A stretch of DNA of 58,932 nt, taken from an uncultured Clostridia bacterium (GTDB lineage Bacteria > Bacillota > Clostridia > TANB77 > CAG-508). Shown here one piece after another: positions 1-58,932 of the stretch; the first letter of the stretch is position 1; the number at the start of each line of letters is the position of its first letter. The notes below the pieces were generated by a model. The model was given only the letters and a program-made list of their open reading frames with translations. It was not told where the DNA came from and did no database searches. The stretch covers positions 1 through 58,932 of the forward strand of contig CALXCG010000002.1 of the NCBI GenBank assembly GCA_944386745.1, in the 5' to 3' direction. The translations under genes were made by a program, and so were the position numbers.

Positions 1-1380
1 AGACCTTCATTTAAAAAGATGATTACAGATATTGAAAATGGTGTCGTTAATACTGTTATAACTAAAGACTTATCAAGACTTTCAAGAAATAGTTTTGAAG
101 CTAACTATTACATAGAAATATATTTTTTAGAAAAAAATATAAGATATATTTCAATTTTGGATAATGTAGATACATATTTAAAAAATTCAAATAATGATAT
201 GATACAATTTAAAACTCTAATCAATGACTGGTATAGTAAAGATATTTCAAGAAAAGTAAGAAGCGGTGTATGGGCAAGGAAAGAAAAAGGAATGTATTTA
301 GCAGCAAAAGCCCCTTATGGATATAAAAAAAGCAAAGATAATAAAAATAAATTAGAGATAGATAAAGAGCAAGCAAGAGTTATAAAAATGATTTTTAATA
401 TGTATGATGAAGGAACAAAGATTACTGATATTGCAAAGTATTTAAAAGAACAACAAATATATTGTCCAGATTATTACGATTTTGGAGGAGCTAAAAACGG
501 AGATTATAGTTGGAGAGATGAGGCTATTAGTAGAATTTTAAAAAACAAAGTTTACATTGGACATATAGAATATGGCAAAAAGATTAATCTAAGCTATAAA
601 TCAAAAAAAGTAAAAATTATACCTAGAGAAGAATGGCAAATTGTAGAAAATACACATCAGCCAATTATTTCTAAAGAACAATTTGAAAGAGTTCAAACAA
701 AATTAAGTATTCATAAAAAAACAAAACATAGAAAATATGAATGGAATTTAAATGGACTGGTATTTTGCAAAGAATGTGGAACGAAAATGGTAATCAAAGT
801 AGTTCGTAATAAAGATGGAAATATTAAGTCTAAAAAGATATATTGTGGAACAGCTGTAAGAAAAAATAATACTCTTGATTGTAACAGAAAGTATAAGTCG
901 ATTGACGAGGACATAGTTGAAAAAATAGTTATAGCAAATGTAAAAGAAAAATTAAGCAAAATAAGTAAAAGCGATAAATTAGAAAACTTAATTTTAAATC
1001 AGTATAATGAAAATAGTACAAAGGTATATGATGATAATATAAAAATTCTTGAAAAGCAACTTGAGAAAACCGATAAGACAATAACTTCACTATATGAAGA
1101 TTATAAAAGTGATATTATAGAAATTGATGATTATAAAAGATTTTATAAAACAGAAATAGAACGAAGAACAAACATAAAGAATAATCTTAATTCTATTTTA
1201 AAAGAAAAGGAAAAAAGACCTGTAATAACAAAAGAAAGATTAATATCTATTATGAATGAATTATCTAATATTGAAAACTGGAATAGAGATAAATTATCTG
1301 AAATTATTTACAATATAGAGATTGACAAAGACAACAATATTTACATTAATTATAAATATAATGTTTTCAGCAATATATAA
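1..1380 (+). CDS. Large serine recombinase, 5' end cut by window edge
   Basis: The frame is open from nt 1 (RPSFKK MITDIENG..VITKDLSRLSRN resolvase-domain motif). Recombinase domain (PYGYKK), zinc ribbon (CKECGTKM...YCGT) and C-terminal coiled coil are present. Confidence 0.85.
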   Translation, partial: RPSFKKMITDIENGVVNTVITKDLSRLSRNSFEANYYIEIYFLEKNIRYISILDNVDTYLKNSNNDMIQFKTLINDWYSKDISRKVRSGVWARKEKGMYLAAKAPYGYKKSKDNKNKLEIDKEQARVIKMIFNMYDEGTKITDIAKYLKEQQIYCPDYYDFGGAKNGDYSWRDEAISRILKNKVYIGHIEYGKKINLSYKSKKVKIIPREEWQIVENTHQPIISKEQFERVQTKLSIHKKTKHRKYEWNLNGLVFCKECGTKMVIKVVRNKDGNIKSKKIYCGTAVRKNNTLDCNRKYKSIDEDIVEKIVIANVKEKLSKISKSDKLENLILNQYNENSTKVYDDNIKILEKQLEKTDKTITSLYEDYKSDIIEIDDYKRFYKTEIERRTNIKNNLNSILKEKEKRPVITKERLISIMNELSNIENWNRDKLSEIIYNIEIDKDNNIYINYKYNVFSNI

Positions 1381-1398
1381 TTTAGGATAGGAAACAAA

Positions 1399-2916
1399 AT
1401 GAAAGAATACAAAGCAGGAATTTATTTAAGACTATCAAAAGAAGATACAAATACGAATAATAGTATAGAGGCACAAAGAGACATTACTTTAAACTATGCT
1501 AAAAAATATAATATTAGTGTAATTAATGAATATGTAGATAATGGATATTCAGGAATTTTAGACTCAAGACCAGCTCTGAATAAAATGATAATAGATATTT
1601 TAAGAAAAAAAATAGATATGGTTATTGTTAAAGATTTATCGAGATTAACTAGAGATAAAAATAAAACAGGTTATTATACTGAAGTATTTTTCCCAGATAA
1701 TAATGTTAGGATAATTTCTGTAACAGAATTTATAGATAGTGGCGAAAGATATGAAATTGATGATACTATAATGCTAAGAGGAATAATGAATCAAAGTTAT
1801 ATTGCAGATATTTCTAAGAAGATAAAATCTGTAAAAACTGATATGAAAAAACAAGGAAAATATGTTGAAAAAAATGTACCTTATGGATATAAGAAAGATG
1901 ATGAAAATAAGTACAAAGTGGTTATAGATGAAAAAGTGGCTGATAATGTGAAATTAATATATGAAATGTATTTACAAGGACATTCACAAGGAGAGATTGC
2001 AAAATATTTAACTAAAATGAAAATTGATACACCAAAGAAATATAAAGGACAAAAGGTAACAATTAATGAATGGCGAAGTGATAGTATAAGTAGAATTCTA
2101 AAAGATCCATTTTATACAGGTAAGATGATAATAAATAAAATATATACAGATTACAGAACAAAGAAAAAATATAAAACACCAAAAGAAAAATGGATTTTTA
2201 AAGAAAATACACAGGAAGCAATAATTTCACAAGAACAATTTGACAAAGTACAAAAAATGCTGGAAGAAAAGTTTTATAAACCTAAAAACAAATATGAGTA
2301 TTTATTAAAAGGATTAGTATATTGTGGACATTGTAGGGCAAGAATGCAATACAAATATAGAACAAGAACTAAAATAAGAAATAAGGTATTAGATAATCCT
2401 CAAAAATGTTTGTATTTTAAATGTAGAACGATTTATAAATTTCCTAGTATATGTGACAAAGGACATACGATTATGGAGAGTACATTAAATGAAATAGTAG
2501 TAAATGCTTTAAAACAAAAATTAAATACAATAAATATTGACATAGCCACAAATAAAATTACTGATGAATATAGAAAAAATGATATAACTTATAAAGAAAT
2601 GAAATTACTAAAAAACAATCAAATAAAAATAGACAATAAAATGAAAAAGTTATATAGTAAAAGAGTAGATGGAAAAATATCAATAGAAGATTTTAAATTG
2701 CAGTATGATGAACTTAAAAGTAAATTAAAAGAAACTAAAAAATCTTTAGAACAATTACAAGAAAAGAATAAAAGCAAAATATCAGAAGAAAATTTAAAGA
2801 AAATTGTTATGGATTTTAAACAAGGTAAAGAATTCACAAATGAAATATTAAAGCAACTAATAAACAGAATTGAAGTATATGAAGATAAAAAAGTTGAGAT
2901 AGAATTTAATTTTTAA
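1399..2916 (+). CDS. Large serine recombinase (full length, 505 aa)
   Basis: N-terminal YLRLSKED catalytic-serine motif, VKDLSRLTR, PYGYKK, zinc ribbon YCGHCRARM and a coiled-coil tail. RBS aggaaac lies upstream. Confidence 0.9.
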   Translation: MKEYKAGIYLRLSKEDTNTNNSIEAQRDITLNYAKKYNISVINEYVDNGYSGILDSRPALNKMIIDILRKKIDMVIVKDLSRLTRDKNKTGYYTEVFFPDNNVRIISVTEFIDSGERYEIDDTIMLRGIMNQSYIADISKKIKSVKTDMKKQGKYVEKNVPYGYKKDDENKYKVVIDEKVADNVKLIYEMYLQGHSQGEIAKYLTKMKIDTPKKYKGQKVTINEWRSDSISRILKDPFYTGKMIINKIYTDYRTKKKYKTPKEKWIFKENTQEAIISQEQFDKVQKMLEEKFYKPKNKYEYLLKGLVYCGHCRARMQYKYRTRTKIRNKVLDNPQKCLYFKCRTIYKFPSICDKGHTIMESTLNEIVVNALKQKLNTINIDIATNKITDEYRKNDITYKEMKLLKNNQIKIDNKMKKLYSKRVDGKISIEDFKLQYDELKSKLKETKKSLEQLQEKNKSKISEENLKKIVMDFKQGKEFTNEILKQLINRIEVYEDKKVEIEFNF

Positions 2917-2924
2917 AGAAAAAC

Positions 2925-2948
2925 AATCTAAAATAAATTTAGATTTTT
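2925..2948 (+). terminator. Hairpin plus T-run after the recombinase gene
   Basis: aatctaaa / tttagatt stem followed by ttttt. Confidence 0.45.
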
Positions 2949-2978
2949 AATTAAATATTAAAATGCAGTAAAAAATAC

Positions 2979-3551
2979 CCATCAGATGAAGGGGCAGAAA
3001 GTAAATCAGGGACAACTGAAGCGGAAATAAACTTAAAAATAGCATTGAAGGTGCAAAATTTATTAGAACAAACAGGTAGTACGGTAATATTGACACGTTC
3101 AGAAGAAAATGCAATATATGATTTAGACAGTAAAACCTTAAAACAGAAAAAAGTTAGTGATATAAAAAACAGAGTAAAAATAGGTAACCAATCCTCAGCA
3201 GACATTTTTGTTTCAATACACTTAAATAAAATCCCACAACAACAATACTATGGTTGGCAATGTTTTTTTAATTCAAAAAATGATAATAGTAAAATGTTAG
3301 CAGAGCAGTTACAAGAAAATTTGAATGATTCTATGCAAAAAGAAAATAAAAGAGTAGCAATGAAGTTAGATACAGTATACATTATGAAAAATGTAGAAAT
3401 ACCTATTTCAATAGTTGAGTGTGGATTTTTATCTAATCCAGAAGAAGAAAAACAATTACAAGAGGATGAGTATCAAAATAGGCTTGCATGGGGAATATAT
3501 AATGGTATAACAGACTATTTTTACAATCTTGAAAGTGAAAATTCCAATTGA
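2979..3551 (+). pseudogene. cwlD: 3' portion of germination-specific N-acetylmuramoyl-L-alanine amidase CwlD; N-terminal ~60-70 codons missing
   Basis: The in-frame translation SDEGAESKSGTTEAEINLKIALKVQNLLEQTGSTVILTR...FVSIHLN...ECGFLSNPEE matches CwlD from just after the GHGG motif. Membrane anchor and DPGHGG are absent, and a stop lies at 2952-2954 in the same frame. Confidence 0.8.
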
Positions 3552-3867
3552 GTTTTTGCTGGAATTTACTTTTAAATTTAACATATTTCAAAAAATTTCC
3601 AATTGTGCTTGACATAATTGGAAATTTATGGTATAAGTAATTTGCTTTAAAAATATAAAACTTATATTAATGTAAAGTAAAGAAATATTGTATAATATAG
3701 ATTTAGTTCAAAATTTTCTATCGAAGAAATTTCACAAAAATGAAAAATTGAAAAATAAGAAGAAAAGTAAAGAAAAATATGGAAAAATATATTTAAATCA
3801 TCTAATTTACTATAAAATAAATATTGATTTAATGGTACTATAAAAGTATAATGAAAGGAGCAATAGA

Positions 3868-4560
3868 ATGATAATATATACATCGTATGATTATTTCAAA
3901 TTATATCCATATGTTATAAAACAACGAAATTATGGATTGAAGGATAATAGTCAAAGTTATAGCTTAGAAGTAAGTAGTGGTAAAAAAGAAAAACAATATC
4001 ATAAACATGACAAATTATTTAGAGAAATCTTAAATAGAAATAAAGAAATTGTTAAATTAATTAACAGATATGTAAAACCGAAAAAAGAATTAACTGAAGA
4101 AATGATAGAAAAGTATGATACAAAATTCATAACAACTATCTACGAAAAAAGAGAGGCTGATATAGTATATAAGCTGAAAGGAAAAGAAGTTTTCTTTCTA
4201 ATAGAACATCAAACAAAAGTTGATAAATTAATGTCATATAGAATATTAGAATATAGCTTAGAAATAATTAGGACTAGAATGAAAAATATTAAGGGAAAGA
4301 TAGAAAAGGTAGGAGTTCCAAAAGTAATTCCATTAGTAATTTACACAGGACAGGCAAGATGGACTGCAAAAAATAAATTAGAAGAAGTACAAGTAGAATT
4401 TGAGCATTTCAATGGTATAGATCCAGATTTTGAAAAAGCAAAAAAAGAGGGAAGAGAGAAAGGAATTATAGAAATAGCTAAAAAGATGTTAAATGAAAAA
4501 GTAGACATTGATTTTATTATAAAAATAACAGGATTAAAAAAAGAGCAAATTCTGAATTGA
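3868..4560 (+). CDS. Rpn family recombination-promoting nuclease / PD-(D/E)XK putative transposase
   Basis: HKHDKLFREIL ... FFLIEHQTKVDKLMSYRILEY signature of the YhgA/Rpn family. Confidence 0.7.
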   Translation: MIIYTSYDYFKLYPYVIKQRNYGLKDNSQSYSLEVSSGKKEKQYHKHDKLFREILNRNKEIVKLINRYVKPKKELTEEMIEKYDTKFITTIYEKREADIVYKLKGKEVFFLIEHQTKVDKLMSYRILEYSLEIIRTRMKNIKGKIEKVGVPKVIPLVIYTGQARWTAKNKLEEVQVEFEHFNGIDPDFEKAKKEGREKGIIEIAKKMLNEKVDIDFIIKITGLKKEQILN

Positions 4561-4573
4561 AAGGAGTAAAATT

Positions 4574-4867
4574 ATGAAAACAAAAAAGAAATATGAGGCA
4601 TATACAATATATGATTACTTAAGGATATTACCATATTTAGATAAAATTGATGAAATATCTATGAAAAAAGGAATATTAAGAAAAGATTTTAAGTGTAGTA
4701 CAAAAGAAGAAAATATAAAAGAGTTTTATGAATTGTCAAAAAATTTGTTAGAGAGTGAAGAAATAAGTGAAGAAGAAAAAGAATTAGTAAGAGAGATAGT
4801 GGCAGATTATGAAGATGAAGAGAAACGTAAGATAATAGAAAAACAGTATCTTTGCATTTTTACATAA
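4574..4867 (+). CDS. Hypothetical protein (97 aa, acidic C-terminus)
   Basis: ORF with RBS aaggag 7 nt upstream; no recognisable motif. Confidence 0.4.
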   Translation: MKTKKKYEAYTIYDYLRILPYLDKIDEISMKKGILRKDFKCSTKEENIKEFYELSKNLLESEEISEEEKELVREIVADYEDEEKRKIIEKQYLCIFT

Positions 4868-4949
4868 AAAGTGGTATAATATAGGTGTAACCAAAAATGG
4901 GAGTATAGAAGAATGACTAGATATAGTCGAAAATAAGGAGGACAATAAG

Positions 4950-5141
4950 ATGAAAAAATCAACAAAGAGAACAATTCGGAGATGGATGTGGCTGGTAATT
5001 GCTATGTTAGCATTATGCTTTGGAGCATTTATGTATTTTTCTTCTACATTTTTAGCAGGAATGCTGATTATAAGGAAGGTAATATACATTGTGCTTGCAT
5101 TCATAGTGATAAATGGCTTTGCACATTTCCTCTGTGATTAA
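4950..5141 (+). CDS. Small membrane protein (63 aa, two TM segments)
   Basis: RBS aaggagg; hydrophobic segments; followed by a terminator. Confidence 0.4.
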   Translation: MKKSTKRTIRRWMWLVIAMLALCFGAFMYFSSTFLAGMLIIRKVIYIVLAFIVINGFAHFLCD

Positions 5142-5147
5142 GGATAG

Positions 5148-5171
5148 GGTACTGGATTCCAGTACCTTTTT
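5148..5171 (+). terminator. Intrinsic terminator
   Basis: ggtactgg / ccagtacc stem followed by ttttt. Confidence 0.55.
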
Positions 5172-5309
5172 CCATGTAATATAGTAATTATATTTCTGCA
5201 ATACAAGAAAAATAAAATTAAATTTTTCGAATTAAAAACAAAAAAGTATAAAATTTCCACTCTTTGCAAACAATAAGTTTAAAACATAAAAAGCAAGGAG
5301 TGGAAATTT

Positions 5310-8300
5310 TTGAAAACAACAAAAATATTAAAAATAGATGGAACGTTATTAGACAAAGAGCAACTAAATAGGCATTTGCAAAAAATAGCATCAAGTCATA
5401 ACCTAAAAAACAAAAGTGACAAACAAACATATCCTGTACCAATCATGATAGAAAATTATAAAACAATAGAACAAGTATATGAACTATTAAATGAACATTT
5501 AAAACTAGGAATAAGCATACATCCAGCAGGAGAATGGTTACTAGATAACTTCTATATCATAGAACAAACAGTAAAACAAATAGAAAAAGAATTACCACTA
5601 AAAAAATACAAAAACTTTTTAGGGATTGCAAATGGAAAATATAAAGGATTTGCAAGAATCTATGTATTAGCAGCAGAAATAGTAGCATACACAGATAACA
5701 AAATAGAAAAAGAAGGATTAGAAGAAGCATTGCAAAGTTATCAAAGTAAAAAAACACTAAGCATGGAAGAAATTTGGAATATAGGGATATTTTTGCAAAT
5801 ATCAATAATAGAAAATATAAGAGAATTGTGTGAAAGAATATACAGTTCACAAATGCAAAAATTTAAAGCAGAAAATATAGTAGAAAGATTAATTGAAAAC
5901 AAAAACAAAACTAATATAGTGTGTAAAACAAGTGCATGCAAAAAGATGGAAAAAGATAGTTTTCAAGATATGAAATACCCATTTATAGAATACATGTCAT
6001 ATATATTAAAAAGATATGGAAAAAAGGGATATAGTTATTTAAAAGTTTTAGAAGAAGCAGTAGAAATGGCTGGAACAACAGTACAAGATGTGATTAAAAA
6101 AGAACATTTTGACATAGCTGTTAGAAAAGTTAGTATGGGAAATAGTATTACAAGTATAAAGAAAATTCAAAGAATTAATTTCCTAGAAATATTTGAAAAA
6201 ATAAATGGTGTTGAAGAAATTTTAAGACAAGACCCAAGTAACACATATATAAACATGGATAATAAAACAAAGGAATATTATAGAAATGCTATAAAAGAAA
6301 TATCTAAAAAAACCAAGATTTCAGAAATATATATAGCTAGAAAAACACTAGAATTAGCACAAAAACGTTTAGAAGAAATAGAAGGAGATAATAAAGAAAA
6401 CAAAAAATCACATATAGGATATTACTTAATAGATAAAGGAATTGATGAGCTATATACAGTATTAAAATATAAAGAAAAAAATTCAATAAGTCAAAAAGGA
6501 AAAACAAAAATATATATTTCAGCAATTTATATCACAACATTAATCATAGATATAATTATTTCAGGTATTATAAATTTCAAAACTAGCAATTTATGGATAT
6601 CAATATTAACATTTATTATATTTTTTATTCCAATATCAGAAGTAGCAACACAAATAATACAATATATATTAAGTAAAATAGTAAAACCAAAACTAATACC
6701 AAAACTTGATTTAACACAAGGTTTGTCAAAAGAAATGGCAACAATGGTAGTAATTCCAACAATAGTAAAATCAAAAGAAAAAGTGCAAGAACTAATGAGA
6801 AAACTAGAAGTATATTACTTAGCAAATAAAAGTAAAAACTTGTATTTTACTTTACTTGGAGATTGTTCAGAAAGTGATAAAAGAGAAGAAGATTTTGATG
6901 AAGAAGTAATACAAGAAGGTAAAAAATTAGTAAATGAATTAAATAAAAAATACAATGAGAAAATTTTTAACTTTATATATAGAAAACGTATTTGGAATGA
7001 AGGAGAAAATTCATATCTTGGTTGGGAAAGAAAAAGAGGTATGCTTTCACAATTAAATGAATATTTGTTAGGAAATATAAAGAATCCTTTTAGAGAAAAT
7101 ACATTAGAAAATTTAGATAATATGCCAAAAATAAAATATATTATTACTTTAGATGCAGATACTGATTTAATTCTAAATTCAGCATTTGAGTTAATAGGTG
7201 CAATGTCACATATACTAAATAAACCAGTAATAAATCCAACTACAAATACAGTTACAGAAGGATATGGGATACTTCAACCAAGAGTGGGTATTGATTTAGA
7301 TATAAGTTTTAAAACATTATTTACGAAAATATTTGCAGGAGCAGGAGGAATTGACTCATATAGTAACGCAATTTCAGACACATATCAGGATAATTTTAAT
7401 GAGGGGATTTTTACTGGAAAGGGAATTTATGACTTAGAGGTATATTCAAAAGTATTAAAGGGTGAAATTCCAGAAAATACAGTTTTAAGTCATGATTTGC
7501 TTGAGGGGAGTTATTTGAGATGTGGCTTAGCTTCTGATATTTTGCTTATGGATGGATATCCTACAAAATATAATAGTTTTATGACAAGGCTTGCTAGATG
7601 GATTCGTGGAGATTGGCAGATTACAAAATGGATTGGGAATAAGAAATTAAATTTGTTATCAAAATACAAAATTTTTGATAATTTAAGAAGAAGTTTACTA
7701 GAAATTAGTATTATTGTAACAATAATATATACAAGTATTTTGGGGATTATATATAACCAAAAGATTTATGGAATTGTTACATTTGTTTTACTGATTTCTA
7801 TATTGCCATACATTTTAGAATTTTTAAATAGATTGATATTTAAGAAAGAAGGAGAAGAAAAGCAAAAGACTTTTGCTCCAAAAATCACAGGTTTTAAAGG
7901 AACTTTTTTAAGAGCGGTTATAACTTTAGCAGTTTTACCATATAAAGCATATGTGTCAACAAAATCAATTACAAAAACAATATATAGAATGTGTATAAGT
8001 AAAAAGCATCTACTAGAATGGACAACTTCAGAAGAAGCAGAAAAACAGTCAAAATCAAGTTTGGTTTCATACTTTAATCAAATGGCATTTAATGTACTTG
8101 CAGGTGTGACAACAATTGGATTAGGATTTTTGAAACAAAATGGTTTTGCGTGTGTTTTAGGACTTTTATGGATGGTTGCTCCATGTATAATGTGGTATGT
8201 AAGTAGAACAATCGAAAAACATCCTGCAATAAAAAAATTAAATCAAAAAGATAAAGAGTATGTTTTAGAAATTGGTAAAAAGACTTGGAACTTTTTTGAG

Positions 8301-11300
8301 ACTTATTTGACAAAGGAAAATAATTATCTAATATCAGATAATTATCAAGAGGATAGAAAAGAAGAAATAGTACCTAGAACATCATCTACAAATATTGGGT
8401 TATCTCTTTTAGCAGTTATATCTGCTTATGATTTAAAATATATAACTTTTGAAAAAGCAATTAATTTATTAAAAAATATACTTGATAGCGTAGAGTCACT
8501 TCCAAAGTGGAATGGTCATTTATATAACTGGTATCAAATACAGACAAAAGAACCTCTAGTTCCTAGATATATTTCGACAGTTGATAGTGGTAATTTTGTT
8601 GGATATTTGTATGTAGTTAAATCTTTTTTAGAAGAACAAATAAAAAATACAAACAATGAAAACAAAGAAGAAATGGAGGTAAGCGAAAATAAAAATCAAA
8701 TTCTAAGTGAGTTAGTAGAAAAAGTAACCAAACTAATTAATGATACAGACTTTTCATATTTGTACAGCCAAGAGGAGCAAATCTTTTCAATTGGATTTAA
8801 TATCGAAGATAATAAATTAACAAATTCATATTATGATTTACTTGCATCTGAAGCAAGACAAGCAAGTCTAGTTGCAATAGCAAAAAAAGATGTACCTGCT
8901 AAACATTGGAGTTATTTAAGTAGGACTTTGACTAAATTAGGAAAATATAAAGGGTTGATTTCATGGGCTGGTACTGCGTTTGAGTATTTGATGCCTAATA
9001 TAAATATTCCAAGTTATGAAGGAAGTTTATTAGACGAGTCTTGTAAATTCATGATTAAAAGTCAGATGGAATATAGTAAACAATTAAATGTAGCATGGGG
9101 AATTTCAGAAGCAGCTTTTAACCTAAAAGATTTAAAATCAAATTATCAATATAAGGCATTTGGAATACCATGGCTTGGATTAAAAAGAGGTCTTGCAGAT
9201 GAAATGGTTGTATCTAGTTATGGTGGTATTTTGGCAATAAATGAAGTTCCAAAAGAGGAAGTGCAGAATTTAAAAAGATTAGAACAAGAAGGAATGTATG
9301 GAAAATTTGGATTTTATGAATCAATAGATTATACACCAGAAAGAGTAGAAAGAGGGAAGATATCAAGTGTAGTAAAAACATATATGGCGCATCATCAAGG
9401 ACTAATTTTGCTATCAATTAATAATTTATTTAATAACAATATTCTGCAAAAAAGATTTATGAGAAATCCTGAAATTGATGCAGTTAGTATTTTGTTACAA
9501 GAAACAATGCCAGAGACTTTTGTAACAACAAAAGAGAAAAAGGAAAAGGTAGAAAAGCTAGAATACAAAGATTATGAAGATTATATCCAAACAACATATC
9601 AAAAAATAGAAGAAAGATTGGATATTGGAAATGTAATCTCAAATGAAGATTATATCGTTGCAATGAACCAAAAAGGTCAAGGTGTAAGTAGATATAGGGG
9701 AATTGATATAAATAGATTTAAACCTACAAAAGATTATGCACAAGGAATATTTTTTGCAGTTAAGAGTGTAAAAAGTAAAACTTTAATAAGTTCAAATTAT
9801 GGCTTTAATGATGGACAATATCAAATAAGTTTTATGCCAGATAAAGATGAACAAGAAATAAAAAATAATAATTTGAAAGTGAAAATAAATACAACTGTAA
9901 GTTCTAATGAGCCAGTAGAAATTAGAAGATTAATAATAGAAAATCAGGGAAATGAAGATGATATAGTAGAAGTTACTTCATATTTTGAACCAGTATTATC
10001 AAAGAAAGAACAAGATTATGCACATCCAGTGTTTAATAATTTGTTTTTAACTACAAAATATGATGAAAAAACAAATAGTTTAGTAACAACAAGAAAAGTA
10101 AGGGAAAAGAATCAACCTAAAATTACTGTTGCAACAACTTTATCCACAAATAGTGAAACAATTGGGGATTTTGAGTATGAATTAGAAGCGGAAAAGTTTA
10201 CAGGTAGAGGGAATTTAGAAGTTCCAAACATGATTAAAAATTCAATACCTTTTTCTAAAAAAATAGGATTAGTTACAGAACCAATTATTGCAGAGAAGAG
10301 GACAATTAAGGTAAAAGCACAGGAAAAAGTGATTGTAGATTTTATTTTATCAGTAGGAGAAGATGAAAAACAAGTATTAAATCATTTAGAAAAATATAAA
10401 TCAGCAGAAAATGTGAAAAAAGAATTTGAATTATCAAAGGCAAGAGTAGAGGCTGAAAGTAGATATTTAAGAATAAAAGGAAACGAAATTGAAATTTATC
10501 AAAAAATGCTTTCATATATAATTTTTACAAATCCGCTAAGCAGTCAAAGAAAAGAAAAAACAAACCCTCAAATAGTGTTTAAGCAAAGTGATTTATGGAA
10601 GTATGGAATATCAGGTGATTTACCAATTATTCTTGTAAAAATGAGAAATGTAAACGACAAATATGTCATAAAAGAAGTGCTAAAAGCATATGAATTTTTT
10701 AGAACGAAAAATATTGAGGTTGAGATTGTAATATTAGATGAAGAAAAACATAGTTATGAGAACTATGTAAGAGAAGAAATTGAAGGTGCAATTTTAAATT
10801 CACATATGGCATATTTGAAAAGTCAAAAAGGTGGAATTTTTATATTAACAAAGGGAGAAATTGATAAAAAAGATATTCAATTATTAGATTTTATAGCAGA
10901 TATAGTTTTAAATAGTGATAAAGGTGGATTAAAAAATAATATAAAAGATATTGAAGAAAGATTTTTAGATAGTAGAAAAGAAATTGAAGAAGAAAGTCAA
11001 CTTCCACAAGTAATAGATGAAACAGAAGATATAGATTTATTGGAAAATAGGGAAGATTTGAAATACTATAATGAATATGGTGCTTTTTCTCCAGATGGAA
11101 AAGAATATATAATAAAAGTAAACAAAGATAATAGATTGCCAACAGTTTGGAGTCATATTATAGCAAATGAAAAGTTTGGAACAGTAATAACAGAAAATAT
11201 GGGGGGATATAGTTGGTATAAAAATAGTAGACTAAATAGAGTATCAACTTGGGAAAATAATCCAAATTATGATATTCCTTCAGAAGTTATTTATGTGAAA

Positions 11301-13535
11301 GATTTAGAGAATTCTAGAAAATGGTCTTTAGGTCTAAATCCAATGCCAGATAATAAAAACTATAATGTAGTTTATGGTTTTGGTTATGCAAAGTATATTC
11401 ATAAAAGTGATGGACTAGAGCAAGAGTTAGAAGTATTTGTGCCAAATGAAGATTCTTGTAAAATTCAAGTGTTGACTTTAAAAAATACAACGCCAAATAG
11501 AAAAAAATTAAAATTGTATTATTATATGAAACCAACTATTGGTGAAGATGACTTGAAAACAGAAGGATATATAGATTTACAATTTGATAAAAATAACAAT
11601 GTGCTATATGCAAGAAACAGATATGCGGAAGAATCATCATACATGATAAATTATGTATCGAGTAGCGAGAAAATAAATTCATATACAGGTGATAAAAAAT
11701 ATTTCTTAGGAAAGGGCGGACTAGATAATCCGCAAGGATTAAATAAAGTTAGCCTAAATAGGGAAAATTCTATTGGAAAGCAGGCATGTATTGCATATGA
11801 AATAGAAGTTGAATTAGAAAGTTATAGTGCAAAAGAAATTTCATTTGTTCTAGGTTCAGATGAAAAATTAATTGATTGTAAAAATACAGCATATAAATAT
11901 CAAAAAATTGCAAATTGTAAGCAGGAATTAACAGATGTAAAAAATCAATGGAAAGAAAGATTAAATAGGTTGCAAGTTTATACGCCATTAGAATCAACAA
12001 ATATATTATTAAATGGATGGCTTGTTTATCAAACAATTACAAGTAGATTGTTAGGCAGAAGTGGATATTATCAATCTGGAGGAGCTTATGGATTTAGAGA
12101 CCAGCTTCAAGATACTTTAGCTTTAAAATATATAAATCCAGAATTCTTGAAAAATCAAATAATCAAACACAGCAAACATCAATTTATAGAAGGAGATGTA
12201 GAACATTGGTGGCATGATGAAACAGGTAGAGGTATTAGAACAAGATTTTCAGATGATTTGCTATGGTTGCCATATTTAGTGTTAGAATATATCAAATTTA
12301 CAGGTGATGAGAGTATTTTAGAAATAGAAACACCATATATTGAAGGAAAAGAACTAGAAGAAAGTCAAGATGAAAGATATGATAAATATCCAGAGAGTAA
12401 AGAAAAAGGAACAATTTATGAGCATTGTATAAAAGCTATTGAAAGAAGTTTCAATTTTGGAGAAAATGGATTGCCTAAGATTGGCTCAGGTGATTGGAAT
12501 GATGGATTTAGTACAGTTGGAAATAAAGGTAAAGGCGAAAGTGTGTGGCTTGGATTTTTCTTATATACTATTTTAGATGGATTTATTGAGATCGTGAAAG
12601 AAAAAGAACCGGTAGAAAACGATAAAGAGAAAGTAGGAAAAATTGAAAACGATGAAAATGATATTGAAGAAGGTGCTGAAAAAATTGTTGAAAATAAAAC
12701 AGAAAAATACGAGAGAATAAAGAATGAATTAAAAAGAGCATTAAATACAAATGGATGGGACGGAAGATGGTATAAAAGGGCATTTATGGATGATGGAAAT
12801 GTACTAGGAAGTATGGAAAATGAAGAATGTAGAATAGATAGCATTGCACAAAGTTGGAGTATCATTTCAAATGCAGGAGATAATGACAAAAAATATATAT
12901 CAATGGAAAGTCTAGAAAATCATTTAGTAGATAAAGAAAATGGAATAATCAAGCTATTAGATCCACCATTTGAAAAAAGCAAATTAGAGCCTGGATATAT
13001 AAAATCATACTTGCCAGGAGTTAGAGAAAATGGAGGACAATATACTCACAGTTCATGTTGGGTAATAATAGCTGAAAGTATTTTAGGCTTTGGAGATAAG
13101 GCACTAGAGTGGTATAGAATGATAAATCCAATAGAACATTCAAGAACAAAAGATGCATGTAACAAATATAAAGTAGAGCCATATGTAATTCCAGCAGATA
13201 TATATGGAGCAAACAACTTAGCTGGAAGAGGTGGCTGGACTTGGTATACAGGCTCATCAAGTTGGTATTATAAAGCTGGAATAGAATATATATTGGGATT
13301 AAAAGTTGAAAATGGGTATTTATCAATATTGCCATGTATACCTAAAAATTGGAAAGAATACCAGATGCAATATAAGTGGCAAAATAGTATTTATAAAATA
13401 ACTGTTAAAAATCCTGATGGTAAAAATATTTTTGAAAGTGGTACTAGCAAAGTTACTTTAAATGGAAATGAGGTTGAAAATCACATCAAACTAGACGGAA
13501 GTAGAAATGAATATGAGATTGAAGTGAGGATTTAG
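5310..13535 (+). CDS. Cyclic beta-1,2-glucan synthase-like giant protein (GT84 glycosyltransferase + TM region + alpha/alpha-6 domain + GH94 phosphorylase domain), TTG start
   Basis: 2741 aa. LDADT glycosyltransferase region, multiple TM helices, and C-terminal GH94 motifs GYYQSGGAYGFRDQLQD and GSGDWNDG. RBS aaggag lies before the TTG. Confidence 0.85.
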   Translation: MKTTKILKIDGTLLDKEQLNRHLQKIASSHNLKNKSDKQTYPVPIMIENYKTIEQVYELLNEHLKLGISIHPAGEWLLDNFYIIEQTVKQIEKELPLKKYKNFLGIANGKYKGFARIYVLAAEIVAYTDNKIEKEGLEEALQSYQSKKTLSMEEIWNIGIFLQISIIENIRELCERIYSSQMQKFKAENIVERLIENKNKTNIVCKTSACKKMEKDSFQDMKYPFIEYMSYILKRYGKKGYSYLKVLEEAVEMAGTTVQDVIKKEHFDIAVRKVSMGNSITSIKKIQRINFLEIFEKINGVEEILRQDPSNTYINMDNKTKEYYRNAIKEISKKTKISEIYIARKTLELAQKRLEEIEGDNKENKKSHIGYYLIDKGIDELYTVLKYKEKNSISQKGKTKIYISAIYITTLIIDIIISGIINFKTSNLWISILTFIIFFIPISEVATQIIQYILSKIVKPKLIPKLDLTQGLSKEMATMVVIPTIVKSKEKVQELMRKLEVYYLANKSKNLYFTLLGDCSESDKREEDFDEEVIQEGKKLVNELNKKYNEKIFNFIYRKRIWNEGENSYLGWERKRGMLSQLNEYLLGNIKNPFRENTLENLDNMPKIKYIITLDADTDLILNSAFELIGAMSHILNKPVINPTTNTVTEGYGILQPRVGIDLDISFKTLFTKIFAGAGGIDSYSNAISDTYQDNFNEGIFTGKGIYDLEVYSKVLKGEIPENTVLSHDLLEGSYLRCGLASDILLMDGYPTKYNSFMTRLARWIRGDWQITKWIGNKKLNLLSKYKIFDNLRRSLLEISIIVTIIYTSILGIIYNQKIYGIVTFVLLISILPYILEFLNRLIFKKEGEEKQKTFAPKITGFKGTFLRAVITLAVLPYKAYVSTKSITKTIYRMCISKKHLLEWTTSEEAEKQSKSSLVSYFNQMAFNVLAGVTTIGLGFLKQNGFACVLGLLWMVAPCIMWYVSRTIEKHPAIKKLNQKDKEYVLEIGKKTWNFFETYLTKENNYLISDNYQEDRKEEIVPRTSSTNIGLSLLAVISAYDLKYITFEKAINLLKNILDSVESLPKWNGHLYNWYQIQTKEPLVPRYISTVDSGNFVGYLYVVKSFLEEQIKNTNNENKEEMEVSENKNQILSELVEKVTKLINDTDFSYLYSQEEQIFSIGFNIEDNKLTNSYYDLLASEARQASLVAIAKKDVPAKHWSYLSRTLTKLGKYKGLISWAGTAFEYLMPNINIPSYEGSLLDESCKFMIKSQMEYSKQLNVAWGISEAAFNLKDLKSNYQYKAFGIPWLGLKRGLADEMVVSSYGGILAINEVPKEEVQNLKRLEQEGMYGKFGFYESIDYTPERVERGKISSVVKTYMAHHQGLILLSINNLFNNNILQKRFMRNPEIDAVSILLQETMPETFVTTKEKKEKVEKLEYKDYEDYIQTTYQKIEERLDIGNVISNEDYIVAMNQKGQGVSRYRGIDINRFKPTKDYAQGIFFAVKSVKSKTLISSNYGFNDGQYQISFMPDKDEQEIKNNNLKVKINTTVSSNEPVEIRRLIIENQGNEDDIVEVTSYFEPVLSKKEQDYAHPVFNNLFLTTKYDEKTNSLVTTRKVREKNQPKITVATTLSTNSETIGDFEYELEAEKFTGRGNLEVPNMIKNSIPFSKKIGLVTEPIIAEKRTIKVKAQEKVIVDFILSVGEDEKQVLNHLEKYKSAENVKKEFELSKARVEAESRYLRIKGNEIEIYQKMLSYIIFTNPLSSQRKEKTNPQIVFKQSDLWKYGISGDLPIILVKMRNVNDKYVIKEVLKAYEFFRTKNIEVEIVILDEEKHSYENYVREEIEGAILNSHMAYLKSQKGGIFILTKGEIDKKDIQLLDFIADIVLNSDKGGLKNNIKDIEERFLDSRKEIEEESQLPQVIDETEDIDLLENREDLKYYNEYGAFSPDGKEYIIKVNKDNRLPTVWSHIIANEKFGTVITENMGGYSWYKNSRLNRVSTWENNPNYDIPSEVIYVKDLENSRKWSLGLNPMPDNKNYNVVYGFGYAKYIHKSDGLEQELEVFVPNEDSCKIQVLTLKNTTPNRKKLKLYYYMKPTIGEDDLKTEGYIDLQFDKNNNVLYARNRYAEESSYMINYVSSSEKINSYTGDKKYFLGKGGLDNPQGLNKVSLNRENSIGKQACIAYEIEVELESYSAKEISFVLGSDEKLIDCKNTAYKYQKIANCKQELTDVKNQWKERLNRLQVYTPLESTNILLNGWLVYQTITSRLLGRSGYYQSGGAYGFRDQLQDTLALKYINPEFLKNQIIKHSKHQFIEGDVEHWWHDETGRGIRTRFSDDLLWLPYLVLEYIKFTGDESILEIETPYIEGKELEESQDERYDKYPESKEKGTIYEHCIKAIERSFNFGENGLPKIGSGDWNDGFSTVGNKGKGESVWLGFFLYTILDGFIEIVKEKEPVENDKEKVGKIENDENDIEEGAEKIVENKTEKYERIKNELKRALNTNGWDGRWYKRAFMDDGNVLGSMENEECRIDSIAQSWSIISNAGDNDKKYISMESLENHLVDKENGIIKLLDPPFEKSKLEPGYIKSYLPGVRENGGQYTHSSCWVIIAESILGFGDKALEWYRMINPIEHSRTKDACNKYKVEPYVIPADIYGANNLAGRGGWTWYTGSSSWYYKAGIEYILGLKVENGYLSILPCIPKNWKEYQMQYKWQNSIYKITVKNPDGKNIFESGTSKVTLNGNEVENHIKLDGSRNEYEIEVRI

Positions 13536-13589
13536 GGATTTAGGGGACGGTCCTAAAAATCCCCGCTTTTAGGGATTTTGGGACGGACC
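13534..13589 (+). repeat. GGGATTT-AGGGGACGG hairpin repeat, double unit (copy R1)
   Basis: agggatttaggggacggtcctaaaaatccccgcttttagggattttgggacggacc. It overlaps the TAG stop of the glucan synthase gene. Confidence 0.9.
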
Positions 13590-13608
13590 TTTTATCCTTT
13601 TATACTTT

Positions 13609-13792
13609 AATGATAATATTTTAATAATTTATTTCATTTCTCGGCTAACATTACATCTTGAATTCATTCTAAAATTATCATGTAGGCACCTCGAAACCGC
13701 AAGTTTGAGATTCTCCTACCTGATAATTCAAGAATGTATAACAAGATTTCATTCGCATTCGAAATTTCAAAAATTATTAAGATATTATCATT
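13609..13792. ncRNA. Rod-shaped conserved intergenic element, copy A (candidate structured ncRNA or BIME/MITE module)
   Basis: Closing stem 13609-13630/13771-13792. Conserved blocks GGCTAACATTACA (13643-13655), TAGGCACCTC..GCAAGTTTGAGATTCTCCTA (13683-13718) and ATTTCATTCGCATTCGAAA (13746-13764). The second copy is at 35829-36000. Confidence 0.5.
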
Positions 13793-13814
13793 CTATAATT
13801 AAATCATGATTAGA

Positions 13815-13870
13815 GGTCCGTCCCTTATTCCCTGTTTTTAGGGATTTTTAGGACCGTCCCCTAAATCCCT
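13815..13870 (-). repeat. GGGATTT-AGGGGACGG hairpin repeat, double unit, inverted (copy R2)
   Basis: The reverse complement matches R1. It overlaps the TAG stop of the minus-strand deacetylase gene. Confidence 0.9.
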
Positions 13871-14678
13871 ATTCGTAAAAATTTTTAAATGTATATCCTT
13901 GTTCCTTTAGGTAATCTATAGAATCTTTTAAAACTAAATCTGTTTGATTAACATCAGAAGTATCATGCATTAAAATAACTAAAGTACCTTTATTTTTAGT
14001 AGATTGTTTTAAGTTATTTAATAACTCTTGATTACTGTATTTTTTCTCAGAGTCTTTATTTAAGCAATTCCAATCAATATATGTATAATCAATATTAGAA
14101 AGAAGAGTAACATATTCTTCTTTCTTTGATTTATAAACAGATGACATATATCCATTAGGAAAGCGAAATACATGAGAACAGTAATTATCAATTCCAATTG
14201 CTTTACTAATTTCTTTATCAGTAGATGTGATTTCATTTATAAAAGCATCTGCATTTGAATATAATTTGCTATTATTATGACTGTAACCATGATTTGCAAT
14301 ATAATGTCCTTCTTCATATGCTCGTTTTACTAATTCAGGATGTTCTTTTACATGTTTTCCAATAACAAAAAAACTAGCTTTAACATTTTCTTCATTTAAT
14401 ATATCAAGGATTTTACTTGTAGATTTTAAAGTAGGACCATCATCAAAAGTTAAATATGCAATTTTCTCTTTTTGATTAGTTAGATTTTGTATTTTGCTAT
14501 AAAAATTTTCTAGTTCATTGATACTGGTTTGAATAGATTTACTGCTATTATTCATATTAGAATTTTTATCTACTGAATTGTTATTAAAATTTAATAAAAG
14601 GAAGATTATAGCGAATACTGTAATAAAGAAGATTAAAGTGATAATAATATTTTTTCTTTTTATAATAATAAATTTCAT
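13869..14678 (-). CDS. Polysaccharide deacetylase (NodB homology domain) with N-terminal membrane anchor
   Basis: LTFDDGP, NHGYSHN and LMHD motifs. Confidence 0.85.
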   Translation of the reverse strand: MKFIIIKRKNIIITLIFFITVFAIIFLLLNFNNNSVDKNSNMNNSSKSIQTSINELENFYSKIQNLTNQKEKIAYLTFDDGPTLKSTSKILDILNEENVKASFFVIGKHVKEHPELVKRAYEEGHYIANHGYSHNNSKLYSNADAFINEITSTDKEISKAIGIDNYCSHVFRFPNGYMSSVYKSKKEEYVTLLSNIDYTYIDWNCLNKDSEKKYSNQELLNNLKQSTKNKGTLVILMHDTSDVNQTDLVLKDSIDYLKEQGYTFKNFYE

Positions 14679-14814
14679 AATACCTCCAGTATAGTAAAGT
14701 ATATGAAGCTAAAAAGGAAAGATACATTTTTAGAAATTATATATTTTTTGTTGACTTCTTTATATGTGAATAATAAAATGTAGACAATATTTATAGAAAT
14801 GGGAGATGTGGCAT

Positions 14815-15201
14815 ATGAAATATACATATAATAAATTGGTAAGAGATAAGATTCCAGCAAATATTGATAGTATAACAGGTAGAAAAGCAAATTGGAGAAT
14901 AATGGATGATGAAGAATATATAAAAGAATTAAATAAGAAATTATTAGAAGAAGCACACGAATTTATAGAAGAAAACGCTGTTGAGGAATTAGCGGATATT
15001 ATGGAAGTAATACAAAGTATTATGAGAGCAAAAAATATTAGTTATGAAGAATTAAAGAAAGTGCAAGCACTTAAAAGGGAACAAAAAGGTGGATTTTATA
15101 ATAGAGTATATTTAATTGATGTTGAACAAGATAAAGTAGATGAAAGAGAAGAACAAGAAATGAAAAAAGATTGGAGAAAAAATAGTTTAGATGAGAGATG
15201 A
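14815..15201 (+). CDS. MazG-like / phosphoribosyl-ATP pyrophosphohydrolase-like NTP pyrophosphatase
   Basis: YNKLVRDKIP ... EELADIMEV ... KGGF pattern. The ATG at 14815 is better spaced from gggag than the ORF-track start at 14806. Confidence 0.65.
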   Translation: MKYTYNKLVRDKIPANIDSITGRKANWRIMDDEEYIKELNKKLLEEAHEFIEENAVEELADIMEVIQSIMRAKNISYEELKKVQALKREQKGGFYNRVYLIDVEQDKVDEREEQEMKKDWRKNSLDER

Positions 15202-15229
15202 TTTTTTCTCCGTCCCCAAATCATCTCTC
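15193..15229. terminator. Bidirectional hairpin between convergent genes, loop carries CCGTCCCC (GGGGACGG)
   Basis: gagagatgattt / aaatcatctctc stem. The stem arms overlap both stop codons. Confidence 0.55.
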
Positions 15230-15911
15230 AAATTGCACTGGCTTCTGATTGCGAAATATAGCCATTTTCTACCATTTTTTCTAAGACATGTTGCTGTCTT
15301 TTTTTAGCCAAGTCAGGATTTACAGTTGGAGCATAAACTGATGGAGCATTAGGAACTCCTGCAAGCATTGAAGATTCATCTAAATTTAAATCTTTGGGTT
15401 CTTTATTATAATATCCCATACTTGCATCATAGATTCCATAGTATCCTTCTCCAAAATAACAAGTATTAACATATAATGCTAAAATTTCATTTTTACTATA
15501 ATTTTTTTCAATATCATATGCAGCTAAGATTTCTCCTAGTTTTCTTGAAAATGTTTCTTCTTGTGAAAATACAACGTTTTTCGCAACTTGTTGAGTTATG
15601 GTACTACCACCTTCTTGTAATTCCCAGTTTGTAATATTAACCCATAATGCTCTTGCAATTCCAATTGGATCAATTGCACCATGGTCGTAAAATCTATGGT
15701 CTTCAACTGCAACAACTGCATTTCTATAATCTTCTGATAAGTTATCAAAGCTTGTGTAATGTTCATCACTTGTTACCTCTTCTATTCTAGTAAGCAATGG
15801 CTTTTCTTTTAAAGCAGAAGAGTATGCACTATATCCTAGTATAAACATTAGACCACAAGCAACTATTATTAAGATTAATAATATTAGTAATATTTTTCTA
15901 AATATTTTCAT
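15228..15911 (-). CDS. Monofunctional peptidoglycan glycosyltransferase (GT51)
   Basis: EDHRFYDHGAIDPIGIARA and GGSTITQQVAKN motifs; N-terminal TM. Confidence 0.85.
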   Translation of the reverse strand: MKIFRKILLILLILIIVACGLMFILGYSAYSSALKEKPLLTRIEEVTSDEHYTSFDNLSEDYRNAVVAVEDHRFYDHGAIDPIGIARALWVNITNWELQEGGSTITQQVAKNVVFSQEETFSRKLGEILAAYDIEKNYSKNEILALYVNTCYFGEGYYGIYDASMGYYNKEPKDLNLDESSMLAGVPNAPSVYAPTVNPDLAKKRQQHVLEKMVENGYISQSEASAI

Positions 15912-16098
15912 AACAATCACCGTTTCTATTAGTTCGTTTGTATCAATTGTTCTTAGATATTATATACTAAAATTATGTGTTTTTAAAGTGAATTAATGGA
16001 AAATTAATAAAATATAATTTGATGCTATTGAAACTATAAAAATTATGATAAAATGTAAATGTTAAAAGTAAAGATTATATAATATAGGAGTTGATAAG

Positions 16099-16872
16099 AT
16101 GAGCAGAGGTAGAAGTCAGAGTAAATTGATAAAACAATTTATAGGAATAATAATTACAATTTGTTTAGGAATTGGTATATATTTTGGAGAAGATATACTA
16201 AGTACAACAAAGGTAAATAATAATGCAGTAGAGAATAATACTGTTTCGACAAGTTCTACAAGCGAATTAGCTCAAAGTAATATAAATTTTAGCATTGAAA
16301 ATATTCCAGAATATTCTGGAGACATATATGTTGAGATAAATAATAATGTTCCATATTTTGAAGAAAGTGAATATACAACTGAAAGTTTCGAAAAATATAG
16401 CGAATTGGATGAATTAGGCAGATGTGGAGTGGCATATGCAAATATTTGCAAAGAGACAATGCCAGTTGATGGAGAAGAAAGAGAAAGTATTAGTAATGTA
16501 AAGCCAACAGGTTGGGTTCAAGCAAAATATGATGGGGAATATTTATATAATAGATGTCATTTGATTGGATATCAATTGTCAGCAGAGAATGCAAATGAAA
16601 AGAATTTGATTACTGGTACTAGATATTTTAATGTAGAAGGCATGCTTCCTTTTGAAAATAAGGTAGCTGAATATATTGAACAAAATCCAAATAATCATGT
16701 TTTATACAGAGTAACTCCTATATTTGAAGGTGATAATCTTTTAGCTAATGGCGTGGAAATGGAGGCATATTCTGTTGAGGATAATGGACAAGGTGTTAGT
16801 TTTAATGTTTTTATATATAATGTACAGCCTGGAGTTACAATTAATTATGCAACAGGAGAGAGTTCTGAATAA
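16099..16872 (+). CDS. Secreted DNA/RNA non-specific endonuclease (DNA-entry nuclease-like)
   Basis: N-terminal TM and the NRCHLIGYQLSAENANEKNLITGTRYFN motif. Confidence 0.75.
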   Translation: MSRGRSQSKLIKQFIGIIITICLGIGIYFGEDILSTTKVNNNAVENNTVSTSSTSELAQSNINFSIENIPEYSGDIYVEINNNVPYFEESEYTTESFEKYSELDELGRCGVAYANICKETMPVDGEERESISNVKPTGWVQAKYDGEYLYNRCHLIGYQLSAENANEKNLITGTRYFNVEGMLPFENKVAEYIEQNPNNHVLYRVTPIFEGDNLLANGVEMEAYSVEDNGQGVSFNVFIYNVQPGVTINYATGESSE

Positions 16873-16898
16873 TAAATAAAAAAATATTAAAGAAATAA

Positions 16899-16927
16899 TT
16901 GACATAAAACTAATGGCGATGTATAAT
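16899..16927 (+). promoter_or_regulatory. Consensus sigma-A type promoter
   Basis: TTGACA (16899-16904), 17-nt spacer, TATAAT (16922-16927). Confidence 0.6.
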
Positions 16928-17026
16928 ATTCCTAGTTTAAATCTTTTTGTTTTATAAAAAAATTCTGTTTTGTTTCATATAACAATATCCCAAAACACAA
17001 AAATAAACTAGGAAGGTGATTGATAT

Positions 17027-17428
17027 TTGAGTTTAGATTTAATAAATGATATAGTAAATAAAATAAAAGAAAGCGATTTAGTAAATAACTTTATGGAAGA
17101 ACTTTCAAACCATTTAGCAGATGTTAAAGAAAAAGGAGAAAATCAAATGAGCAATGAGAATACTAATTCAAATGAATTAAATGAGTTTAGAAAAGAAAAT
17201 GAATTATACCAAGTTGTGGACTTTAGTTCCAAAGGAGTTTATTTACAAAATATGAGTACAAATAAAATATTTGAAGAAACTAATATGCCACAGGATTTGA
17301 AGAATAAGATTGGAAATGATTATATCTTAAGATACAAAAATGGTGAATATATTTTTGAAGAACAACTAACAGATGATTTTATGAATGGTTTGATAGATAT
17401 AAAAGAATATCAAAAAAGAAATAAGTGA
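17027..17428 (+). CDS. Hypothetical protein (133 aa), TTG start
   Basis: ORF with RBS ggaaggtg; no recognised motif. Confidence 0.4.
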   Translation: MSLDLINDIVNKIKESDLVNNFMEELSNHLADVKEKGENQMSNENTNSNELNEFRKENELYQVVDFSSKGVYLQNMSTNKIFEETNMPQDLKNKIGNDYILRYKNGEYIFEEQLTDDFMNGLIDIKEYQKRNK

Positions 17429-17448
17429 AATTTCTGTAACAAAATTAG

Positions 17449-17477
17449 CTTGCAAAAAATAAAATATTATGCTAGAA
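17449..17477 (+). promoter_or_regulatory. Candidate promoter for dapF-dapL
   Basis: TTGCAA, 17-nt spacer, TAGAAT. Confidence 0.4.
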
Positions 17478-17539
17478 TTACAGCCAGTAGAATATAAATA
17501 TATTTTACTGGCTATTAATACCTAAAGAGGGTGAAAATT

Positions 17540-18373
17540 ATGATAAAATTTACAAAAATGCAAGGGCTAGGGAATGATTATGTCTATATGGATGCAATCC
17601 ATCAAAAAATAGAAAATGAATCATCTCTAGCTCAATTTGTTAGTAATAGGCACTTTGGCATAGGCTCAGATGGATTAATCCTAATATGCAAAAGTGATAT
17701 TGCTGACTTCAAAATGAGAATGTTTAATTCAGATGGAAGTGAGGCAGAGATGTGTGGAAATGGCATACGTTGTGTTGGAAAATTTGTATATGATAAAGGT
17801 CTTACAGATAAAACAACAGTAACTATAGAAACACTTGCAGGAATTAAAACATTAGAGTTAAATACAAAAGAAGGAAAGGTAGAAACGGTAAAGGTAGATA
17901 TGGGAGAACCTATATTAAACCCAAAAGAAATACCAGTTATTTCAGATGAAGAGCCGGTTAAAAATCTAATATTGGAAGCTGAAGGAAGAAAATTTAAATT
18001 TACTTGTGTATCTATGGGAAATCCTCATGCAATAACAGAGGTTGAAGATACAGAAAAATTTGATGTAGAAAAATATGGCAAAGTATTAGAAGTTGACAAG
18101 GCTTTCCCAAATAAAACAAATGTAGAGTTTATACAAATTGTTGATAAAAATCATGTTAAAATGAGAGTTTGGGAAAGAGGAGCAGGAGAAACTCTTGCAT
18201 GCGGTACAGGAGCATGTGCTACAGCTGTTGCATGCTATCTTAATGGAAAAACTGGTAGAAATGTTGAAGTTGAATTACTAGGTGGAAAATTATTTATAGA
18301 ATGGAATGAGGAAAATAATCATATATATATGACAGGACCAGCTGTTACAGTTTTTGAAGGTGTATTAGATTAG
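17540..18373 (+). CDS. dapF: Diaminopimelate epimerase
   Basis: [21 protein letters not shown] and ACGTGACA motifs. Confidence 0.9.
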
Positions 18374-18392
18374 TTTGAAAGGAGAAATAACA

Positions 18393-19628
18393 ATGAGTTA
18401 TATAAATGAAAATTTTTTAAATATGCAAGATAGCTACTTATTTTCAACAATAGCAAAAAAAGTAGCAAAATACACAGAAGAAAATCCAGACAAAAAAATC
18501 ATAAAATTAGGAATAGGAGATGTTACAAAGCCAATAGTACCAGCATGTATAGAGGCAATGCATAAAGCGGTAGATGAAATTGGAACACAAGAAGGATTTA
18601 AAGGATATGGACCAGAACAAGGATATGAATTTTTAAGAAATGCAATAGTTCAAAATGATTATAAAGCAAGAGGAATAGATATCAAAGCAGATGAAATCTT
18701 TGTATCAGATGGTGCAAAATGTGATTGTGGAAATATAGTAGATATATTTGCTGAGGATAATAAAGTTGCAATTACAGATCCAGTATATCCAGTATATTTA
18801 GACACAAATGTAATGTCAGGAAGAAGTGGAAAATATAACAAAGAAAAAGACATGTATGAAAATATAGTATATTTACCAGTAACAGCTGAAAATAATTTCA
18901 AGCCAGAATTACCAAAAGAAAAGGTAGATATGATATATCTATGTTTCCCAAATAATCCAACTGGAACAGTATTAACAAAAGAAGATTTGAAAGTTTGGGT
19001 AGACTATGCTAAAGAAAATAATAGTATTATTCTATATGATGCAGCATATGAAGCATTTATAACAGAAGAAGATATACCACATAGTATCTATGAAGTAGAA
19101 GGGGCAAAAGATGTTGCAATAGAATTTAAGAGCTTTTCAAAAACAGCAGGCTTTACAGGTGTTAGATGTGCATATGTAGTAATTCCACACACAGTAAAAG
19201 GATACACAAAGGCTGGAGAAGAAATTGAATTAAATAAATTATGGAATAGAAGAACTTGTACAAAATTTAATGGAGTATCATATGTTGTACAAAGAGCTGC
19301 AGAAGCTACATATTCAGAAGAAGGTAAGAAACAAATTAGAGCTAATATTGAAAGCTACTTAGAAAATGCAAAAATAATAAAAAATGGATTAGAGGATGCA
19401 GGATTTACAACATATGGAGGTGTTAATTCACCATATATTTGGTTACAAGTACCTAAAGGCATGACTTCATGGGAGTTCTTTGATAAATTACTAGAAGAAG
19501 TAAATGTTGTTGGAACTCCAGGAAGTGGATTTGGACCACATGGTGAAGGCTATTTTAGATTAACTGCTTTTGGTACTAAAGAAAATTCAATAGAAGCAAT
19601 TGAAAGAATAAAGAATTGGAGGGATTAG
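18393..19628 (+). CDS. dapL: LL-diaminopimelate aminotransferase
   Basis: [30 protein letters not shown] and [16 protein letters not shown] at 18393 follows aaaggag. Confidence 0.85.
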
Positions 19629-19674
19629 GGGGACGGTCCTCTAAATCCCGTTTTTTAGGGATTTAGGGACGGAC
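19620..19674 (+). repeat. GGGATTT-AGGGGACGG hairpin repeat, double unit (copy R3)
   Basis: agggattagggggacggtcctctaaatcccgttttttagggatttagggacggac. It encodes the last two codons (RD) and the TAG stop of dapL. Confidence 0.9.
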
Positions 19675-19841
19675 ATAAAAATCCAAGTTTTCATTGATTA
19701 GATAACGAACTTGAAAATCACTGCTTTTAGATATTTAGGCTTACTCTTAAAACGATAAATTAAAAGATTTCGTAATAAATTACGAAGTCTTTTATAATGG
19801 AAAAAACAAGAAAATATTAAAAACAAATTTTCGCTAAAAGG

Positions 19842-19870
19842 TTGACTTTTTATAATACAAAATATATAAT
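19842..19870 (+). promoter_or_regulatory. Candidate sigma-A promoter
   Basis: TTGACT, 17-nt spacer, TATAAT. Confidence 0.45.
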
Positions 19871-19949
19871 ACTTGAGGACAAGAACAATATTATAAATAA
19901 GTAAATTCAATAAATTAAATAAAAATTAGTGGAAGGAATGATAATAGCA

Positions 19950-20516
19950 ATGAAAGAAAATATAAAACAACAATATTTAGATTTATTAAAAACAGTAAAA
20001 AGAGAAGGAATAGATGATTTAATAAACTTTTTAGAAAAATCAGACTTTTTCAAAGCGCCAGCAAGTACAAGATTTCATGGAAGTTTTGAAAGTGGATTAG
20101 CAGAGCATAGCTTAAAGGTGTATGAAATTTTAAAACATAAGGTAGAACATTGTGTAGAGCCAATAAATATACCAGAAGAATCAATTATAATAATAGGATT
20201 ATTACATGATATATGCAAAACAAATTTTTATAAAGTAGATTACAGAAATGCAAAAAATGCTTTAGGAGTATGGGAAAAAGTGCCATATTATACAATAGAT
20301 GACACAATTCCATATGGACATGGAGAAAAATCAGTTATGATGATTACAGAATATATGAAATTAACACCGGAAGAAAAATATTCAATTAGATGGCATATGG
20401 GATATACAGAACCAAAAGAAATATATAACACAATTGGTGCAGCATATAAAAAATATCCAATAGCATTATTAACACATGAAGCAGATTTAGAAGCAACATA
20501 TTTTTATGATATATAA
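19950..20516 (+). CDS. HD-domain phosphohydrolase
   Basis: LLHDICK and the HGEKS / HEADLEA pattern. The start is uncertain (19929, 19938 or 19950). Confidence 0.65.
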   Translation: MKENIKQQYLDLLKTVKREGIDDLINFLEKSDFFKAPASTRFHGSFESGLAEHSLKVYEILKHKVEHCVEPINIPEESIIIIGLLHDICKTNFYKVDYRNAKNALGVWEKVPYYTIDDTIPYGHGEKSVMMITEYMKLTPEEKYSIRWHMGYTEPKEIYNTIGAAYKKYPIALLTHEADLEATYFYDI

Positions 20517-20555
20517 TGAATAATTTTAGTGTGACAAAAGAAAGGAATGTATAAG

Positions 20556-21209
20556 ATGTTAGCATATATAAAAGGAACTTTAGAAATGAAAATGACAGGA
20601 TATGTAGTAATTGATGTAGGAGGATTAGGTTACAAAGTATTTATGTCAGAAGCAGGAATGGATAGATTAGGAAATATTGGTGATACTGTTAAAGTACATA
20701 CATATTATAGAGTAAGAGAAGATGATATTAGTATTTTTGGTTTTAATACATTAGAAGAATTAAAAATGTTTGAATTATTAATTGGTGTAAGTGGGGTTGG
20801 TGCAAAAACGGCATTAACAATGCTTGCAGTTTGTGAGCCTTCTGATTTTGCACTTGCAGTGATTTCAGAAGATATAAAAACATTAACAACAATTCCAGGC
20901 ATTGGACCAAAATCAGCTAAAAGAATAATTCTTGAATTGAAAGATAAGATTAAACAAGAACAACAAATTGAAGAATTGACAAATGCTACTCAAGGTAAAG
21001 ATGTAAGAAAATTATCTGAAACAGATATTAAAGTAAAACAAGCAATAGAAAATGATAATAGAGTATCAGAAGCAATTGCAGCACTTCAGGTATTAGGATA
21101 TAATAAGAGATTAATAGAAAAAGCATTTGAAAACATAGAAAATAAAAAAGAATTATCAACAGAAGATTTAATCAAAAAAGGATTATTGTTATTGGGAAAA
21201 GAGTTATAG
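20556..21209 (+). CDS. ruvA: Holliday junction branch migration complex subunit RuvA
   Basis: MLAYIKGTL, GVSGVGAKTAL and IPGIGPKSAKRIILELKDK. Confidence 0.9.
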   Translation: MLAYIKGTLEMKMTGYVVIDVGGLGYKVFMSEAGMDRLGNIGDTVKVHTYYRVREDDISIFGFNTLEELKMFELLIGVSGVGAKTALTMLAVCEPSDFALAVISEDIKTLTTIPGIGPKSAKRIILELKDKIKQEQQIEELTNATQGKDVRKLSETDIKVKQAIENDNRVSEAIAALQVLGYNKRLIEKAFENIENKKELSTEDLIKKGLLLLGKEL

Positions 21210-21229
21210 TAAAAAGGAAGTAGATATTT

Positions 21230-22459
21230 ATGAATTCAAATGAGCCATTAGCATTTAGAATTAGACCAAGAACATTAGATGAATATGTAGGACAAGAACA
21301 TGTTTTGGGCAAAGACAAAATATTATATAGAACAATAAAGGCAGATAGATTATCAAGTATCATTCTATTTGGACCTCCTGGATGTGGAAAAACATCACTT
21401 GCAAGAGTAATAAGTGAAACAACAAAATATAAATTCTATAAAATAAATGCAGTAACATCAGGAGTTGCAGATATTAAAAGAGTAATAGAAGAAACTAAGA
21501 ATTTCATGTTAAATCCAACAGGAAAAAGTATTTTATTTATAGATGAAATTCATAGATTTAATAAATTGCAACAAGATGCTTTACTTCCATATGTAGAAAA
21601 TGGAACAATAATTTTAATAGGTGCGACAACGGAAAATCCATATTTTGAAGTAAATAAGGCTTTAATTTCAAGGTCAATGGTAATAAAATTAAATCCATTA
21701 ACAGAAGAGAACATTTTTCAAATACTAAAGAATGCAATCGAAAGAAAAGACGGTTTAGGAGATTATAATATAAAAATAGAAGATGAAACATTAAAAAAAT
21801 TGGCAATAATTAGTGGTGGAGATGTTAGAACAGCATTAAATGGTTTAGAAGTAGCAGTATTGACAACCAATATGGATAGTGATGGATATATACATATAAC
21901 AGATGAAGTAATAAAAAATAGTGTTCAATCAAAAAAAGCAATATTTGATAAAAATGGAGAAGAGCATTATGATAATATAAGTGCATTTATTAAATCAATG
22001 AGAGGCTCAGACCCAGATGCTGCAATATTTTATTTAGCAAGAGCAATAAATGGTGGAGAAGATCCAATGTTTTTAGCAAGAAGAATAGTTATTTGTGCAT
22101 CAGAAGATGTAGGAATGGCAAATCCAAATGCATTAGTTGTAGCAAATGCAGCAATGCAAGCAGTGCATATGATTGGGATGCCAGAAGCAAGAATATTACT
22201 TGCAGAAGCAGCTGTATATGTTGCAACATCAAAAAAATCAAATGCATCATATATGGCAATAAATAAAGCTATTCAAGATGTTCAAACAAAAGATACTGGA
22301 GAAGTACCAATGCATATTAGGAATGCACCAATAGAAAAAATGAAAGAATTAGGATATCATGAAGGATATTTGTATCCACATGATTTTCCAGGTCATTACG
22401 TAGAACAACAATATTTACCAGATAAGATGCTAGGAACAAAATACTATGTTGAAGATTAA
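21230..22459 (+). CDS. rarA: Replication-associated recombination protein A (AAA ATPase)
   Basis: [30 protein letters not shown], and C-terminal [23 protein letters not shown]. Confidence 0.9.
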
Positions 22460-22493
22460 TGTCGCATTGGGGACGTTTCTCATGCGACATTAA
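22456..22493 (+). terminator. Hairpin after rarA with GGGGACG in the loop
   Basis: ttaatgtcgcat / atgcgacattaa stem, loop tggggacgtttctc. Confidence 0.5.
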
Positions 22494-22554
22494 TAGTATT
22501 TATTGAATAGAATAAAATAAATTGGATAACCTACTTAGTAAGTGGGTTTTTATT

Positions 22555-22936
22555 ATGGAGAAAAGAAAAATAAAATTTTCTATAAAAGACATTTTAAAGC
22601 AAAGTATAATTGGATTTTTAGCAGGTGTAATTAGTGGATTATTTTCAACAGGTGGTGGAATGATTTTAGTTCCAGCTTTTATTTATCTTTTAAAATTAGA
22701 TAACACGAAAGCAAGAGGAACATCAGTATTTTGTATTTTGCCAATGGTGGTTACAAGTGGAATCTTTTATTACAAAGAAAATTATATAGAATGGAACATA
22801 GCTATTCTTTGTGCAATAGGTGGAGCAATAGGTGGATATATACGGAGCAAAATTGTTAAAAAAATTACCAGAAAGAGTTTTGAAAATTGCTTTTACGATA
22901 TTTTTAGTTTATGCATCATATAAAATGATAATATAA
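22555..22936 (+). pseudogene. TSUP/TauE-family half-size membrane transporter with a 1-nt frameshift near its 3' end
   Basis: GGGMILVPAF motif. After GGYI (22840-22842) the conserved C-terminus GAKLLKKLPERVLKIAFTIFLVYASYKMII is read in the +1 frame and ends at 22936. Confidence 0.6.
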
Positions 22937-22949
22937 AGTAGGTTTTTTT

Positions 22950-23315
22950 ATGATAGAGATTTTGATAGGAGTTGTATCTGGAATCGTAAGTGGAACAGGA
23001 ATGGGAGGAGGAACAATATTAATTTTTCTTCTTACATTTTTTATGGGTGTAGAACAACATATAGCGCAGGCAACAAATTTGATATTTTTTATTCCAACTT
23101 CAATAGTTGCAATAATTGTTAATTTAAAAAATAAAAATATATATTTGAGATCAGCTTTAATTATTTCAATATTTGGAATATTAGGGGCGATTATAGGAGC
23201 AAATATTTCAATAAATATTGACGTGAAAATTTTAAAAAGATTGTTCGGAATTTTTCTAGCAATAATTGCTATTCATGAAATATATACCATTGTAAAATCA
23301 TACAAAAAAGCATAA
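22950..23315 (+). CDS. TSUP/TauE-family half-size membrane transporter
   Basis: GMGGGTILIF motif, 4 TM segments. The C-terminus parallels the frameshifted tail of the upstream paralogue. Confidence 0.7.
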   Translation: MIEILIGVVSGIVSGTGMGGGTILIFLLTFFMGVEQHIAQATNLIFFIPTSIVAIIVNLKNKNIYLRSALIISIFGILGAIIGANISINIDVKILKRLFGIFLAIIAIHEIYTIVKSYKKA

Positions 23316-23404
23316 AAAAGAAAAAATGACAAATACTATAATAAGTAAAGCAAAAATTAAAAATAGAGAATTTGTTATTTAGAAATATGAGGAGGTGTAA
23401 CAAA

Positions 23405-23545
23405 ATGAAATTTGTTAAAGGAGTTATGATAGGCGGATTAATCACAACAGGTTTAATTATGATGTATGCAGAATCTGATATGATGAACAAAAAGAAATTG
23501 ATGAAAAAAGGAAAGCAATTTGCTAAAAAAATGGGAATGATGTAG
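23405..23545 (+). CDS. Small membrane protein (46 aa), not in ORF track
   Basis: RBS gaggagg 9 nt upstream; MKFVKGVMIGGLITTGLIMMY TM then a basic tail; followed by a terminator. Confidence 0.45.
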   Translation: MKFVKGVMIGGLITTGLIMMYAESDMMNKKKLMKKGKQFAKKMGMM

Positions 23546-23552
23546 ACACAAT

Positions 23553-23574
23553 AAAGGGCTTAATCAAGCCCTTT
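23553..23574. terminator. Bidirectional terminator hairpin
   Basis: aaagggctt / aagcccttt between convergent genes. Confidence 0.6.
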
Positions 23575-23582
23575 AAATAGTT

Positions 23583-24113
23583 TTAGTTCTTGCAGCAGTC
23601 ATCTTTTTTGTGATATTCTTCTTTTTCGTAGTAATCATCTTTCTTACAACAATCATCTTTTTTGTCACAGTCATCTTTGTCATGTTCTTTCTTATCGCAA
23701 AAATCCATTTTTCCATCTATGAAACAATCACATTTTTCATGTTTGTCACCTTTTAAACATTTACCTTCATGATGACATTTTGCACATATTTTCATCTTGT
23801 TAGTATCATTTACCCAAATTTGAATAGCGTATGCTTTTCCAGGACATAATGGTCCAAATACAAATTCTCCTTCTTTATCTGTAAATGTGTGTCCTATTGG
23901 TCTTCTTTCTTCTTTTCCATGTTCACAAACTATTTCAACTAATTTTACAACTGCATCACAAACTGGTTCTTTAAAACAATTTTTTACAACACCATATATT
24001 ACATCACGATTATCTTCTGGTAAAGTGATGTCTAAGTCGAATTGTTTTCCTCCTGAAATCACACCATCTATATCTAGAATTGGGCAACAGTGTTTATTTT
24101 CATTCAATTCCAT
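23583..24113 (-). CDS. Cysteine-rich protein with carboxypeptidase-regulatory-like beta-sandwich segment and KKDD/CC tail (possible spore coat component)
   Basis: TDKEGEFVFGPL pattern and a C-terminal CDKKDDCCKKDD...KKDDCCKN repeat. The function is inferred only. Confidence 0.4.
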   Translation of the reverse strand: MELNENKHCCPILDIDGVISGGKQFDLDITLPEDNRDVIYGVVKNCFKEPVCDAVVKLVEIVCEHGKEERRPIGHTFTDKEGEFVFGPLCPGKAYAIQIWVNDTNKMKICAKCHHEGKCLKGDKHEKCDCFIDGKMDFCDKKEHDKDDCDKKDDCCKKDDYYEKEEYHKKDDCCKN

Positions 24114-24328
24114 ATTAAAAACTTCCTTTCTTTTTTAACTATTATTACAATAATAGTGTTTATATATATTATGCAGAAAAATGTAGAATGTTGAAGAATT
24201 AAGTTGAAAAATAAATATTGCAAAATTTGTTGTAAAAATATTAATAATATAGTATAATTAGAATATGATAGACAATATGAGAACTTAAAAATCAATGTAT
24301 AAAAAAAGATTGATAGGAGGAGATGTTT

Positions 24329-24787
24329 ATGGAAGAAAATAAGGACGATATAATAGAAGTAGAGAAAGTAGAGGAGACAAAACAAGAAGAAAAAGCAGAA
24401 CCAAAAACAGAAACACCAAAAGAAGAGCCTAAAGTAGAAGTTATAAATGAAGAACCACAAAATGACAAAAAAGGATTTAGTATAGCAGCTTTAGTGCTTG
24501 GAATTATTGCAATTGTATTTTGTTGTGTATGGTATATTTCAATTCCTTGTGGTATACTTGCAATAATATTTGGAATTGTTGGAATAAAATCATCTAAAAA
24601 AGGAATGTCGATTGCAGGATTAATTACAGGATCAATTGGTTTAATAATTTCTATAATTATGTTTGTTGCTTTAGTATTTTTAGGAATGGTAATCGGGATT
24701 TCAGAAGGATTAGATGGCCTAGATAATGATGGTCATTACTATGACGATTTTGATTTCTATAGTTATAATAGGTCTTTATTTGATTAA
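24329..24787 (+). CDS. DUF4190-like membrane protein with Glu/Lys-rich N-terminus
   Basis: GFSIAALVLGIIAIVF... repeated small-residue TM helices. Confidence 0.55.
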   Translation: MEENKDDIIEVEKVEETKQEEKAEPKTETPKEEPKVEVINEEPQNDKKGFSIAALVLGIIAIVFCCVWYISIPCGILAIIFGIVGIKSSKKGMSIAGLITGSIGLIISIIMFVALVFLGMVIGISEGLDGLDNDGHYYDDFDFYSYNRSLFD

Positions 24788-24803
24788 AATATAACGAAAT
24801 TTG

Positions 24804-24843
24804 TACATCTTAGATAATTAAATATCTAGGATGTATTTTTTTT
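24804..24843 (+). terminator. Intrinsic terminator
   Basis: tacatcttagata / tatctaggatgta stem followed by a T-run. Confidence 0.65.
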
Positions 24844-24929
24844 GACAAATTTATAAGAAAATCGTAACAAAATGAAATATTGATTGTATAATAAATGAAT
24901 GAGCATAAGCAAGGGGAGAAGGTTGAAAA

Positions 24930-25490
24930 ATGAATCCAGAGGAGCAATCAGATAAAGAATTATATAAAAAGTATCTAAATGGTGATAATAAAGCATTTGA
25001 ACAATTAGTAATAAAATATAAAAATCAGATTATATTCTTTATTTCAAGATATACAAAAGACATATCTATTGCAGAAGATATATCGCAAGATGTATTTGTA
25101 TATATTCTTTTAAATAAAAAACAATATGATTTTCAGTATTCATTTAAAACGTACATATTTATGATAGCAAAATGCAGAGCAATAAATTATATAAAAAGAG
25201 AGAAGAAGGTTGTGAGTTTAAAAGAAGTTGAAAATATAACAGAAGATGATAAGGAATTAGAAGCTATAATTTATAAAAATGATAATAATCAGATGTTAAA
25301 TAAAAAGTTAAAAGAATTAAAGCCTGATTATCAAGCAGTAATTTATTTATCAGCTTTTGAGAAAATGAAATATAAAGATATAGCAAAGGTAATGAATAAA
25401 AATTTAGGACAAGTTAAATCATTATTAAACAGAGCTAAAAAGAAGTTAAAAAAATTGTTAGAAGAGGAGGGAATGACTTATGAAGAATAA
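24930..25490 (+). CDS. ECF-type RNA polymerase sigma-70 family factor
   Basis: Region 2 (IAEDISQDVFVYIL) and region 4 HTH (YKDIAKVMNKNLGQVKSLLNRAKKKL). Confidence 0.85.
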   Translation: MNPEEQSDKELYKKYLNGDNKAFEQLVIKYKNQIIFFISRYTKDISIAEDISQDVFVYILLNKKQYDFQYSFKTYIFMIAKCRAINYIKREKKVVSLKEVENITEDDKELEAIIYKNDNNQMLNKKLKELKPDYQAVIYLSAFEKMKYKDIAKVMNKNLGQVKSLLNRAKKKLKKLLEEEGMTYEE

Positions 25491-26655
25491 TAAACAATAT
25501 ATAGAAGAAATCTATAAGAAAGAAAAGAATTTGAGAAACAGCAAAATTAAAAATAAATTTTATCAGACTGAATTTAAAATGAATAAATTTGCTCCAATAA
25601 AAATGGTAGCAACTTTTGTATTAGCGATTGGTATCACAGTGGGGATAGGGTATGCAAGTGTAGTAACCTATCAGAAAGTATGGAAAGAGCCAGAAGAATA
25701 CAAAATTACATATAAGAAAATTGGTGATGCATATATAGTTGAGGGAGAAGAAAAAATTTTAGAAGAAGAGATGGCTGATTGTATTTCTAAAGATGAAGCA
25801 TTAAAAAAGGGAAATGAAGTGTTAAAAAAATTTGGAATTAATGCAGAAACTCAGACAGGTTCAATGTTAATTGATTCATCAAAAAGAGAAAAATCATGGG
25901 TAGTATATGGCGGAAATGCATCAATTGAAATTGATGCTACTAATGGAGAATTTAAAAGTTTGAGTATTCCATCAACAGGAAGAGATGTTTCAGGGCGTTC
26001 GACAAAGGAAGAAGCACTGGAGGTAGGATATGATTTTTTGAATAGGTATCAAGAGGACAGTCAAGATTATGAAATTGTAAAATTAAATAATAATATGGGA
26101 ACAGAAGAGGATTCATATATTTGGTATGCGACTTTTGAAAGGAAGTATGGTGAGTTATATAATCATTATGACTATGTGAATATTGGCTGGATTCCTGGAA
26201 TAAATGAGATTTATTCATATTCAGTAGAAAGCAAGAAGTTTGAAAATAATCCAGTAGAATTATCAAAAGAAGATGCTATAAAAATAGCAGAGGAAAAAGA
26301 TAAGCAAATAGAGCCAGATGCACAGATTAAAAAGATAAAAGCAGATATTAGAATTGAAAAGATGAATAGTGATGCATATGAGCGAGAAAAATTTGGAGAT
26401 GAATATCAAAAACAAAGAGAGTTGCCTGTTGGAGAAAAGACTTATTATATTACAGAAGAAAGAGTTAGAAAAGTATGGATTGTAACTTTAAAATATGATA
26501 AAATTAAAGAGGGAGAGCTTTCTGGTTATAGTTATTTTGTTGATGCAACTACAGGCGAGATTATAGGTGGTGAGCCTTGGGATTATTTCGAATCAGAAAG
26601 TGATATAGACCAATATAACTATATCGAAAATGGAAGTGGATTAGTCATAAAATAG
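25480..26655 (+). CDS. Putative anti-sigma factor: single-pass membrane protein with extracellular PepSY-like repeats
   Basis: Overlaps the sigma gene by 11 nt. TM FAPIKMVATFVLAIGITVGIGYASVV. Repeated DEALKKG / KEEALEVG / SKEDAIKIA and YFVDATTGEIIGG. Confidence 0.55.
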   Translation: MKNNKQYIEEIYKKEKNLRNSKIKNKFYQTEFKMNKFAPIKMVATFVLAIGITVGIGYASVVTYQKVWKEPEEYKITYKKIGDAYIVEGEEKILEEEMADCISKDEALKKGNEVLKKFGINAETQTGSMLIDSSKREKSWVVYGGNASIEIDATNGEFKSLSIPSTGRDVSGRSTKEEALEVGYDFLNRYQEDSQDYEIVKLNNNMGTEEDSYIWYATFERKYGELYNHYDYVNIGWIPGINEIYSYSVESKKFENNPVELSKEDAIKIAEEKDKQIEPDAQIKKIKADIRIEKMNSDAYEREKFGDEYQKQRELPVGEKTYYITEERVRKVWIVTLKYDKIKEGELSGYSYFVDATTGEIIGGEPWDYFESESDIDQYNYIENGSGLVIK

Positions 26656-26704
26656 TAAGCTATTAAAAGGAAAGGTATGATACAAGTTATCATAGAGTAT
26701 TGAA

Positions 26705-27550
26705 ATGAGAAAAAAGGGTGGAAAAGAAAAGTTAAATAGATTAGCTAATACACATGTTTTACAATTGGCTATAATTCTATTTTTATTGATAATTATAGCA
26801 GTAGTAGTTATTGTGGCAAGAAAAGTTATTCTAAATGATGGACGAGCAGCTAATTCTGAGACAAGTGAAATAAGTAATAATGATAATTTCGAACAATCAC
26901 AAAACACAACTAATTCGACTAATGAAACTGGCACAGAAAATGAAACTAATACAACTGATACAGTAACAGTATCTAATAATTTGAGTTTGTTAGATGACTG
27001 GCAAATAAGGCTTGTAAATAGAGAAAATCCATTGCCAGATGATTTTACTGTTGAACTTGAAAATTTAGATGCTTCTAGGAAATTTGATAAAAGGGCAATA
27101 GAGCCATTAAAACAAATGATATTTGATATGAGAGACCAAGGAATAAAAAATATTTGGGCTCAATCTACATATAGAAGTATAGAATATCAAAAAGGCTTGT
27201 ATGAAAAAAGTATAAATAAATATTTAAAACAAGGAAAGAGTCAAGAAGAAGCTCAAAAGTTGACTGATGAATATATAAACAGACCGGGAACAAGTGAACA
27301 TCATTTAGGACTAGCTGTTGATTTTAATAATGTAGATGAAGGTTTTGAAAATACAAAAGCATATAAATGGTTGCTTGAAAATGCAAGTGATTATGGCTTT
27401 ATTTTAAGATATCCAAAGGAAAAGGAGGATATAACAGGTATTGAATATGAGCCATGGCATTGGAGATATGTTGGACTAGAGCATGCTAAGAAAATGAAAG
27501 AACAAAATTTGTGCTTAGAGGAATATGTATTAGGTTCAAGGTTAGTTTAG
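26705..27550 (+). CDS. D-alanyl-D-alanine carboxypeptidase, VanY/M15B family
   Basis: RPGTSEHHLGLAVDF and EPWHWRYVG motifs; N-terminal TM. Confidence 0.85.
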   Translation: MRKKGGKEKLNRLANTHVLQLAIILFLLIIIAVVVIVARKVILNDGRAANSETSEISNNDNFEQSQNTTNSTNETGTENETNTTDTVTVSNNLSLLDDWQIRLVNRENPLPDDFTVELENLDASRKFDKRAIEPLKQMIFDMRDQGIKNIWAQSTYRSIEYQKGLYEKSINKYLKQGKSQEEAQKLTDEYINRPGTSEHHLGLAVDFNNVDEGFENTKAYKWLLENASDYGFILRYPKEKEDITGIEYEPWHWRYVGLEHAKKMKEQNLCLEEYVLGSRLV

Positions 27551-27590
27551 TATATAGATAATTTGAGTAAAGTTAACTTTTGATGATAAA

Positions 27591-27614
27591 AAGGCACTGC
27601 ATATGCAATGCCTT
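27591..27614. terminator. Bidirectional palindromic terminator
   Basis: aaggcactgcat / atgcaatgcctt followed by tttt. Confidence 0.5.
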
Positions 27615-28106
27615 TTAATATGTGATTTTTCCGTTTAATAAATCGTCATTTTGAATCCAATCATTCACATCAATTGTAGTGTAATTATTTTTATCTATTC
27701 TAACATAGATATTTTTGATACCAGAATTAATTATAAGTTTTCGACACATTTGACAAGGAAGAGCACCTTCTTCATAATCTTTAGTATCATGTCTTATACC
27801 AACTAAATATAAATCTGCATCTATCATGTCTTTACGTGCAGCACTAAGCATAGCATTTTGTTCAGCATGGACACTTCTGCAAGCATCATATCCAGAATGT
27901 CTAACATCTGGAAAAATCTTTTTCTTAGTACAAATACCTAAATCAATGCAATTTTTTCTTCCTCTTGGAGCTCCTGTGTATCCAGTAGATATGATTTCAT
28001 CATTTTTTACTATTATTGCTCCAAAGTTTTTTCTAAGGCATGTCCCTCTTTCTGAAATTGTTTCTGCTATATCTAAATAATAGTTTATTTTATCAATTCG
28101 TTCCAT
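27615..28106 (-). CDS. comEB: dCMP deaminase
   Basis: HAEQNA and PCQMCRKLIINSGI zinc-binding motifs. Confidence 0.85.
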   Translation of the reverse strand: MERIDKINYYLDIAETISERGTCLRKNFGAIIVKNDEIISTGYTGAPRGRKNCIDLGICTKKKIFPDVRHSGYDACRSVHAEQNAMLSAARKDMIDADLYLVGIRHDTKDYEEGALPCQMCRKLIINSGIKNIYVRIDKNNYTTIDVNDWIQNDDLLNGKITY

Positions 28107-28279
28107 ATTTATATCTCCTTGAATATTTTTTGTTTATTTGTATTTTAACAAATTTATATAATTTAGTCAAAAATGGAAAATTATGTTGATGTTTTAGCAT
28201 AAAAGTGATATAAATATTCTAGAAATAAAGGTCAAAGGCTAAAAGGAAGTCTATGCCTTGGGAAGGAATGTGAGTAAAA

Positions 28280-28645
28280 ATGGAAAAAGCAAGTTTTAAA
28301 GATTATTTAGGAAAAAAAGTTCATGTTATTGTGGATAGACCAATGGGAACAGAGCATCCTCAGTTCCCAGAATCAATATATCCAATCAACTATGGATATG
28401 TTCCAAATACAGTTAGTGGTGATGGAAAAGAGCTAGATGTGTATATTATAGGTGTATTTGAAGCAGTAAAAGAATTTGATGGTGAATGTATAGCAGCAAT
28501 ACATAGAATGAAGGATGATGACGATAAGTTGGTAGTTGCACCAATTGGAAAGACATATATGAAGGAACAAATTGAGGCTTTGGTAGAGTTTCAAGAAAGA
28601 TTTTTTGAGCATGAGATTATAGAGAACAAATTAAAGTTTATTTGA
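28280..28645 (+). CDS. Inorganic pyrophosphatase-family protein (short)
   Basis: YPINYGYVPNTVSGDGKELDVYIIG ... DDKLVVAP resembles the family I PPase core. Confidence 0.55.
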   Translation: MEKASFKDYLGKKVHVIVDRPMGTEHPQFPESIYPINYGYVPNTVSGDGKELDVYIIGVFEAVKEFDGECIAAIHRMKDDDDKLVVAPIGKTYMKEQIEALVEFQERFFEHEIIENKLKFI

Positions 28646-28708
28646 AAAATGGTGTAGGAATCGATAAGTATTAGATTAATAAGATGTAAAGAAAAGAGGT
28701 AAAACATT

Positions 28709-29566
28709 ATGATACATAAAATGAAATTAAACGAAAGTCCATTTGAAAGAATAAAAAATGGAACAAAAACAATAGAATTTAGATTATATGATGAAAAAAG
28801 GAAAAAAGTAAAAATCGGAGATAAAATAGAATTTTCAAAGTTACCAGATTTACAAGAAAAAATATTGGTAGATGTATTAGATATATACAGAGATAAAACA
28901 TTTGAAAACTTATTTAAAAAAATTTATACAGATGAGGAAGAAATAGAAAGAAAGACCAAATCAATGTATCAATTTTATTCAAAAGAACAAGAAAGAGAAT
29001 ATGGCGTTGTAGGAATAAAAATTGCTTTATTAAGTAATAGTTTTAGATGTAATTACGATAACTTAATAATTAGAAAAGTAAAATATGAAGATATTGAACA
29101 AATTGTTGATATAAATATCAAAGACTGGAAAAAAGTATATAAAGGAATAATAGATGATGAGATTTTGAATAATCTTAATAGAGAAGAAAAAATAAAAAAA
29201 TGGAGAAAACATTACAATATAGGAAATGTGATTGTTGCAGAAGAAAATGGCTCTATATTAGGATATTGCAGATATGATGATAATGCAATTTATGAAAATA
29301 CTGATATAGATTCAGAGATTATAGCAATATATGTAGATTGCGATAAGTTAGGAAATGGAATAGGGAGGAAATTAATAGAATATGTAAAGAAGGATTTAAA
29401 AAATAAAAATAAAACTAAAATGGTAATATGGTGTTTAGAGAAAAATCAAAATGCAAGAAAGTTCTATGAAAAAATGGGTGGAAATTTGTTATTTGATGAA
29501 AAGTATTTTGAAAAAGAAGGAAAAAAATATAAAGAAGTAGGATATGTTTATAATATTAAAAGATAA
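28709..29566 (+). CDS. ASCH domain - GNAT acetyltransferase fusion protein
   Basis: N-terminal MKLNESPFERIKNGTKTIEFRLYDEKR (ASCH); C-terminal GNGIGRKLIEYV and ARKFYEKMG (GNAT). Confidence 0.7.
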   Translation: MIHKMKLNESPFERIKNGTKTIEFRLYDEKRKKVKIGDKIEFSKLPDLQEKILVDVLDIYRDKTFENLFKKIYTDEEEIERKTKSMYQFYSKEQEREYGVVGIKIALLSNSFRCNYDNLIIRKVKYEDIEQIVDINIKDWKKVYKGIIDDEILNNLNREEKIKKWRKHYNIGNVIVAEENGSILGYCRYDDNAIYENTDIDSEIIAIYVDCDKLGNGIGRKLIEYVKKDLKNKNKTKMVIWCLEKNQNARKFYEKMGGNLLFDEKYFEKEGKKYKEVGYVYNIKR

Positions 29567-29631
29567 TGAATAGGAATTGATAAATATTATAAATTATGCT
29601 ATATTAATAGCATAGTGTAAGGAGTGATATT

Positions 29632-29940
29632 ATGAGTGAAAAAATATATACAATTGATGAAATAAAAAAAATATTAAAAGAATTTTTAAAAGATAAACCT
29701 GTATATCAAGTAATACTATTTGGTTCTTATGCAAAACATGAAGCAACAAAAGAAAGTGACGTGGATTTAATAATAGATACAAATTCAGAATTAAAAGGAT
29801 TTGCATTATTAAAATTAATATGCCAAATAGAAGAAAAATTGAAAAAAAATATTGATGGATTTGAAAAATATGAAATAATAAAAGATTCATCAATTGACAA
29901 GGAAATAAAAGAAACAGGAGTTGTTGTATATGAAAAATAA
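29632..29940 (+). CDS. mntA: MntA-type nucleotidyltransferase antitoxin
   Basis: ILFGSYAKHEATKESDVDLIID minimal nucleotidyltransferase motif. Confidence 0.75.
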   Translation: MSEKIYTIDEIKKILKEFLKDKPVYQVILFGSYAKHEATKESDVDLIIDTNSELKGFALLKLICQIEEKLKKNIDGFEKYEIIKDSSIDKEIKETGVVVYEK

Positions 29941-30274
29941 AGAATATATGTCATTAAAAAAGATGATAGAATATATAAATAAAGCATTGAGATATACTGA
30001 TGGGTGCGATTTTCAAACATTTTCAAGTAATGAGGAAAAAGTAGATGCCACTATTTTTGCGATTAGCCAAATAGGTGAATTAGTCAAGAACATAAGTAAA
30101 GAGACAATGGAAAAATATCCTAATATAGAATGGATTATTATAAAAAATTTAAGAAACAAAATCGTTCATGATTATGAGGGAATAAAATTAAATCTAATTT
30201 GGGATATAGTAACAAATGATATAGTACAATTAAAAGAAGATTTAGAGGAGATATTAGAAAATTGTAAGAGTTAA
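29930..30274 (+). CDS. hepT: HepT (DUF86) RNase toxin
   Basis: LRNKIVHDYEGI (RxxxxHxY) motif; overlaps mntA. Confidence 0.75.
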   Translation: MKNKEYMSLKKMIEYINKALRYTDGCDFQTFSSNEEKVDATIFAISQIGELVKNISKETMEKYPNIEWIIIKNLRNKIVHDYEGIKLNLIWDIVTNDIVQLKEDLEEILENCKS

Positions 30275-30426
30275 AAATAGAGGCAAAAATATATCACATA
30301 GTTCTAGAAAAAGTTAATCAGATTATAGAAAAATTTTAGATAAATGAGGGCAAAAAATAAAATGTTAGGAATTTTCCTCCAAGTAAAAGCATACAATTAA
30401 GTAGCTTTAACTTGGAGGTTTTTAAA

Positions 30427-31203
30427 ATGTTCTTTGTATTAAACAAACAAAAAATATGTACATACTTAGTATCAATAATAACAGTAGTAATACTATTTTG
30501 TGTAGCCGGAACAATAGGAAACAAAGATGAGGCAATAACAACATCATCTGAAAATAGCAAATTACTACCAATATATAATGTCCAAACAGAAGAGAAAAAA
30601 GTTGCATTTACAATGAACTGCGCATGGAATGCAGATGATATAGACCAGATATTAGAAGTTTTAAGAAATAATGATACAAAAATAACATTTTTTATGGTAG
30701 GAGACTGGATAGAAAAATTCCCTGAAGCAGTAAAAAAGATATATGATGAAGGTCATGAAATAGCAAGTCATAGTGACACACATCCACATGTAAATAATTT
30801 GAGTTATGAGCAAAATATAGAAGAAATGGAAAAAAGTAATGATAAGATTGAAAAAATTACTGGAACAAGAACCAAAATATATCGAGCACCATATGGAGAA
30901 TATAACAATACCGTAATACAAGCAGCAAATGACAAAGGATATTATACAATTCAATGGAATTTAGATACTTTAGATTATACTGGACTAACTGGTGAAGAAA
31001 TGTGGAGTAGATTAGATGGAAAGATAAAAGCAGGGGATATAATACTTAGCCATAATGGAACAAAACACACAGCTGATAGTTTAGATATGTTGCTTAAAAA
31101 TATTAAGCAAAAAGGTTTTGAGGTTGTGAAGGTATCAGATTTAATATATTTGAATAATTATATGATTAATAGTAATGGAACACAAATGCTGGTTGAAAAA
31201 TAA
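30427..31203 (+). CDS. Polysaccharide deacetylase, PdaB-like
   Basis: FTMNCAWNADD, FFMVGDW, SHSDTHPH and LSHNG motifs; ATG after ggagg. Confidence 0.8.
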   Translation: MFFVLNKQKICTYLVSIITVVILFCVAGTIGNKDEAITTSSENSKLLPIYNVQTEEKKVAFTMNCAWNADDIDQILEVLRNNDTKITFFMVGDWIEKFPEAVKKIYDEGHEIASHSDTHPHVNNLSYEQNIEEMEKSNDKIEKITGTRTKIYRAPYGEYNNTVIQAANDKGYYTIQWNLDTLDYTGLTGEEMWSRLDGKIKAGDIILSHNGTKHTADSLDMLLKNIKQKGFEVVKVSDLIYLNNYMINSNGTQMLVEK

Positions 31204-31304
31204 ATTTAAAAAGTGTATGTATAAAATTACCAAATTTGTTAATAATATAAGTAGTAGAAAACATATGTGATAAATTAGTTTGATTAAAATATAAGGGGTG
31301 AATA

Positions 31305-31808
31305 ATGGTATTAATCGGTATTGTTGCAAATAAAAAATGTTTCGAAACAATAAAGACGGAAATTGCCAAAAAAGACAATCAAATTAATGTGCTTCATATA
31401 AATACAAAAAGCCTAGAAAATATGAAAAATATAAAATTTGATACAATAATTATTCAAAATGATTTAGAAAAATGTAAAGAATTAAAAGAGCAATTGAAAA
31501 AAATGTGTAAAGAAGCAAAATATGTGATAATAAATACTGATTTAAATGAAAATTATGAAGAATTTGAAGTACAAAATTTAATCACATGTGGAATGAATCA
31601 AAATGCAATTGTTACAGTTTCAAGCAATAGTGAAGATGATATTCTAATTTATTGGCAAAAAAGTATAGATAATAAATATGGAAATAAGATAGAAATTGAA
31701 GAAAGAAGGATAAAAAAGGGAGAAGATAATATCTTAAAAATTGATGAAATTTTGATTTTATATACCATTTTAAGGTTATATAATTATCCCATAATAGAAA
31801 AAATATAG
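31305..31808 (+). CDS. Hypothetical protein (167 aa)
   Basis: ORF with RBS aagggg; no recognised motif. Confidence 0.4.
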   Translation: MVLIGIVANKKCFETIKTEIAKKDNQINVLHINTKSLENMKNIKFDTIIIQNDLEKCKELKEQLKKMCKEAKYVIINTDLNENYEEFEVQNLITCGMNQNAIVTVSSNSEDDILIYWQKSIDNKYGNKIEIEERRIKKGEDNILKIDEILILYTILRLYNYPIIEKI

Positions 31809-31944
31809 GAAAAATCTAACTTTTTTGAATATTTTTAACTTTTTATGTAGACAAATCCAAAAAAATAGTGTATAATAAGAACTGTAATTAATCGTTCAAG
31901 GGGAAATACAATTGATAAAATTATAAAATAGGGAGGAAAAAACA

Positions 31945-32643
31945 TTGGATACAAATTATTTAGAAAACAACTATTTAACATTAGTTGGAAAAGTTACAGG
32001 AGAAAAGAAATTTAGCCATGAAATATATGGAGAGAGATTTTATATTTTTAACTTATCAATACCAAGATTAAGTGGAAATTCAGACATTATACCAATTACA
32101 ATATCAGAAAGACTAATTAAAGAAGATACTTTACAAGAAGGAAACAAACTATTAATAAAAGGTCAATTCAGATCATATAATAGTTATGAAAATGAAAAGA
32201 ATAGACTAATATTAACAGTGTTTGCTAAAGACATTATGGAAGTTGAAGAAAATGAAGAAGAAGAAAATGATATAGTTAGAAAGGATATAGTTACTAATGA
32301 AGTTGTATTAGTAGGATATATTTGTAAAAAACCAATATATCGTCAAACACCATTTGGTAGAGAAATTGCAGACCTTTTACTTGCTGTAAATAGGGCATAT
32401 AACAAGTCAGATTATATTCCATGTATTGCTTGGGGAAGAAATGCAAGATTTTGTCAAAACTTAGAAGTTGGTACTCAAGTAAAAGTAGTAGGAAGAGTTC
32501 AATCAAGAACTTATGAGAAAAAACATGAAGATGGAAGTGTAGAAACAAGAGTTGCTTATGAAGTTTCAATTGGTAGCTTAGAAGTTGTAGAAGAAAAAGA
32601 GAATGAAAATGAGATTGAAGCAGAAAATCAAGAAGCTGTTTAA
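31945..32643 (+). CDS. Single-stranded DNA-binding (OB-fold) protein, two OB domains, TTG start
   Basis: VVLVGYICKKPIYRQTPFGREIADLLLAVNR...VKVVGRVQSRTYEKK and an acidic tail. Confidence 0.65.
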   Translation: MDTNYLENNYLTLVGKVTGEKKFSHEIYGERFYIFNLSIPRLSGNSDIIPITISERLIKEDTLQEGNKLLIKGQFRSYNSYENEKNRLILTVFAKDIMEVEENEEEENDIVRKDIVTNEVVLVGYICKKPIYRQTPFGREIADLLLAVNRAYNKSDYIPCIAWGRNARFCQNLEVGTQVKVVGRVQSRTYEKKHEDGSVETRVAYEVSIGSLEVVEEKENENEIEAENQEAV

Positions 32644-32675
32644 AATAAAAGGATTGCTAATTATATATATTAAAA

Positions 32676-32708
32676 GTTTCAAAAGGCTAGTCTTTTGAAA
32701 CTTTTTTT
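32676..32708 (+). terminator. Intrinsic terminator
   Basis: gtttcaaaag / cttttgaaac followed by ttttttt. Confidence 0.7.
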
Positions 32709-32742
32709 GATATAATGTAAAGCATGAAAGGAATGAAAAAGT

Positions 32743-34416
32743 ATGACTAATAAGAAAGATAAAAAGAAAATGAAATCAACTACTAAATTTACAATAATTG
32801 CACTTGTTTTAATTGCAATAGTTTGTATTGCATTAACACCTGTAACATTGCAAAATGATACATTTTACACGATAAAAATAGGTGAGCATATTGCAAAATA
32901 TGGTATAGATATGCAGGATCCATTTTCGTGGCATGAAGATTTACCATATACTTACCCACATTGGCTTTATGATTTGATAACATATTTTGTATATAGCATC
33001 TTTGGAATGACTGGTATATATATAGCGACATGTATATTATCAGTAATATTAGGTTGGTCTATATATCTAGTAAATACGAAAATAGCTAAAAATCAATTAT
33101 TTTCGTTTTTTATAACAATAGGAGTAATGTATGTAATAAGAGGATATATTGCAGCAAGAGCACAGCTTGTGACATTTATATTGTTTATATTAACAATATT
33201 TTTAATAGAGAAATTTTTAGAAACAAAAAAGAAGAGATATGCAGCAGGTTTAATTATAATACCAATATTAATAGCAAATTTACATGTAGCAGTATTCCCA
33301 TTTTATTTTGTATTGTATTTACCATATATTGCAGAATATCTAATTGCAGTGTTAGCAGACACAATACTTTATAAAAAAATTAAGATTTTTGTCTTAAAAA
33401 ATAAAATAAATGTATTAGAAAAGAGTCAAAAGAATAACGAAAAACTAGAAAAATTAAGACAAAAACTAAAAGAATTAGAAGAAAAAGTAGATAAAGTAAA
33501 AATAAAGAGGACAAAAGAATTACAAAATCCATATAAAATAAAATTAGTAAAAAATAAAAATGTAAAATGGCTAATTTTAGTAATGATTATATGTCTATTT
33601 ACAGGATTATTAACGCCAATAGGAGATACACCTTACACATATTTATATAAAACAATGCAAGGAAATACAACACAAAATATCAATGAGCATTTACCAATGA
33701 CATTATCTGATGATGTTGATGCTATGTGTGCAATAATCTTATTTTTAGCAGTATTAACCTTTACAAAGGCAAAAATACGACTATGTGATTTATTTATGAT
33801 AGGTGGATTATTGTACCTAATGTTAGATTCTAGAAGGCAGATAACAATGTTTGCAATAATAGGAAGTGTTGTTTTAGGAAAATTGCTAATGGAAATGGTT
33901 AGAATATATAGTAAAGACTTAGATAAGAATGTAGTAAAAGTATTAACAAATAAAATAGGTGTAGTTCTATTGACGTTAGTAGTTTTAAGTTTAAGCTATT
34001 ATTTTGCTAAAGACAAATTTGATGACACATATATAGACGAAACAGCATATCCAGTTGCAGCATGTGATTATATATTAGAGAACATAGACTTAGGAACTGC
34101 AAGATTTTATAACGAATATAATTATGGAAGCTATATGTTGTTTAGAGGAATACCAGTATTTATAGATTCAAGAGCGGATTTATATTCACCAGAATTTAAT
34201 GGAATAGTAGCAGATGATATATTTATGGACTTTATAGATACATCAAGTATTGGAAAATTTTACGAGGATGTATTTGAAAAGTATGATATAACACATGTAA
34301 TAACTTATGACAATTCTAAAATGAATATGATAATAACAAAAACGAATGATCCACATTATAAAGAATTATACAAAGATGATTATTTTGTAATTTATGAGAG
34401 GGTGTCCGTTAATTGA
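32743..34416 (+). CDS. Polytopic membrane protein, possibly GT-C fold glycosyltransferase
   Basis: About 12 hydrophobic segments plus a C-terminal soluble domain. The family assignment is tentative. Confidence 0.4.
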   Translation: MTNKKDKKKMKSTTKFTIIALVLIAIVCIALTPVTLQNDTFYTIKIGEHIAKYGIDMQDPFSWHEDLPYTYPHWLYDLITYFVYSIFGMTGIYIATCILSVILGWSIYLVNTKIAKNQLFSFFITIGVMYVIRGYIAARAQLVTFILFILTIFLIEKFLETKKKRYAAGLIIIPILIANLHVAVFPFYFVLYLPYIAEYLIAVLADTILYKKIKIFVLKNKINVLEKSQKNNEKLEKLRQKLKELEEKVDKVKIKRTKELQNPYKIKLVKNKNVKWLILVMIICLFTGLLTPIGDTPYTYLYKTMQGNTTQNINEHLPMTLSDDVDAMCAIILFLAVLTFTKAKIRLCDLFMIGGLLYLMLDSRRQITMFAIIGSVVLGKLLMEMVRIYSKDLDKNVVKVLTNKIGVVLLTLVVLSLSYYFAKDKFDDTYIDETAYPVAACDYILENIDLGTARFYNEYNYGSYMLFRGIPVFIDSRADLYSPEFNGIVADDIFMDFIDTSSIGKFYEDVFEKYDITHVITYDNSKMNMIITKTNDPHYKELYKDDYFVIYERVSVN

Positions 34417-34880
34417 AAAATGTAAAAAAGATTAATAAATTTGATATTGCAATAATTTTAATAATTATTGCAATAATAGTAATTGACCAAGTATCAAAAA
34501 TTATTGTTCAAAATGTAGGAAATATAATTATTGAACAAAATACTTATTCAACATCTAGTACAGATTCAAATTCTGCAATAATGTATATAGTTACTAATCT
34601 AATAATAATAGTTATTATTGCAAGATTTATGTTGTCACAAAATCAGTTTATCGATAAAATATTGAAAGTATTTCTTAGTTTTATAATTGCAGGTGGAATA
34701 TCTAATTTGATAGATAGAATTGCAAGAGGTTATGTATTAGAATGGATAAATATTAGTGGAATAGAGTGGTTACCAATGTTTAATATAGCAGATATATTTG
34801 TTCTAATCGGCTGGATTTTAGTTGTTGGAAAGTTTACTTATTTTACTGCAAAAGAATTGAGACAAAAGTTTGAAAAATAA
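34413..34880 (+). CDS. lspA: Lipoprotein signal peptidase II, TTG start overlapping upstream stop
   Basis: GGISNLIDRIARGYVLEWI and FNIADIFVLIGW motifs. Confidence 0.8.
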   Translation: MKNVKKINKFDIAIILIIIAIIVIDQVSKIIVQNVGNIIIEQNTYSTSSTDSNSAIMYIVTNLIIIVIIARFMLSQNQFIDKILKVFLSFIIAGGISNLIDRIARGYVLEWINISGIEWLPMFNIADIFVLIGWILVVGKFTYFTAKELRQKFEK

Positions 34881-34936
34881 TTATAACTTTGAATTTTAAC
34901 ATTATTTTTCAAATAACATGTTACCTTAGGAAAGGA

Positions 34937-35839
34937 ATGTTAGTTAAAGTGAAAAAGTTTATTGTAGAAAAGGAAGAAGAAAATAAAAGAATTGATAGTT
35001 ATTTATCTGAAAAAAATGAAGATTTATCAAGAGTTGCAATACAAAGATTAATTTCAGAAGAAAAGGTTAAAGTAAATGATAAAAAAGTTAAACCATCATA
35101 TAAAGTGCAAGAAAATGATGAAATTACATTGGAAGAAGAACAACCAAAGGAGATTTCATTAAAAGCACAAAATATTCCATTAGAAATAATTTATGAAGAT
35201 AATGATATCATAGTGGTAAATAAACCTAAAGGAATGGTAGTGCATCCAGCAAATGGAAATCCGGATGGTACACTTGTAAATGCTGTTATGGCTATTTGTA
35301 AAGATTCTTTATCTGGAATAGGTGGAGAAATAAGACCAGGGATAGTTCATAGACTTGATAAAGATACATCTGGAATTATAGTTGTGGCTAAAAATGATAA
35401 GGCTCATATTAATTTAAGTGAACAGATAAAAAATCATGAAGTTAAAAAAACATATATTGCAATTGTAAGAGGAGTTGTGAAAGAAAACCAAGCAACAATA
35501 AATATGCCAATTGGAAGAAGTGAGAAAGATAGAAAGAAGATGGCTGTTACCAAAAAAGGTAAAGAGGCAATAACTCATTTTAAGGTATTAAAGAGATTTG
35601 AAGATTATACAGTATTAGAGGTGAATATAGAAACAGGAAGAACACATCAAATAAGAGTGCATTTAGCTCAAATTGGATATCCAATTATAGGAGATAGTAC
35701 ATATTCAAGTGGCAAGAATAAATGGGGAATAAAAGGACAGGCTTTGCATGCCAAAAGTCTTGAATTTAGACATCCTATTACAGGTGAGAAAATGAAGTTA
35801 GAAGCGGAACTACCAGAATATATGAGACGATTAATTTAA
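34937..35839 (+). CDS. rluD: 23S rRNA pseudouridine synthase RluD family
   Basis: S4 domain, HRLDKDTSGIIVVAKN and GRTHQIRVH. The start is ambiguous (34937 ATG or 34949 GTG). Confidence 0.85.
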   Translation: MLVKVKKFIVEKEEENKRIDSYLSEKNEDLSRVAIQRLISEEKVKVNDKKVKPSYKVQENDEITLEEEQPKEISLKAQNIPLEIIYEDNDIIVVNKPKGMVVHPANGNPDGTLVNAVMAICKDSLSGIGGEIRPGIVHRLDKDTSGIIVVAKNDKAHINLSEQIKNHEVKKTYIAIVRGVVKENQATINMPIGRSEKDRKKMAVTKKGKEAITHFKVLKRFEDYTVLEVNIETGRTHQIRVHLAQIGYPIIGDSTYSSGKNKWGIKGQALHAKSLEFRHPITGEKMKLEAELPEYMRRLI

Positions 35840-36000
35840 TAATTTATATCGTTTCTTGGCTAACATTACATTATAGATAAATTCTAAACTTATAAAATAG
35901 GCACCTCTCAAAGCAAGTTTGAGATTCTCCTATTTTATAAGTAAAGAATTTTTACTATAATTTCATTCGCATTCGAAACTCATAAATTATTAAATTAATC
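35829..36000. ncRNA. Rod-shaped conserved intergenic element, copy B
   Basis: Closing stem 35829-35847/35982-36000. The same three conserved blocks as copy A (35858-35870, 35898-35932, 35960-35978). Stems have different sequence but preserved pairing. Confidence 0.5.
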
Positions 36001-36019
36001 TTTAAGGTAGCTAAAAAAT

Positions 36020-36049
36020 CAGGGATTTAAGCCCATCTTTTAATCCCTG
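36020..36049. repeat. GGGATT-stem hairpin related to the repeat family (no GGGGACGG loop)
   Basis: cagggatt / aatccctg stem, loop taagcccatctttt. Confidence 0.5.
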
Positions 36050-36072
36050 CTCTCTCGAAAGGAAGAAATTAA

Positions 36073-36801
36073 ATGGAAGAAGTAAGATTACAGAAATTTA
36101 TAGCAGATTGTGGAATTACATCAAGAAGAAAAGCTGAGGAATTAATACTTCAGGGAAAAATAAAAGTAAATGCAAAAGTTGTAACAGAGTTGGGAACAAA
36201 AATAAATCCACAAAAAGATGTTGTAATATATAATGATAGACAAATTCAAAATGATAATAAATATGTTTATATATTGTTAAATAAACCTATTGGATATGTT
36301 ACAACAGTAAAAGACCAATTTAATAGAGATTCAGTTTTAGATTTAGTCAAAGTTAAAGAAAGAATTGTTCCTGTGGGTAGATTAGATATGTATACATCAG
36401 GAGCATTAATCTTAACAAATGATGGGGATTTTGTATATCAGGTAACACATCCAAAACATGAAATAGATAAAACATATACAGTTACAATTAAGGGAAAAGT
36501 ATCTAATGAAGCGGTACAAAAATTAAGAGATGGCGTAAAAATAGAGGATAAAGAGACATATATAACCAAGCCAGCTAAAGTGAAAATATTAAAAATAGAT
36601 GAAGAAAAAAATCAATCAAGATTAGAAATAACTATTCATGAAGGGAAAAATAGACAAGTAAGGAAGATGTGTGAAGCTGTAGGACATAAAGTGTTAGCTT
36701 TGCATAGGAGTAAAATAGCAGGAATAGATGTAAAAGACTTGCCATTAGGAAAATGGAGATTTTTGAATCAAAATGAAGTAAAAAGAATTTTAAAAAAATA
36801 A
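36073..36801 (+). CDS. rluB: Pseudouridine synthase RsuA/RluB family
   Basis: S4 domain (RLQKFIADCGITSRRKAE), GRLDMYTSGALILTNDG and GKNRQVRKM. Confidence 0.85.
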   Translation: MEEVRLQKFIADCGITSRRKAEELILQGKIKVNAKVVTELGTKINPQKDVVIYNDRQIQNDNKYVYILLNKPIGYVTTVKDQFNRDSVLDLVKVKERIVPVGRLDMYTSGALILTNDGDFVYQVTHPKHEIDKTYTVTIKGKVSNEAVQKLRDGVKIEDKETYITKPAKVKILKIDEEKNQSRLEITIHEGKNRQVRKMCEAVGHKVLALHRSKIAGIDVKDLPLGKWRFLNQNEVKRILKK

Positions 36802-36872
36802 TGCAAAATATTGAAAAATAAAATCAAAAAATATATAATTGTACAAACGAAAGAATAAGGAGAAAATAACAA

Positions 36873-37682
36873 ATGAATACATTTAAATTTATACCAGAAG
36901 GATGGAATAATGAGATTACAAAATTAGATACAGTAGAAGATATTAAGGATTGTCAGGAAAATCAAACAACATTACAGGGATTAGTTAAAAGTTGTGATGA
37001 AAATTATAATTTACATATAAACTTAGGAAAAGGAATTACAGGAATAATCCCAAGAGAGGAAGTTGAAGCTATAAATCTTGAAGAAACTGGATTACCAAAA
37101 ACAAATTTATGTACAGGTAAAGTCCATAAATTTGTTCAGTTCAGAATAAAAGATGTTAGGCAAGATAAAAATGTAATTTTGTCCAGAAAAGAAGTTCAAC
37201 AAGATGCTTTGAATTGGGTGAAAAATGAGTTACAAGTAGGGCAAAGAATAGAAGGAATAGTTAAAAATATCAGACCATATGGAGCATTTATAGAGATTGG
37301 TGGAGGAGTAGTAGGACTAGCACATATTGAAGATTTATCAATAGCAAGAATAAAAAGTCCTTCTGAAAGGTTAAAAATTGGACAAAAGGTTGAAGTTGTG
37401 GTAAAATCTATAAATAGAGATGATGGTAAAGTAATTTTATCATATAAAGAAACTCTTGGAACGTGGGAAGAAAATGCAGAAAAATTTGAACAAGGTACAA
37501 AAGCAAAAGGAATAGTTAGAGAAACAGAGAAAAATAAAAATGGCATATTTATCGAATTAACACCTAATTTAGTAGGAATGTCAGAATATGAAGAAGGATT
37601 AGAATATGGACAAGTAGTTGATGTCTATATAAAGAAAATAGATAAACAAAAGAAGAAAATAAAATTATCAATTTATAAATAG
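36873..37682 (+). CDS. S1 RNA-binding domain protein
   Basis: GQRIEGIVKNIRPYGAFIEIGGGVVGLAHIEDLS S1 motif; three S1-like repeats. Confidence 0.7.
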   Translation: MNTFKFIPEGWNNEITKLDTVEDIKDCQENQTTLQGLVKSCDENYNLHINLGKGITGIIPREEVEAINLEETGLPKTNLCTGKVHKFVQFRIKDVRQDKNVILSRKEVQQDALNWVKNELQVGQRIEGIVKNIRPYGAFIEIGGGVVGLAHIEDLSIARIKSPSERLKIGQKVEVVVKSINRDDGKVILSYKETLGTWEENAEKFEQGTKAKGIVRETEKNKNGIFIELTPNLVGMSEYEEGLEYGQVVDVYIKKIDKQKKKIKLSIYK

Positions 37683-37712
37683 AAAATTCTAATTATTTAA
37701 GGGGGAATTAAA

Positions 37713-38648
37713 ATGGTTGAAGATAACCAAATTAAAGCGCAAGTATCACCTTTTGCAATAAGAGAAGGAGAAATTAAAACATTTGATGGAAAAGACGGAT
37801 ATGTTTCAATGAATCAAATTGTACATAAAATTAACATTGGGCATATAAATGAAATTCATTTTGCAATCTTAGAATTAGTAAATGAATTTGAATTTATTAC
37901 TTCAAGACAATTATATCAAATGTTAGAGATTAAAGGAATTGATCCTAAATCACAAGACAAATTAAATAATAAATTGGACCAATTAGTAAAATCAAAGATA
38001 TTGACAAGATATTATTTTACATCTGATGAAGGAAAGGGAATTTATCGTATATATTGCTTAGAGAAGATGGGAAAATATTTATTAAATTCAAAGGAAATTG
38101 AATGTAAATGGCAACCATCAGATAATACAAAACCAGTTCCAATGATTAAGAAAAGATTAGCTGGAAATCAAACAATTATTGCATATTTAAGAAAGGTAAA
38201 GGCATTTGATAGTTATACTGTAAAACCAGCAATAACTGCAAAATCTGCAGGTAAATTATTTAAAGCAACAGGTGGAGCTGTTAAATTAACTAAAAACGGA
38301 AAATCAATACAATTTGTTTTTGAAGTAGTAAGAAGAGAACAAGATTGGCAAAAGAAATTAGTTGAGAAAATGAGATTATATAAAGATTTCTATGAAAACT
38401 TTGTACCAGGAGATTCTGGATTTAGTGGTATGCCACAATTAATACTAATTTGTGAAGATGAAAAACATATGGCAGAATGTTTTAAAGAAATAGTAAAAAA
38501 TCAAGTAGAAATACCACAAATTAAGTTATATTTTTCAACAGATTTAAGACAAAATGAAGAAACTTTGGAAAATACTTTAGTCGATTTTAAATTAGTTGAT
38601 GGAAAATATAAGATGGAAAATGTAGAATTAAAATTATTAGGAATGTAG
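37713..38648 (+). CDS. Hypothetical protein, possible winged-helix (replication-relaxation-like) N-terminus
   Basis: IHFAILELVNEFEFITSRQLYQML resembles the replication-relaxation family wHTH; weak. Confidence 0.3.
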   Translation: MVEDNQIKAQVSPFAIREGEIKTFDGKDGYVSMNQIVHKINIGHINEIHFAILELVNEFEFITSRQLYQMLEIKGIDPKSQDKLNNKLDQLVKSKILTRYYFTSDEGKGIYRIYCLEKMGKYLLNSKEIECKWQPSDNTKPVPMIKKRLAGNQTIIAYLRKVKAFDSYTVKPAITAKSAGKLFKATGGAVKLTKNGKSIQFVFEVVRREQDWQKKLVEKMRLYKDFYENFVPGDSGFSGMPQLILICEDEKHMAECFKEIVKNQVEIPQIKLYFSTDLRQNEETLENTLVDFKLVDGKYKMENVELKLLGM

Positions 38649-38653
38649 GAGAA

Positions 38654-38707
38654 AGGGATTTAGGGGACGGACCTAAAATCCCTCTTTTTAGGGATTTGGG
38701 GACGGAC
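38654..38707 (+). repeat. GGGATTT-AGGGGACGG hairpin repeat, double unit (copy R4)
   Basis: agggatttaggggacggacctaaaatccctctttttagggatttggggacggac followed by ttttaatttt. Confidence 0.9.
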
Positions 38708-38868
38708 TTTTAATTTTGATTTAAGGATAAAATTTAATTTAACTTTAGAATAGACTACTGATTAAACTTGAAATTCTGAAAGTTTTGTATTATAATAGTG
38801 GACATAAATTGGTTGAAGTGTTTGAGTAAAAATCAATTTATAAATATGAATAAGTAGGAGGAGTAAAA

Positions 38869-39327
38869 ATGCGGGAAAAAGAATTCTTAAAAGAATTAAT
38901 AAGGCTTTTTCATGAAGAAAGAGTTGTTGAGAAACTTGTTGAAACTCAAAAAGAAGAAGGACTTGTAGGAGTCTATACTGTCTATAATGAGCTAAAAAGA
39001 AAATTCTTAGCGAAGACCATTAAATTAAGGCAAGAGGTTTGTCGAGCAGTTGATAACAAAAAAGTATATATTGATGATGCTAATTATGAAATTAATGCAG
39101 ATGATTCATTACAAATATGTGTTATTTGTATGATGAGTAATATAAGCGAAACAAATTTGCTGAAAACTTGGTTTCAATTGATATCTGCGTTAAAAAAGGT
39201 TAATGGTGAATATCAGCAACTTGCTAACAAGTTTGTAAACTTTCTTAGTGTTGAATGTGGTTGTGAAGGAGAAAACTTTACAACATACAATACAGGAGAA
39301 TTGTTAGAAATGTTTTTCTCTGATTAA
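38869..39327 (+). CDS. Hypothetical protein (152 aa)
   Basis: RBS aggagg; no recognised motif. Confidence 0.4.
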   Translation: MREKEFLKELIRLFHEERVVEKLVETQKEEGLVGVYTVYNELKRKFLAKTIKLRQEVCRAVDNKKVYIDDANYEINADDSLQICVICMMSNISETNLLKTWFQLISALKKVNGEYQQLANKFVNFLSVECGCEGENFTTYNTGELLEMFFSD

Positions 39328-39368
39328 ATCCTAACTCAAACACGCTAAAAACTAATACAAAAAAAGTT

Positions 39369-40106
39369 CTAGGCAATTCCCAGAACTTTTTTTGCTCTCT
39401 GAACATCATCATTATTTGTATCTCTCACACCATCTAGTTCATATTTTAGACAAAGTTTTTCCCATTTATATTTTCCCATACTGTGATATGGAAGAATTTC
39501 AACTTTTTGAACATTAGACAAAGAATTTATAAAATCTTTTAATTTTAGTAAATCATTACTATCATCAGTATATCCTGGAATTAAAACTTGTCTAATCCAA
39601 ACAGGGATATTATTATCACTTAAATATTTGGCAAATTCTAATTCCAACTTATTTCCAACACCGACTAAAGACTTACATTTTTCATTATCTATATGCTTAA
39701 TATCTAATAGGACTAAATCAGTTAAAGTTAAAAGTTTTTTTACATCATTAGTTAAAGCAACCATACCAGAGGTGTCAATGCAAGTGTGAATATTATACTC
39801 CTTTAATTTAGTAAATAAAGCTATCAAAAAATGAACTTGAAGTAATGGCTCTCCGCCAGTTACAGTAACTCCACCGTCTGGATGGATATAATTTCTATAA
39901 CGTAGAATTTTGTTTAATATTTCATCCAAAGATTGGTAATGTCCACCATTAATATCCCAAGTATCACGATTATGGCAATATTTGCATTGAAGATGGCAAC
40001 CTTGTAAAAATAATACAAATCTAATTCCAGGACCATCAACAGTTCCAAAAGATTCTATTGAGTGAACTTTGGCGTAGTATTGTAAATCTTTGTTAGTATT
40101 ATTCAT
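39369..40106 (-). CDS. pflA: Pyruvate formate-lyase activating enzyme (radical SAM)
   Basis: GCHLQCKYCHNRDTW cluster motif and GGVTVTGGEPLLQ. Confidence 0.9.
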   Translation of the reverse strand: MNNTNKDLQYYAKVHSIESFGTVDGPGIRFVLFLQGCHLQCKYCHNRDTWDINGGHYQSLDEILNKILRYRNYIHPDGGVTVTGGEPLLQVHFLIALFTKLKEYNIHTCIDTSGMVALTNDVKKLLTLTDLVLLDIKHIDNEKCKSLVGVGNKLELEFAKYLSDNNIPVWIRQVLIPGYTDDSNDLLKLKDFINSLSNVQKVEILPYHSMGKYKWEKLCLKYELDGVRDTNNDDVQRAKKVLGIA

Positions 40107-40131
40107 GATAAATTTCCTTTCATATGACTAT

Positions 40132-40151
40132 GGACCGTCCCCCTAATCCCT
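40132..40151 (-). repeat. Single GGGATT-AGGGGGACGGTCC unit (copy R5) between pflB and pflA
   Basis: The reverse complement agggattagggggacggtcc is identical to the first unit of R3. Confidence 0.85.
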
Positions 40152-40153
40152 GT

Positions 40154-42391
40154 CTAGATTTTCTCGTGTATTGTTCTGTGTATTACGTCTAATTGTTGTT
40201 CTCTTGTTAATTTTGTGAAGTGTACTGCATATCCTGATACTCTTATTGTTAATTGTGGATATTTTTCAGGATGTTCCATTGCATCTTCTAATAGGCTTCT
40301 ATCAAATACATTTACATTTATATGATGCCCTGTTTGTTTAAAATATCCATCAAGCATTGTAATTAGGTTCGTAACACGTTGTTCTTCTGTTTTTCCAAGT
40401 GTTCCAGGTGTTATTGAGAATGTGTATGATATTCCATCCTCTGCTGAGTCAAATGGTAATTTTGCAATTGAGTTCATTACTGCTAAAGCTCCATTTGTAT
40501 CTCTTCCATGTAATGGGTTTGCTCCTGGTCCGAATGGTTCTCCAGCTCTTCTTCCATCTGGAGTATTTCCTGTTGCTTTACCATATACAACATTTGAAGT
40601 TATTGTTAATATTGATAAAGTGTGTTTTGAATGTCTATATGTTTGATGTTTTCTTAATTTATTCATAAATTTCTTTGTGATATCAACTGCTATTTGATCT
40701 ACTCTATCATCATCATTTCCGAATTTTGGAAAATCACCTTCGACTTCATAATCAACAGCAAGTCCATCTTCATTTCTGATTACTTTAACTTTTGCATATT
40801 TTATTGCAGATAGTGAGTCTGCTACAACAGATAATCCAGCTATACCACAAGCCATTGTTCTTAATATTTCTCTATCATGTAATGCCATCTCAATTGCTTC
40901 ATATGAATATTTGTCATGCATATAATGAATTGCATTTAAAGCTTTAATATAAATTCTTGCAACATAATCCATCATTTGGTCAAATTTTGTCATTACTTCG
41001 TCATAATCTAAATATTCAGAAGTTATTGGTGCAAAGATTGGTGTAACCTGTTTTCCTGACATTTCATCTCTACCACCATTGATTGCGTATAGTAAAGTTT
41101 TTGCTAAGTTTGCTCTTGCACCGAAGAATTGCATTTGTTTACCAATTTTCATAGGTGATACACAACAAGCGATTCCATAGTCATCTCCTAAAGTGATTCT
41201 CATTAAATCATCATTTTCGTATTGAATTGAAGAAGTTTCAATAGACAATTTTGTAGTATACTTTTTAAATCCTTCTGGAAGTCTTGTTGACCATAAAACT
41301 GTTAAGTTTGGTTCTGGAGCAGGACCTAAAGTTTCTAATGTATGAAGTAATCTAAAAGAATTTTTAGTAACTAATGTTCTACCATCAATTCCCATACCAC
41401 CAATACTTTCAGTTACCCAAACTGGATCTCCACTAAATAGTTCGTTATATTCAGGCGTTCTTAAGAAACGTACTAATCTTAATTTCATAACAAAATGATC
41501 CATAATTTCTTGTGCTTCTTCTTCAGTTATAACACCATTTTTTAAATCTCTTTCAAAATAGATGTCTAAGAAAGTTGATGTTCTTCCTATACTCATTGCA
41601 GCACCGTTTTGGTCTTTTATTGCCCCTAAATATCCAAAGTATAACCATTGTACAGCTTCTCTTGCGTTGCTTGCAGGTTTAGAAATATCAAATCCATATT
41701 TTGAAGCCATAACTTTTAATTCATTTAGAGCTTTAATTTGTTCACTAATTTCTTCTCTTTCACGAATAACTTCTTCAGTCATTTCATCAACATTTAAAAC
41801 TTCTAATTCATCTTTTTTCTCATCTATTAAAACATCAACACCATATAGAGCAACACGTCTATAATCTCCAATGATTCTTCCACGTCCGTATCCATCAGGT
41901 AATCCTGTTAATAAATGAGAACTTCTTGCAGCTCTAATATCAGGAGTATAAACACTAAATACTCCATCATTGTGTGTTTTTCTATATTTATGGAAGATTT
42001 CTTCAACTTCATCATCTACTTTTCTTCCATATGCTTCACATGATTTTTCTACAATTCTGATTCCTCCAAAAGGCATGATAGCTCTTTTTAAAGGTGCGTC
42101 AGTTTGAAGTCCTACTATATCTTCCAAGTCTTTATCAATATATCCGGCTTCATGGCTAGAAACTGTAGATACAGTTTTTGTATCTATATCTAGTACTCCA
42201 CCTTCTGAATCATGTTCTTTTTGATATAATTCTAAAACTTCATCCCATAGTTTTTTGGTTTTTTCAGTTGCTCCAGCTAAGAAAGAACTGTCTCCTTCAT
42301 ATGGTTTGTAGTTTTTTTGTATAAATTCTCTTACATTTATTTCGTCTTGCCAATCTCCTAATGTAAATCCATTCCATTGTTCAAATTTCAT
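40154..42391 (-). CDS. pflB: Formate C-acetyltransferase (pyruvate formate-lyase)
   Basis: MKFEQWNGF start after aggaggt, the catalytic ACCVSPM motif and the glycyl-radical motif RVSGYAVHF. The upstream ORF-track extension lacks an RBS. Confidence 0.95.
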
Positions 42392-42536
42392 AATATACCT
42401 CCTTATATATTTTTTATTCAACTTAAATTTATTGTCTTTTATAGTATTGACAAATTCACTATCATTTATGATACCATAGCTATAAAAGTTATGCAATGAA
42501 AATAGGTAATTTTGTCAAAATAAAATTCATATGAAA

Positions 42537-42671
42537 GATTATTGTATTTTTTATTTGTAACTCACAGCATCACACAGTCTGTGAATAATTAACTAAAATA
42601 GTATAAATATAATATAACAGACTGTAGTTTGCTGGTCCCCACGAATTGTTACTACATAAAAAATACAATAA
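42537..42671. repeat. 135-nt nested inverted repeat upstream of pflB
   Basis: 17-nt perfect outer arms (42537-42553 / 42655-42671), gtaac/gttac, and inner acagtctgt / acagactgt. Confidence 0.7.
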
Positions 42672-42816
42672 TTTTTCATAACAGTAACTAAATTTGATTT
42701 AACAAAATCATAATAATAAAAATAGAAAAAGACTGTTGCTTTTGCAACAAAAAATAAAAACACCATGATTTTCTATAAAAGAAAATTTTAGGTGTTTAAA
42801 ATAAGGATTGTAAACA

Positions 42817-43008
42817 TTATTTATTTTTTATAAATCTTAAAACTTCATCATCTGGAATTTTAAGAACTTTAACAATTTTTTTGAAAGTAGAAATTCTAGT
42901 CTTTTCTTCGTTATGCTCTAAACGTTGTAATTGACGCCAACTAATACCAATTTCTTCAGCTAATTCTTCTTGAGTTAATTTATTTTGTAATCTATATTGA
43001 CGAATCAT
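42817..43008 (-). CDS. XRE-family HTH transcriptional regulator (63 aa)
   Basis: LTQEELAEEIGISWRQLQRLE HTH. Confidence 0.8.
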   Translation of the reverse strand: MIRQYRLQNKLTQEELAEEIGISWRQLQRLEHNEEKTRISTFKKIVKVLKIPDDEVLRFIKNK

Positions 43009-43299
43009 TTCTTACCTCCATAGTAAAAGTATAAAAATATTATACAATATAGAAAATGAAAAAAGTACGACAAAAATGACGTAAACACGATATAATTTTA
43101 TAAAAATAGATAAAATTTATATAAAACAAATCTTATACATAAAATATTGTGTATAAGAAAGTGACATAATTTTGACATTAAAATTAAAAAAATACATATA
43201 TAGGCACATAAAAAAATAATTCTGAATTTAATATCTATCGAATATTTTCAATAAATAAAATTCAGAATTATTTGTTCAAAAAAATTTCAATATATAAAA

Positions 43300-43638
43300 T
43301 TATTCTTCATCTAAATCAGTATCAGCAATTGTTTTTGCAACATTGTATATTAATTTTTGTTTTGCAGGAGAGCAGTTTTTAATTAAATCTGCAAATTCTC
43401 TGTCAAGATATTCTTTTGAATTACTAGATGCACCATTTAAAAGATAACCTTCTGTTACATCTAATAAACCACATAATTGATTTAATCTTTTTAAATTTAT
43501 ATGAGAATTACCTCTTTCTACTCTGCTTAAAAAAGCTACTGATATATCAATTTTTTCTGCTAAATCTTCTTGAGTTAAATTTTTTGCAAGTCTTGCTTGT
43601 TTAATTCTTTGACCGATTACTGTATAATCTAAAGCCAT
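43300..43638 (-). CDS. XRE-family HTH transcriptional regulator (112 aa)
   Basis: IGQRIKQARLAKNLTQEDLAEKIDISVAFLSRVERG. ATG at 43638 follows aaggtga. Confidence 0.8.
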   Translation of the reverse strand: MALDYTVIGQRIKQARLAKNLTQEDLAEKIDISVAFLSRVERGNSHINLKRLNQLCGLLDVTEGYLLNGASSNSKEYLDREFADLIKNCSPAKQKLIYNVAKTIADTDLDEE

Positions 43639-43955
43639 TTTTATCACCTTCCTATTTTTATTATATGCATATAATAGCATTTTATAGTTTAAATTTACAG
43701 AAACTAAAAAACATATATATAACCTATAGGTTAAATTATTTTGAAAAAATTTGCAAGTATGTATAAAGAAAAAGTAAGAAAAAGCAAGGAAAAACAAGGA
43801 AATGTGAGAAAAATATGGAAAAAATATAGTTAAAAAAGATTAATTAAGGCTAAAGTTGACAAATTATATAAAAATATGTATACATAATTTGATTTTGTAA
43901 AGAATATATAGTATAATATACATTAGTCGCGTTAAAAAAAGCATCAAAAAGGAGA

Positions 43956-44963
43956 GTGAAGTTTATTTTAAAAAATAGATTAAAATACTATACGAAAGAA
44001 GTTATGAAGTATTTTAACATTGCTATTATAGCTTTTGGTTTTATAATCGCGATTGTACTAATAAAATATAGACCAGTCTATAAAGTAAGCATATCTGGTG
44101 AAGAATTAGGATATATAGAAAATATACAATCATTTGAAGAGAATTTGAAAAATGAAATTATTAGTGAAGAAACAAAAAATGTTGACAGTATAAATTTATC
44201 TGAAGAACCAGAATATGAGTTAAAACTTATTAATAGAACACTTGAGACAAACGAAAAAGAAATTGCAACTGAAATCGAAGATGAAGTAGTTGTAACATAT
44301 AAATATTATGATGTAGCATATAAAAATGAAACAATACAATCTGTTAACACAATTGAAGAAGCAGAAGAAATTGTAAATGAAATAAAAGAAAATAATAATG
44401 AACAAGATGTAGATTTGACAATTATAGAAAAATATACTGAAAATGAAGAAGAAGTTAATACTTCTGAATTAGAAGTAGCTAAAACTGAAACTCAGACAAT
44501 AGTTGCTGAAAAAATTGAGGAAGAACAAAAGCAAAAAGAGGAAGAGGAAAGAATAAATAGCCTTCCAGATATTAATGGAATAAAATTGGCCGTAACACCA
44601 ATTGAAGGAACAATTACATCACGTTATGGTGCAAATAGTAGAATTAGAAAATCAACACATACAGGTTTAGATATTGCGGCAACGAAAGGAACTCCAATTA
44701 AGGTTGTTGCAGCAGGTACTGTAATATCTGCAAGTTATGATGGCTCATATGGTAATTTAGTAAAAGTGGACCATGGAAATGGTGTTGAAACTTGGTATGC
44801 TCATACAAGTAAAATGTATGTAAAAGTTGGTGAACAAGTTGAAGCGGGAGATGTGATTGCAGCAGTTGGTTCTACTGGAAATTCAACAGGACCTCATTTA
44901 CATTTAGAAATTAGAGTTAATGGAGAACATGTAAACCCACAAAATTATTTATATAATAACTAA
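43956..44963 (+). CDS. M23 family metallopeptidase (LytM domain) with N-terminal TM
   Basis: HTGLDIAATKGTPIKVVAAGTV and GNSTGPHLHLEIRVNG; start uncertain. Confidence 0.85.
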   Translation: MKFILKNRLKYYTKEVMKYFNIAIIAFGFIIAIVLIKYRPVYKVSISGEELGYIENIQSFEENLKNEIISEETKNVDSINLSEEPEYELKLINRTLETNEKEIATEIEDEVVVTYKYYDVAYKNETIQSVNTIEEAEEIVNEIKENNNEQDVDLTIIEKYTENEEEVNTSELEVAKTETQTIVAEKIEEEQKQKEEEERINSLPDINGIKLAVTPIEGTITSRYGANSRIRKSTHTGLDIAATKGTPIKVVAAGTVISASYDGSYGNLVKVDHGNGVETWYAHTSKMYVKVGEQVEAGDVIAAVGSTGNSTGPHLHLEIRVNGEHVNPQNYLYNN

Positions 44964-45041
44964 AGTCGAATTATAAAATTTTATTTATGAAGTGGCTAAC
45001 ATTGCAGAATAAAAAATGTCGAGAAAATAGAACGATTTTTC

Positions 45042-45069
45042 TTGACATTTTTTAGTAATAATATATAAT
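45042..45069 (+). promoter_or_regulatory. Candidate sigma-A promoter of adhE
   Basis: TTGACA, 16-nt spacer, TATAAT. The -35 is embedded in the 3' arm of a hairpin (45012-45052). Confidence 0.5.
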
Positions 45070-45104
45070 TGAAGTGGTTAAACTAAAGATAGGAGGCGAA
45101 GTAA

Positions 45105-47717
45105 ATGGCAGAAGTAAGCGCACAAGAAGAACAAAAAGTTCAAAAAATGATAAATGAACTTGTAGAAAAAGCAAAAATAGCATCACAGGAGTACATGAAA
45201 TTAGACCAAGAAGCAGTAGATAAAATAACAAAAGCAATGTCAATGGCAGGGCTAGAACATCATATGGAACTTGCAAAATTAGCAGTAGAAGAAACAAAAA
45301 GAGGAATATATGAAGATAAAATAACAAAGAACATGTTTGCAACAGAATATGTATATCATAGCATTAAATATGAAAAAACAGTAGGTATAATTAGTGAAAA
45401 TGAAGAAGAAGGATATGTAGAAATAGCAGAACCAGTAGGAATAATTGCAGGAGTTACGCCTGTTACAAATCCAACTTCTACAACAATGTTTAAATCAATA
45501 ATAGCAGCAAAAACAAGAAATGTAATAATATTTGGATTTCATCCATCTGCACAAAAATCAAGTAGTGCTGCAGCAAAAATTTTAAGAGATGCAGCAATTA
45601 AAGCAGGAGCTCCAGAAAATTGTATATTATGGATTGAAGAGCCATCAATAACTGCAACAAGAATGTTAATGAATCATCCTGATGTAAACTTAATACTTGC
45701 AACAGGTGGAACAGGAATGGTTAGGTCAGCATATTCTTGTGGAAAACCAGCATTAGGAGTAGGACCTGGAAATGTACCTTGCTATATTGATAAAACAGCA
45801 AAATTAAAAACATCAGTAAATGATTTAGTAATGTCTAAAGCATTTGATAATGGAATGATATGTGCATCAGAACAAGCAGTATTAGTTGATAGAGAGATTT
45901 ACGAAGAATTTGAAAAATTAATGAGAGAAGCAGGATGCTATTTTGTAAATCCAGAAGAAAAGAAAAAATTACAAGATAGCATGTTTGATTATACAGAAGA
46001 ATATGGGTATAAATTAAAATCACATGTTCCAGGACAATCACCATATACAATTGCAAAAGAGGCAGGATTTGAGATACCAGAAGACACAAAAGTAATAGTT
46101 GTATATGAGGAAGGAATCGGAAGAGAATATCCATTTTCAAAAGAAAAATTAAGCCCAGTTTTAACATATTATATAGTTGAAAACGAAGATGAAGGAATAA
46201 AAAAATCAGAACAATTGATTGAATTTGGTGGATTAGGGCATTCAGCAGTTATTCATTCTGAAAATAGGGATACAATATTAAGATTTTCAGAAACTATGAA
46301 AGCAGGAAGAATAATTGTAAATTCTCCATCTACTCATGGAGCAATTGGTGATATATATAACACAAATATGCCATCATTAACACTTGGATGTGGTTCATTT
46401 GGTGGAAATTCAACAACGGCTAATGTATCATCAGTAAATTTAATTAATATAAAAAGAGTAGCGAAAAGGAGAGTTAATATGCAATGGTTTAAAATTCCAG
46501 AAAAAATATATTTTGAAGCAGGTTCAATTCAATACTTAGAAAAAATGCCAGATATAACAAGAGCATTTATTGTAACAGATGAAGGAATGGTAAAATTAGG
46601 ATATGTAGATAAAATTCTATATCATTTAAGAAAAAGACAACAATATGTACATTCAGAAATATTTAGTGAAGTAGAATCAGATCCATCATTTGATACAATC
46701 AAAAAAGGTGTAGAGCTAATTAAAAACTTTAATCCTGATGTAATAATTGCATTAGGAGGAGGAAGTCCAATAGATGCTGCAAAAGGCATGTGGCTATTTT
46801 ATGAACATCCTGAAGCAGATGCTGAAGGTTTAAAATTGAAATTTATGGATATTAGGAAAAGAACATATAAATTTCCTAAGTTAGGAACAAAATGTAAAAT
46901 GGTAGCAATACCAACAACATCAGGAACAGGTTCAGAAGTAACATCATTTGCGGTAATTACTGATAAAGAGAAAAATAAAAAATATCCATTAGCAGATTAT
47001 GAGCTAACACCAGATGTTGCAATAGTAGATCCAGATTTAGTAATGAGTTTGCCAAAATCAGTTACAGCAGATACAGGAATGGATGTTTTAACACATGCAA
47101 TTGAGGCATATGTATCAAATATGGCATCAGATTACACAGATGGATTAGCAGAAAAGGCAGTAGAACTTGTATTTGAAAATTTACAAGAAGCATATGAACA
47201 TGGAGATAATAAACTAGCAAGAGAAAAGATGCATAATGCAAGTACAATAGCAGGAATGGCATTTACAAATGCATTTTTAGGAATTAACCATTCATTAGCA
47301 CATAAAATAGGTGGAGAGTTCCATTTACCACATGGAAGAATAAATGCAATTTTATTACCATATGTAATAAGATACAATAGTTCAAAACCAAGTAAATTTG
47401 TATCATTTCCTAAATATGAATATTTCATAGCAAATCAAAAATATTATAGATTAGCTAAAAAGGCAGGATTAAAAGCAGATACAGTAGAAGAGGGAATCAA
47501 TAGTTTAATTGAAAAAATCATAGAAATGAACAAAAAATTAAATATTCCAAGCACATTTAAAGAAGCTGGAATAGATGAACAGGAATTTTTAGCAAAAGTA
47601 GATATGTTAGCTGATAGAGCGTTTGAAGACCAATGTACAACAGCAAATCCACGCGTGCCTCTAGTAACAGAGTTAAAACAAATATTACTAGATTCATACT
47701 ATGGAAAAAGGGATTAG
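45105..47717 (+). CDS. adhE: Bifunctional acetaldehyde-CoA / alcohol dehydrogenase
   Basis: 870 aa. N-terminal aldehyde dehydrogenase domain (CASEQ active site) and C-terminal iron-ADH domain ([10 protein letters not shown]). Confidence 0.95.
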
Positions 47718-47763
47718 GGGACGGTCCTAAAAATCCCTGCTTTTAGGGATTTAGGGACAGACC
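47709..47763 (+). repeat. GGGATTT-AGGGGACGG hairpin repeat, double unit (copy R6)
   Basis: agggattaggggacggtcctaaaaatccctgcttttagggatttagggacagacc. It encodes the final RD and the TAG stop of adhE. Confidence 0.9.
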
Positions 47764-47900
47764 TTGAAAAAATAAGGGAAAATAGATATAAAATTATAAA
47801 ATCAAGTAGTTCTGTAACTTTTTTGTGAATTGCTTGATTTTTTTTATATGTGAATATATAATTTATTGGACACAAAAATTTAGAAAGCAAGGTGAAATGT

Positions 47901-49229
47901 ATGAGTGCGTGGAATAAATTTCAAGATATGATAAATGAAAGAAAAAATAAAATAGTAAATAGAAATATAGAAAAGGCTGAAAATGTTGCTCAAAATACTG
48001 GGTTTGAAGAAGCTCTTGAAATTGTATTAGATACTATTAGGCAGAATCCAGATATGGCTACTGAGATTATAGCTAAAGCAAAGCAAAGTGGAAAGTTGAA
48101 AGATCAAGTAGCAATGGATGCAATGAAAGAGATTCCAAATATAGAGCAAATAGAAAATCCAGAAGAAACTTTAGTTGAAACTGCAGAAAAAACAGATTTT
48201 AATACAACTCAAATAAAAGAGATAATCAAAGAAACTGATATGAGTCTAAAAACAGCAAAAAAAGTGGCAGAACAAATACCAAATGATGAAATAAGAAAAG
48301 CTGAAAAAGCAAGGTTAGAAGAAATAGAAAGAGAAGAAAGAATCGAGCAGAAAAGACAACAAGAACAAGAATTAAATAAAGAATTAAAAGAAATGTACGT
48401 AAATTGTAAAGGAATAAGAGATACTGATATATTGACTAGATTAGAAGAAATAAAAAAACAAAATAGAAGTTTAAAAGTAAAAGAAATAATTACTCGAATT
48501 TTAGCAAGAAAGGCTGCAATTGAATTCAGACAAGTTGGAAACACAAGATTATTTGAAATGAAAAAGGTTGTTACTCCAGAAGAAATGTTAGAAAGTAAAT
48601 TTCCAGATTTAGTTCAAGAAGAGTTTGAACAAATAAAAGATATAAAGGCATATAAAGGAATTGATGGAAAACAACATAAATATAATAAGGAAATTTTAAT
48701 GCAGGGTATATTGAGTGAAATAGCTAAAAATGTTGCGAGTACTTTTAATGATGTTGGAGTAATAGATATTCCCCAATCTGAAGCAATGAAAGAAATAACA
48801 GACGAACAAGAAGAATATTTTATTTCCCAAATACAAATATATGGAAAAGATATTACAGATATAGAAAAAATAAAAAAACAAATTAGAGGAATTGTTAGCT
48901 ATCAGCTGAAAGACTTGGAAGAAATGATAAAAAAAGTGCCAGAAGATGAAATTGGTGAATATGTGCAAAGTTTTAAAGCTCAAATAGCTAAAGGTAAACA
49001 GAAAGGCAAAAAAAGTAAAAAATTAAATTCAGAAATAGAAGGAGAAATTGATGAATTAAAGGATTTACTAGCGGAATTAGATTCAGAAGATGCTTTAGAC
49101 ATTTTGCAGATAGCTAAGGAAAAATCTCAAGAAAGAGTAAAAGATAGAAATAGTGAAAAAGTAAGTGAAACAGAAAAATTAAAATCAGCAGGAACAACTC
49201 AATCAGATGATAATGAAAATTTGCGTTAG
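47901..49229 (+). CDS. Hypothetical Glu/Lys-rich coiled-coil protein
   Basis: ATG after aaggtg; highly charged low-complexity composition. Confidence 0.45.
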   Translation: MSAWNKFQDMINERKNKIVNRNIEKAENVAQNTGFEEALEIVLDTIRQNPDMATEIIAKAKQSGKLKDQVAMDAMKEIPNIEQIENPEETLVETAEKTDFNTTQIKEIIKETDMSLKTAKKVAEQIPNDEIRKAEKARLEEIEREERIEQKRQQEQELNKELKEMYVNCKGIRDTDILTRLEEIKKQNRSLKVKEIITRILARKAAIEFRQVGNTRLFEMKKVVTPEEMLESKFPDLVQEEFEQIKDIKAYKGIDGKQHKYNKEILMQGILSEIAKNVASTFNDVGVIDIPQSEAMKEITDEQEEYFISQIQIYGKDITDIEKIKKQIRGIVSYQLKDLEEMIKKVPEDEIGEYVQSFKAQIAKGKQKGKKSKKLNSEIEGEIDELKDLLAELDSEDALDILQIAKEKSQERVKDRNSEKVSETEKLKSAGTTQSDDNENLR

Positions 49230-49247
49230 ATTAATGTATTGAATTAA

Positions 49248-49288
49248 AAATGACAAGTGTTAATATTATCAATTAATACTTGTCATTT
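49248..49288 (+). terminator. Intrinsic terminator
   Basis: aaatgacaagt / acttgtcattt stem then ttt. Confidence 0.6.
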
Positions 49289-49327
49289 TAAGAATCATTC
49301 CTAAATTTTTAAAGTCATGAATTTGAA

Positions 49328-49383
49328 GGTCCGTCCCTAAATCCCTAAAAGCAGGGATTTTTAGGACCGTCCCCAAAATCCCT
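49328..49383 (-). repeat. GGGATTT-AGGGGACGG hairpin repeat, double unit, inverted (copy R7)
   Basis: The reverse complement matches R6. It ends 5 nt from the asnS stop codon. Confidence 0.9.
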
Positions 49384-49388
49384 CCCTG

Positions 49389-50780
49389 TTAGAATTCACA
49401 ATTTTTTGGAGTTCTTGGGAAAGGTATAACATCACGAATGTTTTGCATACTTGTTAAATACATAATTGCCCTTTCAAAGCCAAGACCAAATCCTGCATGG
49501 TTACAACTACCATATTTTCTTAAGTCTAAATACCAGTCATATTCTTTAATTGGCATATTTAAATCCTTCATACGTTTTAATAATTTATCGTAATTTTCTT
49601 CTCTTTGGCTTCCACCAATAATTTCTCCTATTCCCGGAACTAAAAGGTCAGTTGCTGCAACAGTTTTTCCATCTGGATTTTGTTTCATATAAAATGCTTT
49701 TATATCCATTGGATAATCTGTAACAAAAACAGGTTTTTTATAAATTTTTTCACATAAATATCTTTCATGTTCGGTTTGTAAATCAACACCCAATGAAACT
49801 TTATATTCAAATTCATCATTATGTTTTTCTAATTCAGCAATTGCTTCAGTATATGTAACTCTTGCAAAATCAGAAGAAATTACATGATTTAATCTGTCTA
49901 ATAAACCAGTATCTATAAATTTGTTGAAGAATTGCATTTCTTCTGGACAGTTTTCTAACACATAGTTAAAAATATATTTAATCATATCTTCTGCTAAGTC
50001 CATATCATCTTTTAAATCTGCAAAACATATTTCGGGTTCAACCATCCAAAATTCTGCTGCATGCTTTACAGTATTTGAATTTTCTGCACGAAATGTTGGA
50101 CCAAATGTATATACATTACAAAATGCTTCTGCAAAAGTTTCAGCATTTAATTGACCACTAACTGTTAAATGTGCAGGTTTTCCAAAGAAATCTTTTGAAA
50201 AATCAACATTTCCATCTTTATCTTTAGGAATATTATTTAAATCAAAAGAATTAACATTGAACATTTCTCCAGCACCTTCAGCATCGCTTCCTGTGATTAA
50301 AGGTGTATTTACATATACAAATCCTCTCTCTTGAAAGAATTTGTGGATAGCATATGCTAAAACACTTCTTACACGGAATACAGCTTGAAATGTATTTGCT
50401 CTTGGACGTAGATGACTAATTGTTCTTAAGTATTCAAAAGAGTGTTTTTTCTTTTGAAGTGGATAAGTTGAATCTGATAAATTTTCTATTTCTACATCGT
50501 TTGCTTGTATTTCAAATGGTTGTTTTGATTCTGGTGTTAGTATAAAAGTTCCAGTTACTTTAATTGAAGAACTAATTGTTAATTTACAAATTTCTTCAAA
50601 ATTATTTAGGTTGTTATTGAAAACTATTTGTAAGTTTTTAAAAAAAGTACCGTCATTTAATTCTATAAATCCAAATGTTTTAGAGTCACGTACGGTTTTA
50701 ACCCAGCCTTCTATTGTGATTTCTTTTTTGTCATATTTTTTAGAGTTTTTATATAGTTCTTTTATTGATAGTCTGCTCAT
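49389..50780 (-). CDS. asnS: Asparagine--tRNA ligase
   Basis: 463 aa class IIb synthetase: [18 protein letters not shown] and GFGLGFER motifs. Confidence 0.95.
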
Positions 50781-51008
50781 AAATGAATCATCCCTTCTAA
50801 TTTTATTTCAATGCTAGTCCATATTATATGACACAATTTTAAATTTTGCAATAAATTTACGTAAAAGTATATGAAAATAAAGTAAAGTATGATATAAGTA
50901 TATATAGAAAAAAAGAGAAATGGCAAAATAAAAATTTAGCAGATGAGGTTGAAAAATTGTAATGATATTTTTCAGCCATATTTGCGTTGGGAAAGGGAGG
51001 TTAAAAAA

Positions 51009-51536
51009 ATGAAAAGTATTTCTAAAATTGCAATAATAGGTGGACCTGGAACAGGAAAAACAACTTTAGCAGATAATTTGGGAAAGGTGCTAGAATTACC
51101 AGTTTATCATATAGATGGTATTCATCACCTGGCAAATTGGAAACCAAGAGATAAAGATGAGAGAGACAGAATAATTTTAGAAAAGGTAGGAGAACCAAAA
51201 TGGGTAATTGATGGTACATATCAATCCACTTTAGAAAATAGAGTGAAAGCTGCAGATTTAGTGATATTTTTAAATTATTCTAGAATGGCAAGAATGAAGG
51301 GGATATTGTCAAGATATTTTAAGCGTAGAGGTAAGGAAAAACCAGAAATACCAGGTTGTAAAGAAAAAATGGATTGGGAATTTTTGAGATTTACATTTAA
51401 CTGGAATAATACTAAGGGAAAAACAATTAAAGATGTGTTAGCGAGAACTGCTGATAAAAATGTTTTAGCTTTTAAAACTAGAAAAGAGTTGAATAGATGG
51501 TATGAAAAAGAATTTAATAAAAAAATAGAGATTTAA
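51009..51536 (+). CDS. P-loop kinase-like protein (topology modulation / adenylate kinase-like family)
   Basis: IAIIGGPGTGKTTLA Walker A; ATG after gggagg. Confidence 0.65.
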   Translation: MKSISKIAIIGGPGTGKTTLADNLGKVLELPVYHIDGIHHLANWKPRDKDERDRIILEKVGEPKWVIDGTYQSTLENRVKAADLVIFLNYSRMARMKGILSRYFKRRGKEKPEIPGCKEKMDWEFLRFTFNWNNTKGKTIKDVLARTADKNVLAFKTRKELNRWYEKEFNKKIEI

Positions 51537-51808
51537 GAAAACAATTCATCTTGCATAAAGACACATTTTACGTAAAGAAAACATAAAATATAGCAAAAGA
51601 AGGTTATAGGTAAACAGTTATATTACCTAAATATGATATGCAAGGTGGATAGTTGAAAAATAATTACAATTTTGGCTACGTCAAACTTCATTTGAAATTT
51701 AATCAACGTACAAAAAGTACGCCTCATAAATTTCAAACTTGTTTTCCTTGCCAAAATTTAATTCTTTTCCAACTAGGATAGAGCCTAGAGAAAGGAATGA
51801 TATAAAAA

Positions 51809-52165
51809 ATGGCACAGTACATAATCCAAGGTGGAAAAAAAGCAGAAGGAGAAGTGACAATATCAGGTTCAAAAAATGCTGCACTTCCAATAATAGCTGC
51901 AACTATTTTAAATGCAGGAAAAACAACATTATATAATGTTCCAAATATACATGATACGCAAATGATGTTTGAAATATTAAAAAAATTAGGAGGAAATGTA
52001 ACAAAAAAGTCTAATAAAATAATAATAGACACAAATAAAATTGACAAATATGAAATACCAGAAGATTTAATGAGACAAATGCGTTCATCAGTAATTTTAG
52101 CAGGAGCATTACTAGGAAAACATAGAAAGGCAATATTTTCATATCCAGGGGATTGCGATATTTGA
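51809..52165 (+). pseudogene. murA: 5' fragment (118 codons) of UDP-N-acetylglucosamine 1-carboxyvinyltransferase
   Basis: MAQYIIQGGKKAEGEVTISGSKNAALPIIAA...SYPGDCDI, then a stop. Full-length MurA continues GARPIDLH from this catalytic-Cys loop. Confidence 0.85.
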
Positions 52166-52337
52166 TTGATACATCGGACAAGCATAGGATAAATGAGTGG
52201 ATACAGAAATTTAAATAATAAAACAGATAAGCTTTAAAAGTAAAATTTTAAGGCTTATTTTTTGATCTTAAAACTATACTAAAAATTATTTTAAAAGCCA
52301 CAAAATTGAACGTGAGGAGAAAGGAGATGTAGAAAAT

Positions 52338-52880
52338 ATGGCAACACAAAAACTAAAGGGGCTATGGATACCTGTAGAAATTTTATTAAATAAAAATTTA
52401 TCAGATAAAGAAAAGATAATACTATCTATGATTTTGTATTTAAGTGAAGAAACTAAAAGTTGTTTTGCAAGTAATAAATATATAGCAAGTATTGTAAATG
52501 TGACAGCCAATAGAGTATCTAAAATTATAAGTTCTCTGAAAGATAAAGAGTATATAAAAGTAAAATTAAAATATAAAACAGACAGTAAAGAAATAGAACA
52601 AAGACAAATTACACCTATTGTTGAAAATATTAATAGGTATAATTCAAAAAGCCAAGAGGATATTGAAACAAATAACTATTTAAATAGTCAAAAACAACAA
52701 TACCCTATATATAATAAAGACAAAGATATAATAAATAATATAAAAAATAAAAATAATTATAATAAATGGGACATGTGTAAAAAGAAAAATACTTCATATG
52801 GAAGTGACAGAAATTATGATGACTTCGATTGGAGTAGCTTATATGCAAATTTAAAAGAGGTTAATTCTACTCAATATTAG
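52338..52880 (+). CDS. Winged-helix protein, replication-initiator/DnaD-like N-terminus with Asn-rich tail
   Basis: GLWIPVEILLNKNLSDKEKIILSMILYLS...ASNKYIASIVNVTANRVSKIISSLKDKEYI pattern. Confidence 0.45.
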   Translation: MATQKLKGLWIPVEILLNKNLSDKEKIILSMILYLSEETKSCFASNKYIASIVNVTANRVSKIISSLKDKEYIKVKLKYKTDSKEIEQRQITPIVENINRYNSKSQEDIETNNYLNSQKQQYPIYNKDKDIINNIKNKNNYNKWDMCKKKNTSYGSDRNYDDFDWSSLYANLKEVNSTQY

Positions 52881-52930
52881 AACTAGCCTCTTTTAAATTT
52901 GTCTAAAAAACTATTTATAGTTTTTTAGCA

Positions 52931-53015
52931 ATCAAAAATAAAAATTTGCTTTTTTATTTTTGATTGAATGGGGTGTGGGGCAATAGCCCTGCCATACAGA
53001 CAAACTTGTTTGTCT
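52931..53015 (+). other. Candidate oriT
   Basis: IR atcaaaaataaaaa / tttttatttttgat, then ggGTGTGggg (52973-52977), then IR agacaaac / gtttgtct, about 55 nt upstream of the relaxase gene. Confidence 0.45.
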
Positions 53016-53069
53016 AGTATGTTAGACATTCAAAGAAAATCTTAAGCAAGAAGGAGGTGCAAAGAAGAT

Positions 53070-54248
53070 ATGAGTTATGCAATTATAAGAAATGAAAAGT
53101 TGACTAGAACAGAAGCAAAAGGAAGTTATGTCCATAATGAAAGAAGAACAAGAGGTCATACAAATAAAGATATTGATTCAGAAAAAACACATTTGAATTA
53201 TTACTTAAAGAAAAACGAATTGAGCTATATAAAAGAATTTGATAGATTAAAAAAAGAAAATAATTTACAAGGACATATAAGAAGTAACAGTATAATAATG
53301 TGCGAAATGCTATTTACATCTGATAAAGAATTTTTTGATAAAATTGGAGAAAAAGAAACAAAAAGATATTTTGAAGAAAGTTATAATTTTATATGTAGTT
53401 ACAAAAATCTCGGAGAAAAAAACATAATATCAGCAGTAGTACATTTAGACGAAGGAACACCACATATGCACTTGATATATATTCCAGTAATTCATACAAA
53501 AGATAAAGAAAGAAAAGAAATAGATAAAATATGTTGTAGGGATTTTTGGAAAGGTAGAGATAGTTATAGACAATTACAAAATGCTTTTTTTGAATACATT
53601 ACTTCAAAAGGATTTGAAATAGAAAGAGGATTACCAGTTGAAGAAACAGGAGCAAAACACGAAAAGATAGAAAACTTAAAAAAGGTAACTAATTTTGAAA
53701 ATACTAAAAAGATTTTAGATAATATAAAACTAGACTTACCCAAAACACCTAATATAAATGATATTAAACTTATAAAATTAAATAGAGAAAAAGTAGAAGA
53801 TGAAATTATTAAGCCAAAAGATAAATTAATAAATGAATTATATCAAGAAAATGTTTTACTTCACAAAGAATTATCAAAACAAGTAAATTTAGTAAATACG
53901 GCTGAAAAATATCAAAAAGAACGAGATAAAATATTTTATGAAAATGAACAATTAAATAATCAAATACACAATATGAAAATAGAATATGAAGAAAAAGCAT
54001 TTGACTTAGAATGGAAATATAAAAGCAAAATTAAAGGTTTAGAAAAAGAAAATAGCCGTTTGTGCATGGTAGTAAATAAATTTAAGGAAACTATTGGGAA
54101 ATTTATAAAATGGGTTTGTAAAAAGTTTGATATGGGTGCAGAGGATAATTTGATTAGAGATTTTGAAAAAGAAAACAGAATTTTTTTGGATGCAGAAAAA
54201 CAAATTAAGAATGAGAAAATGGAAAAAGATTTTAATATCGAATTATAA
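53070..54248 (+). CDS. mob: MobV-family relaxase (Pre/Mob plasmid recombination enzyme)
   Basis: MSYAIIRNEKL..., HNERR, HLNY and HLDEGTPHMHLIYIPV motifs; coiled-coil C-terminus. Confidence 0.9.
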   Translation: MSYAIIRNEKLTRTEAKGSYVHNERRTRGHTNKDIDSEKTHLNYYLKKNELSYIKEFDRLKKENNLQGHIRSNSIIMCEMLFTSDKEFFDKIGEKETKRYFEESYNFICSYKNLGEKNIISAVVHLDEGTPHMHLIYIPVIHTKDKERKEIDKICCRDFWKGRDSYRQLQNAFFEYITSKGFEIERGLPVEETGAKHEKIENLKKVTNFENTKKILDNIKLDLPKTPNINDIKLIKLNREKVEDEIIKPKDKLINELYQENVLLHKELSKQVNLVNTAEKYQKERDKIFYENEQLNNQIHNMKIEYEEKAFDLEWKYKSKIKGLEKENSRLCMVVNKFKETIGKFIKWVCKKFDMGAEDNLIRDFEKENRIFLDAEKQIKNEKMEKDFNIEL

Positions 54249-54305
54249 TTAGACTTTAAGAGTGTATTGGAAAGTTTGTGAGACTATCGTAAAAGTTGTG
54301 TAAAT

Positions 54306-54347
54306 AAATCCTTCCTTGATATTTTATATTTTATCACGGAAGGATTT
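54306..54347. terminator. Bidirectional terminator
   Basis: aaatccttcc / ggaaggattt 10-bp stem between convergent genes. Confidence 0.6.
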
Positions 54348-54367
54348 ATATAATTAGCTTTAATTAC

Positions 54368-56069
54368 TTATCGTTGCATTTTATCTATATTGTTTCTATT
54401 TTTTATTTTATAGATTGTTGCTTTTACCATTCTAACAAAATTTATTCTATCTATAGCCTTAGTTTCTTTATATATATCAGATACTTGCTCTCGCATTGAG
54501 TAATTTCCTCTTTGAAATGTGGGTACTTCTGCTTTCAATTCTTCAAAAGAATCATTTTCTTTTACTGCATTCCAACGTTGCCTATATATGCTTTTTTCTT
54601 GTTCATCATCAAAAAGTAGTTCTAAAAGACATTCCACTTTTTCTCTTTCAGTCAAATCATGATTTTTTAATGTTAAAAAAGTATCTTTCTTATAATCTGG
54701 ATTATTAGACATTTGCTTTGATATACTTAACAGCTGACCAAATAATCGTATGTTTTCTCTAATTACATTTATGTCTATAGTTCCATTGGGCATTCTAAAT
54801 TCTATTGTATTTATTCCCTCTTCCTCAATATTACTCAAATTGATTCCTCTATTTCTCGTATCTTTTAATGCTTCTAAAATCAAATCAAAATCTTCTTGTG
54901 TTTTTATACTAATTTTACCATTTCCAAATGTATTTACAATTGTCTTATTACTTGTTTGAGCATATTGAGTTATGCCTTTTCTTGGTGGTTGCCCTTCTTT
55001 ATTAGTTATTTTATAAAAAAGTTCTTCACACTCATTATATATAGTAAAAAAGTTTTCCCAAGCTTTGAAATCTTTTCCTAAAAACTTTGCATTAAAATGT
55101 ATATGTCCGTCCACAATCATCATTTGAGTATAATCCAAATTTATTCATAATCATACATACAGTTGAAAGTTCGTTTATGTCACGTTCTTTATCATGCAAA
55201 GGAGGACTAGTTATTTCAACTCCATTTTCTAAAGTGCTTTCACCTTTTACTTCCCATCCGTCAAGTATATTTTTCACAACCTCAATATATTTTGCATATT
55301 CCCCTTCTGCTTCTAACTCAACTCCAAATGTCATATCTGCTGGCAGATTTAGTGGATTTTTATGTGAAGCATCAGATGGTATAATTCCAAATCTTTGAAA
55401 TTTTTTCTCATCCTGTAAAGAACAGATAATTAATAGTTTATCTTTTTCACTAAAGTTCATTATTGAATCTTGCATATATCTTAATTTTTCATCATCATCT
55501 TCTAATGAACTTATTATCAATGCTTTATCTGAAGGTTGTAGAGCAAGCTGATGGTTATTCAAACAGTCAACTCTACTTTTTTCATTTTCTAATGAAACTA
55601 TAATTCTTGCTTTTTCAAATGCACTTAAAGTAATATCAGGATTTGTTAAACAACTAATTTTAGATTTATCGTTTTTCAAAGAGAGTAGTATATCTATTAA
55701 TGAAATGGCATATTCTGATTTGTCAGAAAAATCTAAAACAATATTAGGATTTGTTAAGCAATTAATTTTAAAGTTATCATCTTCTAAAGAAAGTATTACA
55801 TTTGCTTTGTCAAAAGGAGTTAATTCAATTTTGGGATTAGTTAAACAATCCAAAATTAATTTTTTGTCTTTTATTGAACATATTACTGATACTTTATCTG
55901 AAGAATCTAATTCAATATTTGGATTCATCAAACAACGCACTTTTATATTTTCATCTTTTAAAGAATCTAATATCTCTATTTTTTCCCACAATTCTAGTTC
56001 GTTATTAGGATTTGATAAATAATTTATTTTTTCTATATCACTTAATTCCATTACTTTAGAAATATCCAT
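54368..56069 (-). pseudogene. Repeat-domain + amidoligase-like (Amidoligase_2-type) protein, split by a 1-nt frameshift at about 55107-55112
   Basis: Seven ~30-aa CLTNPxIxL...DK...SLxD repeats, then TFGVELEAEG...GWEVKGESTLENGVEITSPPL...DDCG. The expected GHIHF continues in the other frame (ORFs 55092-56069 and 54368-55138). Confidence 0.55.
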
Positions 56070-56072
56070 ACA

Positions 56073-56516
56073 TTATTTTTCTCCCATTCTAAAAAAACTT
56101 TTTAGTCTATCTAAAATCCTTTTTATTAAAGTTTTTCTTTTAATTACTAAACTAGTCTCTTCAAAATTATCATTTAATTCATTATTTTTTTGTTTAAATA
56201 AATTACCATAATTAAATTCTTCTCGTTCACTATTTTTTATTTGTAGTAATTCTTCTTTTTCATTTTCTAATAATTTTTTTCTTTCATCTTTTGATGCCCA
56301 ATAATCTCTATATAGTACTGATAGAATAACTTTTGTTTCATATAATAAATTTTGATTTTTTAAATCTTTTTGAGGATCTATTTTAACATTATAATTAGAT
56401 TTATTTTCCTTTATGAAATTTTTTAAGCTCTCAGGGATCTTAGCTAAAGATTCTTCATCTGCATAGTTAAGTATCATATCAACTTCTGCTAAGCCGTTTT
56501 TATATGATTCTTCCAT
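56073..56516 (-). CDS. Hypothetical protein (147 aa), translationally coupled to downstream gene
   Basis: Its stop is 3 nt from the next start; no recognised motif. Confidence 0.45.
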   Translation of the reverse strand: MEESYKNGLAEVDMILNYADEESLAKIPESLKNFIKENKSNYNVKIDPQKDLKNQNLLYETKVILSVLYRDYWASKDERKKLLENEKEELLQIKNSEREEFNYGNLFKQKNNELNDNFEETSLVIKRKTLIKRILDRLKSFFRMGEK

Positions 56517-56660
56517 AATTTAAACCTTTCATTCATTTTTTTTATTGATAACTTATAATCAAAACTAAAAATTAATAAAATTATCTCATATTATATATCA
56601 AAAGTAAAGAAAATTATATTGAGAAGTATTACTATTTTATTAATTAATATATTATCCATT

Positions 56661-57821
56661 TTATTTCCAATACAGATTACTTAAATTTTTCAATTCTACT
56701 TTAAATTCTTCTATTTGACTATCATTATAGTTATCTTTCAATTTATGAGCTTTTTTAGACCATTCCTTAAATTTCTTCTCAGAAAATTCTTTGGTATGAT
56801 TATTATGTAATCCATGCATTCTTTTATATTCTCTTTGAAATTCTTTTGAAATTGGACTTTTTTGTACTTTCTCTTTTCGCTTATTTAAAGCACCAATTTC
56901 TCTGCAAGTTTTTCCTGTATCTAAATATAGATTATTACAATATTTTTGGTCATTTCTGCCTTTTTGATTTTTATTCTTACTAGTAGTTACAGGTATAAAT
57001 AATTTGCCACAATTTTCACATTTATTAATTGTAAAATTATTTTGGATTATTTTAAATAATTCAAACCTAATTTGTTCTTCAGCATTAGCTAATTCATACA
57101 CTTCTTCAGCCATAATATGCTTTTCTTTTATTAAATTAACTACATCTTCTACATCTAATCTTTTTTCTTGTAATGACAATTCTGCATTACATACATATTT
57201 TGTTTTGAATTTTGTATCTAAAAATAGTGCATGTGCAGGATTAGTATTTAAATAGTGTATATCAAAAACTTTTTTTGCTTCATATAAATATAATCTTTCA
57301 TTAGTAGATAAGTTTTTTACAGTAGAGTTTTGAGAATATTTGCTAATCAATTCTAATCTTTCCTTTAAATCTGACTTTTTCTCCATGAAGTCTTTTATCA
57401 ATAAATCTTTAATTGTTTCAAAAAAATCCATATATTTTTTATGTGTTTTCTTAGATATTTTTTCTATTTTCTGAGTAAATTCATGCATTATAAGATTTAT
57501 ATTATATTCGTTTTCTTTTAATTCTTCAAAATATTCATTTGGAGAGTATTCTGGATTTTCAATAAAGCATCCAATATCAGATTTAAATAATAAATCAGAC
57601 CTAAATACTTTTGTATTATAAGTTTTTACAATTATATCTATCAAAACCTGAGTATAGAAGTGTGTATAAGGAGAAAATTCTAAACAAGCTCTAACTATTT
57701 GAAACATTTTAAAGAAACAATCTAATTTCTCATCCATTATATCAGATTCTTTTGCAGTAGATACAAGTTCTATTAATTGAGAGTATATATTTTTTAATCT
57801 ATCAAATTCTTTATTATCCAT
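56661..57821 (-). CDS. Hypothetical protein with C-terminal zinc-ribbon (CENCGKLF...YCNN...TCREIGA), DUF6076-like
   Basis: The Cys pattern resembles proteins seen on Firmicutes mobile elements. No clear RBS at the ATG. Confidence 0.4.
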   Translation of the reverse strand: MDNKEFDRLKNIYSQLIELVSTAKESDIMDEKLDCFFKMFQIVRACLEFSPYTHFYTQVLIDIIVKTYNTKVFRSDLLFKSDIGCFIENPEYSPNEYFEELKENEYNINLIMHEFTQKIEKISKKTHKKYMDFFETIKDLLIKDFMEKKSDLKERLELISKYSQNSTVKNLSTNERLYLYEAKKVFDIHYLNTNPAHALFLDTKFKTKYVCNAELSLQEKRLDVEDVVNLIKEKHIMAEEVYELANAEEQIRFELFKIIQNNFTINKCENCGKLFIPVTTSKNKNQKGRNDQKYCNNLYLDTGKTCREIGALNKRKEKVQKSPISKEFQREYKRMHGLHNNHTKEFSEKKFKEWSKKAHKLKDNYNDSQIEEFKVELKNLSNLYWK

Positions 57822-58115
57822 TATAGCAAATTCATATAGTTTATCTCCAATATTGTATTCAAAATCATGAATTGCACCAAAATATTCTCCGATTATTTTT
57901 TATTATGATTTTATTATTATTAATTGCGAAATTAGTTAGCATTACAGCACTTCCTACATTTTAAAAATAGACTATAATTATTTTGAATTTTACTTTAGCT
58001 ATAGACTTATAAAAATCTATTTACAAGCCGTTTTAAGGCTATTATAATAAAAATAGATAATAGAAAATAGCAATTCTAAATAACTATTTTCTATAATAGT
58101 ATAGCACATTGAAAA

Positions 58116-58144
58116 TTGAATAGCAAACTACAAGCACATATAAT
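58116..58144 (+). promoter_or_regulatory. Candidate sigma-A promoter
   Basis: TTGAAT, 17-nt spacer, TATAAT. Confidence 0.5.
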
Positions 58145-58364
58145 GATACTTTTGTCTGGCTAACGTGATGTAAAGGGACAATTCTCTAAAAAGAGGAATG
58201 AGGGCAAATCTCATATGGGTATTTGATTTACCACTTGTAGTTATTTTAGCTCTAGGAAGCGAAGCGACGTAGAGATAAATTATGTGAAACGAAGAGGAGC
58301 TTTAGTAATAAGGACAAACAAGAAACGAATACAATTGATAGAAAGGTAGGTGAATACTCTGAAA

Positions 58365-58517
58365 ATGACAAAAAAGAATGATAAGGATAAAAAGCAAAAA
58401 GAAAAACTACCATTTGCAGTTTTTATATGTCCAAAATCAAATATTGGTGATGTTCAAGATTATAAACAGGTATTCACCGATATTATATCTGATAGAATAC
58501 AAGAAAAATACAAATAA
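58365..58517 (+). CDS. Small basic ORF (50 aa), not in ORF track
   Basis: MTKKNDKDKKQKEKLPFAVFICPKSN...; weak RBS aaaggtagg. Confidence 0.3.
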   Translation: MTKKNDKDKKQKEKLPFAVFICPKSNIGDVQDYKQVFTDIISDRIQEKYK

Positions 58518-58590
58518 AAACAAGAACAAATTTTCGCAAAAATATTGAAAAATTGTTAGGATTATGATATAAATATATAAAATAAAAAAA

Positions 58591-58619
58591 TCAAATGTCC
58601 GAAAAAAGCGGACATTTGA
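58591..58619 (+). promoter_or_regulatory. Perfect 11-bp hairpin immediately upstream of the last gene
   Basis: tcaaatgtccg aaaaaag cggacatttga; terminator or operator. Confidence 0.4.
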
Positions 58620-58636
58620 AAGAAAAGAGGTAATAT

Positions 58637-58932
58637 ATGGGACAAAACAATGAATTAAAATTATTTGAGGATAAAAAAATTAGAGCAAAATGGAATGATG
58701 AACAAGAAAAATGGTATTTCTCTGTTGTAGATGTGATAGCTGTATTAACAGATAATGATTACCAAAAATCAAGAAACTATTGGAAATGGCTTAAAAATAA
58801 GCTAAATGAAGAAGGTAGCGAACTGGTTAGTAATACTAACCAGTTGAAAATGAGAGCATATGATGGAAAATTAAGAGATACTGATGTAATGACTACAGAG
58901 CAAGTTTTACGTTTAATCCAATCAATACCATC
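58637..58932 (+). CDS. Bro-N-like domain protein, 3' end cut by window edge
   Basis: LFEDKKIRAKWNDEQEKWYFSVVDVIAVLTD...NYWKWLKNKL...QLKMRAYDGKLRDTDV...LRLIQSIP. RBS aaagagg. Open to the window end. Confidence 0.55.
   Translation, partial: MGQNNELKLFEDKKIRAKWNDEQEKWYFSVVDVIAVLTDNDYQKSRNYWKWLKNKLNEEGSELVSNTNQLKMRAYDGKLRDTDVMTTEQVLRLIQSIP

Follow-up and report, generated by a model that had tools for sequence, protein, structure and literature searches.

In a clade of uncultured gut Clostridia/Bacillota with roughly 27% GC, genes carry at their 3' ends a hairpin repeat family that is real and was previously unnamed. On balance we regard it as a lineage-specific family of RNA hairpins of the REP kind that is coupled to translation termination. 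The positional rule is unusually clean, as the element lies on or against the stop codon and on the sense strand, and often provides both the stop and a C-terminal -RD tail of the upstream protein. The analysis was based on a 58,932 nt stretch of DNA (the window) and on 100 related loci, together 787 kb.

Unit anatomy and copies in the window

The unit, S, has the sequence AGGGATT-AGGGGACGGTCCTAA-AAATCCCT and forms a hairpin of ~30 nt. Its lower stem, AGGGATT(T)/AAATCCCT, is 8 bp long and is followed by an AAA bulge and then by an upper stem of 5 bp that carries the apex GACGG. The apparent 15-nt loop pairs internally (UAGGG/UCCUA), so that the unit is a complete hairpin. Units start with nAGGGATT, and the variable base preceding AGGG tends to pair with the base following CCCT. 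Three forms occur: S alone, usually followed by a T-run and terminator-like; S followed by M, a partial direct copy offset by 36 nt, which is the "double unit" of the original prediction; and S followed by an inverted S, a perfect palindrome of ~68 nt. The 14 B-type elements each consist of S, 6-8 nt and an inverted S (-59 kcal/mol).

The direct S+M doublet is the commonest form, accounting for 81 of the 151 units in the window and the loci listed, and of 75 S doublets, 68 have the 36-nt spacing from S to M. Its anatomy is as had been proposed, with two direct modules flanking a central AAAATCCC that is able to pair either way and a GGTCC/GGACC extension. The second hairpin is thermodynamically favoured in 76 of 81 copies. 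The GGTCC:GGACC extension is without covariation, and the two copies that carry GGACC in S show no compensatory change. The link between S and M is A-rich in 49 doublets and T-rich in 32. A fast loop-inversion switch was rejected, as orthologues differ in link orientation at just two of 31 multi-genome sites.

The window contains seven copies, of which six are doublets and one is a truncated unit, at the coordinates and on the strands given by the original prediction. A profile HMM of 104 distinct units from the window and related loci recovered these seven places and no others. The sequence GGGGACGGNCC has 11 matches in the window with at most one mismatch, and AGGGATTTAGGGGACGG has 8 with at most three mismatches, where 0.03 are expected in either case. 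The reported over-representation of GGGGAC also holds in the window, with 11 occurrences against 2.9 expected, 8 of them within the repeats.

Four of the doublets overlap the stop codon of their host gene. The A-type doublet at 13534-13589 (+) comprises S (13534-13563), the link CGCTTTT (13564-13570) and M (13571-13589), and the stop TAG (13533-35) of a 2741-aa GH94 gene overlaps its first two bases. The A-type doublet at 13815-13870 (−) comprises S (13841-13870), the link TAAAAAC and M (13815-13833), and its first bases overlap the stop TAG (13869-71) of a polysaccharide deacetylase gene. The copy starting at 19620 (+) is where it was predicted, but its end is not: it extends to 19685 as a tandem S-S', with S at 19620-19649, the link GTTTTTT and a second unit at 19657-19685 that retains its own 3' arm. 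Its host is an LL-DAP aminotransferase whose stop TAG (19626-28) lies inside S, so that the protein ends in -RD. In the A-type doublet at 47709-47763 (+) the adhE stop TAG (47715-17) likewise lies inside S, and the protein ends in -KRD.

The remaining copies follow the stop. The A-type doublet at 38654-38708 (+), with a GGACC variant in S, lies 5 nt past the stop TAG (38646-48) of a Replic_Relax-domain gene, and that at 49328-49383 (−) lies 5 nt past the stop TAA (49389-91, minus) of the asparaginyl-tRNA synthetase gene asnS. The copy at 40132-40151 (−) is a single unit as predicted, which can be refined to one truncated after GGTCC: it holds the first 20 nt of S without the 3' arm, 2 nt past the pflB stop TAG (40154-56, minus) and upstream of the pflA RBS.

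Distribution of the family

The family occurs in at least 10 uncultured gut Clostridia/Bacillota MAGs, with more than 100 loci among the matches listed. The window and the 100 loci contain at least 151 S units, which reduce to 85 distinct sites, 40 of them common to two or more MAGs; many sites are thus orthologous and do not count as independent observations. An assembly artefact is ruled out, since many assemblies made independently contain the repeat, as do RNA contigs. CRISPR is ruled out by architecture and gene context. An origin as integron attC sites or gene cassettes was rejected as well, the hosts being housekeeping genes at scattered positions that have promoters of their own (adhE, pflB, asnS, dapL, GH94); the window ORFs scanned include no integron integrase.

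In Rfam no part of the window reaches the gathering score, and with an E-value threshold the region 13450-13950 gave only sub-threshold matches at chance level. A full-text literature search for the core sequences turned up nothing but unrelated papers, chiefly on viruses and reverse genetics. There was no match to the repeat in viral contigs, phage records or plasmid records.

Coupling to the stop codon

All seven window copies adjoin a stop codon in the orientation of the adjacent gene, in agreement with the original prediction. Gene calls made by ORF heuristics place the end of a same-strand ORF between −12 and +6 nt from the element start at 38 of the 50 distinct doublet sites, and at no site does such an ORF end 7-40 nt before the element start. 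Canonical terminators of the same genomes start at a median of 27 nt past the stop. About a quarter of the doublet sites are away from any stop, some of them inverted and just upstream of an RBS. Inverted dimers occur within operons, between the stop and the following RBS.

The stops at elements are TAG in 82% of cases, compared to 24% in the background. This excess arises because the element itself supplies the stop via AGG GAT TAG, giving the -RD tail in which ~40% of the non-redundant host proteins terminate. The contribution to the host ORF is just 2-9 codons and the stop.

The strand of a doublet matches that of the upstream gene in 54 cases and differs from it in 9; for co-directional contexts the corresponding numbers are 37 and 4. 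As the minus-strand copies of the window trail minus-strand genes, orientation tracks transcription and not replication.

A hairpin directly 3' of a UAG calls to mind recoding signals of the PYLIS or SECIS kind that drive read-through, and the CGGUC in S is reminiscent of the apical loops of SECIS elements. We consider such a function hardly credible here. Homologous proteins stop at the same position, with tails that are short and variable, TAA and TGA stops are found as well, the stop register varies from −11 to +6, and the hosts are ordinary housekeeping genes.

RNA folding, termination and transcription

Of 78 distinct doublets, 77 are predicted to fold more stably as sense than as antisense RNA (mean −24.2 compared to −18.9 kcal/mol), a gap that is a property of one consensus and hence counts as one observation and not as 77 independent ones. 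All six doublets of the window are more stable in the sense direction, with z-scores from −1.9 to −4.0. The repeat is transcribed, being present in metatranscriptome contigs.

The simplest role for a hairpin behind a gene would be that of an intrinsic (Rho-independent) terminator, the different forms merely sharing sequence. The single units suit this reading: their stem is extended by AAAC/GTTT, their mean folding energy is −15.8 kcal/mol, 71% have a T-rich tail, and another terminator follows downstream in just 2 of 18. RNA depth falls from 10-30 to ~0-8 past the adhE and asnS elements, in assembled contigs that break at repeats, and adhE has no other terminator ahead of the next promoter; one RNA run contains a read-through contig at 47718-47865. 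The doublets do not follow this pattern: a T-rich tail is present in only 31%, and they are not called by the consensus terminator scan. A canonical terminator lies further downstream of 40% of the doublets compared to a background of 37%, which is true of both link orientations. Since downstream terminators are as frequent as at element-free genes, doublets do not replace terminators. The inverted dimers between stop and RBS inside operons speak against termination too, and the DapL gene of the window has, in addition to its element, a hairpin and T-run ~130 nt on (seen by eye, not called by the scan). That all forms are terminators is therefore quite unlikely.

We favor instead that the element acts as RNA, sense to the upstream gene, where it would come first among the structures of the 3' UTR. 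The proximity to the stop, which is mostly part of the element, would force the terminating ribosome into it. Single units with their extended stem and U-run may then function as intrinsic terminators. Doublets, which have no U-tract, are predicted to adopt by refolding a longer hairpin that is imperfect (about −24 kcal/mol), and would most likely represent a barrier to 3'-exonucleases, a structure defining the 3' end, or a brake on the terminating ribosome of the kind described for E. coli REPs lying up to 15 nt from a stop.

Conservation and mobility

At orthologous sites the elements are 93-95% identical, compared to 78-89% for the coding flanks and 68-72% for the downstream DNA, where the conservation of S is inflated by the collection of the loci with an exact 21-mer from S. 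Sites can also be filled or empty among close orthologues. Locus L041 has the element and L083 does not, the difference being the element and 50 nt, with no duplication. At the DapL gene (88-92% protein identity) the element is present in the window and in L102 and missing from L101, L103 and L104. An independent double insertion at the end of this gene was rejected, as the state of L102 can arise from that of the window if 15 nt between AATTG repeats are deleted and one base is substituted.

Such polymorphism could also be left by selfish or neutral miniature mobile DNA, REPIN- or MITE-like and mobilized in trans by a transposase gene at another place in the genome, whose position at the stop would result from an insertion preference and purifying selection in a compact genome rather than from a role for the host. 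One site may hold a single unit or a doublet, the inverted dimers are REPIN-like, and much of the overall picture would also come from an element that is purely selfish and inserts with a bias. As the element has stops in all three reading frames, insertion into the last codons would be tolerated, and an empty site with its stop 8 nt from the next promoter indicates that there is little neutral target space. Against this stands that neither a Y1, RAYT or IS200 motif nor a multi-copy gene was found in the 787 kb of the window and the 100 loci, and that Y1_Tnp is absent from the scanned window ORFs. No target-site duplication was found at the element flanks, where the bases are complementary and not directly repeated (C..G in 34, T..A in 21 and G..C in 8 of 128), and on these grounds a MITE was rejected. 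Mobility alone would also not lead one to expect that no copy lies 7-40 nt past a stop, although terminators leave a median of 27 nt there, that elements outconserve the surrounding intergenic DNA across species, or that doublets show so strong an orientation bias. We consider mobile DNA as the sole explanation to be less probable than the RNA hairpin; the family itself is presumably mobile. As a separate observation, the window carries a YhgA-like Transposase_31 ORF and two serine recombinases.

Sister hairpins and a common apex

The apex (T/A)GGGGAC(G/A) recurs in no fewer than three hairpin families whose stems are unrelated, namely S, F2 (ATGTCGCAT...) and F3 (GGTCAGTT...), each with a second GGGAC module ~34-36 nt downstream. 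In the window an F2 hairpin, TAATGTCGCAT-TGGGGACGTTTCTC-ATGCGACATTA, lies at 22457-22497 (+); it has the GGGGACG apex of S on a different stem, and the stop TAA of an MgsA-like ATPase gene is part of that stem. A further stop-abutting hairpin with a GGGGACG apex, TGA-GAGATGATT-TGGGGACGGAGAAAA-AATCATCTCTC, is located at 15186-15230 (−), where the stop TGA of a transglycosylase gene opens the stem. GGGGAC[G/A] occurs 244 times in ~0.79 Mb, nearly always in such hairpins, compared to a rough base-composition expectation of a few.

This could mean that the stems are scaffolds for a bipartite site, GGGGAC(G) at the apex and GGGAC exactly 36 nt on, which is read by a trans-acting factor, be it a protein that binds RNA or an enzyme that binds DNA hairpins. 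The apex common to S, F2 and F3, its better conservation compared to the stems, the constant spacing in doublets and a weak resemblance to RsmY, an sRNA with GGA loops (18 bits, E = 0.027), would fit. The RsmY match falls far short of the gathering score, the families do not agree in the register that the motif has to the apical stem, and a common apex may also reflect the descent of related repeat families. In the accessible DNA, which is a small coverage, no candidate protein was found and a CsrA motif scan gave no CsrA-like ORF. We judge such a site to be rather unlikely.

An idea that we put forward just as tentatively combines it with the stop coupling. A lineage-specific mRNA-end system might use a factor that reads both motifs and is met by the terminating ribosome, S, F2 and F3 having converged or been selected for it, and might thereby couple termination to 3'-end formation or mRNA decay. 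If true, this would be a bacterial analogue of the organellar 3'-end elements that are defined by RNA-binding proteins. The apex common to several hairpin families would in that case be a hint towards a candidate recognition factor.

For annotation, the C-termini of ~40% of the host proteins are element-encoded, and contigs as well as transcript assemblies break at copies. The 21-mer from S represents a specific marker of the clade. Because the positional rule is so clean, an action of the hairpin through the terminating ribosome is directly testable.

Comparison with known systems

Single S units resemble intrinsic terminators in having a GC-containing hairpin and then a U-run directly after the gene. 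They differ in that S keeps its sequence at dozens of unrelated genes and in different species, and in that doublets and inverted dimers have no U-tract and stand beside canonical terminators at the background rate.

Correia elements of Neisseria, BOX/RUP/SPRITE of pneumococcus and ERIC are likewise small, non-autonomous, transcribed intergenic repeats that fold as RNA, and they alter mRNA processing or stability. They are at least 100-150 bp long with terminal inverted repeats (Correia with a TA duplication), have no sequence similarity to the S family and no tie to the stop codon. Mycobacterial MIRU and Rickettsia palindromic elements are similar to the S family in that they overlap start or stop codons or are read as protein. 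MIRU are tandem direct repeats with small ORFs for translational coupling, whereas the S element is a hairpin; the Rickettsia elements insert in frame inside genes, whereas the S element gives 2-9 codons and a stop.

The closest likeness is to the REP/BIME elements of Enterobacteria and Pseudomonas, and the original assignment to this type, though to no named family, is borne out by a repeat that is high-copy, interspersed, hairpin-forming, extragenic and found in inverted pairs, and that was found neither in Rfam nor in the literature, phages or plasmids. Work on REP-like repeats has mainly dealt with Proteobacteria. The hosts of the S family are uncultured low-GC gut Bacillota from chicken, pig and human-type metagenomes. 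Like REP/BIME, the S family consists of short imperfect palindromes (20-40 nt in REP/BIME) in high copy number (hundreds), transcribed in 3' UTRs or lying between operon genes, single or in inverted pairs that form one long hairpin, and persisting for long at orthologous sites. REPINs are two inverted REPs mobilized by RAYT (PMC3116915, PMC3337134, PMC3479197), and many REPs lie within 15 nt of a stop, where they were described to stall ribosomes and affect translation (Liang et al. 2015, as cited in PMC12306157). The GTAG/GGAG 5' tetranucleotide next to the hairpin foot of REPs is absent from S units, a RAYT is absent from the 787 kb, and the main form is the direct S+M doublet and not an inverted pair. 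The S family further differs from REPs in its strict sense orientation, its supply of the stop codon and its host, a low-GC Bacillota lineage.

Repeat copies and unit structure

The seven copies of the hairpin repeat named in the original prediction are all present in the window, which is chromosomal DNA with a GC content of about 27%. Allowing at most one mismatch, the core GGGGACGGNCC matches 11 times in the window (0.03 expected), and a profile HMM trained on 104 distinct units matches there at the seven known places only. GGGGAC, which had been claimed to be overrepresented, occurs 11 times in the window compared to 2.9 expected.

The window contains ordinary genes (GH94 glucan enzyme, DAP pathway, ruvA, pflBA, adhE, asnS, pseudouridine synthases), with two serine recombinases and a YhgA-like transposase ORF at its left end. 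The two recombinases are large and adjacent (Resolvase, Recombinase and Zn ribbon domains); together with an amidase and the YhgA-like (Transposase_31) ORF they occupy 19-2913 and 3868-4557, possibly the margin of an integrated element. The 2741-aa ORF at 5310-13535, with GH94 supersandwich and catalytic domains and a glucoamylase-like domain, is similar to a cyclic beta-1,2-glucan synthase or phosphorylase and is unusual in a small low-GC gut Bacillota genome. At 22522-23312 lie two adjacent ORFs, the first (133 aa) matching the C-terminal half of the TauE/SafE exporter and the second (121 aa) its N-terminal half, a gene that looks split or rearranged.

A scan with GGGGACGGWCCTAAAAATCCC, using one genome per species, returned at least 100 loci. 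Among the matches listed, nearly all belong to about ten uncultured gut Clostridia/Bacillota MAGs; one match in a Pyrinomonadales MAG was rejected as chance, the stem being absent. The window and the matches listed hold at least 151 copies of the basic hairpin unit S, nAGGGATT(T)-AGGGGACGGTCCTAA-AAATCCCTn'. On folding, the apparent 15-nt loop of S pairs internally (UAGGG/UCCUA, with apex GACGG and an AAA bulge), so that S is an almost complete hairpin.

Three arrangements occur in this set: at least 42 single units, at least 81 A-type doublets in which S is followed by a 6-8 nt link and the module M (AGGGATTTAGGGACGGACC), and at least 14 B-type elements in which S, link and inverted S together read as a perfect palindrome, about 68 nt long and folding at -59 kcal/mol. 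M corresponds to the 5' portion of a further S in direct orientation, whose 3' arm is still kept by the window copy at 19620 and by one copy in L080, one of the matched loci. In the window and the matches listed, 68 of 75 doublets have their two GGGAC motifs offset by 36 nt. There the link is found either way round (TAAAAAC or GTTTTTA; 49 A-rich versus 32 T-rich doublets), and its role as a fast switch was rejected because, of 31 multi-genome sites, only 2 show a difference in it among orthologues.

At least two further hairpin families appear among the matches listed, F2 (ATGTCGCAT-TGGGGACGTTTCTC-ATGCGACAT, at least 28 copies) and F3 (GGTCAGTTTGGGGACAGGTTCGGACTGACC-ATTTTTGG-...TTTAGGGACGCCAC, at least 23 copies). 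Both have the apex of S, followed some 34-36 nt downstream by a second GGGAC module, and both are also found inverted, directly upstream of ribosome-binding sites. These and minor sister hairpins carry a (T/A)GGGGAC(G/A) apex on unlike stems, have their second GGGAC about 35 nt further on, and abut stop codons or, in inverted copies, ribosome-binding sites. Two GGGGAC sites of the window lie in different-stem hairpins that begin in a stop codon (22457-22497, plus strand; 15186-15230, minus strand). Either S, F2 and F3 have a common origin, or their apex would be a recognition motif for some factor.

Neither an IS200/RAYT motif nor a multi-copy gene was found in the window and the 100 loci (787 kb), and there is no Y1 transposase among the scanned window ORFs. 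Viral contigs, phage records and plasmid records hold no copies of the repeat, and a literature search found no paper containing its sequence.

Placement at translation stops

As predicted, the first base of each window copy lies at most 5 nt past a stop codon or the copy overlaps the stop, and all seven are oriented as the neighboring gene. The stop TAG is built wholly or partly from element bases in four of the seven. Grouping by upstream flank reduced the units of the window and the matches listed to at least 85 sites, 40 of them common to two or more MAGs. In the same set a same-strand ORF, at least 90 codons long, ends at -12 to +6 nt from the element start at 38 of 50 doublet sites and at 7-40 nt in none of the 50. 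In the same DNA, canonical terminators (hairpin plus T-run) begin at a median of 27 nt past the stop, only about one fifth of them at +6 or nearer. Of the doublets in the window and the matches listed, 54 lie on the strand of the upstream gene and 9 on the opposite one; for those between co-directional genes the counts are 37 versus 4. The B-type lies between two convergent stops or else spans the interval from the stop (+1 to +5) to the next start codon (15-21 nt).

Element-adjoining stops in the window and the matches listed are TAG in 82%, versus 24% in other genes, because the element reads AGG GAT TAG, A GGG ATT TAG (T-variant) or nTAG at its foot. The AGG GAT TAG reading also accounts for the C-terminal -RD in about 40% of the non-redundant host proteins of this set. 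The window LL-DAP aminotransferase ends in ...NWRD; its relatives read ...ERIKNW, followed by assorted short tails.

Folding and possible transcript ends

The six doublets of the window fold at -22 to -27 kcal/mol as sense RNA (z -1.9 to -4.0) and at -14 to -25 kcal/mol as antisense. With the matches listed included, the sense strand is the more stable in 77 of 78 distinct doublets (means -24.2 versus -18.9 kcal/mol), a gap which is due to G.U pairs and, being a property of the consensus, counts as one observation only. In the minimum-energy fold of 76 of 81 doublets of this set the central AAATCCC pairs with the downstream GGGATTT. The fold extends outward via GGUCC:GGACC and UUAGGG:CCUUAA and leaves the first arm, the site of the stop codon, unpaired. 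S alone reaches about -12 kcal/mol, and this first hairpin is able to form earlier in transcription. The mutually exclusive hairpins proposed originally are thus correct, since S can fold first, yet the minimum-energy fold uses the downstream pairing.

In single units AAAC/GTTT extends the stem, 71% have a T-rich tail (window and matches listed), and another terminator follows in only 2 of 18 (matches listed); judged by these sequence features, they would behave as intrinsic terminators. T-rich tails occur in 31% of the doublets of the window and the matches listed, and a consensus terminator scan did not call the doublets. That doublets substitute for terminators was rejected, because in this set a canonical terminator follows 40% of them, whichever the link orientation, versus 37% for element-less genes.

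The repeat was found in RNA contigs of four metatranscriptomes (pig and chicken gut). Contig depth, about 10-30 ahead of the adhE and asnS elements, drops to 0-8 right after them, and for adhE there is no further terminator ahead of the promoter-like site at 47834. This fall is only suggestive of a transcript end, as the contigs are assemblies that break at repeats and in one run a contig reads through the element. Upstream of adhE, 45042-45069 matches a sigma-70-type promoter perfectly (TTGACA-16-TATAAT); the longest adhE RNA contig starts at 45057 and ends within the repeat at 47735.

Two inward-facing S units of the window enclose a conserved module, about 147 nt long (13590-13814; core at 13628-13775, minus strand), which is present too in seven related loci (L019, L022, L041, L047, L049, L062, L095) and in several copies per genome. 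It is predicted to form a long rod-like hairpin of 44 pairs, 11 with compensatory changes, with a G.U pattern favoring the window minus strand. Ends and apex are conserved, and both flanks are near-identical and promoter-like. Its RNA depth exceeds that of the genes on either side (depth 19 in X3 contig 13562-13858), and Rfam has no match to it. The module is a candidate for a new small RNA or miniature element.

Variation among genomes

At orthologous sites the elements are 93-95% identical, coding flanks 78-89% and downstream DNA 68-72%, a comparison qualified by the ascertainment of S via an exact 21-mer. The family is also polymorphic among related genomes. From the stop to the next -35 box L041 carries a doublet plus 50 nt; at this site L083 has only AAAAAAAG. 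The aminotransferase site is filled in the window and in L102; L101, L103 and L104, with 88-92% identical proteins, lack it, and a canonical terminator is present there. L102 was not counted as an independent insertion, its junction being derivable from that of the window by a 15-nt deletion between AATTG repeats. At several sites a single unit in one genome corresponds to a doublet in another, and where the window has the pair 13534/13870, L036 has one shared S between these convergent genes. An element that is purely selfish and biased in its insertion would account for this polymorphism and is a serious rival explanation, but it does not easily explain the empty zone at 7-40 nt or the conservation.

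In L033 a group II intron (about 5980-6350, minus strand; 119 bits to Rfam RF02001, 49 bits to RF01998) interrupts M in one doublet (GGGATTTGGGGA|GTGCGAC), and the L075 orthologue of this element is uninterrupted. The repeat may be a homing site, likened to the terminator hairpins used by class C introns.

Interpretation

The repeat family is real, and its anatomy has been worked out. The family is new and its kind is known, namely REP-like repeats; the predicted REP/BIME-type behavior is borne out in the form of a REP-like interspersed hairpin family. Its link to translation stops is unusually strict and open to testing. Element orientation tracks the gene, not the replication strand, and the position of a stop codon is "seen" by translation alone. 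Given this orientation, the better folding of the sense strand and the stop-defined position, the most economical reading is that the element would act at the RNA level, as a 3'-UTR structure entered by the terminating ribosome.

One classical role of REPs is that the hairpin shields against 3' exonucleases. The nearest experimental precedent is given by E. coli REPs close to stop codons: those at most 15 nt from the stop stall ribosomes and reduce expression according to Liang et al. 2015, as cited in PMC12306157.

Follow-up and report, generated by a model that had tools for sequence, protein, structure and literature searches.

The window examined here, a stretch of 58,932 nt from an uncultured Clostridia bacterium, contains two copies of a long imperfect palindrome, hereafter called the rod. 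We believe, with moderate confidence, that rods are non-autonomous mobile DNA, or DNA derived from a mobile element, and not free-standing RNA genes. Rods lodge in the tip of a pre-existing palindrome or terminator-type hairpin, a few bases past a stop codon, and the two arms of that older hairpin, now separated, form the distal, locus-specific end of the rod stem. A preliminary description had nominated the first copy as a novel structured RNA gene resembling 6S RNA. That claim was abandoned, since rods have no Rfam match, are multi-copy, have empty orthologous sites and deletion variants, covary without G-U pairs, and lack a conserved promoter or terminator. The alternative offered with it, a DNA element of the BIME or MITE type, is favored by the multiple copies, the empty sites and the decayed copies, though not in the form of a plain MITE, as there is no consistent target-site duplication, the copies are not near-identical and the termini are less conserved than the unpaired interior. 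The analysis thereby disposes of a false 6S/ncRNA candidate and delineates a repeat family for which neither Rfam nor the literature searched offered a counterpart.

The rod-shaped hairpin of about 180 nt proposed at 13609-13792 was borne out; the sequence reads as claimed and folds far below its shuffles. Copy A (13609..13792, +) is a palindrome of 184 bp that matches the family profile with an nhmmer E-value of 2.9e-42. On the + strand its fold reaches -51.4 kcal/mol (z -9.4), and on the - strand -57.4 kcal/mol (z -8.1). Copy B (35829..36000, +), 172 bp long, gave -53.0 kcal/mol (z -10.8) and -61.5 kcal/mol (z -11.3), respectively. The z-scores were obtained from dinucleotide shuffles, and 0/200 shuffles matched copy A. 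Both copies form a single long rod on either strand.

The outer stem of copy A pairs 13609..13632 with 13769..13792 (both +) over 24 bp, including one T.G and one A.A mismatch. The proximal part of its 5' arm, TAATAATTTAT, is common to copy B and L023, and the distal 13 nt are locus-specific. L-numbers are the labels of related loci that were compared with the window. The outer stem is followed inward by the P2 helix (ATTTC, 13636-13640, with GAAAT, 13761-13765) and by a bubble whose 5' strand is TCGGCTAACATTAC (13641..13654, +) and whose 3' strand is TTCATTCGCATTC (13748..13760, +), the latter with two tandem CATTCG units. Copies A and B carry the TCGGCTAACATTAC block unchanged, as do 28 loci retrieved with a scan pattern that demanded it; in metagenome relatives, where the pattern did not demand the bubble, the block is only loosely conserved. 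Inner stems (13655-13682 with 13719-13747) lead to the apical region (13683..13718, +), which has TAGG/CCTA closing pairs, a 4x4 loop of CACC/TTCT, and a mini-hairpin with a mutated 5' arm. In copy B the bubble strands lie at 35856..35869 and 35962..35974, and the apical region, which matches the family consensus, at 35898..35932 (all +).

The second copy had been said to keep the bubble and loop blocks identical while the stems differ. Pairwise alignment of copies A and B upheld this for the bubble, whose 14x13 nt are identical, and for the stems, which have diverged yet are still complementary. It did not hold for the loop blocks, which are not fully identical because the mini-hairpin of copy A is mutated. 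The arm at 13691-13699 reads TCGAAACCG in copy A and TCTCAAAG in copy B and in every orthologue and paralogue of copy A, the orthologues L015 and L021 included. The apical consensus TAGGCACCTCTCAAAGCAAGTTTGAGATTCTCCTA is nearly invariant in loci whose retrieval did not demand the apex. The deviations of copy A from it are broken pairs, and TCGAAACCG represents clustered changes within this otherwise nearly invariant block.

Each of the blocks GGCTAACATTACAT, TTTCATTCGCATTCGAAA and GCAAGTTTGAGATTCTCCTA has exactly two occurrences in the window, both with like orientation, where 0.02-0.6 are expected by chance. No third full copy was found in the window by nhmmer with the family profile. A weakly matching, possible decayed remnant of the 5' part, comprising an outer arm plus GGCTAACATTGCAG, lies at 44975..45020 (+; E 0.29; profile positions 12-57), directly after an ORF that ends at 44963, and matches the bubble block with two mismatches. 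A perfect match to the sigma-70 consensus (TTGACA-16 nt-TATAAT) is located at 45042-45069, downstream of a hairpin and upstream of an 870-aa ORF that starts at 45105.

Related rods were sought with the pattern GGCTAACATTAC-N78-108-TTCATTCGCATTC in one genome per species. The exact two-block scan generated 28 loci in about 10 MAGs classified as uncultured Clostridia, Clostridium sp. or Bacillota, with six copies in BRZ_GT bin15 alone. The 28 loci can be sorted by common flanks into about a dozen groups; individual insertions have thus been kept in related species. A scan of metagenomes, which used the apical-loop pattern only, generated 13 stretches, one of them from a human-gut assembly. Twelve (12/13) are family copies, mostly more diverged, and L035 was rejected as a chance match. 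The metagenome copies keep the apex and have a loose bubble, with GGC..CATT.CA or CTGTCAAGCTA on the 5' side and TTYCATT.GCA on the 3' side. In total there are about 20 distinct rod loci across roughly 10 MAGs plus gut metagenomes, and the host clade is uncultured gut Clostridia that are AT-rich (26-28% G+C). BLASTN of copy A against plasmids and phages gave no match, and pattern scans of IMG/VR gave only three chance matches inside unrelated sequence. Literature searches with the conserved rod sequence blocks and with keywords for Clostridium MITEs returned nothing relevant. The family appears to be undescribed.

Rods are 172-188 bp in total length and share one architecture. From the ends inward it consists of an outer stem (19-32 bp, mostly perfect), a short P2 helix, an asymmetric bubble, two inner helices with small conserved internal loops, and the apex TAGG-CACC-TCTCAAA-GCAAG-TTTGAGA-TTCT-CCTA. 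Copies resemble one another in the proximal ~11-15 nt of this stem (TAATAATTTAT or TATAAAATTTAT), whereas its distal 8-20 nt are locus-specific. The termini of the rods are less conserved than the unpaired interior.

Pairing statistics were computed for 36 distinct sequences and 32 pairs (1152 cells). Paired cells amounted to 96.4%, as compared with 79.4% in shuffles and 32-49% with slid partners. Both sides had changed in 20/32 pairs (156 cells), and 2/1152 cells were G-U. Counted as independent events over whole rods, the mismatches comprised 5 G.T, 6 A.C and at least 12 transversion mismatches, with no overall strand preference. A first count had given 9-10 A.C events and 0 G.T on the + strand of the inner stems, and 4 G.T against 1 A.C in the outer stems. 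Assigning a strand from wobble pairs was given up because the outer stems reverse the inner-stem trend and the stricter count is 5 versus 6. Complementarity that is strictly Watson-Crick and strand-symmetric is the signature of a DNA palindrome and not of an RNA helix. The pairing of the rods thus points to a palindrome at the DNA level.

The same features were weighed for a family of trans-acting small RNAs, either 6S-like or another protein-sequestering rod, with its own promoter and possibly encoded on the minus strand. A rod with a 14x13 bubble recalls the overall 6S outline, and the unpaired blocks are kept across copies. Both copies fold more stably on the minus strand, where the internal loops would be purine-rich and the inner-stem A.C mismatches would become G.U pairs (9-10 events to 0). 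The outer stems, however, show the reverse wobble bias, and the stricter whole-rod count has G.T and A.C at 5 and 6. The check proposed together with the 6S claim, a search of both copies against RF00013 and all other Rfam families, went against it, with 6S absent even at E<=10. Rfam 15 had zero matches in the 59-kb window at the gathering threshold, and at E<=10 both copies drew only chance matches to miRNA and snoRNA families, with RsmY/rimP on the neighboring GC-rich repeat. Among 17 related loci, RF00013 identified a full-length, genuine 6S RNA at L010 223-415 (-) with 86.5 bits (gathering threshold 46.4), 2.8 kb from the rod of the same locus, and no Rfam family matched any rod. As the model scores a true 6S RNA at 86.5 bits in this clade, it is sensitive there, and the rods must be of a different nature. 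Around copies A and B, sites resembling promoters or terminators were at chance level and not common to both copies; a conserved promoter or terminator is missing.

A 6S RNA gene would be expected in one or two stable copies in all relatives, with G-U pairs included in its covariation, and its product would be an abundant RNA of ~180-200 nt that binds RNA polymerase and serves as the template for pRNA. Rods have six exact-pattern copies in one MAG and orthologous sites that are empty or partly deleted, and 156 double-changed cells go with 2 G-U cells in 1152. An arm of copy B also overlaps coding sequence. We consider a trans-acting RNA very unlikely.

Mobility is indicated by sites that differ between relatives. 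At three loci the orthologous site in relatives has no rod. Copy B lies between rluD and rluB, two pseudouridine-synthase genes, where the spacer is 233 nt in the window and 18, 0 and 38 nt in L045, L047 and L052, respectively, all three of them without the rod. RluD ends in ...EYMRRLI* in the window and in ...EYMKKLINGD* in relatives; the ending has changed, and the 5' arm of copy B now supplies the last three codons and the stop. In L049 a different palindromic insert of 121 nt (GGGGGACAGGTTAAAAACATTTC ... GAAATGTTTTTAACCTGTCCTCC; 3907-4027) is located exactly at the rluD-rluB junction occupied by copy B. Palindromic elements appear to have a hot spot at this junction. The copy A site in L058 has a 63-nt spacer only, with one AT-rich hairpin of the bidirectional-terminator type. 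In L025, an intact GC-rich hairpin with a 30-bp stem (CAGGGATTCAGGGACGGTCCTAAAAATCCC-loop-GGGATTTTTAGGACCGTCCCCTAATCCCTG) follows a histidine-kinase gene, and in L011 the two outer arms of that hairpin flank a rod plus spacers of 13-17 nt. Between L025 and L011 the hairpin has had its inner ~30 nt replaced, so this pair does not show a clean insertion, which counts against the mobile-DNA reading.

Rods also decay and are carried within larger units. L053, the copy A orthologue in BRZ_GV, has lost 94 bp, comprising the apex and inner stems, between two TTCATTC direct repeats. The 3' half of a rod copy is found at L008 5549-5600 and apparently arose by deletion between GAATTTAT repeats. Four loci whose flanks are unrelated (L008, L016, L018 and L024), two in each of two MAGs, carry a composite palindrome of ~440 bp that has a rod at its apex. 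Similarity between these loci stops at the ends of the composite, which extends about 150 nt to each side of the rod. The composite has GC-rich arms starting with AGGGGACGTTCC, followed by GGGACGGACC and GGGGACGCGTCC modules. In a fifth composite copy, at L008 5450-5720, half of the rod is deleted.

Some rods are inverted relative to their surroundings. When the rods of L001 and L002 are co-oriented, their flanks align on opposite strands (91.5% over 1640 bp) and the 191-bp element aligns directly (95%). In L032/L044 as compared with L034 the element is inverted relative to flanks that are 81% identical, the element itself being 88% identical. Both inverted loci are on the 5' side of a gene, encoding a 778-aa ATPase-like protein and a 365-aa membrane protein. 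Such flips are what would be seen if the rod were an inverton, with outer inverted repeats serving as recombination sites and a flipped asymmetric core altering expression of the neighboring gene. The core in both orientations, the 5' location of both flipped loci and the perfect inverted repeats of 19-32 bp would suit this explanation. However, the two orientations come from different genomes with flanks of just 81-91% identity and thus do not represent phase variation within a single strain. The inverted-repeat sequences vary by locus, unlike the sites of a shared invertase, no conserved promoter lies within the element, most copies are at gene 3' ends, and no invertase is found in the window near copy A or B. 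General recombination can flip the spacer of any long inverted repeat. A dedicated invertible switch is quite unlikely in our estimation.

The mobile-DNA reading has its own difficulties. No transposase, recombinase or reverse transcriptase adjoins any rod in about 450 kb of loci, nor was a parent IS with rod ends encoding a transposase found there. All-against-all BLASTP of the ORFs in all loci gave only orthologues and no recurrent neighbor protein, and the mobilizer is one that we purely infer. No consistent target-site duplication flanks the palindromes, although copy B has a palindromic ATTAAT that might be taken for one, and the rod termini are less conserved than the interior, unlike those of classical MITEs. 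An excess of A.C over G.T in the inner stems on the + strand would fit a minus-strand RNA. A gene for a YhgA-like putative transposase or Rpn-type nuclease (Pfam Transposase_31, E 2.8e-19) is located at 3868-4560 (+), 9 kb from copy A. It was considered as the mobilizer and dropped, having no homologue near any other rod.

Rods occupy a characteristic position with respect to genes. In most ortholog groups the rod starts 0-75 nt past a co-oriented stop codon. Where the neighboring genes run the same way, rods are co-oriented with them in 11 groups and opposite in 2 (binomial two-sided p about 0.02). GC skew tracks the coding strand, and the directions of replication and transcription are inseparable by skew. 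Some rods span a whole convergent gap. Those of L010/L012/L019 leave gaps of 7 and 4 nt, and the L042 rod overlaps the dapB stop codon and ends 5 nt from the rplS stop codon. Rods that occupy the entire gap after stop codons are necessarily transcribed as a long 3'-end hairpin.

The neighbors are ordinary housekeeping genes. Upstream of copy A, 5310-13535 (+) encodes a 2741-aa protein with GH94 and glucoamylase domains (2708-2714 aa in relatives), of the type seen in cyclic beta-1,2-glucan synthase and cellobionic-acid phosphorylase. A 311-aa protein with a weak Replic_Relax (replication-relaxation) domain is encoded at 37713-38648 (+). This gene is syntenic in relatives that have no rod, and is therefore unlinked to the rod.

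Orthologous rods diverge slowly. Divergence was 1.7% in the apex, 2.0% in the inner stems and 7.6% in the outer stems, as compared with 11.5% and 22% in the adjacent 100-nt flanks; the loci were selected by the exact bubble pattern, which biases them to conserved copies, and the apex and stems lie outside that pattern. Flanking coding DNA in tight ortholog groups diverged by 4-10%, and the inner rod is no higher. Some constraint must act on the inner rod, given that it diverges far less than the flanks, though single copies are lost or mutated. Selfish DNA fixed at a site should not diverge so slowly, and this counts against the mobile-DNA reading; slow divergence points to a function at the host level, possibly as RNA.

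The main rival is a domesticated cis-acting RNA, in which the rod is a hairpin in the 3' untranslated region that serves as a terminator, an exonuclease barrier or a protein platform and is kept by the host whatever its origin. The location of most copies just past a co-oriented stop, the orientation bias of 11 to 2, the conserved unpaired blocks, and an inner rod about 2% divergent beside flanks at 11-22% all argue for it. So do the copies that fill the whole convergent gap (L010/L012/L019; L042), where no other terminator can exist. Against it, G-U cells are nearly absent and the mismatches have no overall strand bias. Copy A lies past another repeat hairpin and not directly after the stop codon, the rod is dispensable at three loci and the apex is lost in L053. 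Two ortholog groups run against their neighboring genes, two differ in orientation between relatives, and no U-tract rule holds past the 3' arm. We hold this explanation to be possible, if well short of probable; the role may coexist with a mobile origin.

Copy A is not the only repeat at its locus. It had been described as nested between two inverted hairpin repeats. The repeats exist, but they are not an inverted pair; each is one copy of a separate GC-rich repeat that follows stop codons, and they look inverted because the neighbor genes of copy A converge. The left copy belongs to the upstream GH94 gene (13533..13592, +) and is not part of the rod, and the right copy belongs to the convergent deacetylase gene (13813..13871, -). 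The repeat has the structure AGGGATTTAGGGGACGGTCC-TAAAAATCCCTGCTTTT-AGGGATTTAGGGACGGACC. Other window sites are ~19620-19675 (+), ~38655-38708 (+), 40132-40141 (-), ~47710-47763 (+) and 49328-49373 (-), and all seven start right at a stop codon or no more than a few bases from one, in every case with the orientation of the gene. In some relatives (L051) the repeat overlaps the stop codon itself. The window contains 13 GGGACGGWCC motifs against 0.08 expected. Rods are often inside or beside this repeat (L011, L023 and the L008 type), and a related hairpin is found just after copy B. The GC-rich repeat may be a REP-like element or a terminator module. Together, the rods and the GC-rich 3'-end repeat will break assemblies and yield spurious ncRNA predictions in this clade.

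Returning to the mobile-DNA reading, a rod could be the substrate, as a folded single strand or a cruciform, of an enzyme whose gene lies elsewhere. Such an enzyme would read the hairpin shape, the conserved unpaired bubble and the apical loop, and not the terminal sequences. This would explain both the strictly Watson-Crick co-variation of the stems and the fixed unpaired blocks. The rods that occupy the entire gap after a stop codon probably now act as a terminator or 3' barrier of the upstream genes, a role that could account for the orientation bias and the slow divergence. A more specific version seems rather improbable to us. It holds that rods are substrates of an undescribed structure-specific recombination or transposition system of Clostridia, in which the folded hairpin is recognized by its unpaired bubble and apical loop much as attC sites are, though outside integrons, or else a guide-type RNA module on an IS110-like recombinase. 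It further holds that they are pasted into hairpin apexes, and that conservation among orthologues reflects a second, host role at gene 3' ends. A bridge-RNA reading of the rods was rejected, as bridge RNAs have variable loops on fixed stems, the reverse of the rod pattern, and no recombinase adjoins the rods. The rods are unusual among bacterial palindromic repeats in that the unpaired bubble and loop are conserved and not the ends. They are unusual as well in sitting at the tips of hairpins past genes, in flipping between related genomes, and in changing more slowly than their surroundings.

Known systems resemble the rods in different respects. 6S RNA (PMC10578484, PMC8414754) is likewise a rod of about 180 nt that has a closing stem and a large bubble at its center, but the rods fail RF00013, are multi-copy and dispensable, covary by Watson-Crick pairs only and have no promoter. 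Like ERIC, Correia/CREE, RUP, BOX and REP/BIME elements (PMC3184786), the rods are small, non-coding, multi-copy and intergenic, often just past genes. They also share with bacterial palindromic repeats and MITEs the long transcript hairpin, presence or absence between relatives, and frequent nesting in other repeats (PMC3184786). Short, non-coding, multi-copy and variably present, they are MITE-like in these four respects. In classical MITEs, however, the terminal inverted repeats are retained and insertion produces a target-site duplication (PMC3184786), whereas rods have an outer stem that is similar between copies in its proximal part and varies by locus in its distal part, no consistent duplication, and a bubble and apical loop that are best conserved. 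Their copy number is on the order of 10, as compared with hundreds for palindromic repeats and MITEs.

REP/RAYT (PMC3333891) provides a parallel for recognition of folded DNA by an enzyme encoded elsewhere. The rods were not assigned to REP/BIME elements with a RAYT, which are 20-40 nt long, GC-rich, present in hundreds and moved by a Y1 transposase, since rods are 172-188 bp, AT-rich and present in roughly 10 copies; the GGGACGG repeat of the window is nearer that type than the rods are. Ends of the IS200/IS605 type were considered in view of TTAC and TCAA tetranucleotides and rejected, as such ends are two separate direct hairpins and not one rod. IS insertion into REP hairpins (PMC1525189) shows the same mid-palindrome insertion with split arms on either side, and the ssr9 small-RNA module on the ISPpu9 (IS110-family) transposase (PMC12288879) is likewise a small non-coding module that spreads though it lacks an enzyme of its own. 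The rods differ in having no IS110-type or other transposase at the loci examined, and, unlike IS-in-REP, they target plain AT-rich palindromes as well as the GC-rich repeat.

Integron attC sites (PMC5027507, PMC7439510), like rods, are imperfect palindromes at the 3' side of genes with a fixed orientation, and are read through a folded single strand and a handful of unpaired features, with little constraint on the sequence of the stem. Rods have no R''/R' pair, no cassette array and no integrase nearby. The GGCTAAC of the rod resembles RYYYAAC, but it occurs once per rod, unpaired in the bubble, and GTTAGCC is absent; membership in attC was rejected because GGCTAAC has no paired partner. The unpaired blocks of rods are conserved in sequence and the apex is fixed, whereas attC sites have a variable terminal structure. 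If an enzyme does read folded rod DNA, the rods would be a second natural case of structure-specific recognition besides integron attC, and would be of interest for genome engineering.

Follow-up and report, generated by a model that had tools for sequence, protein, structure and literature searches.

Between the genes rluD and rluB of an uncultured Clostridia bacterium lies a long imperfect palindrome that has a counterpart elsewhere on the same contig, and the paired segments of the two copies differ and stay complementary. An earlier note, made from the letters of this stretch, took these double substitutions as a sign of selection on structure and considered a 6S-like RNA. The question raised by this locus is whether the palindrome is the gene of a regulatory RNA or one member of a repeat family. 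Here, we describe both copies in the window (i.e. the whole stretch of 58,932 nucleotides that was analyzed) together with their relatives in other genomes. The rod – as the folded element is called here – is very probably a dispersed hairpin repeat and not an sRNA gene.

Two rod copies in the window

All conserved blocks that had been listed for the copy between rluD and rluB (copy B) were found in place and recur in the other copy (copy A). The 20-mer GCAAGTTTGAGATTCTCCTA and the 19-mer ATTTCATTCGCATTCGAAA both occur exactly twice in the window, as compared with 0.02 and 0.05 expected occurrences, respectively. The features are listed below in the coordinates of the window; a strand is given where the feature has one.

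13534–13870: composite palindrome between two convergent genes, composed of a REP-like unit (+), rod copy A and a REP-like unit (−)
13609–13792: rod copy A (184 bp); its outer stem AATGATAATAT / ATATTATCATT is specific to this copy
35829–36000: rod copy B, a 172-bp imperfect palindrome over its whole length, between rluD and rluB
35829–35834: outer stem GATTAA, specific to copy B, pairing with TTAATC at 35995–36000
35835–35839: TTTAA, found again at 36001–36005; end points of the 166-bp difference between rod-present and rod-absent alleles
35835–35847: left terminal inverted repeat TTTAATAATTTAT, pairing with 35982–35994 and containing the rluD stop codon TAA (35837–35839)
35856–35870: 5' side of the central bubble, conserved loop TTGGCTAACATTACA; nearly invariant columns 41–58 of alignment A3
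35898–35932: apical module, TAGG / 4 × 4 internal loop CACC-TTCT / 7-bp hairpin TCTCAAA-GCAAG-TTTGAGA / CCTA
35960–35978: 3' side of the central bubble, conserved loop ATTTCATTCGCATTCGAAA, continuing into a 5-bp helix
35982–35994: right terminal inverted repeat ATAAATTATTAAA
36020–36049, + strand: partial GGGATT REP-like, terminator-like hairpin unit, found also in the alleles L003 and L005, which lack the rod
44994–45013, + strand: relic 5' fragment of a third rod (GGCTAACATTGCAGAATAAA; compare L057, CTCGGCTAACATTGCAGAATAAATAAATTC), under the nhmmer threshold
45016–45050: GTCGAGAAAA...TTTTCTTGAC hairpin after the relic of the third rod

Each of the two copies forms a single long rod when folded. 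The minimum free energy (MFE) is −54.2 kcal/mol for the + strand of copy B (z = −9.6) and −51.9 kcal/mol for copy A (z = −9.5), and in both cases none of 200 shuffled sequences was as stable; for the − strand of copy B −62.9 kcal/mol and a z of about −9.6 were obtained. The closing stem of copy B (35829–35847 with 35982–36000) does include the rluD stop codon, and the examples of exchanged stem segments given in the earlier note (atttc/gaaat in A versus gtttc/gaaac in B and the rest) are correct. On the structure of copy B, 42 of the 62 base pairs are identical in A and B, one side is changed in seven and both sides are changed in 13, with 12 of these 13 being Watson–Crick pairs in both copies. 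Among the unpaired columns 7 of 55 differ. The terminal inverted repeat is conserved within a subfamily, being common to copy A and the copies L089, L062 and L035 in the form YTTAATAATTTAT / ATAAATTATTAAR.

The rod family, its stems and its strands

Copies were collected by a search with the apical 18-mer, the apparent invariance of which is therefore partly an artefact of this use; orthologues are frequent among the copies, so that counts are not independent. At least 117 DNA stretches were retrieved and about 100 of them are AT-rich rods in MAGs, which are assigned to Clostridia, Clostridium, Bacillota or Eubacteriales and come from the guts of rabbit, human, chicken and others. In addition to A and B, the family counts at least about 100 members, which are spread over two dozen or more species-level MAGs of uncultured Clostridia. 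Copy numbers per genome reach at least nine, at unrelated loci (BRZ_PC bin92). Paralogues within one MAG show a median identity of 0.88–0.97, and in their inner part identity reaches 99–100%. The rods have a median length of 189 bp (family range 170–190 bp) and form an inverted repeat from end to end. The longest ORF starting with ATG has a median of 20 amino acids and no conserved ORF was found among the copies examined. The most conserved part of the family is the apical module; related rods retain GGCACC...TTYTCC and have a different tip.

Comparison of the whole window with Rfam at the gathering score gave no match for the rod, and at E ≤ 10 the region 35700–36150 yielded on both strands no 6S RNA and only microRNA-like matches due to chance. 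A BLAST search with copy B in distant mode against 72,556 plasmids and 50,697 phages revealed no similarity. The sole match of the 18-mer in viral contigs is a chance hit because it lies inside a GC-rich coding region, and a literature search with the rod sequences themselves returned no relevant paper. The rod family of uncultured low-GC gut Clostridia is large and previously undescribed.

Covariation was analyzed in 89 aligned copies (B and 88 others) for the 62 base pairs of the structure of copy B. Double-sided changes are found in 50 of these pairs. The proportion of paired cells is 87.9% as compared with 37–50% with slid partners, and the covariation score is 0.306 as compared with at most 0.107, the observed score being reached in none of 500 shuffles. 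Along those edges of the minimum spanning tree that span less than 5% divergence, 69 single changes lead to a mismatch and 11 doubles are compensated, and the ratio of the two nears 1:1 at high divergence. Single mismatches thus appear first and compensated doubles follow with divergence, which is the pattern expected of selection on the stem. The suggestion that double substitutions reflect selection on structure is borne out by both results, and the alignment of A, B and homologues that had been proposed as a check shows variation that is compensatory and not random. The stems are held complementary by selection, and the three internal loops and the apical hairpin are conserved in sequence. 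One covarying pair is situated inside the central bubble (column 53 with column 158; A-T in 66 copies, G-C in 22).

The strands of the rod differ in the way they pair. Opposed bases that are not Watson–Crick partners are of the types C·T, A·C and A·A when the rluD-sense strand is read, which makes them G·A, G·U and U·U when read from the complementary strand. Arm-versus-arm alignments contain 660 C·T, 311 A·C, 215 A·A, 125 T·T, 88 A·G and 76 G·T oppositions, and A·C exceeds G·T in 85 of the 89 copies. Within helices the contrast is 111 cells of A·C (56 cluster-level events) versus 11 cells of G·T (10 events). Unpaired columns hold 1113 C and 397 G, and the window is G-rich on the same strand. 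The MFE of the complementary strand is the more stable one in 89/89 copies, a difference that is partly a composition effect because the z-scores of the strands are equal, so that the strand argument rests on the mismatch types. It indicates that the complementary strand is the better-pairing one; the rluD-sense strand had implicitly been folded in the earlier note. At 65 of 81 loci (about 80%, p = 4e-8) it is the same strand of the element that coincides with the locally G-rich strand, GC skew being confounded with gene orientation. The better-pairing strand is mostly found on the leading-strand template, which is the reverse of the IS608 rule if it is the active strand. The two strands of the rod are not equivalent, and one orientation of the element is preferred with respect to local strand composition.

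Genomic setting and losses of the rod

Rods lie at gene 3' ends. In 62 versus 19 cases they have the same direction as the gene upstream, and convergent gene pairs are enriched and divergent ones depleted. Inverted REP-like hairpins of the GGGATT/GGGGACG type frequently flank the rods, and many copies in BRZ MAGs show a REP–rod–REP layout of 410–470 bp; inverted REP-like units are not part of copy B. The GGGATT hairpin that had been described at 36020–36049 is real and its family is present at nine loci in the window, each immediately past a stop codon. From the hairpin an association of the rod with this repeat family had been concluded. What remains of it is the common location at gene 3' ends; a specific pairing of rod and hairpin is not seen, because the hairpin family is common and the hairpin at 36020 is kept in rod-less alleles.

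The outer stems, like the inverted repeats that form the flanks, differ from copy to copy, and the flanks have no motif in common. No target duplication was detected at the inverted-repeat ends of 88 copies, where the score for 5-nt direct repeats was 1.90 as compared with 1.85 for shuffled pairs. A promoter-like site occurs at a conserved position of the sense strand in 53 of 89 copies, which is not above chance for AT-rich DNA. For the better-pairing strand no positionally conserved promoter was found in the 89 copies, and no intrinsic terminator is predicted at B.

The presence of rod B varies among contigs that encode identical RluB. In the aligned alleles of the B locus the rod is present in the window and in L001, L004 and L006, and it is missing in L003 and L005. 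Three independent losses between direct repeats (TTTAA, TTCATTC and AAATCCC) were recognized. The overlap of TTTAA with the conserved terminal repeat makes a deletion end point a better interpretation than a target duplication. Furthermore, the sequence TTAATT in or next to the outer stem is ancestral rluD coding sequence (Leu-Ile codons) and rod-less alleles retain ATTAATT. The C-termini of RluD relatives read ...LIN(G/R)D, which fits the reconstructed palindrome before insertion: the joined flanks of B would give GATTAATTAATC, reading ...RRLINL*. The position of TTTAA within the conserved terminal repeat and the LIN C-termini of RluD relatives were the reasons to abandon another reading of the B locus, i.e. 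a fresh insertion with TTTAA duplication and a right end complementary to the target.

Copy A is present in all 11 contigs with an identical neighbouring deacetylase, and no empty site for it was found within the species in these contigs; the relatives represent deletions and not virgin sites. In L134 and L135 the composite is reduced to a single REP. No insertion event was caught directly and every presence/absence difference that was seen can be read as a deletion. The rod is lost by deletion between short direct repeats.

Nature of the rod and alternative explanations

The best explanation overall – and probably the right one – is a non-autonomous MITE/REPIN-like repeat that has multiplied within genomes and works as a single-stranded hairpin. 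REPINs are doublets of REP sequences that fold into hairpins and depend on RAYT Y1 transposases for their mobility; their hairpins carry compensatory changes and their excision products are asymmetric (Bertels & Rainey 2011, PMC3116915). Like them, the rod is short, non-coding, multi-copy and intergenic and persists vertically in its lineage. It also forms one single-stranded hairpin in which the stem sequence is free as long as it pairs, shows no classical target duplication and leaves asymmetric loss products with part of one arm, as at the B locus. However, REPINs conserve their two REP ends and the middle is free, whereas the rod conserves its apex and internal loops and the ends vary. Moreover, rods are two to three times longer, and the GGGATT/GGGGACG REP-like units are separate from them and often flanking.

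Structured MITEs (bcr1 of the Bacillus cereus group, ERIC/RU-1, Correia/nemis, RUP) are long stem-loops with compensatory changes (PMC3184786). The rod shares with MITEs the small size of 100–200 bp, the non-coding sequence without transposase, the terminal inverted repeats and the numerous copies dispersed between genes with strain-variable distribution. In contrast with rods, which have none across 88 copies, classical MITEs carry target-site duplications (5 bp in bcr1), and their conserved termini match the parent IS whereas the termini of the rod are its least conserved part. Elements of the IS200/IS605/PATE type resemble the rod in the lack of target duplication; their strand-specific recognition of imperfect hairpins with unpaired bases in ssDNA and their replication-related orientation bias may be further parallels. 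These elements, however, have one small subterminal hairpin at each end, and their insertion point lies 3' of a tetra- or pentanucleotide that is fixed; the rod is a single continuous 180-nt hairpin without a fixed flanking motif. Also in contrast with IS200/IS605, its better-pairing strand is mostly the leading-strand and not the lagging-strand template.

On these grounds the following course of events can be proposed. The rod would function and propagate as a single-stranded hairpin, more likely as ssDNA and possibly as RNA. Its helices would need only to pair, and the conserved unpaired loops would be recognition sites for a trans-acting protein, most plausibly a strand-specific hairpin enzyme of the HUH/Y1 (IS200/IS605–RAYT) type or another recombinase. 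That an ssDNA-based and hairpin-recognizing mechanism is at work is a tentative part of the explanation and falls somewhat short of being probable. Integration would occur without target duplication and by preference at the dyad of existing palindromes or hairpins at gene ends, which would account for the extra outer stems of individual copies and for rods between inverted REP-like hairpins. In the case of copy B, the target of insertion was probably the palindrome GATTAA|TTAATC, located at the rluD end. The rod now provides the rluD stop codon, and in some strains it would later have been deleted between the two TTTAA repeats. Insertion at a palindrome centre is what we infer from this one reconstructed site. 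Among 20 small ORFs of the window that were scanned neither a Y1/HUH transposase nor a RAYT gene was found, the only transposase-like match being a YhgA/Rpn-like PD-(D/E)XK protein (3868–4560). In an unsystematic look through about 0.8 Mb of loci no parent IS with the same terminal repeats was noticed. A stem segment of 6–8 bp that is hypervariable yet complementary in otherwise 97%-identical paralogues is left unaccounted for by the MITE/REPIN-like repeat. An IS110 bridge-RNA was also considered and set aside, the loops being constant while ends and targets vary.

The best surviving alternative, which we consider doubtful, is a cis-acting structured RNA module on a mobile repeat, transcribed with or antisense to the neighbouring mRNAs. 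It could serve as a 3'-end stabiliser, RNase III substrate, terminator or insulator, or protein or ribosome decoy, and selection would act on the RNA structure. The strong covariation would be compatible with this, as would the G·A, G·U and U·U oppositions of the complement, which are the usual repertoire of RNA internal loops. The location at gene 3' ends points in the same direction, with read-through from the upstream gene possible in 76% of copies, and bcr1 and ERIC MITEs are transcribed and show compensatory changes (PMC3184786). In addition, the loops of the sense strand contain CACCUC and UUCUCC, which on reading the sequence resemble anti-Shine–Dalgarno motifs. But it is the mostly co-transcribed sense strand that bears the destabilising A·C and C·U mismatches, no positionally conserved promoter was found for the better-pairing strand, no intrinsic terminator is predicted at B, and Rfam contains no match.

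Somewhat less likely still, the rods may represent a new class of hairpin-borne mobile element or, alternatively, a functional RNA of the antisense strand that has spread as a repeat. In the former case an enzyme would recognize a single-stranded rod of about 180 nt via its conserved internal loops, and the rod would insert without duplicating its target at the dyads of other palindromes, such as hairpin tips at gene ends and REP doublets; the hypervariable complementary 6–8 bp would be explained by a short part of the stem that can be re-written. In the latter, the better-pairing strand might be e.g. a decoy for a protein or RNA polymerase.

It is improbable that the palindrome is kept perfect by mutation alone, i.e. 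by intrastrand template switching or hairpin mismatch repair without selection on folding. One arm would then be copied onto the other and 'compensatory' changes would arise automatically. The rarity of G·T wobbles on the strand as read is in line with such copying. So are the perfect, copy-specific outer stems, which look as if the palindrome had been extended outward from the rod, and the 11 compensated doubles already present among neighbours less than 5% diverged. These same nearest relatives, however, show 69 uncompensated singles, and doubles accrue only with divergence. Conserved loops that are asymmetric would furthermore not survive a copying of arms, nor would such copying lead to mismatch types that are biased fivefold to tenfold between the strands.

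It is very unlikely that A and B are paralogous genes of a trans-acting 6S-like RNA, the bubble of which would trap RNA polymerase by imitating an open promoter. With about 180 nt, long helices around a bubble of about 14 by 15 nt and a conserved bubble sequence, the rod has a shape that would be compatible with binding of the RNA polymerase holoenzyme. 6S RNA, in contrast, is a single or double housekeeping gene with an Rfam profile, and the rod has no match even at E ≤ 10 and no conserved promoter. At least about 100 copies exist in many genomes, with at least nine at unrelated loci of one MAG, and copy B is dispensable within the species, being absent in strains with identical RluB; copies decay by deletion. 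The idea of a 6S-like or otherwise dedicated sRNA gene does not stand up to these observations.

Just as unlikely is an sso-like single-strand origin or ssDNA priming site (for RNA polymerase or primase), left over from rolling-circle plasmids or integrative elements. The ssoA origins of Firmicutes are strand-specific imperfect hairpins of similar size (PMC8860593), and TTAGCCGAGAAA in the complement of copy A is similar to the RSB motif TTATGCCGAGAAAATTT (PMC4598088), but the motif is degenerate in other copies (GCCAAG, GCCGAA, GCCATT), plasmids and phages show no BLAST similarity and the viral match is due to chance. The lead given by the RSB-like GCCGAGAAA was rejected on comparison with the ssoA of pC194, pE194 and pT181. 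In these origins the 5' arm carries the RSB and the terminal loop CS-6 (TAGCG), and the rod has the RSB-like 9-mer only in the 3' arm of its complementary strand, i.e. in the wrong arm, and no CS-6 (TAGCGT/A).

An intergenic rod whose stems clearly covary may be taken for a new regulatory RNA, and here the covariation, although real, belongs to a proliferating repeat. Pipelines for the discovery of sRNAs and riboswitches would otherwise report about 100 false 'genes' in these MAGs. With at least about 100 copies from organisms without a cultured representative, the family is a large natural data set that combines conserved loops, covarying stems, strand asymmetry and orientation bias. It makes testable which enzyme recognizes the loops of such a 180-nt hairpin, and in which of the two strands. 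For the host the rod is of consequence as well: in this strain it supplies the stop codon of rluD, and long palindromes of such kind are hotspots of deletion.

The rod family and its extent

The rod, a palindromic repeat of about 180 bp, is a large repeat family and not a pair of genes. Within the window its long conserved blocks occur exactly twice, against 0.02–0.05 occurrences expected by chance, and both copies fold as a single long hairpin (MFE −51.9 kcal/mol, z = −9.5 for copy A; −54.2 kcal/mol, z = −9.6 for copy B); 0 of 200 shuffled sequences folded as well as either. The sequence of 35829-36049 is as the earlier note had read it, including the conserved blocks present in both copies, the closing stem of B with the stop codon of rluD in it, and the GGGATT hairpin at 36020-36049.

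13609-13792, copy A
35829-36000, copy B, between rluD and rluB
44994-45050, relic of a third rod, its 5' fragment (GGCTAACATTGCAGAATAAA) joined to a GTCGAGAAAA...TTTTCTTGAC hairpin

The latter hairpin is similar to a REP-like family seen in the Lapin MAGs (a set from gut samples, as is BRZ). Further copies were gathered with the apical 18-mer GCAAGTTTGAGATTCTCC in a scan of a species-representative genome collection. At least 117 stretches matched, and about 100 of the matches listed are AT-rich rods of identical architecture. Their MAGs all come from guts of animals and humans and bear the labels uncultured Clostridia, Clostridium, Bacillota or Eubacteriales; the other matches are chance ones in GC-rich genomes. 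Single MAGs contain many copies at unrelated loci (for instance nine aligned in BRZ_PC bin92, eight in Lapin-033 bin49), with a median pairwise identity of 0.88–0.97 and, in the inner part, identities of up to 99–100%. Searching the fetched loci (L numbers) with nhmmer added a few copies and also revealed related rods in which the tip differs but the loops retain their motifs (CGGCTCAATACA, TTTCAATCACATTCG and GGCACC...TTTTCC). Three of them share the apical module GGCACCC TTTCAC ... GCGAAC ATTTTCC:

L106:4845-5035, related rod family
L059:7330-7530, related rod family, with an additional hairpin inserted in the tip
L046:2650-2800, related rod family

Nothing similar to the rod was found in Rfam, among PLSDB plasmids and GenBank phages or in the searchable literature, and the sole match in IMG/VR was due to chance.

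Pairing and strand asymmetry

On the structure of B, 42 of 62 base pairs are common to both copies, 13 are changed on both sides and seven on one side, and seven of 55 unpaired columns are changed. Twelve of the 13 double changes are Watson–Crick in A and B; the stems differ yet stay complementary, as the earlier note describes. That such changes reflect selection on structure had been proposed from these two copies; it is confirmed and much strengthened by an alignment of 89 distinct copies, A and B with their homologues, on which the full structure of B was scored. Pairing is kept well above slid and shuffled controls: 87.9% of cells are paired compared with 37–50% after a shift of the 3' partners by 1–3 columns, the covariation score is 0.306 against at most 0.107 in the slid controls, and 0 of 500 shuffles reached any observed pairing measure. 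Double-sided changes are found in 50 of the 62 pairs. RNAalifold recovered the inner helices with several pair types per position, and a pair inside the central bubble covaries as well (A-T in 66 copies, G-C in 22, one exception). Loops are conserved and, as the earlier note had it, paired columns vary more than loops in the long run.

Changes were also counted on a minimum spanning tree that joins the copies. Where its edges span less than 5% divergence, 69 single changes break a pair and 11 doubles are compensated; at high divergence the ratio nears 1:1. This order, singles first and doubles with divergence, is the hallmark of selected compensatory evolution, and it argues against automatic copying from arm to arm.

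The rod is strand-asymmetric and the earlier note probably folded the weaker strand. Oppositions were counted on the sense strand (that of rluD) and, independently, by aligning one arm to the other.

Mismatched oppositions in the rod copies
Opposition; non-Watson–Crick cells in well-aligned helices, sense strand; arm-versus-arm count, loops included
A·C; 111 (56 cluster-level events); 311
G·T; 11 (10 events); 76
A·A; 79; 215
T·T; 28; 125
C·T; 46; 660
A·G; 10; 88

In the arm-versus-arm count 85 of the 89 copies have more A·C than G·T. Read on the complement, C·T, A·C and A·A of the sense strand turn into G·A, G·U and U·U, which in nearest-neighbour thermodynamics are the most stable mismatches of both RNA and DNA. 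Unpaired columns of the sense strand are strongly C-rich (C 1113, G 397); the window overall is G-rich on this strand (skew +0.21). The complement has the lower MFE in all 89 copies with a z-score no better than that of the sense strand, and therefore we take the mismatch types and not the MFE as strand evidence. Deamination bias on an exposed strand would predict the reverse asymmetry. Either the complement is the folded functional strand or the sense strand is selected for G-free open loops. The loops of the apical module (window 35900-35928, with the same module in all copies) read CACCUC and UUCUCC on the sense strand, which is anti-Shine–Dalgarno-like; on the complement they are Shine–Dalgarno-like (GGAGAA and GAGAGGUG), and 10 nt past GGAGAA follows a two-codon ORF with its stop (UUG CUU UGA).

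Genomic position, ends and loss

Rod copies are intergenic. Taken in element sense orientation, 62 copies have a co-directional upstream gene and 19 an opposed one, and the flanking genes are tandem co-directional (31), convergent (28), tandem opposed (13) or divergent (6), which places rods at gene 3' ends with promoter regions avoided. Rods also have a preferred orientation: 65 of 81 loci have the same element strand on whichever strand is locally G-rich, as do 61 of the 73 loci with |skew| > 0.08 (p ~4e-8, with orthologues that are not independent). This orientation bias could stem from the mobilisation mechanism; it could equally stem from survivorship, if the stronger hairpin is deleted faster on the lagging-strand template.

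Many rods are located between two inverted REP-like hairpin units (GGGATT/GGGGACGG in the lineage of the window, GTGTCAAAAG...CTTTTGACAC in others), giving composite palindromes of 410–470 bp. The proposed tie between rod and GGGATT repeats is thus real, but largely a common preference for gene ends: the unit (about 55 nt, AGGGATTTAGGGGACGGTCCTAAAAATCCCTGCTTTTAGGGATTTAGGGACGGACC) is abundant by itself, and its nine window loci are all gene-oriented and directly 3' of stop codons.

13534-13870, REP-rod-REP composite of copy A
13534-13590, REP-like unit
13815-13870, REP-like unit
15205-15225, REP-like unit
19620-19680, REP-like unit
36020-36049, REP-like unit
38654-38715, REP-like unit
40130-40150, REP-like unit
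47709-47765, REP-like unit
49325-49385, REP-like unit
5310-13535 (+), 2741-aa ORF with GH94, glycoamylase and GH94 beta-supersandwich domains, ending immediately 5' of the composite

This ORF resembles a cyclic beta-1,2-glucan synthase or phosphorylase. The units look terminator-like (hairpin, then T-run), and one of them, in the common L002/P0002 allele, contains the final codons of rluD together with its stop (AAC AGG GAT TAG).

Beyond the subfamily-conserved ends each copy has its own additional complementary stem:

Copy B, GATTAA / TTAATC
Copy A, AATGATAATAT / ATATTATCATT
L089, AACAATTAA / TTAATTGTT
L015, CATAATAC / GTATTATG
L087, GGTCAGGAGAT / ATCTCCTGACC

There is no target duplication: in 88 copies no direct repeat was found at the inverted-repeat boundary (score 1.90, control 1.85). 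If rods insert at the dyad of palindromes already in place, this would account for the copy-specific outer stems and also for rods between inverted REPs; the reconstruction of B is the one direct support for such insertion. In two Lapin MAGs, the inner rod of paralogues is 97% identical, yet a stem segment of 6–8 bp differs at nearly all positions, its arms being always complementary and bracketed by conserved TTCAATT...AATTGAA.

L007, L024, L026, L032, L048, L081, L039, L094, paralogues with the hypervariable segment, about 80–90 nt to each side of the apical 18-mer
L011, L052, L099, L110, L055, L091, second subfamily of like three-layer layout, TTAAGC outside
L022:4738-4930, rod interrupted by an unrelated element (about 190 bp) with 9 bp directly duplicated, AGAACAAAT

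The duplication in L022 indicates that a classical MITE or IS fragment used the rod as target.

Among contigs with an RluB identical to that of the window the rod is present in L001, L004 and L006 and absent in L002, L003 and L005. Between the filled allele and that of L003 and L005 the difference is exactly 166 bp, with TTTAA at both bounds. Fresh insertion with a 5-bp duplication was set aside on four observations, from which we infer loss by deletion. The left TTTAA is part of a terminal repeat (YTTAATAATTTAT) common to sister copies; a sister species (L098) carries the rod at this site too, with identical junctions; joining the copy-specific flanks of B gives a perfect palindrome (GATTAA|TTAATC) and the RluD end ...RRLINL*, restoring the LIN of close relatives (...K(K/E)LIN(G/R)D*), and RluD of L003 ends ...RQLI* as in the filled allele; and the copy-A locus offers two more, unambiguous losses of like form:

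L137:2010-2250 and L138:2010-2250, copy-A orthologues, apical half of the rod gone between TTCATTC repeats
L134:2007-2035 and L135:2007-2035, whole REP-rod-REP composite collapsed to one REP, AAATCCC repeats

These are two independent deletions between short direct repeats. Long hairpins favour slippage between such repeats. At the copy-A site a plain terminator hairpin is found in more distant relatives, and copy A is fixed in 11 of 11 contigs with the identical neighbouring deacetylase. In L137 a PDDEXK_2 gene adjoins this locus.

Mechanism and meaning

The rod is best read as a non-autonomous hairpin repeat that is strand-specific and acts single-stranded. It would propagate, or once have propagated, via a single-stranded form, more likely DNA than RNA, in which pairing would be the sole demand on the helices; a trans-acting protein would bind the conserved loops and the apical module, and insertion would occur at palindrome centres. 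Mechanistically it comes closest to REPINs with RAYT and to IS200/IS605 elements (PMC3116915), and its enzyme may be of that type. Among the 20 small window ORFs scanned there is no Y1 transposase, and no mobilising gene was identified. Judged by its domain, one ORF is a possible candidate for a repeat-associated nuclease:

3868-4560 (+), 230-aa ORF matching PF04754 Transposase_31 (E = 2.8e-19; YhgA/Rpn-like PD-(D/E)XK nuclease)

The main rival, a role of the rod at the RNA level, we consider less likely. A canonical REPIN is ruled out by the reversed conservation pattern, and a classical MITE since target duplication is lacking and the conserved part is the centre rather than the ends. The complement of copy A contains TTAGCCGAGAAA, close to the RSB motif of ssoA single-strand origins, TTATGCCGAGAAAATTT (PMC4598088). 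In the origins compared here (pC194, pE194, pT181) the 5' arm contains RSB and the loop CS-6, whereas the rod has its RSB-like motif in the 3' arm, no CS-6 and a degenerate motif in other copies, which excludes an ssoA origin. The label of a 6S-like small RNA falls with the lack of a model match, the many copies and their dispensability. Nor is the rod coding, its longest ORF having a median of 20 aa. No convincing promoter or terminator was found in the rod.

The rod is a new family within a known kind of hairpin-forming bacterial repeats, unusual in its layout with conserved centre and free ends. Ordinary in kind, it is yet an unusually clean natural data set, and its strand asymmetry, hypervariable stem segment and proposed location at palindrome centres are worth study.
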